43,073 nucleotides of DNA. Origin: Candidatus Woesearchaeota archaeon (GTDB lineage: Archaea > Nanobdellota > Nanobdellia > SCGC-AAA011-G17 > ARS1403). The position numbers and the translations under genes are program-made. The stretch lies in contig JACOZQ010000009.1 of NCBI GenBank assembly GCA_016181275.1, forward strand, positions 1-43,073, written 5' to 3'. Below, one piece after another: positions 1 to 43,073 of this stretch. The notes under the pieces are model-generated. The model was given only the letters and a program-made list of their open reading frames with translations, was not told where the DNA came from and ran no database searches. Position 1 is the first letter of the stretch. Every line of letters starts with the position of its first letter.

Positions 1-3000
1 CTTCCAAGAATTAATGTGCTGGATTTTTTAAATGTCTTTTGATTCCAGTCAAAGCTGACATCGAAAGGAACTTCAGCATTTTCCTCTCCGATTATTTGGA
101 TTTTCCAAGCGACATCGCATCTATCTCCATATTTCATATTATTACATCCTGAGAATTCAATGTCATTCAGCTTAACAGTATCAGGATCTAATCCAAATAC
201 TTTTTGGAATAATGGCTTGTCTCCTCCGCAGCTGCTCCATTGAGCTACACTTCCAGGAATATTGCACTTGTCAAAGCAACTACAGCCGTCAACGTCATCG
301 CATTGCACATCGCATAAATCCAATTGCGTTCTCAAATTATCGCTCGGTCTGGAATACAAGCAGATCTCCTTGCTGTACTCTGAGCTGAATTTAGTCCAGT
401 CAGCAGAATCAATTTTTCCATTATTATCAAAGTCAGCTCTTGAATCAAAATTAGAATCTATTCCAGAATAAGTATTATATATAGTAGCAAAATAAACAAA
501 GTCAGAAAAGTCAATTACAGTATCCTGGTTAAAGTCAAAATTATTTATCTCGCTGCATCCTATTTGCTGTATTATTTGTGGCTGGCCGGGAACAGAGACA
601 GATTTGACAGTGACAGAGAATGCTGCTTCGCCAGATGCACCTCTTGAATCAGCAGCCCTAATTTTTATATTATAAACTCCAACATCTTTCTGGTACGCAC
701 CCCATCTTATGTTTCCAAAAGAATCCATGCTCATTCCGAAAGGAGCTTGAACTAAAGAATAAGATAAAGCATCATTATCAATATCATCAGCACTTGCTTT
801 AAATAATAAAACTTCTCCAGCAAATAATTCTTTGTTTGATATGCTTAAAGAAGGAGGATTATTAAGGACAGTTATAGCAAATCCTTTATCAGCTATTCCA
901 CCTCTTCCGTCGCTGGCTCTAACATTAACATTATGACTTCCTATTTGGCTGCTAGCTGATTTCCAGCTGATCAATCCATTGCTATTTATTGACATTCCAG
1001 CTGGAGCTTGTAACAAAGAATAAGCTAAAACATCGCCATCAGGATCACTGGCAGGAACTTGATAATTAAAATTGCTTTGAGCATTTATCTGCTGATTTGC
1101 TATGCTTGAGATTGTTGGATTATTATTGCATGCCTGTGTATTGCAGTTTTGAGTTTCAGTAGCAGCTCCAATACAGCTGGCTCCGCCGCAATAAGGAGCA
1201 GGGTTGTTGCATGTTCTAGCTCTAGTCTGAGTTCCTCCGCCGCAAGAAGCAGAGCACGAGCTCCATGAGCTCCAAGCATTCCAGCCGCCATTAACACTAA
1301 GTCCTTCATCAGTTTGTGCATTGCAATTGTCATCTATATTGTTGCATGTTTCAGTAGCACCTGGTTTAATATTGGCATTGGAATCAGAGCAGTCAAGATT
1401 ATTGCTTGAGTAACCAGCTGGCTGTGTGCATGCTTGAATCGCCGTTGATGATCCATATCCATCATTGTCCAGGTCTTTGTAATAAGTATTTTGAGCACAT
1501 AAAACAGTAAAAGTAAATCCTCTTCCAACATTGACTTTTGAATCAGAAACAGTAACTAAAATGCTATAAGCTCCAACCTGGCTGCTTGTTGGTGTGAAAG
1601 TTATCAAGCCATTATTATTAATAGACATGCCAGCAGGATTCTGTGATAAAGAATAGCTCAAAATATTTCCATCAGGGTCGCTAGCTTGAACTTGATAGCT
1701 AAAAAGATTTTTCTCTGTGACTTGTTGATTTGGAATGCTTGAAACAACAGGAGGATTATTTGGCGGTGGATTTACTATTATCGTAAAGCTGGTTTGAGAA
1801 TTTCCACCTCTTCCGTCGCTGACTTTTACAGTAGCAGTATGGCTTCCTAACTGGCTTGATGAAGGAATCCAGACAATGTTCCCGCCACCTCCAATAGTCA
1901 TTCCAGCTGGAGCCGATACTAAAGAATAACTCAACAAGTCTAAATCAGGATCTGAGCCAGTTGCAGTCAAGCTGAATGCGCTGTTCAAAGTTACCTCTTT
2001 ATTAGCAATCGGATTTATGCTTGGATTTCTATTGCATAAAGGCCTGTCATACTCGACAGCAAAAGCAACAAAGTCAGAAAAATCAACAACGCTGTTAGAA
2101 TTGAGATCATATCTTGTTTGATATCCTGCATCTGCAGAAGTTTTTCCAAAAGCAGCAGAAAATAAATTCCAATCATCAATGTCAATTCTTTTATCATTGT
2201 CATAATCCAAATTTCTATTTTCGGTGCATCCAGAAGCAGCTTTGGAAGCAGGAGCAGAAAGTGTACTGACAGTTATACTAAAGCTAGCTTGAGTTGCTCC
2301 TCCTTTATTATCATCAACGCTAACAGTAACACTATAGCTTCCGGCTTGACTTGTAGATGGTGTCCAGCTGATCAATCCTGCACTTGTCATCAACATGCCA
2401 CCAGGAGCCTGTGTTAAAGAATAAGAAACAGGATCATTATTAGGATCGCTGGCAGAAACTTGATAGCTAAACGGTTGACCGATAGTAATAGCTTGATTGC
2501 TAATCGTGTTTATAACAGGATTGCTGTTGCACGTTTGCGTATTGCAGCTCTGTGTTTCATAACTAGGTCCAGAACACTCAGCACCTCCGCACGCAGGAGC
2601 AGGATTGTTGCATGTCCTTGTTCTGCTTTGAGTTCCTCCGCCGCAAGAAGCAGAGCACGAGCTCCATGAGCTCCAAGCATTCCAGCCGCCATCAGTAGGA
2701 TAGCAAGTCGGCAAACAACTCCCATCTCCATAACAGCCGGCGCTACAATATGAATTAGTACCAACCCATTCATAGCAAGGATCTGAATCCCCATCAGTTC
2801 TGCAGTCAAATTGTTGCCAATAATCAGAATAATAGCCAGTTCCATATCTGCATTCTCTTCCTCCACCAGTGCATTCATTAGAGCAAGTAGTAACACATAA
2901 AGGGCTGTTAGATTCTTTTACTCTCCAGTAAATTGTTTTTTCTGCACTTACATAGCACCACTCAACCCAATTACTACTGCTGCATTTTCCATTCCCCATC

Positions 3001-3104
3001 CACACTCCATCGCTACAACCATTTGCTTGAGCTGGAGTCTCTGGGAAATCAACTATTGAAAAAAGAGAAATTACAAAGAAAATGAAAAATATTTTTAGTT
3101 TCAT
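1..3104 (-). CDS. Giant secreted surface/adhesin-like protein, 3'-partial (C-terminus beyond the left edge; about 1034 codons in the window). Contains a signal peptide, a Cys-rich head, 2 thrombospondin type-1 repeats, 5 He_PIG/cadherin-like Ig repeats and 2 dockerin-like Ca-loop modules.
   Basis: It is absent from the ORF track because this frame has no stop in the window; a stop would have produced a listed ORF starting at 3104. Hand translation from ATG 3104 gives [27 protein letters not shown]... I checked that the frame is open over 3104 to about 2000 and 600 to 1. TSR motifs: [54 protein letters not shown] (2690..2529) and [54 protein letters not shown] (1289..1128). There are five ASDP(D/N)xDxLSYSLxQAPxGM repeats. 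Paired DxDxDxxID loops lie at about 2207..2047 and 545..375. Its ATG overlaps the TGA of the upstream gene (ATGA at 3101..3104). Confidence 0.85.
1228..1291. repeat. Perfect 64-nt intragenic repeat, copy A (core of TSP1 repeat 2)
   Basis: 1228..1291 is identical to 2629..2692 by direct base-by-base comparison. The flanking bases diverge. It encodes ...[21 protein letters not shown]. Confidence 0.9.
2629..2692. repeat. Perfect 64-nt intragenic repeat, copy B (core of TSP1 repeat 1)
   Basis: Identical to 1228..1291. The repeat also shows up in the off-frame track ORFs 1100..1333 and 2510..2896, which share [20 protein letters not shown]. Confidence 0.9.
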
Positions 3105-3457
3105 AATTTTTGGCATTCCTCCCTTAAGAAGTCATTTATAATTTTATCGCATAAATCTAAATTTCCTTTTTTTGCATTTTCAAAGTAATAATTATCTTCG
3201 CATAATTGTTTTGATTCCTGCTCAAAATTTTCGCAGAGCTCAATGTTTTCAGCAGAATTTCTTAATAATTGGTTCTCAGAAAAAGAAAGATCATCAGATT
3301 CATCAGGAGAAAAGCTTCCAAAGCAAATTTTCTCTCCATCAACGTCAGCATAATTTTCGCATTTCTCAACAGCAGCATTTCTCTCACAGCCCTGTCCAGT
3401 TACAAATACTAAAGTAATAAAGATTGCAAATATCCAAAATTTATTTTTTATTTTCAT
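3101..3457 (-). CDS. Small secreted Cys-rich acidic protein (possible lipoprotein)
   Basis: N-terminal signal [24 protein letters not shown], with a Cys directly after the hydrophobic core (lipobox-like). There are 8 Cys in 118 aa. ATGA start/stop overlaps occur at both ends (3454..3457 and 3101..3104). Confidence 0.7.
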
Positions 3458-4848
3458 TTTATATTAATATCAACATTCCCGCAGCCATTAGCATCTTGGC
3501 ACACAAATCCCGCGACAACAGCAATATCAACCCCGCTGGGAACTTCAATTCTCTGCCCAGCATCGTATCCGTAAATTATAACAGCAGGATCACATGTATT
3601 TATCGGAGGATTATTCTCGTCAGCAACCCATCGTCCGAGCTCATTGCAAACTTCCTCTCCTCTAATGCATATTCCGCTTCCAGTTCTTCTCTGGCCTAAT
3701 CTGCATTGGCAGCCAATTTCATCAATTTCATTATTGCAGTTGTTATCAATGCCGTCGCAGATCTCATTCATCCCAGGATTAATATTGGCATTGTCATCTC
3801 TGCAGTCGTCAACTTTATACCCGGCAAGCAGGCATAAATTATTTGATGCATAATTATCCAAGTCCTTGTCGCAAAAGCTGTCGCATCTCAAATCAGCAAT
3901 GCCGTCGCAGTTATTGTCTATATTATCATATCCAGTTTCAGCTTCGCAACTTTCAGTAGCAGCAGGATTAATATTTTCATTTGCATCATTGCAGTCAATT
4001 CCACCAGTGAAAATAATATCATCATAGCCATCCCCATCTTTATCAAATTCATTTGCCAGTAAAGTGCATTCGCAGTAGCTCGAAAATAATGGATCATAAT
4101 CCTTTGGAAAAACATTTTCTTCAACAAGGCCGAAAACAGAATTAGAGCAGATCCCGCTACCGATTTTTTTAGAATATCCCGGATAGTTGCATCCCAGCTG
4201 CTCTTGCAAAATTATTTCCTGCTCACCTTCTTCAATAATGATCTCTTCTTCAAATCTTTCTTCTCCGGCTGAAACACACTCTCCGATTTTGCCTTTGCAT
4301 TCTTCCAAGTTTTCATTGGTGCAGCAAATCTGATTATTGCTTGGGCATCCGCAAAATCCAGGATATGAACAGCTGCTGATAATCTCTCCTTCCGAGCAAT
4401 AATAAGGTCTGTCAGCAATATTGTTTGTAACAAATCCAGCACATTGATTGTTTTTAATTAACGTCCCATTATAATCGCAGCTCAGCAGATAATCTTGGCT
4501 CAAAGTAAAATCTTTTCTGACAGCATTTTTCCTCTCAGCATCCCAGATTACAAAGTAATAATCTCCAGGCTCAAAAATTCCAGTTCCAATCTGGCTGAAT
4601 GCTATTCTTGCCTCGCAATTAGCCACATTATTACAATTTAAAGGTACAGTTCCAATAAATCTCTGAATTGGATCAGCTCCCTCAAAGTATTTTCCTTTGT
4701 AAAATTCGACATTGTCGCTATATCCTTTATCGGAAATCTTAATCAAAATTCCTCCTTTAATGAATGAAAAATTAACTGAGAAATTAACCTGAGCTAAAGA
4801 AAGCGGTACGATTAGCAAAATTAAAATTAAAATCAGTTTCTTATACAA
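3454..4848 (-). CDS. Secreted Cys-rich protein with MopE-like 'putative metal-binding' CxDxxxxInPgxxExCDGIDNnC repeats
   Basis: The track ORF is 3454..4935. I prefer the TTG start at 4848, which is preceded by AGAGGTGGGA (SD-like, 4851..4860) and yields (M)YKKLILILILLIVPLSLAQ, a clean signal peptide. Motifs: DCNDANENINPAATESCEAETGYDNIDNNCDG and DCRDDNANINPGMNEICDGIDNNCNNEIDE. Confidence 0.75.
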   Translation of the reverse strand: MYKKLILILILLIVPLSLAQVNFSVNFSFIKGGILIKISDKGYSDNVEFYKGKYFEGADPIQRFIGTVPLNCNNVANCEARIAFSQIGTGIFEPGDYYFVIWDAERKNAVRKDFTLSQDYLLSCDYNGTLIKNNQCAGFVTNNIADRPYYCSEGEIISSCSYPGFCGCPSNNQICCTNENLEECKGKIGECVSAGEERFEEEIIIEEGEQEIILQEQLGCNYPGYSKKIGSGICSNSVFGLVEENVFPKDYDPLFSSYCECTLLANEFDKDGDGYDDIIFTGGIDCNDANENINPAATESCEAETGYDNIDNNCDGIADLRCDSFCDKDLDNYASNNLCLLAGYKVDDCRDDNANINPGMNEICDGIDNNCNNEIDEIGCQCRLGQRRTGSGICIRGEEVCNELGRWVADENNPPINTCDPAVIIYGYDAGQRIEVPSGVDIAVVAGFVCQDANGCGNVDINIK

Positions 4849-4988
4849 AATCCCACCTCTATTTTTATCATAAAGATTGCAACCTTCAGATAAATTTATA
4901 CATATTATATCATATAAAAAACTTTCTAATATCACCGCAAGTTAGCAAAGAATGCAGGTAAAAGATATTTAAGCTTAAAAAAATAAAA

Positions 4989-5528
4989 TCACTGAACTTG
5001 CTCTCTCAAACAATTTCTCACTTCAATTATTTTTTTCAGCTCATTGCAAAAATTAGCTCCCTTTGAAGTTTCAACTTTTGGAACAACCTCGATCTTTTTA
5101 ATTTCCCTGTACCATCTCTCTTCAGAATCTTCTTCAGCTTTTTCTTCTGGGCGGGCAACTCCGATTTCCTTAACTTCATAAGCATTCAATCTAGTTCCGT
5201 ATAGAAAAGTGCCAACTTCGCTTCCTTCATCGAATAAAACACTGACTACAAAATTTTCCTTGAAGTCAATATTCTTCTCATTTCTCACTCTAACAAGGAT
5301 TGCATTTTTTATTTTATCAGGTCCACTGTCAGAAGGATTGCAGTAGGCATCCTCAATAAAGAATTTTACCTCGTTGCAGCTTGAAAATCTTTCGAATGAT
5401 TCCTGTCCTTTTTCCAGACTTTTTTCAATTGATTTTCTCGAGAAGCTTACTAAAACACTTGTCAAGGCAACAACCAAGACAATCAACAAAACTGTGGATA
5501 TTATCGGCGAGATTCCTTTCTTTTCCAT
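4989..5528 (-). CDS. Archaeal type IV pilin-like protein (class III signal peptide)
   Basis: The N-terminus MEKKGISPIISTVLLIVLVVALTSVLVSF matches the archaeal prepilin/DUF1628-type KG|ISPIIxTVLLI processing site followed by a hydrophobic helix. Confidence 0.8.
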   Translation of the reverse strand: MEKKGISPIISTVLLIVLVVALTSVLVSFSRKSIEKSLEKGQESFERFSSCNEVKFFIEDAYCNPSDSGPDKIKNAILVRVRNEKNIDFKENFVVSVLFDEGSEVGTFLYGTRLNAYEVKEIGVARPEEKAEEDSEERWYREIKKIEVVPKVETSKGANFCNELKKIIEVRNCLREQVQ

Positions 5529-5567
5529 GACAATCTTTAAAAGTCTTTAATATTTAATAGTTTTCAT

Positions 5568-5642
5568 GGGCCTATAGTTTAGTCTGGATAAAACATTCGG
5601 CTTCGGACCGAAAGATCTGGGGTTCAAATCCTCATAGGCTCG
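5568..5642 (+). tRNA. tRNA-Arg (anticodon UCG)
   Basis: Cloverleaf folded by hand: acceptor GGGCCTA/TAGGCTC (one G-U pair), D stem GTTT/AAAC, anticodon stem TTCGG/CCGAA with loop CTTCGGA, T stem TGGGG/CCTCA with loop TTCAAAT, discriminator G. No CCA is encoded. Confidence 0.85.
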
Positions 5643-5832
5643 ATTTAATTTTATAAAATCTTTCTAAACAAATAATCTATGAGGAATAACAATAAATGGA
5701 AAAATACATTTCATAATTAGCTTCAGAATATAATTGGAAAGAAATAGAGATGTTCAAACCTTTACTTGGATTGATGAGAATTCGGAGAGATTATAGAAAT
5801 AATTAAAAACTTGATAAATCACAATTTATATT

Positions 5833-5873
5833 AAAATGGCAGAAGAGACTCAAGAAGCAATAACTGTAAAAAA
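5833..5873 (+). repeat. Direct repeat, left copy: duplicate of the proS ribosome-binding/start region
   Basis: aaaatggcaGaagaGactcaagaagcaataactgtaaaaaa compared with 6520..6560 gives 39/41 identical by direct comparison. Confidence 0.9.
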
Positions 5874-5886
5874 GATTTATAAATAA
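5836..5886 (+). pseudogene. proS: Remnant 5' end of proS (16 codons, MAEETQEAITVKKIYK*)
   Basis: The first 13 codons parallel the intact ProRS N-terminus MAKETQEAITVKK. The reading frame then diverges and stops. Confidence 0.7.
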
Positions 5887-5905
5887 TGAAAATTATGCAA
5901 ATAAT

Positions 5906-6103
5906 ATGATATTTAACATACAGGATTACAAGGAAAATTTGGAAGTGTTTGAAAAAAGAATAGAATTATTAATTGGAAGTAAGTTGAAATTAAATAATAA
6001 AATTATAAATGCAGTTGCAGTGCAAGATGCAGCGAGATCAAAAATAAAAGGATGGGATGGCACAAAAGAAATCAGAAAATGGAGAGAAAGAAAAGCAAGC
6101 TAA
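5906..6103 (+). CDS. Putative antitoxin (VapB-like partner of the PIN protein)
   Basis: A 65-aa ORF immediately upstream of, and overlapping by 47 nt, a PIN-domain gene. It has a basic C-terminal tail GWDGTKEIRKWRERK. The assignment is by context only. Confidence 0.5.
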   Translation: MIFNIQDYKENLEVFEKRIELLIGSKLKLNNKIINAVAVQDAARSKIKGWDGTKEIRKWRERKAS

Positions 6104-6521
6104 TAATCTTGTCATCGATAGTTCTGTTGTAATCAAGTGGTTTTCTGATGAAGAAGATACAAAAAAGGCATTAAAAATAAGAGAGGATTTCTTGAATGGA
6201 AAAAATATAATTGCTGTGCCAGATATACAAATCTATGAAATAGCTAATGCATTAAGGTATAATAAACATATCACAAAAGAAGAAGTTATAAAATACGCAG
6301 ACAGTTTAATTGATATAGGCATAATTATTGTAATCCCAACAGCAGAAATAATAAAATCCTCAATAGAAATTGCTTTTGAGTATAATATTACAATTTATGA
6401 TGCGTGCTTCATATCACTAGCAAAAGATTTAAACTTTGATTTCATAACAGCTGATGAAAAGCTTTATCAAAAAATAGAAACATTAAAATTTGCTAGACTA
6501 TTAAATAATTTAAAAATATAA
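6057..6521 (+). CDS. vapC: PIN-domain ribonuclease toxin (VapC-like)
   Basis: LVIDSSVVIKWF (first acidic residue), IYEIANAL, IYDACFISLA and FITADEKL match the conserved PIN acidic quartet layout. The size is about 150 aa. Confidence 0.7.
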   Translation: MAQKKSENGEKEKQANNLVIDSSVVIKWFSDEEDTKKALKIREDFLNGKNIIAVPDIQIYEIANALRYNKHITKEEVIKYADSLIDIGIIIVIPTAEIIKSSIEIAFEYNITIYDACFISLAKDLNFDFITADEKLYQKIETLKFARLLNNLKI

Positions 6522-6560
6522 AATGGCAAAAGAAACTCAAGAAGCAATAACTGTAAAAAA
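6520..6560 (+). repeat. Direct repeat, right copy (functional proS start region)
   Basis: See 5833..5873. The repeat spans the vapC stop (6519..6521) and the proS ATG (6523). Confidence 0.9.
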
Positions 6561-7950
6561 ATCAGAAGACTTTTCAGAATGGTACCAGCAGGTAGTTCAA
6601 AAAGCAGAGTTGGCAGATTATTCAACAGTAAAAGGATGTATGATTATTAGACCAAATGCTTATTATATATGGCAGCAGATCCAGGATTATTTCAATAAAA
6701 GATTAAAGTCTTTAAAAGTAAAAAATGCTTACTTCCCATTATTTATTCCAGAAAAATTTTTCCAAAAAGAAGCAGAACATGCTCAAGGCTTCAAGCCAGA
6801 AGTTGCTTGGATTGCAAATACGGAAGAAGGAGAAAGATTAGCAATACGCCCGACTTCAGAAACAGTAATGTATGATTCTTATTCGAAGTGGATTAGAAGT
6901 CATAAAGACTTGCCTTTAAGAATTAACCAATGGGTGAATATTGTAAGATGGGAGACAAAAGCAACTCGTTTGTTTATTCGTACTAGAGAATTTTTATGGC
7001 AGGAAGGTCATTGTGTTTATGAGACAGAAAAAGAATGCGACAAAGAAACTCTAATTTTTTTAAGAGAATATGAAAAACTCTGTAAAGAATTATTAGCATT
7101 GCCAGTTATAACAGGAAAAAAATCTGAAAAAGAAAAGTTTGCGGGAGCTCATTACACATTAAGTATAGAATCAATCATGCCCGACGGAAAAGCTTTGCAG
7201 ATGGGAACATCGCATAATCTAGGACAAGGATTTGCAAGATCATTTAAAATTAATTTCTTGGGAAAAGATGGAAAGGAGCACATGCCATGGCAGAATTCTT
7301 GGGGAGTGACAACAAGATTAATTGGAGCTCTAGCAATGATGCATGGCGACGATAAAGGATTGATTCTGCCTCCAAAAGTAGCAATCCATAAAATTGTCCT
7401 CGTTCCTATCTTATTTAAAGACTCTCAAGAAAAAGTTCTAAAGAAGGCTAAAGAGTTGGAAAAAAAATTAAAAAAATATGATTGCTTGCTCGATGATAGG
7501 GGGGGATATTCGGCAGGTTGGAAATTCAATGAATGGGAAGTAAAGGGAATTCCGATAAGGATTGAGCTCGGTCCGAGAGATTTGCAAAAAAATCAAGTTG
7601 TTTTGATAAGAAGGGACACAAATCACAAGAAGGAAGTTAAGATTTCTCAGCTTGATAAAGCAATAAAAAAAACTTTGGAAGATATTCATAATAATTTATA
7701 TGAAAAAGCAAGAAAAGAATTAGAATCAAAGGTTGTTGAAGTCGATAATCTAGTAGATTTTAGAAAAGCAATAAAGGGAGATAAATTGGTAAAAGTTTTT
7801 TGGTGTGGTTCTCGTGATTCAGAAGAAGAATTAAAAGAGCTTGCGGAAGGAGCTAAAAGCATCAACTCTCCATTCGATCAAAACAAAAAAGGAAAATGCT
7901 TCCACTGCAATAAAGAATCAAATTACTGGTATTTTGCTAAAAGTTACTAA
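6523..7950 (+). CDS. proS: Prolyl-tRNA synthetase, archaeal/eukaryal type
   Basis: 475 aa. Motifs: FSEWYQQVVQKAELADYSTVKGCMIIRPNAY, AIRPTSET, RWE..TR.FIRTREFLWQEGH, and a C-terminal Zn-domain ending ...YWYFAKSY typical of the archaeal-type enzyme. Confidence 0.9.
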   Translation: MAKETQEAITVKKSEDFSEWYQQVVQKAELADYSTVKGCMIIRPNAYYIWQQIQDYFNKRLKSLKVKNAYFPLFIPEKFFQKEAEHAQGFKPEVAWIANTEEGERLAIRPTSETVMYDSYSKWIRSHKDLPLRINQWVNIVRWETKATRLFIRTREFLWQEGHCVYETEKECDKETLIFLREYEKLCKELLALPVITGKKSEKEKFAGAHYTLSIESIMPDGKALQMGTSHNLGQGFARSFKINFLGKDGKEHMPWQNSWGVTTRLIGALAMMHGDDKGLILPPKVAIHKIVLVPILFKDSQEKVLKKAKELEKKLKKYDCLLDDRGGYSAGWKFNEWEVKGIPIRIELGPRDLQKNQVVLIRRDTNHKKEVKISQLDKAIKKTLEDIHNNLYEKARKELESKVVEVDNLVDFRKAIKGDKLVKVFWCGSRDSEEELKELAEGAKSINSPFDQNKKGKCFHCNKESNYWYFAKSY

Positions 7951-8641
7951 ATGCATTATTCTCTCTTTCTTGTCCAATAGTTGTACTAGGCCCATGACCA
8001 GGAAAAATCCACAAATTTTTATTCAAAGAAAGAATTTTTTTAAAACTTTCAAGTAATTTTTTATAAGAAAAATTCCCACCACCCAAAGATCCGGCAAAAA
8101 TTAAATCTCCTGAAAACAAAAAATCTTCAACTAAAAATGTTACAGAATCGGCAGTATGTCCGGGGGTTGAAATTCTTTTTATACTGTATCCAAGAAAATT
8201 AATTTTATTTTTCTTCTCGACTTTTATTTTAAGTTTATCTTCGATTTTTCCAAGGCCATCAGTGTGATCATCATGTCCATGTGTTAATAAAATAAATTTC
8301 GCTTTCAATTTCAGTTCTTCAATTTTTTCAATTACAAAATCAGCATCTCCACAAGTGTCGATGATGGCGCATTTATTTCCTTTGACAAGCAGATAAGAAT
8401 TAACATTGCCTTTATAAAAAGGAACTTGTATTCTTTCCACTCTAAGCTCATTAGTTTTTCTGAAAAAATTATATTCTCTAGGATAATATTTCTTATCTCT
8501 GATGTTTTTCAAGGCTGTTAAATTTAAATTAAGTTCTTTGCAAATGTCTTCTATTTTTTCAGTTTTAATTTTTTTATTCGAACCCTTCATCGCTTTAGAT
8601 ATTATGTCTTCATAATTGTCTTCTAAATCCAACCCAACCAC
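7937..8641 (-). CDS. Metallo-beta-lactamase-fold hydrolase (glyoxalase II-like)
   Basis: Motifs LLTHGHDDHTDG (HxHxDH), TPGHTADS and a C-terminal PGHG. It converges on proS with a 14-nt overlap. The true start may be the internal MKGSNKK. Confidence 0.75.
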   Translation of the reverse strand: MVGLDLEDNYEDIISKAMKGSNKKIKTEKIEDICKELNLNLTALKNIRDKKYYPREYNFFRKTNELRVERIQVPFYKGNVNSYLLVKGNKCAIIDTCGDADFVIEKIEELKLKAKFILLTHGHDDHTDGLGKIEDKLKIKVEKKNKINFLGYSIKRISTPGHTADSVTFLVEDFLFSGDLIFAGSLGGGNFSYKKLLESFKKILSLNKNLWIFPGHGPSTTIGQERENNAFSNF

Positions 8642-10068
8642 CTCAAAAGTTTTCTAAAAAGATTCTCTTTCTCAGGAAATTCGAATTCAGGCTCTTCAGG
8701 AATGACAGTAGCAGCATCCTCTTTTCCTTCAAGTTCTATCTCCTCATCAAGAATTTTAGCATCAGCATTTTTTCCATTTTCAAATTCATTAATTTCAATT
8801 TCAGCATTCTCCATTTCATAGAGCTCGAATTTATCGCCAATCAACAATTCATCTTTTGCCTCACTACCAAAGCTCTCAATAAGTTTAATTTCAGATTTAT
8901 AAGTAAAATCTCCATTGAGCTCGGGTACGCTTAAAATCCAGCTCAATTTTTTTTCTTCTCTGGGTTTTAGCAAGATTACTTTACTATTATCTCCAACTAT
9001 TCCAGGAGCATTGGTTATGTAAACAAGTGTAGATAAATAATAATTCTGCAAATTTTTAACCGAGACTTCAAGCGGAACCAAGCTACTTCCTCTGACTTTA
9101 TCATAAACTACATTAGCATCGAGCTCAATTAATGGAAAGATTTTATCTCCTCTTTCAATTATGCTTGTATTTAATTCGAGGTTTTTATTTTTTAATCCGA
9201 CTTTTACAGCCTTCCATGTATATTCAACGCTTGGTTCGTTAGACCCAACACTTTCAGCAAGTTTCACATGCCCAGTATCGACCCATCCGTACTGGCCGAA
9301 TGTTACATCAAATGGAATCCAGCCATATCCAGGGAAATAAACCTCAGCCCAAGCATGTGGAGCCCATCCCTCTTCAACAGCATCACTGTAAGCAATTCCT
9401 ACGACGTATCTAACAGGAATATTCATGCTTCTCATAAATGAAACAAACAAGTTGGTTATCTCATCACAAACACCATATCTATTCTCCAATACCCAGCTGC
9501 TTTTCTGTACAGCATCCTCTGTCAAAGTGCTCAAATTATATTCGACATTTGTCCTTACCCATTCAGCAATTTTAAAAGTGGTTTCATATAAAGTGTCGCT
9601 TCCAGCAGAAATTTCCAGTGCTTTCTCTCTGATAGCGGGAGTAATATCCGTAAACTCGCTTTCCTTTACATATTTTTTCAGTTCATTAGACAGCTCAAAG
9701 TTCACAAGAGGGACATCAGTTGGTATTTGAAATATCCTATTCCAGACTTTTACTTTAGCATCATATCCAAAGCTTAATTTTTCAAATTCATCATCCCATC
9801 TATAATCAATAGAGTTTCTTTGGACAATGCTTGCACTTGGATTATGTTCTAGCTTCAAATCGATCACGTCTTCTCTATAAGAACTCTTTGGAAAAAGTTT
9901 AAGGTCGGCAGAAAAATATTCCAATCTAGAATTTGAATTTTGAAAATCCAGCTCGACATCGCCGTCTATTCTTACTTCAACAATTTGAAAATCTAAGTCA
10001 CTCTGAGCAAAAACAATAGGAAAAAATAATAATACAATTAAAATAATGAAATTTTTTTTAAGAGACAT
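8623..10068 (-). CDS. Secreted transglutaminase-like cysteine protease-fold protein
   Basis: Signal peptide MSLKKNFIILIVLLFFPIVFAQS. Transglutaminase core YGVCDEITNLFVSFMRSMNIPVRYVVG ... HAWAEVYFPGYGWIPFD (Cys-His-Asp). Confidence 0.75.
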   Translation of the reverse strand: MSLKKNFIILIVLLFFPIVFAQSDLDFQIVEVRIDGDVELDFQNSNSRLEYFSADLKLFPKSSYREDVIDLKLEHNPSASIVQRNSIDYRWDDEFEKLSFGYDAKVKVWNRIFQIPTDVPLVNFELSNELKKYVKESEFTDITPAIREKALEISAGSDTLYETTFKIAEWVRTNVEYNLSTLTEDAVQKSSWVLENRYGVCDEITNLFVSFMRSMNIPVRYVVGIAYSDAVEEGWAPHAWAEVYFPGYGWIPFDVTFGQYGWVDTGHVKLAESVGSNEPSVEYTWKAVKVGLKNKNLELNTSIIERGDKIFPLIELDANVVYDKVRGSSLVPLEVSVKNLQNYYLSTLVYITNAPGIVGDNSKVILLKPREEKKLSWILSVPELNGDFTYKSEIKLIESFGSEAKDELLIGDKFELYEMENAEIEINEFENGKNADAKILDEEIELEGKEDAATVIPEEPEFEFPEKENLFRKLLRWLGWI

Positions 10069-11146
10069 ATTTCCTCAGCAGTTTTGTAAATCTGTCAAAA
10101 TCATCTTTATGAATCTCCATAGCGGCAGCATGTTCATGTCCTCCTCCAGTGCATTTTATCTCATTGCATATTTTATCTATTATTCTAGGAAGCTCAACAT
10201 CTCCAATGCTGCTCCTTAAACTAATCCTAATCTGCTCATCTTTAATTCTGCACACAGCAATTATTTTTCCAGGAAATCTATGAAGAAGCTCATTAGCTAA
10301 ATTAGGTGTGAAGCTCACATCATTGGCAAGATATGTAAATACAACTAATCTCTTTGATCCTTTATTTTCATTTACAGCTTTCTTAAATAAATCAGAATAT
10401 TTTTTTTGGAATTTTTCAGCGCTTTCAAATAATCTTTTCCCATGATCTGTTTTCTTCTCCAGTATTTCAAAAGGATCTCTTATTTTGGATAAAGTATCTA
10501 TATTTTTTTTCACATCCAAAGTTTTTCCTTTTAGGACAAATGAAATAATCCTTACAAGCTCGCCAAGTTTTGTTTTATAAAGAACATCATCTGGCTTGAT
10601 ATTTTTGAGAAGAGAAATATTATCGACAAACCCGGGATATTTCTTTTTAAATTCTGAAAATAGGGCAAGACTCCAATCAGCTGTAACTCCAGCAGCAGCC
10701 AGCCACATATCCTGTCTAGCAATCCTATAACAAATATAGCTCGTAGGCCTGTTGTCTTTTTTATTTCTAATTCTAGGGTTATAATAATGAACGCCTTTTA
10801 CTTTTGCAACTTCATGATGGTCTATCCATATTTTAGTAACATCGATTTTATCAAAAACATCCTGATTCAGTGTTGGCTTATCGAGGAAGACAACAACATC
10901 TGGGTTGAATTCATTTATTTTTTTCAAATACAATTCTTCCTCATTAAGATGAGATCCTCTAACTCTTATTATCACGCCATTGCCCTTTCCAAATTTTCTC
11001 TTCAGCAACAAGTAGCTCACAACTCCATCAGGATCATCATCGTAAAAATACAATGGATTAATGCTTTTCTCAAGCAACTCTCTTATTTTCATTAGTGTTG
11101 TCATTTCCATCTCCAGTATTTTCCAATTTAGCCAAGGCTTTATCAA
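10058..11146 (-). CDS. DHH/DHHA1 phosphoesterase (RecJ-like / nanoRNase-like)
   Basis: Motifs: FYDDDPDGVVS (DxD), VVVFLD, IWIDHHEV (DHH) and TGGGHEHAAA (DHHA1 GGGH). The start is probably one of the internal Met codons (11110-11092), because the first codons overlap the upstream gene. Confidence 0.75.
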   Translation of the reverse strand: MIKPWLNWKILEMEMTTLMKIRELLEKSINPLYFYDDDPDGVVSYLLLKRKFGKGNGVIIRVRGSHLNEEELYLKKINEFNPDVVVFLDKPTLNQDVFDKIDVTKIWIDHHEVAKVKGVHYYNPRIRNKKDNRPTSYICYRIARQDMWLAAAGVTADWSLALFSEFKKKYPGFVDNISLLKNIKPDDVLYKTKLGELVRIISFVLKGKTLDVKKNIDTLSKIRDPFEILEKKTDHGKRLFESAEKFQKKYSDLFKKAVNENKGSKRLVVFTYLANDVSFTPNLANELLHRFPGKIIAVCRIKDEQIRISLRSSIGDVELPRIIDKICNEIKCTGGGHEHAAAMEIHKDDFDRFTKLLRKYVS

Positions 11147-12245
11147 CCTGCTCCTGCTTCCATCCCTGCTTTAAAGACTGCATGATTAAATCTTCTTTTT
11201 TATATTTATTCAAGTTAGTTTTAAAATAGGAGATCAATGGGTTTAGCTCAATTTCCTCAAGGCTTTTAGTTTTATCCTCGTATAATTCTTTTCCAGTTTG
11301 ATCTGAGCTGATTTCTTTTTTATCTTTTTTAAAAACACCGATGATTTTATTAAAAATATTTTTTTCATCAGTTATTGTTTCATTACTTTCTATTTTCAAA
11401 TTTCTCCTTTTTCTTTTCCCTATAAATATTATTCCTGTGACAATAGCAATAACCAAAACAGCAAATAGCACAAGCCATGATATCAAGCCGAAATTAAAAT
11501 CATCCTTCTTTACAACACAGATACTATTAATGCATTCGGAATTAATAGAACAGGAAACATCAGCAGCGCAATTGCTGCAATTTTCATTGCCTTCTTTTAT
11601 TCCATTGCCGCAAACAGGCTCTATCTTCTCAGGCTCAGTAGTAGCATTAGGAGGATTTACAATCTTCTCGGCCAGAACAGAGATTATCCAATTTTTTGTA
11701 AAATTATCAGCAACAGCTTTTAGATTGTATAGTTTAACTTCGTTCTTTGAAAAGCTATAAACGCTTCCAGTTTGGTTTAGCAAGACATCATCTAAAAACC
11801 ATTGCACATTATCAGCCCCACTAACAGCAAAATTCCTTGCTTCATTCTGTATCAGCTGAAGAGAATCGGTATTCGGAGAAAATGTAATTGCAGGAAATTC
11901 AGCAGCTACAATTATTTTAATATCATTACTCTCAGCAACAGTAAGATCATCATCAGCCAAAAAGATAATTGATTTAGCTTTTTTAGATCTTGGGATCATA
12001 TCGACTTTTCCATTTGAATTAATAGAAACATCAACGCCTTCTAATCCAAATTCCCCAGGTTTAAATTTATAAGTGAGCTGGTTGCTGCTGTTAAAATAAA
12101 CAGACAAGTCAACAACGTTTTTATTTATCCCTTCATTTAAAGTAATCTCGGGAATTGTTCCGTTGAAAACAACGGTATCAGATTGTGCAGGAAGATTTAA
12201 GCTAAATAAAATAAACAAAAACAGAAATATCAAACCTCTTTTCAT
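11070..12245 (-). CDS. Type I membrane protein: secreted Ig-like/Cys-knot ectodomain, one TM, Lys/Glu-rich cytoplasmic tail
   Basis: Signal MKRGLIFLFLFILFSLNLPAQS. Cys cluster CGNGIKEGNENCSNCAADVSCSINSECINSIC. TM segment ISWLVLFAVLVIAIVTGIIFIG followed by KRKRR. Confidence 0.6.
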   Translation of the reverse strand: MKRGLIFLFLFILFSLNLPAQSDTVVFNGTIPEITLNEGINKNVVDLSVYFNSSNQLTYKFKPGEFGLEGVDVSINSNGKVDMIPRSKKAKSIIFLADDDLTVAESNDIKIIVAAEFPAITFSPNTDSLQLIQNEARNFAVSGADNVQWFLDDVLLNQTGSVYSFSKNEVKLYNLKAVADNFTKNWIISVLAEKIVNPPNATTEPEKIEPVCGNGIKEGNENCSNCAADVSCSINSECINSICVVKKDDFNFGLISWLVLFAVLVIAIVTGIIFIGKRKRRNLKIESNETITDEKNIFNKIIGVFKKDKKEISSDQTGKELYEDKTKSLEEIELNPLISYFKTNLNKYKKEDLIMQSLKQGWKQEQVDKALAKLENTGDGNDNTNENKRVA

Positions 12246-12289
12246 AAAATAATTAAGGAAATTTTCTATATAAAATTACCTATTTTACA

Positions 12290-12856
12290 TTATTTTGCTC
12301 TTCTTTTTTTATTAGCTCTTACACTCGGCCTAGATTTTTCAAATCCATCTCCTTTTCCTCTCAATCCCCTACTTTTTCTTCCAGAGCTGGTTAGTCCCCT
12401 ATAAACCCTTCCCCTCATTCTGGCAATATTCCTCAATTGTTTGTCATTTTTAATTTGGGGATGATCTCTGTCAATTAATATTATTTCAGCAAAATAATGC
12501 CTGCCGTCTTTCAATAAAGGATAGCTTCCAAGCACTTCGCAATTTTTATATTTTCTATTAGCCCTCTGCTCGCAAATCCATTTATAGTTCATTCCGAGAA
12601 CTTTTCTAGAAGTCTGCCTTTTGCTTCTTCTTCCCTTTTTAGTCGGTCTAGGTCTTTGCCTTCCTCCTCTCTCAACTCTAACCCTAATAATAAGTATCCC
12701 TTGTTTAGCCCTGTATCCTAAGCTTCTAGCCCTATCTAATCTAGTAGGCCTATCGATTCTGACAATGGCATTGGAATTTCTCCATTCAATTAATCTTGAA
12801 TGCTTTAATTCTTTGCTTAGGTTTCTCCAGTTTTCTCTTATACTCTTATAGAACAT
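12290..12856 (-). CDS. rpl15e: 50S ribosomal protein L15e
   Basis: RPTRLDRARSLGYRAKQGILIIRVRVERGGRQRPRP... and a basic C-terminus. This family occurs only in archaea and eukaryotes. Confidence 0.9.
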   Translation of the reverse strand: MFYKSIRENWRNLSKELKHSRLIEWRNSNAIVRIDRPTRLDRARSLGYRAKQGILIIRVRVERGGRQRPRPTKKGRRSKRQTSRKVLGMNYKWICEQRANRKYKNCEVLGSYPLLKDGRHYFAEIILIDRDHPQIKNDKQLRNIARMRGRVYRGLTSSGRKSRGLRGKGDGFEKSRPSVRANKKRRAK

Positions 12857-12920
12857 AGTTTTATTCTCAAATTTTCAACTTTTAAAGCTTTCCATTTTCT
12901 AAGTCGAATGCGGGTGATAG

Positions 12921-15900
12921 TTATCTTTTAAGCCTAATTTTACCTTTATCGTCTTCTATTAGATTATTTTTTATTAAATAGCTAGTCGCTTCTTCTACCT
13001 TATCCCTTATCTTATTTCCCGTTCTATTGTTATGATAAATTACTCTTGCTATGTCCGAGACTATTGCTTCTTTAGTCATACTAAAAGAGTTCTTCAAAAT
13101 ATCGATTATTGCCCCTGCTAATTCTTCCTTTGGGATTAAAATAAATGGTCTATCGGTTTCTTTTGAAATTCTTACTGCACAAAGGGTTTCAATTGGTTCA
13201 AGAGAAATGGTGTTTTGATATATGTTGATTCCTTTTTCTTTCTTTAGCTCTTTTATTGTTTCATCGAATAAAACTTCTATTCTTCTACCTAATTTTTGAA
13301 TTCCTATAGAAATTAGTACACGCTTATATAATAGCCCTTTCTCAATGGGACTTTCTATTTCTAAAATTTCAATCATTCTTTTTTTAATGAGAGAAATAGC
13401 AGAATAATTATTAAGATTACCATATCCATCAAACTCTAAATTCATTCTGTGTAATGGGAGTTCTGCAATTTTATATTTCTTGTACTTATTTTTTAAGTCA
13501 ATTTCATTAAAATCTTCTTTTTCTTCAATCTCTAAGAAATGTGTTTTTTGTTTATACTCTAAAATTCCTTTAGATCTTAAGATTTCCTTTACTTTATTTT
13601 TTATTCTTTCAAGCTCATACTCTTTATTATTCAGCCAATCATCAGACCAGATCCTAATCATGTTCCAACCTAAATTTTCTAAAACCATCTGTCTAATTTT
13701 ATCTCTATCTCTTGCAAATCTTGAAGAGTGATATTGAGAGCCATCGCATTCAACACCCAATATATACTCTCCTAGTTTTTTTGGATGCTTGATTGCTAAA
13801 TCAATTCGATAACCTGAAAAACCAACTTGACAACTTACATCAAAACCCCCATTTATTAGTTCTTGGTATACTGCTTCTTCAAAAGAAGAATCGAATTGAA
13901 GCCCTTCTGTTTTCTGTAGAAATTTAGTAAAATCTTTATTTTTAGTAAAATCTAAATAATATTTTAGATATCTTACACCTTCAGCATTGATTTTATCTTC
14001 ATCCAAATCCTCAGGAAGCATAGAAGAGACAACAACCGTTTTAAATCTTGAACGAGTTATAGAAACATTAAGTCTTTTGTATCCCCCTTCTTTATTTAAT
14101 GGACCAAAATTATAACTAAATTTCCCAGAAGAATCTTTACCATAACCAATACTTAAAATAATTATATCTCTTTCATCTCCTTGTACTGTTTCAAGATTTT
14201 TTATAAATAATTCTTCATTATGAAGATCAATGGATTCCTCAATTTGTATATCTGCAATTTGAAACTCTTCTCTAATAGCATTTTCTTGTGCCATACTAAA
14301 TGCTATAATCCCTAATGATTTTTTTGGAAATTTCTTTTTTAAGTCAAGATAAATCTTAACTGTCTCTCTTGCTTCAACTCTATTTTTTCTAGATTTTCCT
14401 CTATCATATACCCCGCTTTTAACATATACAAAATCTAGTCCACTATCATCTTTTTCTCTAGGATTTGGGAATGTTATTAAACGATTTTCATAGAAAAATC
14501 TATTTGAAAATGAAATAAGTGTTTCGTTATTGCTCCTATAATGCCAGTCCAAAGATTTTGTTCTGAATTTCGTTATTGATTCACTTAAGAAACTCTCTAA
14601 ATCTTCAATTTCCTCTTCGGTTTCATCTTCTTGACTTAAAAAAAATGAAGTAGGTGGAAGTTGTTGAGTGTCACCCATAATAATAGCTTGTTTTGCTCTA
14701 ATTAAACAAGGAACCGCATCTTCCGGCATAATTTGTGAAGCTTCATCAAAAATTACCACATCAAATTTTATGGATTTGGGATTAATATACTGGCTTACGG
14801 TTAGAGGACTCATCATAAAACAAGGCTTTAATGCAAAAGCCAAATCAGGGATTTGTTCAAGAAGATCTCTAATCGGCTTTAATTTCCTCTTTTTTTCATT
14901 TTCTCTTTTAAGAATTGAAACTTCACTTTGACCACTACCGGAATAATTGTCTTTTGGTTGTCTACTTTCTACAGATTCCATAATTTTATATCTGAAAACT
15001 TCCCTAACCTTCAAATCATCATTCCTAAATTTTGCTATAAGTCTTTTTGGTGAAAATTTATTAGTCTTCTTTAAGATCTCTTCTAAAACTTGTAAATAAT
15101 ATGACTTAAGAAAGACTTTACTAAATTCACTCTTCTTTGTTTCCGCAAGATATTTAGTGATAAAATTATTTATTTCAGCGTCCAATTTAATAAAATCTTC
15201 TTTAAATGCTAGAACATCATTTATATTCTTAAACTGAGAATTTAATTTCTCTAAAACTTGCAGAATACCCTGAAACTTATCTAAACCGGTTAATAATTTT
15301 TTTTCAAAGAAATTTTCGATTTCAGTTAAAACAGAATAAAAATCATCAAACATTTGTCTTTGATTATGGTTAACTAATAATTGCATAATTGCATAATTTT
15401 TTGTCTTTGAAAGCTTATCCGAAATCTCAAATAAAGAAACTAAATCTTTACAATATTTATTTAATTTGGATATGGCTGTTAAATTCTTACAGTCCCCTAC
15501 GACCTCACACTTTTTCTTGTTTTTAGAAATAAGATCGGATAATTTTTTGTCTAGTTTTTCATAATTATTCTTTTTCTCAAAAAGAGAGATATAATCAGAA
15601 TGACTTATTTTTACTTTAGCATAAGCGTCTATTTCTTTCTTGCAAGCCTTATATTCAGAATTCAATAATCTTGAAAATAACGATGTCTCTTTGAATACTT
15701 TTTCTATTTTTTTAGAATTTAGTTCATCAATAAATGAATCTTTTGTTTTTGTAGTAATCTCGCTTCTTATATCCTTCAATTCTGAAAGCAGATTGAATAA
15801 TTCATCTATCAAAGAAGCATACTCTTCAAAATCTTTCGAGACTAAAAAGGAAAACTCCTTATTAAATTTAAATGAATGAATCTTCTCGTTTAATTTCTTT

Positions 15901-17438
15901 AGTAGATTTATATCGCTAACTAATTTTATTTCTATTCCTGTTTCTATTTTTAACTTATTTAAAAGATCATTTAATACTTTGTTACTGTCATTGAATTTCT
16001 TTAGACAAGAATTAAATCGATTTATTGATAGAGCAGTGTTTTTATCTTTTTGATAATTGAAATACACATTTTCCAAAGGATTGCCTAATAAATTGAAAGA
16101 AGAATTAAATCTTGTTAGTTTATCCAACATTATAGAAAATTCTTTTTTATTTAGCGAAACTGTTCTTTTTAGGGGATGGTCAATAATTTCATTTTTGTCT
16201 AATTTTGCTAATTCCCCTCTAATATCATAAACTGATAAATCCCATGGGGAATGTTTCTCACATAAAAATTTATAAAATTCGTTGATTTCTTTTTGAGACC
16301 CTAGGTAAGATGATATGTCTTCCCTTTTCATTGCAGAAGGAATTATAGGAGATGTTTGAAGTTCTTTCATTAGCTGTTTTATGATTTCTCTCTTATTTCC
16401 TTTATAATTATGTAAATTCAGACAGTATCTTCCTAATCCTACTTCATCAAGTCTCTTTTGAACTACATTTAAGGCAGCCATTTTCTGGCTTACAAAAAGA
16501 ATTTTTTTATTCTTTTCAATCAATGCAGAAATAATGTTTGCAATGGTTTGACTTTTACCTGTACCAGGAGGGCCTTGCAACACAAAAGTAACTCCTGCTT
16601 TTGCTAACTCTATTGCTCTTTTTTGTGAAGAATCAGCAGGTAAAACATCAATGCTATTCGCATCGTCAAATTCGTCTCTTTGTGATTCTGAAATCTCATC
16701 TTGTAAGGCATCTCTATCTCCGACATAAGCTTTAATCAAAGGACTATCCTTAACAAGCTTTTCGTTAAAGCTTAAATCTTCATACATAATGAATTTTTGA
16801 TAGGAAAATATGTCCAAATAAATATCTTCAGTAATTTTCCAATCTTTCATGCCTTCTAATTCATTTTTTAAATAAGATATGTATTCAGTAGACGTCTGAC
16901 CATCGAAATTTTTTATATCAATACCAAAATCATGTAATAATTTTTCTTTTAGAGCGGGATTTAATTTTATCTCTCCCGAATTAGAGTCAATTTCAAATCT
17001 GTGAGTGTCTTTGCTGACAACAGATAACCTATTCATTTCAATAGGATATAAAAAAATAGGAGCTTCTAAAAATAATTCAGAGTCATCTGATTCTTTATAC
17101 TTCAGAATCCCCAAGGAAACAAAACAAGTACTTATTCCTAATTCTTGGAAATTTTCCTTTGCTTTTAAGTAAAGTGCATATAATTTTTTATCAGTTATTT
17201 CTTTATCTTCAGAACATAGCCATTGCCTATCTTTGGCACTTTCTTTTTTATCTTTAAGAATAAACACATTTTGTTCGTGATCCAAATCTTCTATTATTTT
17301 TGAAAAAGATGGGGAGGTTATCTTAATAGATTTTGATTTTGTAAATCTGTATCTTACGAGATTATTTCTTTTAGACAAGTCAATAAGTTTTTTCTTCCAA
17401 TAATCTATTTTTTTATCAATGACTTTAGTTAAATCCAT
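12921..17438 (-). CDS. 1505-aa DUF4011 / Upf1-like SF1 helicase / Vsr(DUF559)-like endonuclease / DUF3320-type protein
   Basis: N-terminal DLSKRNNLVRYR (DUF4011 hallmark). Walker A at VLQGPPGTGKSQTI, motif II at VIFDEASQ, then VQGDERDIIILS and LNVSITRSR (AAA_12). Nuclease core GYRIDLAIKHP...GVECDGSQYHSSRFARDRDKIRQMVLENLGWNMIRIWSDDW. Confidence 0.8.
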   Translation of the reverse strand: MDLTKVIDKKIDYWKKKLIDLSKRNNLVRYRFTKSKSIKITSPSFSKIIEDLDHEQNVFILKDKKESAKDRQWLCSEDKEITDKKLYALYLKAKENFQELGISTCFVSLGILKYKESDDSELFLEAPIFLYPIEMNRLSVVSKDTHRFEIDSNSGEIKLNPALKEKLLHDFGIDIKNFDGQTSTEYISYLKNELEGMKDWKITEDIYLDIFSYQKFIMYEDLSFNEKLVKDSPLIKAYVGDRDALQDEISESQRDEFDDANSIDVLPADSSQKRAIELAKAGVTFVLQGPPGTGKSQTIANIISALIEKNKKILFVSQKMAALNVVQKRLDEVGLGRYCLNLHNYKGNKREIIKQLMKELQTSPIIPSAMKREDISSYLGSQKEINEFYKFLCEKHSPWDLSVYDIRGELAKLDKNEIIDHPLKRTVSLNKKEFSIMLDKLTRFNSSFNLLGNPLENVYFNYQKDKNTALSINRFNSCLKKFNDSNKVLNDLLNKLKIETGIEIKLVSDINLLKKLNEKIHSFKFNKEFSFLVSKDFEEYASLIDELFNLLSELKDIRSEITTKTKDSFIDELNSKKIEKVFKETSLFSRLLNSEYKACKKEIDAYAKVKISHSDYISLFEKKNNYEKLDKKLSDLISKNKKKCEVVGDCKNLTAISKLNKYCKDLVSLFEISDKLSKTKNYAIMQLLVNHNQRQMFDDFYSVLTEIENFFEKKLLTGLDKFQGILQVLEKLNSQFKNINDVLAFKEDFIKLDAEINNFITKYLAETKKSEFSKVFLKSYYLQVLEEILKKTNKFSPKRLIAKFRNDDLKVREVFRYKIMESVESRQPKDNYSGSGQSEVSILKRENEKKRKLKPIRDLLEQIPDLAFALKPCFMMSPLTVSQYINPKSIKFDVVIFDEASQIMPEDAVPCLIRAKQAIIMGDTQQLPPTSFFLSQEDETEEEIEDLESFLSESITKFRTKSLDWHYRSNNETLISFSNRFFYENRLITFPNPREKDDSGLDFVYVKSGVYDRGKSRKNRVEARETVKIYLDLKKKFPKKSLGIIAFSMAQENAIREEFQIADIQIEESIDLHNEELFIKNLETVQGDERDIIILSIGYGKDSSGKFSYNFGPLNKEGGYKRLNVSITRSRFKTVVVSSMLPEDLDEDKINAEGVRYLKYYLDFTKNKDFTKFLQKTEGLQFDSSFEEAVYQELINGGFDVSCQVGFSGYRIDLAIKHPKKLGEYILGVECDGSQYHSSRFARDRDKIRQMVLENLGWNMIRIWSDDWLNNKEYELERIKNKVKEILRSKGILEYKQKTHFLEIEEKEDFNEIDLKNKYKKYKIAELPLHRMNLEFDGYGNLNNYSAISLIKKRMIEILEIESPIEKGLLYKRVLISIGIQKLGRRIEVLFDETIKELKKEKGINIYQNTISLEPIETLCAVRISKETDRPFILIPKEELAGAIIDILKNSFSMTKEAIVSDIARVIYHNNRTGNKIRDKVEEATSYLIKNNLIEDDKGKIRLKR

Positions 17439-17446
17439 GTTATTAC

Positions 17447-17593
17447 CTACTTAACCTCTTTCTTTCTAGGCGTATTCCAATAAGGTGATTTACATTTTGG
17501 GCATACCTTTGGCTCTTCAATAGTTGTTTCTCGAGGAACCCATTTATGCCCGCAACGTTCGCAAACATAGCCTTCTAATTTAACTTTTCCCAT
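17447..17593 (-). CDS. 48-aa zinc-ribbon protein (below the ORF-track size cutoff)
   Basis: Hand translation: MGKVKLEGYVCERCGHKWVPRETTIEEPKVCPKCKSPYWNTPRKKEVK*. It has CxxC...CxxC. The stop lies 8 nt upstream of the helicase ATG on the same strand. Confidence 0.6.
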   Translation of the reverse strand: MGKVKLEGYVCERCGHKWVPRETTIEEPKVCPKCKSPYWNTPRKKEVK

Positions 17594-18990
17594 ATTGAAT
17601 AGTTATATTCTCTTTAGTATATAAGTTTTACTATCTTACTAACCGAAAGGTTTAAATACTTAATAGTATATTATTAATAGGTATATAGGTAATGATTATG
17701 GAACAACCGCAACCTTTCAGAAAAAAGAAAAGAGTATCAGATAAAAACCTTTCTCTTAGCCGCAAGATTAAAGGATATGCAATTTTAGCAAAGGGAGATA
17801 TGCCAATAGCAGTAAGTGAAGAAGAGTTCTTAATTCCCTCTCAAAGCTCTAATAAGAAGTATAAAGTAACTAATATTTCTGGATGGAATTGTGAATGTCA
17901 AGATTTCCAAAATAGACATAGTGATTGCAAGCATATTCACGCTATTAAGCTCTGGATTAAGTTAAGAGCAAAGCCAGAAATAGAAGACTTGGAAATAGAT
18001 ACAAATGAAGAAAAGTGTATCTACTGCAATTCTCTTAATATTGTAAAAAATGGAGCAAGAAAAACAGTTATAGAGAATAAGCAAAGATTCAAATGCAAGG
18101 ATTGCGAAAAGAGATTTGTTCTTGATCCTATAAAGAAAATCAAAGGTAATGGTAAAATAGTAACTTTAGCAATGGACTTATACTTCAAAGGATTATCACT
18201 AAGAGATATTTCAGATACATTATTTCAATTCTACAATTTAAGAGTTCATTTTGATACAATAAGAAGATGGATCAGCAAATACACACAAATAATGGATAAT
18301 TATACAAAAAATTTCAAACCAGAATTAAGCGACAAATGGCACGTTGATGAGCAGATGATAAAATCAAAGAAAGATTATATCTGGTGCTGGAATGTTCTAG
18401 ATAGCGAAACAAGATTTTTGATAGCAAATAATATAACAAGAGGCAGAGAGATTACAGACGCAAGAGCAGTATTGAAAATAGCAAAGGAAAACATAAAAGA
18501 AAATCCTAAAGAGATTGTTACAGATGGCTTATGGTCGTACAATAGAGCAATCAGGAAAGAATTTGTTACAAAAAGAACAAGTCCAAATGCTGTTCTTCAT
18601 TCAAGAAATGCAGGAATAGCAAAGAAACTTCTTAACAACAATATGGTTGAACGCTATCATAATGAATTTAGAGAATTCGACAAAGTAAGAAGAGGATTTA
18701 AGTCAGATGAAACAGCACAGCAATGGAATGATGCCTTTAGACTTTATCATAACTTCATTAAGAAACACATGGCTCTGAATGGAGCAACACCTTCTCAAGT
18801 AGCAGAAATAGACCTAGGATTAGGCAGAAACAGATGGTTAAGTCTGCTAAAACAAAGTCTTAATCACCCGAATACGACAAAAAAGGATGTAATTTTAAAA
18901 TGACCCTTTAATACGACAGAGAGCCATTTTCTATTTTAAAATTTATAAATTGCATAAGTACGCAAAAATATTTATACTAATAAAAGATAA
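17594..18990 (+). mobile_element. IS6-family-like insertion sequence; ends not resolved
   Basis: It contains the transposase gene below. I could not find convincing terminal inverted repeats in the AT-rich flanks; the only match is a weak TTAGTATA / TATACTAA at about 17614 and 18974. The coordinates are the maximal intergenic span. Confidence 0.35.
17692..18903 (+). CDS. Transposase: SWIM zinc finger, IS1-like zinc ribbon and IS6/IS240-type DDE domain
   Basis: SWIM motif CECQDFQNRHSDCKHIH. Zinc ribbon CIYCNS...FKCKDCEKRF. DDE residues: WHVDEQMI, IVTDGLWSY, NNMVERYHNEFREFDKVRRGFKS (the IS6-like E and K/R region). Confidence 0.75.
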   Translation: MIMEQPQPFRKKKRVSDKNLSLSRKIKGYAILAKGDMPIAVSEEEFLIPSQSSNKKYKVTNISGWNCECQDFQNRHSDCKHIHAIKLWIKLRAKPEIEDLEIDTNEEKCIYCNSLNIVKNGARKTVIENKQRFKCKDCEKRFVLDPIKKIKGNGKIVTLAMDLYFKGLSLRDISDTLFQFYNLRVHFDTIRRWISKYTQIMDNYTKNFKPELSDKWHVDEQMIKSKKDYIWCWNVLDSETRFLIANNITRGREITDARAVLKIAKENIKENPKEIVTDGLWSYNRAIRKEFVTKRTSPNAVLHSRNAGIAKKLLNNNMVERYHNEFREFDKVRRGFKSDETAQQWNDAFRLYHNFIKKHMALNGATPSQVAEIDLGLGRNRWLSLLKQSLNHPNTTKKDVILK

Positions 18991-19128
18991 AAATATCATG
19001 CGAAACAAAAGAGGAGTAAATTCACTGCGGTAGAAGAATATGAAGGAAAATTAGCCAATGCATTTGAGTGCCAATCAGCCAGTATAATAATCTATAGCAT
19101 CAGTTATAATGAAAATTTAGAATTAATT

Positions 19129-20268
19129 TTGGAAAACTCTGGAGACATAGATCTTGTAGGAATTTTTGTTAAAGCAATTGGAGAAAAAGATGCAGATTCA
19201 AAAGAAGTTTCAATGGATTTAAAAATTCTTGACAAAAAGAAAATAAATATTGAGATCGATGCTAGAAAGACTGGAGACTTAAAAAATGTTGAAGTATTTC
19301 CTCTACTTGAATCAGGATTGTGCAGCTCATTCTCTTTATCAAAAAATTTTGAATATGATTTTCCAGATGAATTGGAAGATGCTCCAGAAAGTCCAGCTCA
19401 GAATTGCGAATCTCAGCTCGATATTGATAACATATTAAGTGTTGATTCATGCTCAGCTGAAAAACCATTCTACTGCAGCTCTGAAAGAGTTTTAGTGGAA
19501 AATTGCCAGAAATGCGGATGTCCAAATGGCTTGGAATGCACTCAGGATGGAACCTGCAAGGAAAGTATATGCAAGATAGTCAATGAAAAGGGAAGCCCCG
19601 AAGACAAGCTGGATATTGTTTTTATAGGGGATAACTTCAATAAGGATTATGCTAAATTTGGGAATGATGTCAATAGATTTATAGCTGCTTTATTGAAGTA
19701 TGAACCATTTGCCTCTGAGCAGAACAAGATTAATTTTTACAAAATTGAAAATGAAGATGATCTGGGATGTGGTTTTAACTGTGTTTCAAGCACGGGCGAG
19801 GAGGGAATATTTTGTTGTGATCTGGGAAAAATTGAAGAAGTTTCATCTCAATGCCCTAACGAGCAGGTTATGGTTATTTACAACGGAGATATATTGTGCG
19901 GATCTGCTTACTCAGGAAGGGGTGTTGTTTGCAATCTAGAGACCCCAACATTAGGATTTAGTATGAAAGAGAAAATTTTTGTTCATGAATTCGGGCATAC
20001 TTTTGGCAGATTGATGGACGAATCTTATAATTTTTATCTTGGGGCTGATGAAAACACTTATGTTAGAGGGCCTAATTGTGTTAGGGATTCTGCATGTCCT
20101 GAATGGGACGGACTTGGAGTTGGATGCTTTAAAGGATGCACATATAACAACCTTTATAGGCCATCGCAGTCATGCACTATAATGATGGGAGATTATTTCT
20201 GCGAAGAAGCTGACTTTAATCCTGTTGGAGAAAAGGCTTTAATTGAAAAAATGGCGGTATACCGATGA
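19129..20268 (+). CDS. M64 (IgA-peptidase-like) zinc metallopeptidase, apparently lacking its N-terminal signal
   Basis: KLDIVFIGDNFNKDYAKF...EPF...KINFYKI followed by FVHEFGHTFGRLMDESYNF (HExxH...DE), as in peptidase family M64. The track start is a TTG. The frame is open back to 18991 with no ATG and no signal or pilin-like leader. Confidence 0.6.
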   Translation: MENSGDIDLVGIFVKAIGEKDADSKEVSMDLKILDKKKINIEIDARKTGDLKNVEVFPLLESGLCSSFSLSKNFEYDFPDELEDAPESPAQNCESQLDIDNILSVDSCSAEKPFYCSSERVLVENCQKCGCPNGLECTQDGTCKESICKIVNEKGSPEDKLDIVFIGDNFNKDYAKFGNDVNRFIAALLKYEPFASEQNKINFYKIENEDDLGCGFNCVSSTGEEGIFCCDLGKIEEVSSQCPNEQVMVIYNGDILCGSAYSGRGVVCNLETPTLGFSMKEKIFVHEFGHTFGRLMDESYNFYLGADENTYVRGPNCVRDSACPEWDGLGVGCFKGCTYNNLYRPSQSCTIMMGDYFCEEADFNPVGEKALIEKMAVYR

Positions 20269-20831
20269 AAAAAATAATGCTTTTAATTTTAGTTATCCCA
20301 TTAATTAGTGCTATAAATTCTGAGATGATTTATTTTTTGAATCTAAAATATGATGGAAGCAATATCGAGCTAATTAAAGCAAATGTAATAGACGGTTTTT
20401 ATAATATTAATAATGATGAGCATCTGCCATATAAGCTAGAGCTGTATTCTTTTGAAAAGGAGATTTTATTTAAAGGGTATTTTGAAATAGATAATAATGC
20501 TCGTTACGAAACTCTTTTAGATGGGAATTTTGATATTAAAGAAGCAGAAATTTTACCATTTAATATCGGAGTTTCTCTGCCCTACTTTAAGGAAGGAAGC
20601 TTTATTGAAATTTCTAAGAATAATGAGAGGTTGCTGGATATTGATGTTTCTGAATTTGCTGTGATCTGTGGTGATAAAAAATGTCAGCTGGATGAAAGAG
20701 AAACTTGCTTGAGTGATTGCAGAGAAGATATAAAGCAAAATAAAGTCCTCCCAGTGTGGTATTATTTGTTAATAGGAACAATTTTAATTTTTATAATTTA
20801 TTTAATATACAAAAAAAGATTAAGAAAATGA
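20265..20831 (+). CDS. Secreted protein with a C-terminal TM anchor, coupled to the M64-like gene
   Basis: Signal MKKIMLLILVIPLISA. C-terminal VWYYLLIGTILIFIIYLIY followed by KKRLRK. There is an ATGA overlap with the upstream stop (20265..20268). Confidence 0.6.
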   Translation: MKKIMLLILVIPLISAINSEMIYFLNLKYDGSNIELIKANVIDGFYNINNDEHLPYKLELYSFEKEILFKGYFEIDNNARYETLLDGNFDIKEAEILPFNIGVSLPYFKEGSFIEISKNNERLLDIDVSEFAVICGDKKCQLDERETCLSDCREDIKQNKVLPVWYYLLIGTILIFIIYLIYKKRLRK

Positions 20832-20875
20832 AAAGTTTAGTTAAATTTAAATATTACATTCCATTATAATCAACA

Positions 20876-21295
20876 ATGATAATCAGTCGGTTAATGAGTA
20901 AAAATTGCGACTATGTTTACGGCACGGATTCTGTGCAGAAAGCATCATATATAATGGCTACACATAATAGAGGTTTATTAGCTGTCTTAAAGAGCGAAGA
21001 AAAGAAGGTTGTCGTTGGTGTTCTTTCTAACAAAGATATTATTGATAAGGTTGTTGCAAAGAAAAAAGACACTGAAAAAATCACTGTTGACAAAATCATG
21101 ACGAGAAAATATATTTATGTTAATCAAAATGAAGTTACTTCCAAAGTAATGTTTTTGATGATTAATAATGGTATAAAAAGGATTCTAGTCGTCGATGATG
21201 AAGGAAATCTTATAGGTATAGTTGCCTCCACAGATATTATAAGGGCCATGCTCAAGTACAAGAAAAGATTATTGGATTTGGCTTTAGATTTTTAA
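20876..21295 (+). CDS. CBS-domain pair protein
   Basis: 139 aa with two CBS-like units (...GLLAVLKSEEKKVVGVLSNKDIIDKV... and ...IKRILVVDDEGNLIGIVASTDIIRAM). Confidence 0.75.
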   Translation: MIISRLMSKNCDYVYGTDSVQKASYIMATHNRGLLAVLKSEEKKVVVGVLSNKDIIDKVVAKKKDTEKITVDKIMTRKYIYVNQNEVTSKVMFLMINNGIKRILVVDDEGNLIGIVASTDIIRAMLKYKKRLLDLALDF

Positions 21296-21325
21296 AATTA
21301 AGAAGTTTTTAATAGGAATTTCATA

Positions 21326-22447
21326 TCACAAGAACATATAAAGCAGGCTAAACATACCTGCGAGGAAAAAGCTGCTTTCCAGATTTCCAATCCATAAAAC
21401 CAGGAGCAATATTCCAATTCTTCCGAGGGAATAATAAATGCCCCTCATTATAAAATATTCCCCTCTATTCTTCGATTTGTCATACATTAAGGCAGAAAAA
21501 GGGAGCTCAGCAGTCATTGAACTAAAGCCGCCAAAGAGATATAATCCAACTAAATGTAGCATATTTCTTATAAATAATTTTAATACCCAAGATGCACAAT
21601 TAAAAATGCTTCCAATTTTTACTATTAATCTTCTATCGTACCTATCACTTATCTTCCCTATTATAAAAGTGAACAACAAAGTGAAAATAGAAACTATCGT
21701 AGCCAATCCACCTAGCTTAAGGTATCCATTTAAAAAAGAGAATACAAATATTGGCCAGAAAATTCCGCCAACTACGCCAACACCGCCATTCCCGAAATAA
21801 GCAATTCCATCTTTCAAAAATTTTATATTGAATATCTCTTTGAATTTAACCATCATTCTTTTATTTTTATATTTGCAGAAGAACATTGGAACAGAGCTTC
21901 CAAATATTAATGCAGCTACAATGAAAAACAGCAAATCAAAGCCAGAAGCAAGCAGAAGACCTCCGCCGATTAAGGGCCCTATTAATCCAGAAAATAAGCT
22001 CAGGTTGAACCAATTGCCGACTTCTTTTCCTCTCTCTTTATAGTCGCTAGCTTCAGAAAATTCAAAATGAAATCCGAGCCAAAAAAATGAATCGGCAATT
22101 CCGAGCAAAAATGGAGCTAAATAAAAAAGCCATGTATAGGAAGGAATTAAATCCAGCAGAATAAAATAAGAAATGTAGATAGGAGATGAAATCAAAGTTA
22201 TATACTTGAATGAAAAAATATCAACTAATTTTGAGCTTGGAATTACAAACAATCCATATGAGATGCTATAAATCAAATAAAACAAAATAAGATGGCTCAA
22301 GCTGTATTTCAGCTCAATAAAAAGATATAATGGAACAAATATTCCGACCATGCTAAAAGCAAGATCTCTTAAAACAACAGAAGTATATAGTGCATTTAGT
22401 TCACTTCTCAATAAAAATCTTATATAATGTATTCTGTGCTCAAGCAT
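21326..22447 (-). CDS. MFS-type transporter
   Basis: Polytopic and hydrophobic throughout. IIGKISDRYDRRLIV matches the MFS motif A (GxxxDRxGRR) in a loop. Confidence 0.65.
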   Translation of the reverse strand: MLEHRIHYIRFLLRSELNALYTSVVLRDLAFSMVGIFVPLYLFIELKYSLSHLILFYLIYSISYGLFVIPSSKLVDIFSFKYITLISSPIYISYFILLDLIPSYTWLFYLAPFLLGIADSFFWLGFHFEFSEASDYKERGKEVGNWFNLSLFSGLIGPLIGGGLLLASGFDLLFFIVAALIFGSSVPMFFCKYKNKRMMVKFKEIFNIKFLKDGIAYFGNGGVGVVGGIFWPIFVFSFLNGYLKLGGLATIVSIFTLLFTFIIGKISDRYDRRLIVKIGSIFNCASWVLKLFIRNMLHLVGLYLFGGFSSMTAELPFSALMYDKSKNRGEYFIMRGIYYSLGRIGILLLVLWIGNLESSFFLAGMFSLLYMFL

Positions 22448-22448
22448 T

Positions 22449-23270
22449 TTATATCTCCATCAATTTCCCAGCGATTAAATTGCTGACATCAATCTTGTTA
22501 GTTTCATGCACCACCGTATTAGAGCTCACGATTTTATTAGCTTTTGCTTTTAATTTTTCATAAGAATCTTCATTGAACAGTCCATGCACAGCCAGTATAT
22601 TTATTTTATCAGATTTTAAATTCTCAAGATTATTCAGCATGCTTTCTCCAGTAGAGATTATATCATCAACCAGCAGGATTTCATCAGAGTACTCTATTCT
22701 TTCTTTTTTATTTTTATTATAGAGGGCGGCAGAGCTATCAGAATGTTTTGCAAGCTTCCAAGCTCTCTCTCCAAAGCCGATTATTTTGCAATTGGAAAAA
22801 TTTTCTTTTACATATTTTCTTAGCAGTTCACCGCATTTCAAATTGTAGAATGGTATAGAAAATAATTTTCCAGGAAGGTTGTGCTGATGCAAATGAGATT
22901 CAATGCTGATAACTTTGTCAACATTTCTATTAAGTAAATCACATACTGTACTTTGTTGAATGCATTCGAATTTTTCTTTTCTGATATCCTCTCTAAAAAA
23001 AGCCATATAAGGAGCAACATAAATTATTTCTTTAGCTCCCAAATTCCTGGCTGAACTGGCAGCATATAAAACTTCAAATAAAGAATGGTTTGGATAAGGA
23101 TATAAGCTCTGAACAAGAATTACTTTCTGGTTTTTTAACTCATTACTAAATTTCACATGGAGCTCGCCGTCAGCAGAATCCCTAAGATGCAAGTCATCAT
23201 AGTCAACGTTTAATTTCCTCGCAATTTTCTCCGCAAGTTCTTTGCTATTACTCAAACCAGCAATTATCAT
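22449..23270 (-). CDS. prs: Ribose-phosphate pyrophosphokinase (PRPP synthase)
   Basis: MIIAGLSNSKELAEKIARKLN start, then ILLVDDIISTGESM (PRPP-binding loop). The track ORF extends to 23321. I prefer Met18 (23270) because the extension is a hydrophobic read-through overlapping the upstream gene. Confidence 0.75.
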   Translation of the reverse strand: MIIAGLSNSKELAEKIARKLNVDYDDLHLRDSADGELHVKFSNELKNQKVILVQSLYPYPNHSLFEVLYAASSARNLGAKEIIYVAPYMAFFREDIRKEKFECIQQSTVCDLLNRNVDKVISIESHLHQHNLPGKLFSIPFYNLKCGELLRKYVKENFSNCKIIGFGERAWKLAKHSDSSAALYNKNKKERIEYSDEILLVDDIISTGESMLNNLENLKSDKINILAVHGLFNEDSYEKLKAKANKIVSSNTVVHETNKIDVSNLIAGKLMEI

Positions 23271-23313
23271 CACCAATAAAAATCTTATAAAATATATAAG
23301 CTTTATCAAAAAA

Positions 23314-24300
23314 TTATTCAAGATCTTTAACAGAAATTTTATATGATTCTAATCTGGCAGGGTCAATTACTCGAAAAGCCCCTCGAGCATTAGAGCTAGT
23401 GCAATCCTCATAAAATATATGAAGATCATCTAAAGAATGTTGCATTTTAAGAATCCTTTCATAATTTCCTATGTTTCTTCCTTTGAAAACGACGGGTAAA
23501 AAATGATCAGTAATCCTTTCATCAGAATACATAGCATTTTCATTATAAATAGGAGTATATGCCACAATTCCAATATGATTGGTCCAACGGAAATGTAATT
23601 CTAAATCGCGATTTTCAGTAAGATCGGCCTGAATAATATTTTCAATTTTACTATTCTTCAATCTAAAAGAAGTATCACATCCCATTCCACCAAAATGATA
23701 ATTATAACCAACATCGACATATCCATTTCTAGAAATAATTCTTGGCATAGACATATCACTATGAATTAAAAATCTCGGTCCAAAATTTTCACTAAACCTA
23801 ACTGGAGAATATATCAAAGAGGAAGTCACAATAGAATTAAAAGGAATAGAGAAAATCATTCCATTAATATATTTATTTTCCTTTGGGTCATTATGAATAT
23901 ATTCGGCATTTTTTCCATTTTCTCGATTTAATTCTCTGACACTTTTTCCAACAAAATCACAAGTAACTCCTTCAACACCCCTTAGTTCTGGGTCGCATCT
24001 TGCAATTAATATATCCTTATCTTCAATAGTCTCCCAATCTTTTTCAGTGTGGAAATAAACATGATCTCCATCAGTGGCCATACTTTTTAAAGAATCAAAA
24101 TTAAATTTCATTAAAGAAATTTGTCTACCATTTCTTAAATTAAAAACATTTACATCACCATAAAAGTCATAAGCAAAAAATGTGTCATTAACAACAATAA
24201 ACTTATCTGTAGCTCTATAAGTCTCAGGCAATTCAAAAGAACCATCATGTTGAAGAACAATCACTTTATTTTCTAAATCTTCTTTAACCGATTCAATCAT
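23314..24300 (-). CDS. Hypothetical soluble protein (328 aa), no family recognised
   Basis: Long ORF with ordinary, non-repetitive composition. No motif that I can name. Confidence 0.5.
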   Translation of the reverse strand: MIESVKEDLENKVIVLQHDGSFELPETYRATDKFIVVNDTFFAYDFYGDVNVFNLRNGRQISLMKFNFDSLKSMATDGDHVYFHTEKDWETIEDKDILIARCDPELRGVEGVTCDFVGKSVRELNRENGKNAEYIHNDPKENKYINGMIFSIPFNSIVTSSLIYSPVRFSENFGPRFLIHSDMSMPRIISRNGYVDVGYNYHFGGMGCDTSFRLKNSKIENIIQADLTENRDLELHFRWTNHIGIVAYTPIYNENAMYSDERITDHFLPVVFKGRNIGNYERILKMQHSLDDLHIFYEDCTSSNARGAFRVIDPARLESYKISVKDLE

Positions 24301-24353
24301 ATCAATTGGATATAGTGTTATTATTTAAGCATTATTGTATTAAAAAATAATCT

Positions 24354-25574
24354 TTAAACAAACTCAGATAATTTCATCTGTGTTCTTAATTTTCTCAGCA
24401 TCAAACTCTGATTATAAACTCTCTCGATGTTGAAATTAAACTTTCTAATTATTAATTGTTTAACATGTTCCAGCATTTCTTGTCTTGTCTCAAATTCAAT
24501 AAATTTATTTTCCAGGGCTTTTCTTGCAGCACTGCGAACTACCCACACGCCCAGACTGTCAGTGTACTCAGGTGTCTCAAATCTAATAACCAAGACAGAT
24601 GCCTGTTTTCTTATCTTGCTTAAATATTCCAACACACCGATTCTGCTCGCATAATATCCTCCAGCAGTATTCTCGGCATAATTTTTCCTGCCGTCATACC
24701 ATTCATTATCCGTCGAGAATTCTATCTTTCCTGAAAAATTCCAGACAGCACCAGGCAGATACCCTTCAAATAATTCATAGCTCCAGACTTCAGGAAAGAG
24801 CATTATATAATAATAGTTTCCAAAAAAATTACCGGTAAAAAGATGAAATTTATCAACAGTAGGAAAATCTTTTATTTCGTCAATGAATTTTTTCCCGATT
24901 ATATCGTCGACAGCAGTTATAGACCAGCGTGTAGGAACTAATTTTCTATTCTTTTTTAGTCCAAGCCCGCCAATGCTAAGTAATTTAGTCAGAAAATTCT
25001 CGTCAATTTCTCTATCATACAAATAATTAATTCCTTCATCAGCTTTCAAGTCGATGTCATTAAAAACTTTTTCAACTGAATTAAGAACTTTAACGTTCTC
25101 GGTTATCTTTATTTTTTTTAATCCGGCAGCAGGACCCATAGGCATAGTTATTTTATCTTTATAATCATGCAAATTAGGTTTTTTATTTAAATAAATCTCG
25201 ACGTCAACAGGTTTATATCCCAAAGCAATCTCTTTTGCAATATCAAGAAATTTATTCTCGCTTCTGGCGTCTTTAACACTGGATTTAAACCTAGAATTAA
25301 TCAGGCTTCCACGGTAAGAAACAACGTCTTTGATTGAAGTTTCAGAACCAGCCCAATATTTTGGATTATCAAGTATCCATGAATCCTCATCGAAAACAGG
25401 TGGGCTTAAGATTCCAACGTTTACATTTGGATATTTTAATTTACTTCCGACAAAAACACTCGGTGGACTTGATCCGAAGAAATTATCTTTTCCGAGTTCT
25501 TTGATTGAGCTGAAAACATTTTTAACTTTTAATTGCAATTCAACATCTTTCCATTTAGGTCTTGAAACAAGCAT
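24354..25574 (-). CDS. nreA: Archaeal Nre-family (NreA-like, DUF650/DUF651) DNA-repair-associated protein
   Basis: FFGSSPPSVFVGSKLKYPNVNVGILSPP near the N-terminus resembles the Nre N-terminal domain as I recall it. The size is about 400 aa. I chose the start at Met32 (25574) because the upstream extension is hydrophobic junk and an A/T-rich TATA-like box (ATATATAATTTATTT) lies roughly 10-25 nt upstream of it. Confidence 0.5.
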   Translation of the reverse strand: MLVSRPKWKDVELQLKVKNVFSSIKELGKDNFFGSSPPSVFVGSKLKYPNVNVGILSPPVFDEDSWILDNPKYWAGSETSIKDVVSYRGSLINSRFKSSVKDARSENKFLDIAKEIALGYKPVDVEIYLNKKPNLHDYKDKITMPMGPAAGLKKIKITENVKVLNSVEKVFNDIDLKADEGINYLYDREIDENFLTKLLSIGGLGLKKNRKLVPTRWSITAVDDIIGKKFIDEIKDFPTVDKFHLFTGNFFGNYYYIMLFPEVWSYELFEGYLPGAVWNFSGKIEFSTDNEWYDGRKNYAENTAGGYYASRIGVLEYLSKIRKQASVLVIRFETPEYTDSLGVWVVRSAARKALENKFIEFETRQEMLEHVKQLIIRKFNFNIERVYNQSLMLRKLRTQMKLSEFV

Positions 25575-25683
25575 AAAAATTATAATGAAATAAATTATAT
25601 ATGTCTTACGGATATGTGTCAGATAAAAATTTTTTGAGATAATTTTTAAAAAAACAAGCAAAGCCAAAATCGTTTCTTTTGCA

Positions 25684-25712
25684 CTTAATTTTCTTTTTAA
25701 AAGAAAAGTAAG
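25684..25712. promoter_or_regulatory. 29-bp near-perfect palindrome in a divergent intergenic region
   Basis: CTTAATTTTCTTTT-T-AAAAGAAAAGTAAG, with 13 of 14 arm positions complementary. It lies between the divergent genes ending at 25574 and starting at 25769. Confidence 0.4.
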
Positions 25713-25768
25713 AAGCGAAGCGTTTCAAAACAAAAACTTATATATACTAAAATAATCTTTCAATTATT

Positions 25769-26188
25769 ATGAATGGTTTGGGAAAATACAGGAGGGCATT
25801 GCATTACCTAAATAATCTGGAAGAAACAGTAAACATTGATATAAAAGATTTCAAGCAAATACAAGAGTTAAAGGAAAAATTAAAGCATACAGGATATAAA
25901 CTAAGGTCTTTGGAAACTACAAGGGCAATATTTTTTATTTTGCTGTATTCGTCAGTTGTCTCAGCATTCTCGACTTTGGTCCCGGGTTTAGAGACAGTAG
26001 CAGGAAAATTAGTTAAGTTTGGATCAATTATAGGATCAACAATAAGCTTGATAATAATTGGTATTTCATCAAAAGCAATTTCAACATATGTTTTAGATTT
26101 AAACATAATAACATCGCATCTAATTTCAATATACACAAAAAATGGAGCAAGAGCCACATTACGGAAAAAGAAAAAGCAAAAGAGATAA
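25769..26188 (+). CDS. Small membrane protein (2 TM), hypothetical
   Basis: Two hydrophobic segments (AIFFILLYSSVVSAFSTLV and GSIIGSTISLIIIGI) and a basic C-terminus. Confidence 0.5.
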   Translation: MNGLGKYRRALHYLNNLEETVNIDIKDFKQIQELKEKLKHTGYKLRSLETTRAIFFILLYSSVVSAFSTLVPGLETVAGKLVKFGSIIGSTISLIIIGISSKAISTYVLDLNIITSHLISIYTKNGARATLRKKKKQKR

Positions 26189-26308
26189 GAAAGCTAAAAG
26201 ACGTTTCAGAGTTTACAAAAAGGGCGGAAAAAACAGGGTAAACAATTAATCTATTGCTTTCAAAAGATTTTTCTATAAAATATAAATGGAGTTTATAATC
26301 AATAGAAA

Positions 26309-27073
26309 TTATTTTTTTAATTTTCTTTTGGCTTTTTTCTTGAAAATTTTTTTGGGGAATTTTCTTTTAGAATGTTTAGAAATAGTTTTTCGTTTGGAAA
26401 CTTTTTTTTTGAGAGTTTTCTTTGGCTTTTTTTTCGCAGGTTTTTTTCTTTTTGTCTTAGTTTTTTTAACGATTCTCCTAATAGGTTTTTTCAGTTTTCT
26501 TTTGTCCCTCTTTTTACTTGCCTCAATTTTCTTTAATTCCTCTTCTCTTTTCTCAGTAAGTATCTTATTTACCTCATTTATCTCTTTCTCGAGCTCATCA
26601 ATTGTTCTCATCATGTTTTGGATTTTTCTTGTATTATTTTCTTGGACTAAAACTTTATCACATTCAGGGCATTTGAATCCATGCTCGATAGCCTGCTCAA
26701 GCAAGAATCTTACATCGTTATCGGGACAGCTGAAATATTGTCCAGTTTCTTCTTTCTTCAATAAATTCTTAAGGATTTCAAGTCTTTTATTTTTGTGAGT
26801 CAATGCAACATTCAAAGCCCGATCAGGATAAAAATCCCAATAGTAAATATACCATCCTTTTTTCTTGTCTTTTTTTCTTGTAAAATCAACCAAGCTATAA
26901 GAATATAACCTATAAAGCATATTTCTTGTCTGATTCACAGTTATGTTTAGTTTTTCAGCAAGTTTGAATTCGCTAACATTGGATTTTTTTCTCAAATATT
27001 GAAGAAGATTAAGAACATCCTTGCCGATAATTTCCGAGATGAAATCATCAGTAATTTTATCTAAAATATTCAT
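26309..27073 (-). CDS. tfe: Transcription factor E alpha (TFIIE-alpha homologue) with a roughly 75-aa poly-Lys/Arg C-terminal tail
   Basis: Winged helix SEFKLAEKLNITVNQTRNMLYRLYSYSLV..KKGWYIYYW. Zn-ribbon region YFSCPDNDVRF...FKCPECD. The tail is KKRDKRKLKKPIRRIVKKTKTKRKKPAKKKPKKTLKKKVSKRK... Confidence 0.75.
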   Translation of the reverse strand: MNILDKITDDFISEIIGKDVLNLLQYLRKKSNVSEFKLAEKLNITVNQTRNMLYRLYSYSLVDFTRKKDKKKGWYIYYWDFYPDRALNVALTHKNKRLEILKNLLKKEETGQYFSCPDNDVRFLLEQAIEHGFKCPECDKVLVQENNTRKIQNMMRTIDELEKEINEVNKILTEKREEELKKIEASKKRDKRKLKKPIRRIVKKTKTKRKKPAKKKPKKTLKKKVSKRKTISKHSKRKFPKKIFKKKAKRKLKK

Positions 27074-27194
27074 ATATGAAATAAAATCCAGGAAAACAAT
27101 TTAAATAAGTTTCGATTTTAATTCACTACATAAAAATAATAAGAAAAGTTTAATAAAGAAAGGAATTTTTCACGTAATTATCTGGTGATTACAA

Positions 27195-27587
27195 ATGTCG
27201 TTATTCAAAAAAAAAGATGAAATGAAGCAAAAAATCAAGCCGCCTGTTTTTCCAGGACTTCCAGAGCATAATTTTCCAATTTATGAGCCAACTTTTCCTT
27301 CTTCTCCTGAAAGCATAAAAAGAGCTATTCAAGATTTTCCAGAAGTAAGAGAAAGACCAATGATTATGCCTGAAGAGAAAGCAATCTTTGTCAAAGTTGA
27401 CAAGTACAAAGAAGCAATAGATACTTTAGAAGTAATAAAAGAAAAATTAAAAACAGCTCAATCAGTTCTAAATGAATTAAAAGACTTGAAGAAAAAAGAA
27501 GAAGCTGAGTTGGAAGAATGGCAAAGTAGTATAAATGATATAAAAGAAAAATTAACATTGGTTGATAATAATCTGTTTGAAGTGTGA
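27195..27587 (+). CDS. Hypothetical coiled-coil protein
   Basis: Pro-rich N-terminus, then heptad-like IFVKVDKYKEAIDTLEVIKEKLKTAQSVLNELKDLKKKEEAELEEW. Confidence 0.5.
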   Translation: MSLFKKKDEMKQKIKPPVFPGLPEHNFPIYEPTFPSSPESIKRAIQDFPEVRERPMIMPEEKAIFVKVDKYKEAIDTLEVIKEKLKTAQSVLNELKDLKKKEEAELEEWQSSINDIKEKLTLVDNNLFEV

Positions 27588-27588
27588 A

Positions 27589-27981
27589 ATGGTCGCAAAA
27601 AGCAAACTTCTCCATGCTAGAATACAAAACCCTCTGCTAGTTAGAAAAACTTTATTAGAGTCAGCAATATCGATAGCAGAAGTTCTAAAGTCAATGAGGA
27701 TATTAAAAAAAATATCTTCTGAAAAGAATAAAAGAAAAACAGAGCTCAAGAAACTCTTCGATGAGATAAGAATTTTAAGAACGAAGTTGGAAGAGCACGA
27801 GCTCCCGCCACTGTCAGAAATTAAAGATGAAAAAATAAGCAAGAAAGTACAAAAAAAAGAATTAATAAGTGAAGAAATTAGAAAGCAAAAGCAGCAAGAA
27901 AAGATGTTGAGCAAAGAATTAGAAAAATCAAGTTTGGACTTTGAAATAGATCAGTTAAAAGAAAAAATTAGAGGTCTTTAA
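27589..27981 (+). CDS. Hypothetical coiled-coil protein (partner of the preceding gene)
   Basis: The start was moved to ATG 27589, 1 nt after the upstream TGA (27585..27587). The track start at 27562 would overlap that gene. The protein is charged and helical throughout. Confidence 0.5.
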   Translation: MVAKSKLLHARIQNPLLVRKTLLESAISIAEVLKSMRILKKISSEKNKRKTELKKLFDEIRILRTKLEEHELPPLSEIKDEKISKKVQKKELISEEIRKQKQQEKMLSKELEKSSLDFEIDQLKEKIRGL

Positions 27982-29714
27982 TTTCCCAAAATAGCTTTTA
28001 TTCTTCTAACGCCTGCGCTAGAGCTTTCCTCTTTAACAATTTTAAATTTTCCAAGCTCTTTTGTATTTGTAACATGAGGGCCGGCGCATAATTCTTTTGA
28101 ATAGTCGCCTATGAAGTAGACTTTCACCATCTCTCCATATTTATGCTCGAATGCTCCACTTATCCCTTTCTCTTTCGCTTTTTTAAGAGACATCTCTTCC
28201 CAATGCACGTCGATTTTTTTCTCAATTTGCTCATTTACTTTCTGCTCGATTTTTTTCAGCTCACCCTCGGTTAGTTTTCTAGAAAAGTTAAAATCAAATC
28301 TCAATCTTTCATGTGTTATATTACTCCCTTTCTGCATTATGCTTTTGTCTTTCAAAACTTCTTTCAGTGCTTGCAGCAACAAATGAGTTGCAGTATGCAA
28401 TCTAGTAGTTTCAATAGAATGATCAGCAAGTCCAGATTTGAATTTACCGACTGCTGCAGTTCTGCTCAATTCTCTATGTTTCTCAAATTCTTCCTCAAAT
28501 TTTTCCTTGTCGATTTTTAATTTTTTTTCTTTTGCAAGCTCCTCGGTCATCTCTAAAGGAAAGCCGTAGCTGGAAAATAATTTAAAAGCAATTTCCCCAT
28601 TTAATTTTTTATTTTTCAAGTTTTTAATTTCATTTTCGAATACTCGAAGCCCTTGATTCAATGCCCTGTCAAATTTTTCCTCTTCTTTTCCGATTTGCTC
28701 TAAAATAAATCTCTCATCAAATTTGTATTCACTTTTATAAACTTCAAAAATTTCTTTGACAATTTCAGAGCAGAATCTGTGTTTTATATCAAGCAGTCTC
28801 CCATGCCTTATCGCCCTTCTAATTAATCTTCTCAGCACATATCCTTGCTCAATATTACTCGGCTCAATCTTCTCATTTAATATAAAAGTAGCAGCTCGAA
28901 GATGATCAACAATTATTCTCTTGCTTCTCAGCTCATTTTTCCTGCTCAATCTTTCAATTTTAAGAATCAAAGGTTTTAATGTATCAACTTCATACACATT
29001 ATCATACCCATTCAAAGTCATCAAAGTCCTTTCGACTCCCATTCCAGTATCGACATTTCTCTGCTTTAATTTTTCATATTTTCCATTTTTATTTTTATTA
29101 TACTCCATGAATACATCATTCCAAATCTCAACCCATTTCTTGTCTTCATTATTGAATTCTTTAGGAGTTTTTTCTCCAGTGTAATAGAACATTTCTGTAT
29201 CGGGTCCGCAAGGTCCGGTATTTCCGGCAGGTCCCCACCAATTCTCGCTTTTTGGAAGGAAAATAATCTTCCCTTTTTTAATTCCTATTTTTTCCCATTT
29301 CTTAGCTGATTCCAAATCTTTAGCAGCATCTTTATCTCCTTTAAAACAGCTGATTCCGATTCTCTCGATATCAAGTCCCAGCTCATTAATCAGAAAGTCA
29401 AAGCTCATCTCAATCATCTCATCTTTAAAATATTCTCCAAGAGACCAGTTGCCGAGCATTTCGAAAAAAGTTAAATGGAATTCGTCTCCTACTTCATCTA
29501 TGTCGCCAGTCCTTATGCATTTCTGCACATTAACTAATCTTTTTCCTGCAGGATGTTTTTCTCCTAGTAAAAATGGAACAAGCGGATGCATCCCAGCAGT
29601 TGTAAATAGTACAGTCGGATCATTTTCAGGTATTAAAGAAGCATTGACAATTTCTTTATGATTATTTTTCTTAAAAAATTCGATATATTTTTTCTTTAAT
29701 TCATAAGATTTCAT
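27978..29714 (-). CDS. alaS: Alanyl-tRNA synthetase, bacterial-type short form (catalytic and editing domains, no C-Ala domain)
   Basis: NDPTVLFTTAGMHPLVPFLLG, NVQKCIRTGDIDEVGD..HLTFFEMLGNWSLGEYFK, editing-site HTATHLL and CAGPHV. It ends at ...GVRRIKAILGN. Confidence 0.85.
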   Translation of the reverse strand: MKSYELKKKYIEFFKKNNHKEIVNASLIPENDPTVLFTTAGMHPLVPFLLGEKHPAGKRLVNVQKCIRTGDIDEVGDEFHLTFFEMLGNWSLGEYFKDEMIEMSFDFLINELGLDIERIGISCFKGDKDAAKDLESAKKWEKIGIKKGKIIFLPKSENWWGPAGNTGPCGPDTEMFYYTGEKTPKEFNNEDKKWVEIWNDVFMEYNKNKNGKYEKLKQRNVDTGMGVERTLMTLNGYDNVYEVDTLKPLILKIERLSRKNELRSKRIIVDHLRAATFILNEKIEPSNIEQGYVLRRLIRRAIRHGRLLDIKHRFCSEIVKEIFEVYKSEYKFDERFILEQIGKEEEKFDRALNQGLRVFENEIKNLKNKKLNGEIAFKLFSSYGFPLEMTEELAKEKKLKIDKEKFEEEFEKHRELSRTAAVGKFKSGLADHSIETTRLHTATHLLLQALKEVLKDKSIMQKGSNITHERLRFDFNFSRKLTEGELKKIEQKVNEQIEKKIDVHWEEMSLKKAKEKGISGAFEHKYGEMVKVYFIGDYSKELCAGPHVTNTKELGKFKIVKEESSSAGVRRIKAILGN

Positions 29715-30313
29715 TCTATAAAAACCTCTCTTGTTTTAGCTTCAACTTTATAATTTTCCAATAAGTTAAATATCTCCATCTTATATTGTATAGGAATCAT
29801 AATACAACTTTTACCAATTTTTTTACCATCAAATTTATCCAATAATCCTTGGTAATATTTTTTATTAGCATGAAATCCATATAATTTATTTAAAAAAGCC
29901 CCCCTATTTTTTCCTATTTTATTCCAATAAATAATTACTGAATGTTTAATATCTTTAGGTAATTCAGTCATTTGATAATCCCCATACAAGACAATTCCTG
30001 TTGAAGCAATTGATCTCTGAAGATCTTTCCATTCTTCAAGTTTCCCGATTTTAATGCTAAATTCATTATCAATATTTTTTAATTTAAATAAGGAAGCTTC
30101 ACGGCTTTGATAAAATTCTTTTTCTAGTTTCTTTATTTCATTTTCAAATTTTTTATTTTTGATCTTAATTTCGATAAATATATCAATATCACTTTCTTTA
30201 TCTTCATCAGACCGGGCAACAGAACCATAAAGGATTATTCTTTTAATATTACCAATATTTTTCAAATTATTTAAAAGATAAGATACAAAATAACTGGAAT
30301 ATTGTTTTAACAT
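29711..30313 (-). CDS. Nucleotidyltransferase-domain protein (MNT-like) with a roughly 100-aa C-terminal extension
   Basis: RIILYGSVARSDEDKESDIDIFIE matches the GSxxRG...DxD minimal NTase signature. It overlaps the upstream partner by 7 nt. Confidence 0.7.
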   Translation of the reverse strand: MLKQYSSYFVSYLLNNLKNIGNIKRIILYGSVARSDEDKESDIDIFIEIKIKNKKFENEIKKLEKEFYQSREASLFKLKNIDNEFSIKIGKLEEWKDLQRSIASTGIVLYGDYQMTELPKDIKHSVIIYWNKIGKNRGAFLNKLYGFHANKKYYQGLLDKFDGKKIGKSCIMIPIQYKMEIFNLLENYKVEAKTREVFIE

Positions 30314-30717
30314 TTTAGAACCTTTTTTAGTTTAAAAAATAAATTTATTTTTTCTTGTAAGATTTTATCACTTGCAGGAGCTCCATAAGCCAAATCATCT
30401 CTTTTTTCTTCTATTTGTTTTGTTATATCAACTATATCTTTAATTTTCTCAATTGAATCTATTGGGCTGGTTATTTGATTCTGTAATTTTTCTAAAATTT
30501 TATCTTCATTTCTCTTAAACCAAGTATGATCGATTTGGGTACCTTCTTTAATTATATTTAATTTATGAAAATATAATTCAATAAGATTTACTGCTCCTAA
30601 AGATAAAGAAAAAGCAAGTCTTCTTTGATGTGACAATAGTCCTCTTTTATCATTTAAAGCAGATTCAATCTCATCCAATACTTCCTTCAAAATTTCTTTA
30701 TGTTTTTCTTCTTTCAT
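30307..30717 (-). CDS. Small helical partner protein of the NTase (HEPN-like?)
   Basis: 136 aa and predicted to be all-helical by composition. It contains RGLLSH (an Rx4H pattern), but in an atypical N-terminal position. The assignment rests mainly on gene context. Confidence 0.35.
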   Translation of the reverse strand: MKEEKHKEILKEVLDEIESALNDKRGLLSHQRRLAFSLSLGAVNLIELYFHKLNIIKEGTQIDHTWFKRNEDKILEKLQNQITSPIDSIEKIKDIVDITKQIEEKRDDLAYGAPASDKILQEKINLFFKLKKVLKC

Positions 30718-30719
30718 TT

Positions 30720-30824
30720 TAAGTCATTTGCCTTATTATGATTAAGTCATTTGTCTTTATAAATTTTTTGCTAATTTATAGTATTTAAGTCACATGTCTT
30801 ATTATAATTAAGATATCTGTCTTA
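30720..30824. promoter_or_regulatory. Four copies of a 16-bp palindromic operator-like site, TAAG(T/A)(C/T)A-NN-TG(C/T)CTT(A/T), flanking a TATA-like box
   Basis: Copies at 30720..30735 (TAAGTCATTTGCCTTA), 30743..30758 (TAAGTCATTTGTCTTT), 30786..30801 (TAAGTCACATGTCTTA) and 30809..30824 (TAAGATATCTGTCTTA). Start-to-start spacings are 23, 43 and 23 bp. TTTATAAA at about 30757..30764 lies between the pairs. The array sits immediately upstream of the ATG at 30717. Confidence 0.65.
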
Positions 30825-30830
30825 AGGAAA

Positions 30831-31244
30831 TTACATTAATATTTCGAAGCTTCTGCCATCCTCTCTAACCGGAACTAGTTTAATTTTATGCCTTTGTTTT
30901 CCCCAAGACTTGCCATATGTTCTGCCTAGAAATACATTTAATCTTTGTGCAAGATCTCTCGAATCTATAATTTCTCTGGAAGAAACATCAACATATCTTG
31001 TTGATCCAAAATTATCCGTTCTTACTCCTGCACCGTTAGCTTGAAGATCAAATTCTTTTACAAGTGCTAATGCAACAGGGGTTTTATCTCCTAGATAAGG
31101 AGTTAAACTGTTTTCATGAAGATTATCCACATTCCTTAGAGATGAATAATCAACACCCATTTCAAATGTCCCAAATCCATAATTTACATTTCCATATTGA
31201 TGTGCGACAATCGCTGGACTCATCATAAGCAAAGCATCTATCAT
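30831..31244 (-). CDS. Hypothetical soluble protein (137 aa)
   Basis: ORF with normal composition. No motif recognised. Confidence 0.45.
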   Translation of the reverse strand: MIDALLMMSPAIVAHQYGNVNYGFGTFEMGVDYSSLRNVDNLHENSLTPYLGDKTPVALALVKEFDLQANGAGVRTDNFGSTRYVDVSSREIIDSRDLAQRLNVFLGRTYGKSWGKQRHKIKLVPVREDGRSFEILM

Positions 31245-31275
31245 ATTAAATTAGATAACATAAAATTATATAAAT

Positions 31276-31866
31276 CTATTCCCAAAAATAAGTCTTTTCG
31301 ACGTCTTCTAAAAAGTTGATCCCGCCTTCTTCGCTCAAACAACTTCCAGACAAGCATAAATTGCTTTTGCATTCATAATTATTGTCGCATTGCTCTTCTT
31401 TCTGTACTCTCAAACTTTGAGTAAAGTCACAGTATCTTCCAGCAATCCTTGTGCCAACGGGCAAGCATTCTCCATTGTATTCGCATCCAGATTCGCAAAT
31501 AAGATTATCAGCAGATTTAGTTTTGCAAATTCCAAAGCCGCCTTCAGCAACGCATCCAAATTCACAGAATATCTCTTTTACAGCTCCATCGGTTCTTGCC
31601 TTGTCACAATAATACTCTCCTAATGTAGTTGAATTAACACAAAAATCACTTCTAGGTTTTGTGGGATCAAAGCTGCCTATAACATTTCCTCCGACCTTGT
31701 CGTCAATACCAGAATCAGTGTCTTCGCAGTCAAGTATGTTATCAGTGGCCCTGCCGGTAAAAATATCAGTAAAGTTTCCAGAAAGAACAATTGCAAATGC
31801 TAACACAGCAACAATGATTATCACTAAATTTTTATTTTCCATCAGGAATTTAAAAAATAATAACAT
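31276..31866 (-). CDS. Secreted or membrane-anchored Cys-rich protein
   Basis: Hydrophobic leader (start possibly Met9, MENKNLVIIIVAVLAFAIVLSG, at 31842). There are about 18 Cys in EGF-like or knottin-like spacing. Confidence 0.6.
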   Translation of the reverse strand: MLLFFKFLMENKNLVIIIVAVLAFAIVLSGNFTDIFTGRATDNILDCEDTDSGIDDKVGGNVIGSFDPTKPRSDFCVNSTTLGEYYCDKARTDGAVKEIFCEFGCVAEGGFGICKTKSADNLICESGCEYNGECLPVGTRIAGRYCDFTQSLRVQKEEQCDNNYECKSNLCLSGSCLSEEGGINFLEDVEKTYFWE

Positions 31867-31878
31867 ATAAATATCTTT

Positions 31879-34365
31879 CTACTCCAAATATAAAGCAGGC
31901 TTTCCAATTTTTGCTTTACTTGATTTTTTCTCAGGATCATGTTTATCTTTGTCAGCAACAGAAAATATTTTTATCTCGAAACTTGTCCTTCTTGAAATGT
32001 CCTCGATGCTATCATTATAAATTTTTAATTCTTTAGGCAGAACATACACAAAACATTTTTTGATATCTTTATTTTTTTCTTTTACAATTTTAGCAACATT
32101 GTTTATATCATCAATAAGTTTCTCAATCTGCTCTTCATCATCTTCTAATTTCTTATCAATTTTTTTTTCATCAGCTTTAGGCCATTCAGCAACAGAAACA
32201 TATCCGTTTTCAAATAATTCCTCTGAGATGTGGGGAGCAAAGCAGCTCAGCATTATCAAGATTTTCTTCAAACTATCATCAAACACTTTAGCAGAAATGT
32301 TCTCTTTTTGTGTATGCATGAAGTTTGTCAGCTGCATCAATCTATTAATTGCAAGGTTGAATTTAAATTCATCCATGTCAACAGTTATTTCCTTAATTAT
32401 CTGATTCAATTTGCTTTCAAGAATTTTATCTTTAATATTCAATCTTGGTTTTATTTTATTTTTGAATGAATAAATTTTTTTTAAAAATCTGTAAACCCCT
32501 TCAATTCCTTTATCGTCCCATTCCCTATTTTTTCCAGGATCTCCCATGAATAATAAATAAGTTCTTAAAGTATCAGCTCCATATTTTTCAATTGTTTCCA
32601 TAGGATCGATGACATTGCCCTTTGATTTGCTCATCCTCATTCCATTTTTGTTTATCATTCCTTGATTAAACAAATTAATAAACGGCTCATCAATTTCCAG
32701 CAAGCCGATATCTCTCATCGCCTTAACAAAAAATCTTGCATATAATAAATGCAAAACAGCATGCTCGGCTCCGCCGATATACTGATCGACAGGCATCCAT
32801 TTCTCAATCTTTTTAGCATCAAAAATTTTCTTTTCATTTTTATTATCAATAAATCTCAAGAAATACCAGCTAGAATCAAAAAAAGTGTCCATTGTATCTG
32901 TTTCTCTTCTCGCATCTCCTCCGCATTTAGTGCATTCCACTTTATGGAATTTTTCATGATTAGCAAGCGGATTTCCTTCTCCGGAAAATTTGACATCATC
33001 AGGAAGCAAGACAGGAATTTCCGCAGGCAATATGCCACACTTGTCGCAGTATATAATTGGAATAGGGGTTCCCCAATATCTCTGTCTTGAAATCAACCAG
33101 TCTCTTAATTTGTAATTTATAGTTCTTTTCCCGAACTTTTTCTTCTCCAAATATTTTATTATTTCTTTTATAGCATCAAAATTATTCATGCCATTAAAAA
33201 TTTTATCAGAATTGATTACAATCCCCATATCAACATAAGCTTTCATCATCTTTTCAGCATCCAGCTCATATTCTTTTGGTTTAATAACAACTTTAACAGG
33301 AATTTTATATTTTCTAGCAAATTCAAAGTCTCTCTGGTCATGAGCTGGAACAGCCATCACAGCACCAGTACCATATTCAAGCAATACAAAATTAGCAATA
33401 TATATGGGAACCTCTTGATTGTTGACAGGATTAATGGCATATCTTCCTGTGAACAATCCTTCCTTCTCCTTGTCTTCAACAGCTCTTTCATATTTCTCAT
33501 CGATAACAACTTTGTTTGTGAATTTCTTTATTTCATTTTCATATTTAGTTCCTCTAACAAGATCAAAAACTTTGGGATTTTCAGGAGCCATCACCACAAA
33601 TGTAACTCCCCATAAAGTATCAGGTCTTGTAGTAAAAACTTTCAATTTGTCTTCGCTATTTTTTAGTTTAAAATCTATTTCAATACCATCACTTCTTCCA
33701 ATCCAATTCTTCTGCATGATTTTTATTTTCTCATTCCAATTTAATCCACTAATGTCTTTAAGCAGCTCATCGGCGTATTTAGTTATCTTCAAAAACCACT
33801 GCTCTAATTGTTTTATCTCAACTTTACTATGACATCTCCAGCATTCGCCATCTTCAACCTGCTCATTAGCAAGAACAGTTCCGCAATGACCGCACCAGTT
33901 TACAGGAGCTTTAGCTCGATAAGCAAGTCCATTCTCAAAAAATTTCAGGAACAGCCACTGATTCCATTTATAATATTCAGGATCGCATGTCTTAATCAGC
34001 TTGTTCCAATCATAACTAATTCCAAGTCTTTTCTGCTGGAAAATAAAATTTTTTATACTCTTTTCAGTATACTCTTTAGGATGGATTTTCTCTTTTATCG
34101 CGGCATTCTCAGCAGGCAGACCAAATGCATCATATCCCATTGGATAAAGAACATTGAATCCTCGAGCTCTTTTAAATCTTGCATAAGCATCTCCGATCGA
34201 ATAGTTAAAAGTATGTCCCAAATGCAACCCTAATCCAGAAGGATACGGAAACATCTCGAGGACGTAGCATTTTTTTCCTTTTTCTTTAGCTACAAATAAT
34301 TTATCTTTCTCCCATTTCTTCTGCCACTTCAACTCAATCTCTTTCAATTCTTTCATATCAATCAC
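31879..34365 (-). CDS. leuS: Leucyl-tRNA synthetase, bacterial type
   Basis: MFPYPSGLGLHLGHTFNY (HIGH region); VNWCGHCGTVLANEQVEDGECWRCHSKVEIKQLEQWFLKITKYADELL is nearly colinear with the E. coli LeuS Zn/CP1 junction as I recall it; KMSKSKGN (KMSKS). 828 aa. Confidence 0.9.
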   Translation of the reverse strand: MIDMKELKEIELKWQKKWEKDKLFVAKEKGKKCYVLEMFPYPSGLGLHLGHTFNYSIGDAYARFKRARGFNVLYPMGYDAFGLPAENAAIKEKIHPKEYTEKSIKNFIFQQKRLGISYDWNKLIKTCDPEYYKWNQWLFLKFFENGLAYRAKAPVNWCGHCGTVLANEQVEDGECWRCHSKVEIKQLEQWFLKITKYADELLKDISGLNWNEKIKIMQKNWIGRSDGIEIDFKLKNSEDKLKVFTTRPDTLWGVTFVVMAPENPKVFDLVRGTKYENEIKKFTNKVVIDEKYERAVEDKEKEGLFTGRYAINPVNNQEVPIYIANFVLLEYGTGAVMAVPAHDQRDFEFARKYKIPVKVVIKPKEYELDAEKMMKAYVDMGIVINSDKIFNGMNNFDAIKEIIKYLEKKKFGKRTINYKLRDWLISRQRYWGTPIPIIYCDKCGILPAEIPVLLPDDVKFSGEGNPLANHEKFHKVECTKCGGDARRETDTMDTFFDSSWYFLRFIDNKNEKKIFDAKKIEKWMPVDQYIGGAEHAVLHLLYARFFVKAMRDIGLLEIDEPFINLFNQGMINKNGMRMSKSKGNVIDPMETIEKYGADTLRTYLLFMGDPGKNREWDDKGIEGVYRFLKKIYSFKNKIKPRLNIKDKILESKLNQIIKEITVDMDEFKFNLAINRLMQLTNFMHTQKENISAKVFDDSLKKILIMLSCFAPHISEELFENGYVSVAEWPKADEKKIDKKLEDDEEQIEKLIDDINNVAKIVKEKNKDIKKCFVYVLPKELKIYNDSIEDISRRTSFEIKIFSVADKDKHDPEKKSSKAKIGKPALYLE

Positions 34366-34388
34366 GTATTATTTCAAATTTAAAAAGG

Positions 34389-34712
34389 TTAGGATAAATA
34401 TTTAATGAATCCATCTAACCTCTTCTTTCTTAATCCATTTTTAACTTGACTCTTCATTCCATCTTTTAATCTTGGATCAAAATAAACCCTAACAAAGCTG
34501 TTTTCAGATAAGTGAAAGTTTCCCATTATTTTTTCAACATAATCAGTGAGCTCAGTAGGATTTCTAAATTGTTTGGGTCGTACATCTCCTATTGCTCTAA
34601 CATAATAGATTTCTCCTCCCCTTCCACTTATATCTATATCGCTTTCAGGCCTGTTTCCATAAGTTCCCATTTTTCCTCCATTGATTCTTCTAACTATCGT
34701 CCCCAAAGACAA
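34389..34712 (-). CDS. Hypothetical protein (107 aa)
   Basis: ORF directly upstream of leuS on the same strand. No motif recognised. Confidence 0.45.
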   Translation of the reverse strand: MSLGTIVRRINGGKMGTYGNRPESDIDISGRGGEIYYVRAIGDVRPKQFRNPTELTDYVEKIMGNFHLSENSFVRVYFDPRLKDGMKSQVKNGLRKKRLDGFIKYLS

Positions 34713-34894
34713 CGCCCCCTCAAAAAGATTTAGAAAGGTTGTCTAAATTAAAGCAATAAAATCAGAAGAATGCTTTCAGCTAACAATTCAAGATTTGTAA
34801 AGTTGTCAGCCATTTTCATGTAATATCATAAGAAGCAAGATTATTTAAAGATTTTGCAAAAACTTAAAAACCAATTAAACAAGGATTTTATCAT

Positions 34895-34992
34895 GGGCCC
34901 GTAGCTCAGTTTGGATAGAGCACTAGCCTTCTAAAATAGTTTATTAAGAAGAAAGCTAGGGGTCGCGCGTTCAAATCGCGTCGGGCCCGCCA
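34895..34992 (+). tRNA. tRNA-Arg (anticodon UCU) with a 20-nt intron at the canonical 37/38 position and a genomically encoded CCA
   Basis: Acceptor GGGCCCG/CGGGCCC, D stem GCTC/GAGC, anticodon stem CTAGC (34923..27)/GCTAG (34955..59). There are 27 nt between the stem halves, which is the loop CTTCTAA plus an intron at about 34934..34953. The intron AGAAG pairs with the anticodon-loop CTTCT, leaving a 3-nt AAA bulge (BHB-like). T arm GCGCG-TTCAAAT-CGCGT, then G-CCA. Confidence 0.8.
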
Positions 34993-35051
34993 TATATGAT
35001 ATTCTGCAGAAGAGAAACTCTTTTAAAATCATTTTAATTAATTTTAATTAT

Positions 35052-35124
35052 GGGCAGATACCGGAGTGGTTAACGGCGCCGCCTGCAGAGCGGTTATTCA
35101 TGGGTTCGAATCCCATTCTGCCCT
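35052..35124 (+). tRNA. tRNA-Cys (anticodon GCA)
   Basis: Acceptor GGGCAGA/TCTGCCC, anticodon stem GCCGC/GCGGT with loop CTGCAGA, T arm ATGGG-TTCGAAT-CCCAT, discriminator U (the usual Cys identity element). Confidence 0.85.
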
Positions 35125-35134
35125 TTTCTTAAAA

Positions 35135-35470
35135 ATGCACAGATATATCAGATCGTACTTGGAAAGGAATGGTATTGAAATAAAGAATAGCTCAAGAAGT
35201 ATAAAAAGGATTGACAGCAATGAAGTAATCCTGGATTTAAAAAAGTCGATAAAAAAGATGAGGCTAGGCGGATATTATTATCATGTCCCGAGAGGGTATC
35301 ATCATGTCATAATAAATGAAAAAGAGGGTAATGCCAAAATAAATCCAATTGATATCTACAAATTCTCATTAGATTTAGCAGTTGAAAATGAAGATTTTGA
35401 GGAAGCAGCTAAGATAAGGGATATGATAAATAAAAGAGAAACAAGATCTATAGAAAGATTGTTAAAATAA
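35135..35470 (+). CDS. Small protein with a UVR (UvrB/UvrC-type) motif
   Basis: LAVENEDFEEAAKIRDMI matches the UVR helical hairpin motif. I set the start to ATG 35135 because the track start (GTG 35066) lies inside tRNA-Cys. Confidence 0.5.
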   Translation: MHRYIRSYLERNGIEIKNSSRSIKRIDSNEVILDLKKSIKKMRLGGYYYHVPRGYHHVIINEKEGNAKINPIDIYKFSLDLAVENEDFEEAAKIRDMINKRETRSIERLLK

Positions 35471-35489
35471 AAAAAAGAAAAGAAATAAT

Positions 35490-37490
35490 TTATTTCTTTC
35501 CAAAGAAAATCATCTTGACGAAGAATAAAGCAACAACTATTAATAATATGTCTCCGATTATCCAGAACATTGTTGAGCTGTTCGCTCCAGCAAATGCTCC
35601 AGTAATTCCTTCAACTCCTGCTTTTCCTTTCACATCAAAGTTCAATGAAAATGATTTAGTATCAAATTCATTTCCGGTAGCAGGCCTTACTGTTACAGTT
35701 GCAGTATAAGTTCCTTCATCAATGTCTTTCAATTTCAAGTTGAAATACAAGTTATTATCTCCAGGATGCAAGCTAACTGTTTGAGATGAAATTGGGTCAG
35801 CCCAGTCGCCGATAGTTGAAACATCAATAACAGTATTCACATCTCTATCTTCATTGTTTGTAAATTGCAAGTGAAGATTAGCAGTCCCTTTTGCAGCATC
35901 AAATTCTTTTGTTTGAGTTGCAACATTCAAGTCAACTTGTTTTCCAGTTCCAGTTATAGTTGTTCCAGTTGATTTAACAGTTAGAGTAACAAATTCCTGG
36001 CTGTTGTCATATGCATCATCATTGTCATCATAAACACTAATATCAATCAAGTAGTCTTTCTCATCTGCATTAGCAGGGATATTTAATGTAAATCTTCTTG
36101 TTATGTCATCATTGCTGTCTCCAGATTTGTCAAGATCAAACTCAGCTGAAACCAAGTTTATCCCCAGCTCATTGTTGGATACTTTAACATAAGCATCCCT
36201 CTGGTCATTGCTCCCGACGTTTTCAACATCAACAATTAATTCTACAATGTCTCCAGGTTTGACAATGCTTGTAGTTAAGTCAGCGCTTCTTACAATTATA
36301 TCATCTTTATCTCTATCGAAATCCATGTTTATAGAATCAAAATTGCAATTCTGGTCTTCATCTCCGTCCTCAAGAGTTTTGATGAATAAGACATATCTGT
36401 CATCCTCGTCGCCGTCAAAGTTTCTAGGAACTTCCAAATCGAATTCAAAAGTTTCCTCATCATTGTCTTTTATCTCTTCGCTGCTTGATTCAGCAGTTGC
36501 AACTTCCTCATCCTCATCTAAATTATAAAGGATTGCTTCGACAGTAACATCAAGATTTTCATCGTCCTCATTTTGCACTTCAACTTCAATGTTCATCTGG
36601 TCTCCTGATTTGAAGTCATCTCCATTGTCAGGATCTTTAATATTTAATTGTAGATGAGCAGCTGATCTTGAGCTCGCATCTCCATCTTTGACAATTCCAT
36701 CTTCGCAGATTTCAGGATGAACTTTCAAATCTAATTTGAATGAATCCAAAATAGTTGATCCGGATTTAACATTAATAACCCCACCATAAGTATCCAAATC
36801 AATATTATCTCCAAAGGCAGAAGTTATTGTTATTGCTTTGGTTTCGCCTGCATTAATTGTCCCTGGATCTGAAAAGCTCAAAGTAATAGCATCATTATCG
36901 TTATCAGTTAAGTCTAAAGCAGCTGTATCAAAGCTTGCAGTTGTCAATGTTATTGGCTGATTTCCAGTGTTCTTCATTTGGAAGGTTCCAGTTATTCCGG
37001 TTTGGCTTTCCTCTCCGATTATTTCCAAAGAAGTTGTATTATCATATGTTAAAACATTCAAAGCAATTACAGAGTTAACAACAACGCTTAATGTAAATGT
37101 ATCAGTTACAGTTGCTGCATTTTCAGTACCGCTGATAGTTATCAATCCAGTATAGGTTCCAGCAGCCTGATTAGCAGGAATGGCAACGCTTACAACAACA
37201 GCTGAAGAAGTTGCTCCATCATTCAAGTTTGCAATTGTAGTTGGATTAAATGATACAGCAGTGTTAGCAATTGAATTGCTTCCGCTTGTTAAAGTAGCAG
37301 AAGTAAATCCGATGTTAGTTACAGCATTACCAGCCACGTTATCATTAACCATAAAGTTTCCAGTTACAGTAGCCTCTGGATTTCCAGCTGCAGGTTGATT
37401 AACGCTTGCTTCTTGTAATGCAAAAGCGCTATTCACAGTCAACAATAGTAATGCCAATATGATGCCTAAAAAGCTTAATTTCTTATACAT
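35490..37490 (-). CDS. Major surface (S-layer-like) protein with Ig/CARDB-like repeats, an acidic insert and a tripartite C-terminal anchor
   Basis: Signal MYKKLSFLGIILALLLLTVNSAFA. Thr/Asn/Ala-rich beta-type repeats. The C-terminus is GITGAFAGANSSTMFWIIGDILLIVVALFFVKMIFFGKK. A strong SD-like AAGGGGGT sits 7 nt upstream of the ATG (37498..37502 = GGGGG on the minus strand). Confidence 0.7.
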   Translation of the reverse strand: MYKKLSFLGIILALLLLTVNSAFALQEASVNQPAAGNPEATVTGNFMVNDNVAGNAVTNIGFTSATLTSGSNSIANTAVSFNPTTIANLNDGATSSAVVVSVAIPANQAAGTYTGLITISGTENAATVTDTFTLSVVVNSVIALNVLTYDNTTSLEIIGEESQTGITGTFQMKNTGNQPITLTTASFDTAALDLTDNDNDAITLSFSDPGTINAGETKAITITSAFGDNIDLDTYGGVINVKSGSTILDSFKLDLKVHPEICEDGIVKDGDASSRSAAHLQLNIKDPDNGDDFKSGDQMNIEVEVQNEDDENLDVTVEAILYNLDEDEEVATAESSSEEIKDNDEETFEFDLEVPRNFDGDEDDRYVLFIKTLEDGDEDQNCNFDSINMDFDRDKDDIIVRSADLTTSIVKPGDIVELIVDVENVGSNDQRDAYVKVSNNELGINLVSAEFDLDKSGDSNDDITRRFTLNIPANADEKDYLIDISVYDDNDDAYDNSQEFVTLTVKSTGTTITGTGKQVDLNVATQTKEFDAAKGTANLHLQFTNNEDRDVNTVIDVSTIGDWADPISSQTVSLHPGDNNLYFNLKLKDIDEGTYTATVTVRPATGNEFDTKSFSLNFDVKGKAGVEGITGAFAGANSSTMFWIIGDILLIVVALFFVKMIFFGKK

Positions 37491-37574
37491 ATTTAAACCC
37501 CCTTAAATATTATAATTTACTTTAGAAATATAATTTATAAATCTTTCGATTATACCCACTTTAAAATAATAACA

Positions 37575-38141
37575 CTAAAATAGGTTTATCACCAGTCCTG
37601 CAATTACCGGTATTAATAGATTGTCGTCAATTTTCCTTTTAAACACAACTAATTCAAGCCCCTCAACGCCCATCGCAATCAAGCTTCCAAAGAAGGCGGC
37701 TTTCCAAGGGGCAAAAAAGGCAGCTCCAAAAGCCCCAAAAACAATCCCAATTATTGTCCCTTCCAGTAATTTATTTTTATTGAACGGATTGCTGATTTTC
37801 CCAAACCTTCCTAAATGGCAAAAACTATCTCCCAAGGCGAGAACCATTATGCTTGCAAGTGCAATCTCTTTCTCAAACAATCCAAGCACAATTATGCTCC
37901 CGAGAAAATAAGTCAAAGCACCATACCCAGGAAGAGTTTCCTTCTCTCTGTCAAAGTTTTTCAAGAACCAATTAATCCCAAATAATCTATATTTTTTAGA
38001 AAGCAGAGACAAAACAAATCCAGCAAGCAACAAGAAGAACAGAGATTTGATATTCAATACTTCTCTATAGAGCAAAGCAACAATAATTATTCCAAGCAGC
38101 AGATGAAATATCTGTCTCTTTAGCTCCAGGTTTTTATCCAT
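37575..38141 (-). CDS. Polyprenol (dolichol)/phytol kinase-family membrane protein
   Basis: The N-terminal LKRQIFHLLLG, ALGDSFCHLGRFG and C-terminal DDNLLIPV fit the SEC59/DGK1/VTE5 CTP-dependent kinase pattern. There are about 6 TM segments. Confidence 0.55.
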   Translation of the reverse strand: MDKNLELKRQIFHLLLGIIIVALLYREVLNIKSLFFLLLAGFVLSLLSKKYRLFGINWFLKNFDREKETLPGYGALTYFLGSIIVLGLFEKEIALASIMVLALGDSFCHLGRFGKISNPFNKNKLLEGTIIGIVFGAFGAAFFAPWKAAFFGSLIAMGVEGLELVVFKRKIDDNLLIPVIAGLVINLF

Positions 38142-38674
38142 TTTCTGTAGATCATGTAAATTCCAATTCCTAATAATCCTCCTCCTATTACATCACTTAA
38201 ATAATGAGTTCCTAAATAAACTCTAGAAAAACTAACTAATACAGCAATTATCAAGAAATAATACTTGAAATTCTTATTTCTTTTATCTTTATGTTTGTCA
38301 AAATGTGCTGCCATAAAAGCAAATATGAAAAAATAGACAGTGGCATGGCTGCTCGGAAAGCTGTAAAGGCTAAATTCATTCAAGACCAGTTCAGCTCCGA
38401 AAGGCCTTGTCCTTCTAACAAGCAATTTCAATAGAATGCTTATTATATAGCTCATAGCAATTCCAATGTAGAAATAAAAAATCTCTTTCTTTTTTTTGAT
38501 GAGATAACTGCAGCCGATTACAACTATTATTAAAAAAAGAATATGGCTTAGATAATACATCAGCAAGAATAAAAACGGGGAAAGAAAATTCTCAATCGAG
38601 CTAAAAATATATTTGTCGAGAAAGAAGCTAGCAACAAGCAAGACAGAAAATAAAATCCAGTATTCTTTTTTCAT
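38120..38674 (-). CDS. PAP2-family phosphatase (polyprenyl-diphosphate phosphatase-like)
   Basis: All three PAP2 motifs are present: KLLVRRTRP, PSSHA and SRVYLGTHYLSDV. Confidence 0.8.
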   Translation of the reverse strand: MKKEYWILFSVLLVASFFLDKYIFSSIENFLSPFLFLLMYYLSHILFLIIVVIGCSYLIKKKKEIFYFYIGIAMSYIISILLKLLVRRTRPFGAELVLNEFSLYSFPSSHATVYFFIFAFMAAHFDKHKDKRNKNFKYYFLIIAVLVSFSRVYLGTHYLSDVIGGGLLGIGIYMIYRKWIKTWS

Positions 38675-38725
38675 GAAGCAAGATAAACAAGTATGTATTT
38701 AAATAAATAACTATAATTAAAACAA

Positions 38726-39244
38726 ATGAATTATTATGGAAATTTGATCATAAGATTGGCAGTTCCTTTTATAATTAGTTATCAATTTTTAAACAAGATA
38801 TTTTACAATGCAACAATATATTTTCCATATTTTTTCATGAAGCTGATAAATTTTCAAGTAATAATGATCCGGCCTTATTTAGTAACTCAAAATAATTATA
38901 TAAGATTCAGTGAGGCATGTGCAGCAGTTTCAGCATATTTTCTTCTTTTATTGCTGATAGTTTTCACAATGGATATGAAATTAAAGGCAAGAACAAAAAT
39001 TTTCCTGATAGGATCTTTGATAATTTTTTCAGCAAACATGATAAGGATACTATTGCTAATTTTTATTCTAGAAAAAAAAGGTTTCAATGCATTCCAGCAG
39101 GTGCATGATGTTTTCTGGATTATATTTGGCTCAATTATAGTGGCTTTAACATGGATATTTTTAACTCGCTTTTATAAAATAAAATCAATCCCAATCTATA
39201 CAGATGTGAAATATTTACTAAAGCAAACAAAACTATTTAAATAA
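38726..39244 (+). CDS. Miniature exosortase/archaeosortase-family protein
   Basis: 172 aa and polytopic. It has the candidate catalytic pattern EAC(65)AAVS ... SANMIR(107)I ... VH(127)DVFWIIFG, with Cys-to-Arg spacing of about 40 residues, as in the exosortase/archaeosortase family. Confidence 0.55.
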   Translation: MNYYGNLIIRLAVPFIISYQFLNKIFYNATIYFPYFFMKLINFQVIMIRPYLVTQNNYIRFSEACAAVSAYFLLLLLIVFTMDMKLKARTKIFLIGSLIIFSANMIRILLLIFILEKKGFNAFQQVHDVFWIIFGSIIVALTWIFLTRFYKIKSIPIYTDVKYLLKQTKLFK

Positions 39245-39263
39245 AAAGTATGCAGTAATTGGT

Positions 39264-39929
39264 ATGAAAATTTCAATAAATACTGAAACAGAAGAGATTG
39301 AAGAGTTAAGGCATGCAATAGCAATTCTAGAAGACGCAATAAAAAGAAGAGAAAACCCTGATTTATATGATGAAGATGATTTGGGTGAAGACATGGAAGA
39401 GGAAGCAGAAAGCTTGAGTGAAAAAGAGCCACCAAAAGAGATAAAGGAAGAAATAAAGCAGCCTGAAAAACCAGCTCAGCAGGTTCAGCCAATGCAACCG
39501 CAATTGCAGCAGCCACAAAGTTTGCAGCCACCACAACAAATCCAGCAACAACCGCAGTTAAGAATTCCTCCACAGCAACCAATTCAAAGCCAAAGGCCTA
39601 GAGAAAGGGCTCCCGATGTTGATATGTCAGCATTGACAATGTCAGACTTTGGTGAAAGAAAAGAAAGCAGATCAATGGGTGGCAACAGAAGCAATAGCAG
39701 CCATGCATATTCTTCTTCATATTCCCAGCCATCACCTCAACATAGGTCGGATTCTCCAAGAACAGATAATAAATCAGCAGTGAAAAATATTATTGTCTCA
39801 TTGAAAAATCAGCGTCAGGGCCAGGCAATTCAGATGTCAGAGATAGTTACAAAAGCAAGAGAGAGAAGTATATCTGAAAGTGAAACAAGAAATCTGGTTT
39901 CGGAATTGCAGAGAGAAGGGGCTATTTAA
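39264..39929 (+). CDS. Hypothetical protein with a Pro/Gln-rich low-complexity core and a possible C-terminal winged-helix
   Basis: QPEKPAQQVQPMQPQLQQPQSLQPPQQIQQQPQLRIPPQQPIQSQ. C-terminus: MSEIVTKARERSISESETRNLVSELQREGAI. Confidence 0.5.
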   Translation: MKISINTETEEIEELRHAIAILEDAIKRRENPDLYDEDDLGEDMEEEAESLSEKEPPKEIKEEIKQPEKPAQQVQPMQPQLQQPQSLQPPQQIQQQPQLRIPPQQPIQSQRPRERAPDVDMSALTMSDFGERKESRSMGGNRSNSSHAYSSSYSQPSPQHRSDSPRTDNKSAVKNIIVSLKNQRQGQAIQMSEIVTKARERSISESETRNLVSELQREGAI

Positions 39930-39995
39930 GTCTTGAAATCTTTTTTGAATAAGAATCAGCAGCAGATCATTATATACTAATGAACAAAGAATTGA

Positions 39996-40865
39996 TTACT
40001 CAGTGCTTCCTTGATATCTAATCAAGTCTTCAGTAGTTAATTTTTTTCCTTTCTTCAATTTCTCCTCGACGTCTTCAACTTTCTTCAATAAAATTTTTTT
40101 CTTTGCTTCTTCTTTTTCCTCTTTGCTCTTCATTTTAAAAGTATCAATTTTTAGTTTACTGTCTTTGAGCTCATCGAGCTTGTCATTCAAGTTTTTGCTA
40201 AGCGAATTGAACTCTTCTTTAAATTTAAGAAAATTATCAAAAGCCTTTTCCTGCTCAGAATTTATCTCTTTTATTTTCCTAGAAATCTCAAGATAAATAT
40301 TATGTTTCTCTTTACTTTTTCCAGCCAATTCTTGAACTTTTCCATGCAATTCCTCGGCTTTCTTCTTGCTATCAATAATCTCTCTTTCAGCTTTGTTTTT
40401 ATTATCGCTAGTTTCAGCAGAGTCCTTTGCTTTTTTATATTCTTGCTTTAATTTAGAAATTATTTTCATCAGTTTTTTTTCATTTGCAAAGCTCAAAGCC
40501 TCAGTCTCGATCTTCAATTCAAGGCTTTCAATTTCTTTTTTTATGCCTTCAGGAGAATTATCTTTTTCTTTGAAATTAATTTTATCTTTTAGAGATTTTA
40601 CTCTTTCAATTTTTTCTTTTGTAAAGGTGTTTTGCTTATCTCTTTCTTCTTTAAATTTCTTAACATCAGCATTTATTTTATCTTTTTCTTCTCTTAGTTT
40701 TCTAGCTTCATTTACAATTTTTGAAATTTCTTTCTTCAGCCCTTCCTTTTTGCTGAACCATTTCTCTTTTTCTTCATTAACAGAATCGAGTTTTTTCCTG
40801 AGCTCAGCTATCTCATTCTGCAATTCTTTAAATCTATCATTAACTTTTCTCTTTTCATCGCTCAT
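39996..40865 (-). CDS. Archaeal coiled-coil protein (COG1340-like)
   Basis: 289 aa, Lys/Glu-rich with continuous heptad character. It resembles the uncharacterised archaeal coiled-coil family in size and composition. Confidence 0.5.
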   Translation of the reverse strand: MSDEKRKVNDRFKELQNEIAELRKKLDSVNEEKEKWFSKKEGLKKEISKIVNEARKLREEKDKINADVKKFKEERDKQNTFTKEKIERVKSLKDKINFKEKDNSPEGIKKEIESLELKIETEALSFANEKKLMKIISKLKQEYKKAKDSAETSDNKNKAEREIIDSKKKAEELHGKVQELAGKSKEKHNIYLEISRKIKEINSEQEKAFDNFLKFKEEFNSLSKNLNDKLDELKDSKLKIDTFKMKSKEEKEEAKKKILLKKVEDVEEKLKKGKKLTTEDLIRYQGSTE

Positions 40866-41041
40866 TTTCTATCATAGTTGGTAAAATGCAACAACTAAGA
40901 ATTAAGAAAGAAGGTGGTTTAAAAAGTTTATTACTAATTTTATCTTGGTTAATTCTTTGGTATTTATAAAAAAAGAAGAAGAGATCATTTAAGATACTTC
41001 TCTATCTCTCTTCTATTTTTTCTCCCCAAATATACTTATAT

Positions 41042-41530
41042 TTAATCCGTGAAACCGCTTAATATTCTCTTCACTTCTGTAGAGGCTTCGTAATCTTCAC
41101 CGTCAACTGCATAACTTCTCAAACCTAAATAATGTTTATGACCTTTAACAAGTTTTTCAGCTAATCTTGTAACCAAAGGATATGGGCTCTTTTCTTTTGC
41201 TTCATGTAATATGTTTATCCCTTCATATCTTGATACGGTAATTGTTCCCTTCATAATATCAGATAGCCTATTTTTGGAATAAGTATCCTTCTTATCAGCA
41301 AGATCTGCTAAAGAGTCAAATACTAATAACAAAGCTTCTCTACCATCCGGTATATTTCTATCAACAAGTCTATCAATACCTATATGAATAGCCTCTAAAG
41401 GCATTATACCATAAGGACCATAAGTCATTAAAAGACCGCCCCAACGCTTAGCTCTTTGAGAGAGGTTATTTATTCTATCTCCTATATTATTATTTCCACA
41501 TTTTTCATCTTTCATTTTTTCCTCCTTCAC
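41042..41530 (-). CDS. Hypothetical soluble protein (162 aa)
   Basis: ORF with normal composition, divergent from the Lrp-like regulator gene. No motif recognised. Confidence 0.45.
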   Translation of the reverse strand: MKEEKMKDEKCGNNNIGDRINNLSQRAKRWGGLLMTYGPYGIMPLEAIHIGIDRLVDRNIPDGREALLLVFDSLADLADKKDTYSKNRLSDIMKGTITVSRYEGINILHEAKEKSPYPLVTRLAEKLVKGHKHYLGLRSYAVDGEDYEASTEVKRILSGFTD

Positions 41531-41628
41531 CTCTTTTGTATAAGATAAAATAGATCTATTTTAAACTTTTTATTAATTTTTTACTATAAAACGATAAATT
41601 TATATATTATAACTTATTAATAGCTAAT

Positions 41629-42594
41629 ATGAAGCTTGATAAAAAGGATTTCAAGATACTCTATGAACTTGACAATAACGCAAGAATTCCTTATTCAAAA
41701 TTATCTAAGAAGATAGGATTAAGTCAGGAGTCTGTAAGATACAGGATTAATAAGTTAGTAAAAGAAGAAATAATCCGGAAATTTTTTACAGTTATTGACA
41801 TTTCTAAATTAGGATTTACATTTTACAAAATTCTTCTTAAGTTGCACAACATAAATGAAAAGAAAATGGAAGAAATCACTGATTATTTATCCAAGAATAA
41901 AGATGTAGTATGGTTAGTCAGTTTGGATGGTAACTTTGATATTGGTTTGGTTGTTAAAGTTAAAAGCATATTAGAATTAAATAATATTATTGAAGAAATA
42001 GATAAAAAATTCAGTCAATATATTAACAGAAGAACAATCTCGATAAATATTCTGGGAGAATATTTAGTTAGAGATTATTTAATAAACAAATCAAGATTAC
42101 CTATTAAGGAAAAATCCTACAAAATAGAATCAGAAGAATATAAGCTTGATAAAATAGATTTAAAGATAATCCAGAACCTAGCAGAAAATGGAAGAAAAAC
42201 AGCCATAGATATTGCTAGAGAATTATCAATTTCATCGGACAGTGTAATCCAAAGAAAAAAGAAACTTGAAAAAGAGAAAATAATTACCGGATATAATCTT
42301 ATTCTTAATAATAGTAACTTAAATCAAATACATTTTAAAGTATTGATAAATCTTGATAATTTTTCACCTGCAAAGATAGATCATCTTATCAATTATGCAA
42401 AATCTATAAATAGAATAGTCTATATAATAAAAACTTTAGGAGAATGGAATTATGAATTTGATATCGAAGTGGAGAATATTGATCAATATAAAGAGATTGT
42501 AATGAACTTAACTAATAAATTTTCAACCATTATTAGAGATTATAACTACCTAATTATAAAAAAGATACATAAATATAACCTATACCCGGAATAA
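41629..42594 (+). CDS. Tandem (duplicated) Lrp/AsnC-family transcriptional regulator
   Basis: Two HTH units: LDKKDFKILYELDNNARIPYSKLSKKIGLSQESVRYRINKLVKEEII and LDKIDLKIIQNLAENGRKTAIDIARELSISSDSVIQRKKKLEKEKII. Each is followed by a RAM-like alpha-beta segment. Confidence 0.75.
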   Translation: MKLDKKDFKILYELDNNARIPYSKLSKKIGLSQESVRYRINKLVKEEIIRKFFTVIDISKLGFTFYKILLKLHNINEKKMEEITDYLSKNKDVVWLVSLDGNFDIGLVVKVKSILELNNIIEEIDKKFSQYINRRTISINILGEYLVRDYLINKSRLPIKEKSYKIESEEYKLDKIDLKIIQNLAENGRKTAIDIARELSISSDSVIQRKKKLEKEKIITGYNLILNNSNLNQIHFKVLINLDNFSPAKIDHLINYAKSINRIVYIIKTLGEWNYEFDIEVENIDQYKEIVMNLTNKFSTIIRDYNYLIIKKIHKYNLYPE

Positions 42595-42595
42595 A

Positions 42596-42991
42596 ATGTT
42601 AACTTTTAAAAATAATAAAATAGATTTGCTTCAATTAGTTCCAAAAACAACTTCAAGTGGGTTTCCAATACAGATTAGAGAGTTCAAAAAGAATAATGAA
42701 ATCTGGCTACATCTACACTACAATCATCCAAGAAAACCAAAATTAGAAATAAAAAGATTTATTGACATTAAAAAATTTGGAAATTTATTAGGACAATATC
42801 AAGCAGAAGGAAACAAACCAATAAATTCAATTTATCCAAAATACAAAGTTGAGTTCAAAAATAAGATTATCAATGAACACGAAGAATTCCTGAATTCATT
42901 AAATGAATTGGGAATAAATGACATCCTCCCCGCCCTAAAGGTTGCCTTCGGCAACTGCTCACTTCGTTCGCAGACGGGGTTTCCAGTGTAG
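42596..42991 (+). CDS. Hypothetical protein, weakly LAGLIDADG-like; the C-terminus reads into a GC-rich element
   Basis: The start is 1 nt after the regulator stop. LLGQYQAEG loosely fits a LAGLIDADG-type LxGxxxxEG motif. The last 20 or so codons (ALKVAFGNCSLRSQTGFPV) come from the anomalous GC-rich stretch. Confidence 0.35.
   Translation: MLTFKNNKIDLLQLVPKTTSSGFPIQIREFKKNNEIWLHLHYNHPRKPKLEIKRFIDIKKFGNLLGQYQAEGNKPINSIYPKYKVEFKNKIINEHEEFLNSLNELGINDILPALKVAFGNCSLRSQTGFPV
42928..42979. other. GC-rich island with nested hairpins (possible structured RNA or junction remnant)
   Basis: CCCCG (42928..32) pairs with CGGGG (42975..79) and encloses the hairpin GTTGC-CTTCG-GCAAC (42941..55). The local GC content is far above the surroundings by eye. 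Confidence 0.3.
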
Positions 42992-43073
42992 GAATTCTTA
43001 GATTGCTGGATAAAGTTTATGATGCTCATCTTGATTCTCCACATAGCTTACTGTCTCTTCTAAGTTGACGAAG

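Follow-up and report, generated by a model that had tools for sequence, protein, structure and literature searches.

DPANN archaea and CPR bacteria need physical attachment to their hosts, and the molecules that make the contact are mostly unknown. The stretch of DNA analysed here (a 43,073-bp contig, referred to below as the window) encodes a large secreted-looking protein with two tryptophan- and cysteine-rich segments, which the initial annotation read as textbook thrombospondin type-1 repeats (TSRs) in a DPANN-like genome. The locus therefore raises the question of whether these segments are genuine TSRs, whether they belong to the archaeon, from which pool they were drawn and what they might do on its surface.

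The reading frame lies on the minus strand (3104..3) and runs through 1,034 codons without a stop; the C-terminus is missing, as the frame leaves the contig end. Its protein cluster is a singleton. The following features were identified in it:

3..3104, minus strand: partial ORF of the TSR-bearing modular surface protein, 1,034 codons, C-terminus missing at the contig end
3024..3104, minus strand: signal-peptide-like segment (aa 1-27), from a Kyte-Doolittle scan, with a putative cleavage site placed by eye
2706..3023, minus strand: N-terminal Cys-rich region (aa 28-133) with 12 cysteines, by their positions; without Pfam match at E<=1
2529..2705, minus strand: TSR1 (aa 134-192), by TSP_1 profile, phmmer, AlphaFold/Foldseek and mapping onto TSP-1 TSR3
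2259..2528, minus strand: He_PIG Ig-like domain 1 (aa 193-282), by Pfam He_PIG and DNA repeat family D2
2034..2228, minus strand: Cys-bracketed EF-hand/dockerin-like Ca-binding loop pair 1 (aa 293-357), all scores sub-threshold
1500..2033, minus strand: He_PIG Ig-like domains 2 and 3 (aa 358-535), by Pfam He_PIG and DNA repeats
1305..1499, minus strand: MopE-type Cys/Asp-rich motif region (aa 536-600), by Cu-binding_MopE, running straight into TSR2
1128..1304, minus strand: TSR2 (aa 601-659), by TSP_1 profile and TSR HMM
570..1127, minus strand: He_PIG Ig-like domains 4 and 5 (aa 660-845), by Pfam He_PIG and DNA repeats
360..557, minus strand: Cys-bracketed EF-hand/dockerin-like loop pair 2 (aa 850-915), near-threshold scores
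3..359, minus strand: C-terminal Cys-rich region (aa 916-1034), truncated, without family match

The TSR motif occurs twice, as W141-C192 (window 2684..2529) and W608-C659 (window 1283..1128). Pfam TSP_1 (PF00090) matched two stretches with E=4.4e-20 and 72 bits (gathering cut-off 21.6), and TSP1_spondin reached 48.2 bits (cut-off 41). Across the six frames of the window, an HMM built from TSRs detected TSR1 and TSR2 (85 and 88 bits) and nothing further. Searched with phmmer against PDB sequences, TSR1 matched human thrombospondin-1 (TSP-1, E=8.5e-42) and also properdin; with TSP-1 TSR3 alone it aligned without gaps (63 bits, ~54% identity over 57 residues).

Following Tan et al. 2002 (PMC2173040), the layer residues of TSR1 were placed on TSP-1 TSR3, with a one-to-one match. 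Both the WxxWxxW motif of strand A and the (R/Q)xRxR layer motif of strand B are present in the two repeats, with the Trp ladders W141/W144/W147 and W608/W611/W614 and the R layers Q159/R161/R163 and Q626/R628/R630, correspondingly. TSR1 cysteines C150, C154, C165, C177, C187 and C192 align with C486, C490, C501, C513, C523 and C528 of TSP-1, which is the group-1 spacing, with a C1 layer from strands B and C. The tryptophan ladder and core described in the initial annotation stand, but its count of six cysteines does not: each repeat has seven, the extra one in NNPAPxCGG (C617, C621, C632, C639, C644, C654 and C659 in TSR2, where C639 is the extra one). TSR1 has one further cysteine, C134, 7 residues ahead of its first Trp. 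From the alignment, each repeat is predicted to form three canonical disulfides (C165-C177, C150-C187 and C154-C192 in TSR1), and the extra cysteine of TSR1 probably joins the beginnings of strands A and C via a fourth, C134-C172. Both segments are true group-1 TSRs with a stacked core of three tryptophans and two arginines.

The AlphaFold model of the TSR (pLDDT 88.1) is not independent of known structures, because its input alignment consisted mostly of eukaryotic TSRs. The best Foldseek matches were crystal structures of TSP-1 TSRs (7yyk, 3r6b and 1lsl), superposed with rmsd of 0.5-0.9 Å over 57-58 residues and TM of 0.77-0.80 (0.5 Å over 57 residues for 7yyk). As a prediction, the model has the three-stranded Cys/Trp/Arg-layered fold. 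The profile search and the structure prediction, both proposed with the initial annotation, and the sequence match to a solved structure agree on two TSRs at the positions first reported.

In the order of modules, the signal peptide and Cys-rich head are followed by TSR1, one He_PIG, a Ca-loop pair, two He_PIG and the MopE motif, and then by TSR2, two He_PIG, a second Ca-loop pair and the Cys-rich tail. The Ig-like modules proposed earlier proved to be five He_PIG domains (PF05345, 218.7 bits versus 24, total E=9.5e-66, best stretch 196-280), each of which is also picked out by DNA repeat family D2. Cu-binding_MopE (PF11617) matched aa 571-600 with 34.7-40.1 bits (cut-off 27), which places the motif in this family. 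The Ca-loop modules, each with two D-x-D/N-x-D loops recognised by eye, stayed below the gathering scores, in pair 1 with EF-hand_7 at 18-23 bits and Dockerin_1 at 14 bits, and in pair 2 just below, with Dockerin_1 (PF00404) at 21.7 bits versus 22.9 and EF-hand_1 at 24.9 versus 25.4. The partial protein has 44 cysteines and one hydrophobic stretch, the N-terminal aa 1-27 (Kyte-Doolittle). With the C-terminus missing, neither a membrane anchor nor a sorting signal can be seen in it, and no relatives of the C-terminal part (aa 901-1034) were found in metagenome contigs.

The source genome is of the DPANN type, as initially suggested. The window encodes the archaeal markers Ribosomal_L15e, Nre_N/C, ProRS-C_1 and DUF7121, and the closest named L15e sequences are from Woesearchaeota/Nanoarchaeota (73-74% identity), whose type of informational genes the window carries. 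It also encodes a tRNA-Arg of 98 nt, probably intron-bearing, and a PACE-CTERM putative S-layer protein. Three genes precede the TSR gene in its cluster:

4989..5528, minus strand: first gene of the cluster, a protein with archaellin/type IV pilin N-terminal domain (TIGR02537, 26 bits versus cut-off 20)
3454..4935, minus strand: 493-aa protein with two MopE motifs, a motif common to the TSR protein
3101..3457, minus strand: 118-aa secreted-looking Cys-rich protein, whose stop overlaps the start codon of the TSR gene

The TSR gene has a GC3 of 0.285 (neighbours, 0.19-0.33), which is even along its length; its raised total GC stems from codon position 2. Four independent Logan contigs, assembled from other runs, join the upstream gene to the start of the TSR gene. 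Three findings show the TSR gene to be native to the archaeal contig: a GC3 that fits the neighbours, a start codon that overlaps the preceding gene and the recurrence of the junction in three independent assemblies. A chimeric or foreign-DNA origin was rejected on these same three grounds, and the assembly is not the eukaryotic chimera that would have refuted the initial annotation.

How isolated are these repeats? Prokaryotic TSRs had been regarded as rare, a view that our survey contradicts. A pattern scan that covered 185,579 species-representative prokaryotic genomes, with a 5-sequence TSR alignment as query, yielded at least 152 TSR stretches that tblastn confirmed. Most of the best 80 among them derive from CPR bacteria, DPANN archaea, Bdellovibrionota and Myxococcota; these 80 include nine DPANN or unclassified-archaeal loci, seven of which pass the Pfam TSP_1 gathering score. 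Of the 57 proteins in the scanned set, counting that of the window, 48 match TSP_1 at E<=1e-4, and the partner domains in the prokaryotic ones are MopE, CARDB, He_PIG, VWA, PA14, Beta_helix and fn3. The nearest TSRs among the matches listed belong to a Nanoarchaeota locus (L005) and a Magasanikbacteria locus (L004), both with 75% identity. For 122 of 126 prokaryotic TSRs, the nearest neighbour is itself prokaryotic. The extra cysteine was found in 34 of 124 prokaryotic TSRs versus 21 of 633 TSRs of the hit list (Fisher p=1.5e-15), and basic residues average 2.06 in the prokaryotic TSRs versus 5.31 in the mostly eukaryotic hit set; as both comparison sets were picked by similarity to the window protein, the prokaryotic clustering and the apparent bias in lifestyle are not unbiased estimates. 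The window protein is a further example of a little-noticed prokaryotic pattern and no one-off: its TSRs are a new case of a domain already spread among uncultured bacteria and archaea. By sequence similarity, they appear to belong to a prokaryotic pool of TSR modules and not to be a recent gain from a eukaryote.

Two observations concern the surroundings of related genes. Around the metagenomic multi-TSR proteins P0018, P0099 and P0006 the ORFs are sparse or unannotated. In L005 the TSR gene lies near genes for ProRS and a DHH protein, which resembles synteny with the window and might point to vertical inheritance; the identity of ProRS is only 37%, and we therefore take it as no more than an observation.

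In favour of a place on the surface stand a single N-terminal hydrophobic segment, 44 cysteines and a pilin-like gene in the cluster. The reading that we favour, with some reserve, is a Sec-exported, disulfide-rich modular surface protein of a DPANN archaeon, whose TSRs, drawn from the prokaryotic pool, probably serve adhesion to a host surface or matrix. The TSR gene would be co-transcribed with the gene for the type IV pilin-like protein and with those for two further secreted proteins rich in cysteine, and its product would stand on or near the cell surface, with He_PIG domains as spacers and the rigid TSRs as modules for recognition of, or attachment to, the host cell surface or a matrix component. 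The modules themselves may have been moved from one secreted protein to another in CPR bacteria, DPANN archaea, Bdellovibrionota, Myxococcota and further groups. The role of a candidate adhesin is plausible through domain analogy and through the episymbiotic lifestyle assumed for DPANN archaea.

As for the ligand, the basic residues of the window TSRs are two structural arginines only, with net charge 0 or +1, and the positively charged recognition groove of animal-type TSRs was not found in them. Binding of glycosaminoglycans, the best-documented TSR activity, is therefore unlikely to have been carried over. Because the basic groove is missing, a protein or a neutral glycan would be a more likely ligand than a sulfated polyanion.

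Rather unlikely, in our estimate, is that the TSRs are mainly structural. They would then be rigid spacers, stapled by disulfides and resistant to proteases, within a surface-layer or scaffold protein, and would bind nothing specific themselves, while the two dockerin-like Ca-loop modules would dock the protein to other components. Consistent with this are the TSRs' position between spacer-type Ig-like domains, the very heterogeneous partner domains in other prokaryotic TSR proteins, the two near-threshold dockerin/EF-hand modules and the low charge of prokaryotic TSRs in general (~2 basic residues versus ~5.3 in the mostly eukaryotic set), from which it follows that the structural core was kept and the charged recognition face was not. 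However, the surface residues of the TSRs are highly conserved with those of DPANN/CPR homologues (75% identity), beyond the needs of a spacer, the dockerin scores are sub-threshold and no cohesin-like partner was found in the window.

Could the presence of two TSRs in one gene be an artefact of assembly? A perfect repeat lies within both copies, in regions that are otherwise 81% identical, and it might have joined two TSR genes or rearranged one:

2629..2692, no strand assigned: 64-nt stretch identical to window 1228-1291, inside both TSR copies (copies 81% identical overall)

Three Logan contigs mapped onto the window, two of them base-identical to it, all end at 2663, exactly 30 nt into the repeat, and those that carry the upstream genes stop inside TSR1. 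As these independent k=31 assemblies all break there, the assembly graph branches at the repeat. We nevertheless regard the artefact as improbable: the frame is open across both junctions for all 1,034 codons, GC3 is uniform over the gene, the He_PIG units that flank each TSR share DNA repeat families, and a Nanoarchaeia locus (L011) independently has the MopE-TSR junction that the second copy shows. Were the order incorrect, both TSRs would nonetheless remain genuine archaeal sequences.

A still smaller chance is left to a recent gain of the TSRs from a eukaryote (e.g., a metazoan or protist of the same habitat) or to an archaeon-eukaryote chimeric contig. The similarity to some animal TSRs is high, with 70-73% identity of the window TSRs to oyster P0045 and the gap-free match to human TSP-1 TSR3. 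The POFUT2-type consensus CSxSCG, recognised by eye, is also intact. Against this, GC3 equals that of the neighbours, the repeats share one reading frame with He_PIG and MopE modules of bacterial type, independent assemblies show the same junction to archaeal genes, and the nearest TSRs listed are those of DPANN/CPR with the same extra-Cys signature. The eukaryotic reading is largely refuted already, and the trace of direct eukaryote-to-archaeon transfer that had been suspected is not supported, given the same DPANN/CPR neighbours. Finally, convergence of non-homologous Trp- and Cys-rich motifs, conceivable insofar as short low-complexity Cys-rich modules can give spurious similarity, has a negligible chance and is refuted by 72 bits against the curated TSP_1 model, the gap-free identity over 57 residues to a solved TSR, the conservation of all layer-forming residues and the Foldseek result.

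Beyond the single protein, we tentatively raise a doubtful but wider idea, that of a low-charge, often four-disulfide prokaryotic TSR subfamily which is swapped across bacteria and archaea, with CPR and DPANN as the notable partners, and which occurs above all in cell-attaching organisms (CPR, DPANN, Bdellovibrionota, Myxococcota, Omnitrophota and Rickettsiales). If true, TSRs would belong to a common set of tools with which the surfaces of hosts or prey are recognised, and the eukaryotic TSR could even descend from the prokaryotic pool, not be its source. For the extracellular-matrix field, the TSR is no eukaryote-only invention; its layered core can persist while the charged ligand face is lost, and this split bears on the evolution of the domain and on the distinction of its structural and functional parts. 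A compact, readily recognisable, disulfide-stapled module that recurs in secreted proteins of DPANN/CPR and predatory bacteria is also an expressible candidate for binding studies.

Among known systems, the group-1 TSR3 of TSP-1 (PDB 1lsl, 3r6b and 7yyk) has the same WxxWxxW, Q/R/R layers and six cysteines as the window TSRs, and shares with TSR1 the strand-C partners (E, Q) of the Q/R/R layer residues. It differs in lacking the seventh Cys in NPAPxCGG; TSP-1 TSR2/3 have 5-7 basic residues versus 2 in the window TSRs, whose flanking domains (He_PIG, MopE) are prokaryotic and whose host is archaeal. The acceptor motifs for C-mannosylation and O-fucosylation, WxxW and CSASCG, are present in the ORF; archaea are not known to possess either modification machinery. 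Properdin TSR2 comes close in its extra cysteines, one just before the A strand and one in 'HPAPKCGG', which align with C134 and C172 of the window; an additional disulfide between the N-terminus of strand A and the start of strand C was predicted for it (Tan et al. 2002, PMC2173040). In TSR2 of the window, unlike properdin TSR2, the upstream partner Cys is 14 residues off, within the MopE motif, and the extra cysteine may thus link the two modules. Properdin is a TSR-only chain acting in complement, whereas the window protein is built of mixed modules.

Heparan-sulfate binding by apicomplexan TRAP and CSP relies on basic residues, and residues of this kind are absent from the window TSRs. The two systems are a conceptual parallel, in which a cell that depends on a host displays TSRs on its surface in order to attach; in sequence, CSP matches TSR1 weakly (E about 2e-4). 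TRAP-type TSRs belong to group 2, with another top disulfide and often without the first Trp (Tan et al. 2002, PMC2173040), unlike the group-1 TSRs of the window. Surface proteins with He_PIG/tandem-95 repeats from bacteria and Woesearchaeota resemble the window protein with its five He_PIG/Big_9 domains (26-35% identity over a third to ~80% of the query, Woesearchaeota proteins included), and no TSP_1 was found among the matches of this kind listed.

The closest relatives are prokaryotic. TSRs of Nanoarchaeota (L005), Nanoarchaeia (L011), Magasanikbacteria (L004) and Myxococcales (L006), all uncharacterised MAG predictions, are 70-75% identical to those of the window, and many prokaryotic relatives share the extra Cys. 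The full architecture was found in none of the protein matches listed, and TSP_1 with He_PIG in no other of the best 120; L006 and L007, like the window protein, combine TSP_1 with He_PIG, and L011 has the MopE-TSR-EF-hand order of the window, with 47% identity over aa 541-659.

A single open frame of 1,034 codons extends on the minus strand from position 3104 to the window start without meeting a stop; the gene is therefore truncated at the contig end. The thrombospondin type-1 repeat (TSR) motif noticed in the initial annotation is real and occurs twice in the encoded protein, at W141-C192 (2684..2529; TSR1) and W608-C659 (1283..1128; TSR2). Four independent checks agree in confirming both copies as TSRs at the level of sequence and predicted fold. 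Pfam TSP_1 scored 72 bits over two stretches (E=4.4e-20, gathering cut-off 21.6), with TSP1_spondin also above its cut-off; TSR1 matched human thrombospondin-1 among PDB sequences (E=8.5e-42; gap-free alignment with TSP-1 TSR3, 63 bits), as well as properdin, UNC5, ADAMTS13, BAI1 and complement C6-C8; and a TSR HMM run on the six-frame translation of the entire window retrieved TSR1 and TSR2 only. The AlphaFold2 model of aa 128-198 (mean pLDDT 88.1), built from an alignment of 70 TSRs and hence not independent of known TSR structures, has the TSP-1 TSR crystal structures 7yyk, 3r6b and 1lsl as its top matches (rmsd 0.5-0.9 Å over 57-58 residues, query-normalised TM 0.77-0.80).

Layers and disulfides were assigned from the gap-free TSP-1 TSR3 alignment and from Tan et al. 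2002 (PMC2173040), whose account covers the Cys/Trp/Arg-layered fold together with its disulfide groups. The three tryptophan layers of TSR1 are W141, W144 and W147; Q159, R161 and R163 correspond to Q495, R497 and R499 of TSP-1 TSR3 (R3, R2 and R1 layers), and E183 and Q185 occupy the positions of the strand-C layer partners. The canonical cysteines map as C165-C177 (top layer), C150-C187 (bottom layer) and C154-C192 (third bond), a predicted layout of the group-1 pattern. Either repeat has a seventh cysteine, within NNPAPxCGG, and TSR1 an additional one, C134, seven residues ahead of the first tryptophan. Properdin TSR2, for which the same account describes an ‘extra disulfide’ connecting the N-terminal end of strand A with the beginning of strand C, aligns cysteine for cysteine with the window repeat and has the extra-cysteine arrangement of TSR1. 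In TSR2 the closest upstream cysteine, C594, sits in a MopE motif, so its predicted fourth bond may link two modules.

The remainder of the protein, which is acidic (pI 4.3) and contains 44 cysteines, comprises five He_PIG/Big_9 Ig-like domains (Pfam, 218.7 bits), the MopE-type motif (Pfam, aa 571-600) and two segments bracketed by cysteines (aa 293-357 and 850-915) resembling EF-hand/dockerin loop pairs, with best scores slightly below threshold (Dockerin_1 21.7 bits against 22.9; EF-hand_1 24.9 against 25.4). Its sole hydrophobic segment is an N-terminal signal-like peptide, and the family search returned no match for the Cys-rich head (aa 28-133) or the C-terminal tail (aa 916-1034). The layout amounts to a near-duplicated super-module of Cys-rich region, TSR, He_PIG domains and Ca-loop pair; DNA repeat families connect the He_PIG units and likewise both TSRs.

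The TSR gene closes a run of four same-strand genes that overlap or lie close together, the others being:
4989-5528, minus strand, archaellin/type IV pilin N-terminal domain protein, first gene of the cluster
3454-4935, minus strand, 493-aa protein with the same MopE motif as the TSR protein
3101-3457, minus strand, 118-aa Cys-rich secreted-looking protein, directly upstream of the TSR gene

The TSR gene ATG overlaps the stop of the 118-aa gene, which in turn overlaps the 493-aa gene, and the four may form a co-expressed surface apparatus. A 666-aa protein encoded at 35490-37490 (minus strand) matches NCBIfam PACE-CTERM-PROT ‘putative S-layer protein’ (180.9 bits, cut-off 110) and is a candidate S-layer protein of the source archaeon.

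TSRs had been regarded as rare in prokaryotes, a view that did not hold: a pattern scan covering 185,579 bacterial and archaeal species, each represented by a single genome, gave at least 152 TSR stretches confirmed by tblastn. Among the best 80 of these, with taxonomy read from record titles, 28 belong to CPR/Patescibacteria, nine to DPANN or unclassified archaea, nine to Bdellovibrionota/Oligoflexia and seven to Myxococcales, the remaining sources including Rickettsiales, Omnitrophota and Gammaproteobacteria. Of the nine archaeal loci, seven scored above the Pfam TSP_1 gathering cut-off, and TSP_1 was found at E<=1e-4 in 48 of the 57 proteins examined, namely the window's own and 56 encoded at the best 80 loci. 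Their partner domains (MopE, CARDB, He_PIG, VWA, PA14, Beta_helix and fn3) are extracellular modules. In the viral collection only two TSR loci were found; one (L088; IMGVR_UViG_3300044960_000727, a predicted viral contig, 4020-5252) encodes a papain-family cysteine protease fused to a TSR (Peptidase_C1 107.8 bits, TSR 39.4 bits) with a C-terminal hydrophobic anchor.

The window encodes a Cys-rich, modular, exported protein with two TSRs, clustered with a pilin-like and two secreted-looking proteins in a DPANN genome. We propose that it would be exposed on the cell surface or outside it, its Ig-like domains acting as spacers and its TSRs as rigid modules that recognise a component of the host surface or the matrix. 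Tan et al. (PMC2173040) proposed a basic groove as the glycosaminoglycan ‘recognition face’ of TSRs; it is not conserved here, so heparin-like binding is not expected; it is more likely that the TSRs bind a protein or a neutral glycan, or that they are purely structural. Each window TSR has two basic residues; the mean is 2.06 in prokaryotic TSRs (loci L004-L083) against 5.31 in the mostly eukaryotic hit list of the window protein, an indication and not a census, as both sets were chosen by similarity to that protein. Basic residues in prokaryotic TSRs are essentially the structural arginines, the layered core being kept and the charged face not. A purely structural role, the main rival to recognition, would accord with the missing charged face but is the less probable reading.

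The TSR copies share 64 nt of perfect identity (2629-2692 = 1228-1291; 21 encoded residues), across which a mis-join is conceivable but improbable. In four Logan contigs, each built from another sequencing run, the upstream gene is joined to the TSR gene start, and therefore the link to the archaeal genes is real; this concerns the 5' junction, segment order across the 64-nt repeat apart. All three of the contigs mapped onto the window end at 2663, two being base-identical to it; this point lies 30 nt into the repeat, where a k=31 graph is expected to break. Outside this stretch the copies are ~81% identical and diverge sharply just past it, which suggests partial gene conversion.

Placement of the TSRs in a DPANN archaeon was correct. 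Archaeal markers include Ribosomal_L15e (closest named relatives Candidatus Woesearchaeota and Nanoarchaeota MAGs, 73-74% identity), archaeal Nre, ProRS with an archaeal/eukaryotic C-terminal domain and DUF7121. The first 3 kb are richer in G+C (0.39-0.42, compared with about 0.32), an excess that stems from codon position 2, i.e., amino-acid composition; GC3 of the TSR gene is 0.285, with neighbours at 0.19-0.33. Two adjoining tRNA genes were found, the first probably intron-bearing, given its length:
34895-34992, plus strand, tRNA-Arg(TCT), 98 nt
35052-35124, tRNA-Cys

Leucyl-tRNA synthetase (31879-34365, minus strand) includes the editing domain PF13603 (242.6 bits), typical of bacterial-type LeuRS, and may therefore be of bacterial origin. 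The G+C minimum (0.27-0.28) coincides with a 1,505-aa protein (12921-17438, minus strand) with DUF4011, AAA_11/AAA_12 helicase, MTES_1575 nuclease and DUF3320 domains, and an adjoining IS240-type DDE transposase (17692-18903, plus strand).

Animal sequences do come close: TSR-bearing proteins among the best 120 matches of the window protein are mostly SCO-spondin-, hemicentin- or ADAMTS-like, and the best animal TSRs (oyster metalloendopeptidase) reach 70-73% identity. The best matches, at 75%, are from Nanoarchaeota and Candidatus Magasanikbacteria (CPR), then other DPANN/CPR loci, among the best 80 of at least 152. The nearest neighbour is prokaryotic for 122 of 126 prokaryotic TSRs (the window's two included), although 83% of the comparison set was the mostly eukaryotic hit list. 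An extra cysteine marks 34 of 124 prokaryotic and 21 of 633 hit-list TSRs in these similarity-selected sets (odds ratio 11, p=1.5e-15), all 21 of the latter coming from a semaphorin, an annelid and two sponges. A recent eukaryotic origin or chimera is accordingly very improbable, and convergence, given the shared layered core, hardly credible. The suggested inter-domain transfer should be recast, as far as such sets indicate, as membership in a prokaryotic TSR pool common to DPANN archaea and CPR bacteria; the ~55 alignable columns are too few to give the direction of an ancient transfer.

Given such relatives a single TSR gene is unremarkable; the wider pattern is an apparent recurrence of TSRs in lineages that live attached to other cells. 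The window protein forms a singleton cluster, and no other protein among its best 120 matches combines TSP_1 with He_PIG, the He_PIG matches being bacterial or Woesearchaeota proteins; two scan loci (L006 and L007) do carry He_PIG together with TSRs. The most similar TSR (75%) lies in a 327-aa membrane-anchored protein of a distantly related Nanoarchaeota MAG (L005; DAOWJK010000011.1). ProRS and a DHH-family gene are close by (region 1259-6531), as they are in the window, a shared neighbourhood that may be coincidental because the ProRS are only 37% identical. A Nanoarchaeia protein (L011) has three MopE motifs, a TSR and an EF-hand-like segment in that order, with 47% identity to window aa 541-659. 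In Candidatus Magasanikbacteria (L004; MFQY01000003.1, 81-3314) a protein of ~1,078 aa carries two TSR pairs separated by ~450 residues, one on either side of a right-handed beta-helix/NosD region; this interval recalls the duplicated organisation of the window protein, whereas the filler domains differ.

Follow-up and report, generated by a model that had tools for sequence, protein, structure and literature searches.

The groundwater archaeon studied here, a Candidatus Woesearchaeota archaeon, carries a cassette of genes for surface proteins on the minus strand of a 43-kb stretch (43,073 nucleotides, called “the window” below). Its gene order, pilin-like A, MopE-motif Cys-rich B, Cys-rich S and TSP1/He_PIG/dockerin-like C, raises the question of whether these genes form one linked set or are unrelated surface genes that happen to be neighbors. 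An earlier note on this DNA had argued for the former, and the four open reading frames (ORFs) lie on the window sequence where it had placed them:

5528..4989, minus strand: gene A, type IV pilin-like; ORF of 179 aa, beginning MEKKGISPIISTVLLI
4848..3454, minus strand: gene B, Sec-secreted Cys-rich protein; ORF of 464 aa with 32 Cys, TTG start
3457..3101, minus strand: gene S, small Cys-rich protein; ORF of 118 aa with 7 Cys, ATGA overlap with both neighbors
3104..1, minus strand: gene C, Sec-secreted modular surface protein; 1034 codons within the window, truncated by its edge
5567..5643, plus strand: tRNA-Arg(TCG), divergent from A
5529..5566, minus strand: A upstream region, 38 nt, between the divergent tRNA-Arg(TCG) and the A ATG
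4849..4988, minus strand: A-B spacer, 140 nt, with a T4AT7 run, TATA-like stretches, and the Shine-Dalgarno sequence and start of B

Positions 1–5700 were found at ∼100% identity in four independent groundwater metagenome runs, so the cassette is not an assembly artefact. Genes for ProRS, a lactamase and a transglutaminase flank it in the window.

The start/stop overlaps between B and S (ATGA, 3454–3457) and between S and C (ATGA, 3101–3104) are present as the earlier note reported. Its claim of a single translationally coupled operon holds for B-S-C by virtue of these overlaps, but not for A in the window, where the 140-nt gap intervenes with a T4AT7 run immediately 3′ of the A stop codon and AT-rich, TATA-like stretches beyond it; the spacer ends with AAAATAGAGGTGGGATTTTG, the Shine-Dalgarno sequence and TTG start of B. 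T-runs of at least six within ∼12 nt of a stop codon also occur at other unit-terminal genes of the window. The T-run and spacer after A mean that A and B-S-C may be separate transcripts here. Upstream of A, a TATA-like ATTAAATA lies ∼25 nt 5′ of the ATG, and the position of this putative promoter suggests that the A transcript is leaderless. An alternative GTG start for B at 4935 would give a protein of 493 aa; the relatives use the equivalent TTG (“LLKK”). In most relatives A and B abut or overlap, unlike in the window. The 140-nt spacer is absent from most of them, and there GAGGTG-N5-TTG, the Shine-Dalgarno sequence and start codon of B, sits within the last codons of A. Both A/B and B/C overlap in relatives; such start/stop overlaps, together with a Shine-Dalgarno sequence embedded in the A coding tail, point to co-translation.

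Conservation of the gene order bears most directly on whether the genes belong together. A lies next to B at 15 or more separate loci in Woesearchaeota/Nanoarchaeota MAGs and metagenomes, with one exception in which A stands alone; counted from A, the next gene is B at all but one of the 14 informative metagenome loci and at four of five GTDB species-representative loci. Counted from B, wherever sequence upstream of it is available the adjoining gene is an A homolog (38–52% identity), and in relatives the gene adjoining B downstream encodes a secreted, dockerin-bearing C protein of 460–970 aa wherever the contig is long enough (six of the six metagenome contigs of sufficient length). The flanks differ: ProRS/lactamase/transglutaminase genes in the window and in loci L011 and L012, HEPN/NTase genes in L012 (which has both flank types), L016 and L018, a permease gene in L017, and a cation ATPase gene in L013. 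L017 and L005 are contiguous and show a marine genome with two tandem A-B-C cassettes, and in one MAG two contigs carry a cassette each. The A and B families comprise ∼28 and ∼23 clusters, respectively; the A, B and C families are similar in size and have the same narrow phyletic range, with all named members from Woesearchaeota, Nanoarchaeota or Aenigmarchaeota.

Could this adjacency simply be the inherited gene order of close relatives, each of the four genes encoding a surface or secreted protein that acts on its own? Some of the synteny could indeed be inherited, since the relatives come mostly from one order. Gene order is generally conserved in the clade, as shown by a wider collinear backbone of L15e, DHH, transglutaminase, lactamase_B and ProRS that the window has in common with L011, L012 and L015. 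In addition, S is not conserved, one lineage (L015/L020/L027) has A without B-C, and L008-10 have B-C with merely a degenerate A tail upstream, so the parts can be encoded apart. We nevertheless consider this explanation improbable, since the cassette is intact in L013, L016, L017 and L018, where the flanks are wholly different, the whole A-B-C unit has been duplicated in tandem, the reading frames overlap with a Shine-Dalgarno sequence inside the A coding tail, and the three families match in their narrow range and in size. The same synteny, tandem duplication, overlaps and matching family range bear out the earlier view that this is a linked set rather than a group of unrelated surface genes.

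Gene S is not part of that conserved set. The synteny of four genes that the earlier note had proposed to check was found for A-B-C across relatives with different flanks, and failed for S, for which a word-indexed search of 5.8e9 proteins returned only S itself. It is absent from L011, L012, L008, L016, L017 and L019, and a positional analog was found in one relative only (L005; 72 aa, sharing SP-GxGCE[KR], pairwise E=0.019). S has a signal peptide and a lipobox-like ...VTGQG-C-ERN, which under the generally known lipobox rules fits only their relaxed form; the L005 analog reads LLMGAG-C-EKD. By these searches S is lineage-specific and not a conserved cassette member, in disagreement with the earlier inclusion of the 118-aa protein, and it would be an accessory added locally, perhaps anchored to lipid.

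Sequence and predicted structure place A among type IV pilin-like proteins. It begins with a class III signal peptide, MEKKG/ISPIISTVLL... (the slash marks the predicted cut), which fits the pattern [KR]G/[IV]SP[LI]I, and it scores 26 bits (cut-off 20) against NCBIfam TIGR02537 (arch_flag_Nterm, the archaellin/type IV pilin N-terminal domain), a model matched by 21 of 25 family members. The Pfam model Pilin_N (PF07790) gives 16.6 bits, below its cut-off of 25.2, and covers profile positions 1–26 only. K3, G5, S7 and P8 are invariant in an alignment of five sequences, and K3, G5 and S7 each reach 90% conservation or more in the alignment of 25 family members. The AlphaFold2 (AF2) model (pLDDT 86) has a long N-terminal helix (aa 8–41) and a β-sandwich head with four invariant cysteines (C51, C63, C161 and C173). 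By Foldseek the model lies closest in the PDB to ArlG/FlaG (5tuh) and to the P. calidifontis type IV pilus (8fk7), both weak matches (E ∼5e-3 to 1e-2).

The best of these fold matches is to ArlG, a stator protein of the archaellum and not a pilus protein, and FlaG/ArlG and FlaF (5tuh and 5tug; probability 1.0, E 5e-3) rank ahead of the true pilus subunit. A might thus be an ArlF/ArlG-like membrane-anchored pseudopilin that forms a short stalk or S-layer-associated anchor, with A-B-C an envelope complex for anchoring or spacing rather than a pilus bearing an adhesin. Genes for filament assembly are also lacking near A: no prepilin peptidase or type IV filament (TFF) ATPase was found among the 30 other window proteins scanned, and no TFF platform gene in the 43-kb window. 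Family sizes also suggest that A occurs ∼1:1 with B, whereas the abundant major pilins are usually encoded alone. Against this, A opens with a textbook class III signal and passes TIGR02537, and fold matches with E-values this weak do not separate ArlG from pilins. Archaeal pilin genes are often located outside the core TFF loci, and stand-alone pilin genes away from them are typical of archaeal major pilins (PMC4858521). We therefore regard the pseudopilin interpretation as rather unlikely, though the most serious of the alternatives.

The protein encoded next, B, has a signal peptide, an Ig-like β-sandwich (aa ∼25–116), a Cys-rich subdomain (∼120–192) and an acidic linker (196–218) in its N-terminal half, followed in the C-terminal half by two MopE/TSP3-like DxDxDG...DNNCD motifs (∼265–380) and a C-terminal β domain. 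Its AF2 model has pLDDT ∼90 for aa 20–160 and falls below 80 by aa 170. When the modeled N-terminal domain was compared with PDB folds, no match below E=1e-3 was found and cohesin was absent from the top 50; on this model the domain is a generic Ig-like sandwich. Full-length homologs (n=23) are 35–51% identical and have 34 invariant alignment columns, mostly Cys and Asp. The Pfam model Cu-binding_MopE (PF11617) matches B in two stretches (48.4 bits, cut-off 27); B (twice) and C (once) share the DCxDxxxxxxPGxxExCDGxDNxCDG of the MopE/PF11617 proteins above the Pfam cut-off. Only this short motif is common to B and those proteins, and the remainder of B is confined to its own ∼23 clusters.

These “putative metal-binding” motifs, and the richness of A, B and C alike in Asp/Glu loops, invite an analogy with MopE of methanotrophs, under which the module would serve in metal handling (capture of copper or calcium). 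The sole PDB sequence match of the B profile is indeed MopE (2vov), but at E=0.022 and over ∼40 residues of its N-terminal motif, which does not establish homology of B to the MopE copper-binding domain. The copper site of MopE sits elsewhere in that protein than the matched N-terminal motif region, which also counts against metal handling. PF11617 is present in >1000 unrelated modular surface proteins, the pilin, Ig, TSP1 and dockerin modules indicate structure and adhesion, and the cassette has no linked gene for a transporter or a redox protein, so that we hold a metal-handling role to be very unlikely.

The last gene, C, had been described as encoding a giant protein; it is large instead. 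Protein P0207 overlaps the last 32 aa of C at 100% identity and adds 190 aa, from which a full length of ∼1224 aa follows. Pfam finds TSP_1 twice (72 bits, cut-off 21.6), He_PIG five times (219 bits) and one MopE motif (34.7 bits), and the modules are arranged as follows:

2529..2687, minus strand: TSP1 repeat 1, aa 140–192; Pfam TSP_1/TSP1_spondin; 81% DNA identity with repeat 2
2040..2219, minus strand: dockerin-like module 1, aa 296–355; two Ca-loop + helix segments; EF-hand_7 E=1.2e-4
603..2528, minus strand: region of five He_PIG/Big_9 Ig-like domains (Pfam He_PIG), interspersed with other modules
∼1305–1394, minus strand: MopE motif, aa ∼571–600; Pfam MopE
1128..1286, minus strand: TSP1 repeat 2, aa 607–659; best Pfam TSP_1 stretch 610–659; DNA repeat D3
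363..548, minus strand: dockerin-like module 2, aa 853–914; position kept in all C orthologs
3..362, minus strand: start of the conserved C-terminal module, from the alignment; CDxQCxDxDGCxC Cys-knot and β domain

Both TSP1 copies carry the WSxWSxCSxxCGxG...C pattern and score above the PF00090 gathering score. The He_PIG/Big_9 domains span aa 193–280, 358–445, 449–535, 660–747 and 748–834, and DNA repeat families D1, D2 and D4 lie in this middle region, which is variable and lineage-specific, the relatives carrying different middles. Beyond the window C continues (P0207) with DITGN...GRFRC...CCPxGY and a third dockerin-like module. In an exhaustive search of 1.84e9 sequences the C-terminal module had 11 representatives at E<=1e-3.

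The two dockerin-like paired Ca-loop modules recognized earlier in C are matched by dockerin and EF-hand HMMs and so pass the check that the earlier note had set. Each is built of two tandem ∼22-residue segments with a 12-residue Ca-binding loop of the pattern D-x-[DN]-x-[DN]-G-x-[IV]-x-x-x-D and a helix; across nine aligned modules of this paired type the four Asp residues at loop positions 1 and 12 are invariant. A profile of the modules, module 1 included, finds as its best PDB match the Cel48 cellulosomal dockerin 2y3n_B (E=6.4e-11, positions 3–59 of 61), with other cellulosomal dockerins at the next ranks. Dockerin_1 (type I, PF00404) matches seven of the nine modules, EF-hand models scoring similarly; module 2 reaches 23.4 bits when isolated (cut-off 22.9) and 15.8 bits within the full protein. 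C proteins across the cassettes have one to four such modules.

Modules of this kind could belong to cellulosome-like enzyme display or to substrate capture like that of the Sulfolobus “bindosome”, which also uses class III signal peptides (bioRxiv 10.64898/2026.04.22.720090). That role is very unlikely and was disfavored: A, B, S, C and ten neighbor proteins of relatives gave no match to a catalytic, carbohydrate-binding or solute-binding domain, and neither cohesin nor scaffoldin was detected. Cohesin matches were sought in 34 window proteins, where the earlier note had likewise seen none, and in the ten neighbor proteins, without result.

On balance, then, we somewhat favor the proposal that A-B-C is a lineage-restricted, pilin-anchored adhesin module of Woesearchaeales-type DPANN, and we infer its processing, assembly, binding partners and adhesive function as follows. 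A class III signal peptidase would cut A after Gly5, and type IV filament machinery encoded elsewhere would handle the product, which would polymerize into a thin fiber or stay membrane-bound through its N-terminal helix as a pilin-like stalk. B and C would be exported by Sec; both have signal peptides and neither has a C-terminal transmembrane segment or sorting signal, so without an anchor of their own they would depend on contacts with other proteins to stay at the surface. B would be disulfide-rich and contribute a family-specific Ig-like N-terminal domain and calcium-type DxDxDG/DNNCD (MopE/TSP3-like) repeats. The dockerin-like modules of C and its Cys-knot/β C-terminal module may be a constant “plug” into the A/B scaffold or some other partner at the surface, and its N-terminal and middle part, freely swapped between lineages, may be the outward adhesive part that binds a host cell or particle. 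In the window this exchangeable part consists of two thrombospondin type 1 repeats and five He_PIG Ig domains.

The proposed module resembles several known systems in part. With bacterial type IV pilus tips (PilY1/PilC and minor pilins) it shares the idea of a pilin-family protein in genetic coupling with a large calcium-binding non-pilin adhesin displayed on a fiber; the cassette proteins have no sequence or fold relationship to PilY1, and the resemblance is one of logic only. With archaeal TFF pilins and adhesins (the Methanococcus Epd locus, and TFF systems 2 and 4 with PilY-like/Ig-rich adhesins) it shares the class III pilin N-terminus, a helix and β-sandwich subunit, and large secreted Ig-rich proteins beside pilin genes. 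Archaeal TFF loci come with adhesin-like proteins that are large and Ig-rich (bioRxiv 10.64898/2026.04.22.720090). A further shared trait is the position of pilin genes away from the ATPase/platform core (PMC4858521; bioRxiv 10.64898/2026.04.22.720090). Unlike those loci, the cassette has no linked ATPase, platform or peptidase gene, the A C-terminal domain with its four invariant Cys forms a small family of its own, and no homology of the B family or the C-terminal module of C to PilY/DUF2341 or arCOG adhesins was detected. In the literature that we found, no dockerin-like modules are reported from archaeal TFF or pilin-adhesin loci.

Archaeal non-cellulosomal dockerin/cohesin proteins (Archaeoglobus fulgidus and ANME) likewise have ∼60-residue duplicated Ca-loop/helix modules, are extracellular and modular, come from archaea that are non-cellulolytic, and vary in domain content between close relatives (PMC9012536). 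The cassette differs in that neither its own proteins nor those nearby gave a cohesin match, and its modules are unusually Phe-rich (DFxDFLxFA), several scoring equally on EF-hand models and Dockerin_1. The VARTIG module of Thermococcales is also archaeal and lineage-restricted, with a large secreted Ig protein whose domains vary between relatives (PMC8416519). VARTIG comprises a hypervariable Ig-domain surface protein and variable downstream genes, with no pilin, MopE protein or dockerin, and differs in gene order and families; the cassette varies in the middle of its last gene, whereas A, B and the C-terminus of C are constant. If the proposed module is real, the cassette would be a candidate attachment apparatus of these archaea and a new variant of the pilin-plus-adhesin theme.

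Four ORFs lie in a row on the minus strand of the first 5528 nt of the window:

5528..4989, minus strand: gene A, a pilin-like protein of 179 aa
4848..3454, minus strand: gene B, a Cys-rich MopE-motif protein of 464 aa with a TTG start
3457..3101, minus strand: gene S, a Cys-rich lipobox-like protein of 118 aa
3104..1, minus strand: gene C, a large TSP1/He_PIG/dockerin-like protein of 1034 codons, open at the window edge

Gene B has an alternative GTG start at 4935, which would give a protein of 493 aa; the 464-aa form is preferred because the B orthologues begin at an equivalent TTG with LLKK. The A, B, S, and C proteins contain 2.2, 6.9, 5.9, and 4.3% Cys, respectively. The region is present at ∼100% identity in four independent groundwater metagenome runs, and its sequence is therefore real and clonal; in all four Logan assemblies the contigs break precisely at the pair of TSP1 repeats inside C.

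Conservation of this gene order in related DPANN genomes, which the earlier note had proposed as a check, was found for A, B, and C. Wherever a B locus includes upstream sequence, it has an A homolog directly upstream (43–51% identical to the window A, with four invariant Cys), and B loci have a secreted protein of ∼460–970 aa directly downstream. B adjoins A in four of the five loci from GTDB species representatives and in 13 of the 14 informative metagenome loci, and a dockerin-bearing C is present in all six metagenome contigs of sufficient length. The downstream proteins share with the C-terminal part of the window C a dockerin-like pair, a CDxxCxDxDGCxC knot, and a beta domain, and run on into DITGN...RFxC...CCPxGF. 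The genes flanking this A-B-C cassette vary between loci, so its conservation is more than collinearity of the genomic backbone, and chance synteny is disfavored. One lineage of Woesearchaeota is an exception in that A stands alone beside ProRS with GatB downstream (L015:9001-9522, identical to loci L020 and L027). In the other exception, contigs L008-10 (L008:1-1561), B-C is preceded by just a degenerate A tail (..KKGKKVKNC*). B-C always lies at a contig end there, and one of these contigs comes from the sample series of L015; the two exceptions may represent one genome that has A apart from B-C, or a duplicated A at which the assembly broke. Duplication of the cassette is seen elsewhere. The last genes of L017:9001-13163 are identical to the first genes of L005:1-11695, and these joined contigs thus give a marine Nanoarchaeota genome with two complete tandem A-B-C cassettes, which are followed by genes for a 307-aa dockerin-like protein and then a 1707-aa protein; another dockerin-bearing C-like gene (L035:2-1309) lies upstream of the first cassette. 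One MAG carries two cassettes on separate contigs. MAGs with the cassette include JACPIN01, JAGVZI01, NZCA01, and CAYIWL01.

The A protein falls short of the Pfam Pilin_N cut-off (16.6 vs 25.2 bits) and matches NCBIfam TIGR02537, the archaellin/type IV pilin N-terminal domain, at 26 bits (cut-off 20), as do 21 of 25 members of its family. Its AF2 model (pLDDT 86) has a helix at residues 8–41 followed by a beta-sandwich. The closest solved folds, at weak E-values, are ArlG/FlaG, which would suit the main rival view of A's role as an ArlF/G-like anchor that is not part of a filament, and the Pyrobaculum calidifontis type IV pilus subunit, which would suit a pilin. The A family proper comprises ∼28 clusters, beyond which similarity falls steeply to generic archaeal pilins. 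A viral or mobile origin finds no trace in 2.9 million viral contigs, none of which has an A relative, and no RNA run searched for gene A gave a match.

The B protein carries two PF11617 “MopE” motifs (48.4 bits) and has ∼23 full-length homologs (35–51% identical) in Nanoarchaeota, Woesearchaeota, and Aenigmarchaeota MAGs and in metagenomes; the remaining matches share the MopE motif only. The AF2 model of its N-terminal region (pLDDT ∼90 over aa 20–160, below 80 by aa 170) is an Ig-like sandwich with a Cys-rich subdomain, for which Foldseek against the PDB gave generic Ig-like matches and no specific one. It was considered as a hidden cohesin and rejected, the best PDB match being the Ig-like SgrA (E 3e-3) and no cohesin being found. 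By sequence, the sole match of B is the short MopE motif of 2vov; a MopE-type copper function, for which this motif is the argument, was likewise set aside, and a role of the cassette in metal handling is disfavored. Gene S, counted as a member of the operon in the earlier note, appears to be a local addition: a word-indexed search returned S itself and no homolog, and in relatives other than L005 B is joined straight to C. Locus L005 has a positional analog of 72 aa that likewise has a signal peptide and G-x-G-C-E-[KR] (E=0.019). S possibly bears a lipid anchor.

Pfam finds in C two TSP_1 domains (72 bits), five He_PIG domains (219 bits), a single MopE motif, and, at aa 298–348 and 856–903, weak matches to EF-hand/Dockerin_1. 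The earlier note would have been refuted had the latter segments been no more than Asp-rich linkers; they stood up to the Dockerin/EF-hand HMMs. When nine such modules from C and its orthologs are aligned, Asp is invariant at positions 1 and 12 of both calcium loops; seven of the nine match Dockerin_1, and the second window module exceeds the Pfam cut-off for Dockerin_1 when taken as an isolated segment. Against the PDB the best match of the module profile is the cellulosomal dockerin 2y3n_B (E=6.4e-11, over the whole module), followed by more dockerins and EF-hands. By these sequence criteria the calcium-loop modules of C are dockerin-like. The 222-aa protein P0207 overlaps the window C at 100% identity over its final 32 residues and extends it by 190 aa; this extension holds DITGN/GRFRC/CCPLGY motifs, one more dockerin-like module (the third), and a tail that contains Cys. 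Full-length C is therefore ∼1224 aa, large rather than “giant” as first described. Logan contigs with the exact S protein (L001-L004) enter C only up to the TSP1 repeat, 441 nt in, and a 6825-nt contig in sequencing run X2 reaches 5.5 kb beyond the window start. The TSP1/He_PIG middle of C is lineage-specific, and its orthologs have other middles (two of them have a single marginal He_PIG-like domain). An exhaustive search of 1.84 billion sequences gave 11 representatives of the C-terminal module at E≤1e-3, a rarity in keeping with how narrowly A and B are distributed. The two TSP1 repeats (window 1117–1291 and 2518–2692) are 81% identical in DNA across 175 nt, with one exact 64-mer common to both at double depth. 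A low-depth contig joint 1295->2671 inside C, present in two runs, was rejected as real; it is probably a graph artefact, since the 1375-nt skip is not a multiple of three and differs from the 1401-nt repeat offset. One side of the joint is 24 nt only.

The earlier claim that all four genes form one coupled operon holds in part. The ATGA start/stop overlaps are confirmed at 3454–3457 (B/S) and 3101–3104 (S/C), and B, S, and C are on this evidence predicted to be one coupled unit; the claim fails for A in the window. In relatives (read at L011:7960-8010, L012:4470-4515, L013:7960-8010, and L019:7460-7510, and compared with window 4849–5010), the B Shine-Dalgarno sequence (GAGGTG) and TTG start sit within the last codons of A (...K-I-E-V-x-N-C), so that the conserved C-terminal peptide of A and the B initiation region are one and the same DNA; the coupling of A to B is thus built in. 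This arrangement is broken in the window: the A tail reads GAAGTG...AATTGT with six extra codons, and a T4AT7 run lies directly 3′ of the A stop codon, like comparable T-runs 3′ of other unit-terminal genes in the window. Beyond it come TATA-like AT stretches and then, 140 nt downstream, the motif a second time, AAAATAGAGGTGGGATTTTG, here giving the B start. The A-B spacer has no further copy within the window. A may thus have a transcript of its own here, terminated separately and probably expressed more strongly, or else there may be read-through into B. Only 38 nt separate A from the divergent tRNA-Arg(TCG) gene (window 5567–5643, plus strand), and a putative TATA-like box upstream of A is placed as for a leaderless mRNA; A and this tRNA gene must presumably share one very compact bidirectional promoter region. 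A bacterial promoter/terminator scan was set aside as uninformative for an archaeon.

The remainder of the window includes the following features:

34895–34992, plus strand: tRNA-Arg(TCT), called at 98 nt, above standard tRNA length
35052–35124, downstream of tRNA-Arg(TCT): tRNA-Cys
38726–39244, plus strand: a 172-aa protein matching the C-terminal half of the Exosortase_EpsH profile (30.7 bits, cut-off 25.7)
8623–10068, minus strand: a secreted transglutaminase-core protein of 481 aa

The tRNA-Arg(TCT) gene may have an intron inside. The 172-aa protein adjoins a PAP2 phosphatase and may be an archaeosortase-like enzyme; no C-terminal sorting signal matching it is present in A, B, S, or C. The transglutaminase, lactamase_B, DHH/DHHA1, L15e, and ProRS genes form a backbone collinear with contigs L011, L012, L015, and L017 of relatives. 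At 12921–18903, a 1505-aa DUF4011/AAA_11/AAA_12 helicase with an MTES_1575 nuclease domain adjoins an IS240-family DDE transposase (17692–18903), and the pair may be a mobile or defense-related insertion. A small ORF (5906–6103) overlaps the start of a PIN-domain gene (6057–6521).

The earlier note saw no cohesin-like partner in the window, and a scan of the window proteins agrees; neither the window nor the cassette neighbors in relatives encode a cohesin, prepilin peptidase, or type IV filament (TFF) ATPase. A cellulosome- or bindosome-like system, which the dockerin-like modules might bring to mind, is disfavored. A carries the sole membrane- or fiber-forming element of the cassette, and the Sec signals of B and C are cleavable, with neither protein having an anchor. 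We infer the function of the cassette throughout, and a three-part model appears the most economical: A would supply a pilin-type fiber or stalk, calcium-dependent attachment to A or to one another would fall to B and the constant end of C (its dockerin-like and C-terminal modules), and the variable Ig/TSP1 part of C would be the outward adhesin. A more specific proposal, which we consider rather unlikely, is cohesin-independent docking, in which the Phe-rich dockerin-like modules of C and its conserved C-terminal “plug” would bind the A head or the family-specific Ig/Cys domain of B in a calcium-dependent manner and display interchangeable adhesive middles (TSP1, Ig, or other) on a pilin fiber, as a swappable host-recognition organelle.

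Stand-alone pilin genes (PMC4858521), dockerins outside cellulosomes (PMC9012536), and hypervariable Ig modules (PMC8416519) are established in the literature, the first two in archaea, and Ig-rich adhesin-like proteins adjoin archaeal TFF genes (bioRxiv 10.64898/2026.04.22.720090). A literature search for this three-family gene combination found no description, and all source-named members are annotated “hypothetical protein” or “putative metal-binding motif-containing protein”. The cassette would seem to be a pilin and associated adhesin that is confined to a single DPANN clade and includes dockerin-like modules as well as a MopE-motif partner. It adds three uncharacterized families with defined boundaries (the A head domain, the B N-domain, and the C C-terminal module).

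To our knowledge, little has been established about attachment to hosts or particles in Woesearchaeota and other DPANN archaea, hardly any of which have been cultivated. The compact, lineage-conserved, and sometimes duplicated cassette defined here, with its pilin-like subunit, calcium-motif Cys-rich partner, and modular protein of constant dockerin-like parts and a variable Ig/TSP1 exterior, gives testable candidates for attachment machinery and host-specificity determinants. If its dockerin-like modules bind a non-cohesin partner within the cassette, the dockerin interaction repertoire would be wider than thought. If the docking proposal is true, such a system would set partner specificity in episymbiotic DPANN archaea, and tandem duplication of the cassette would give several specificities per cell.
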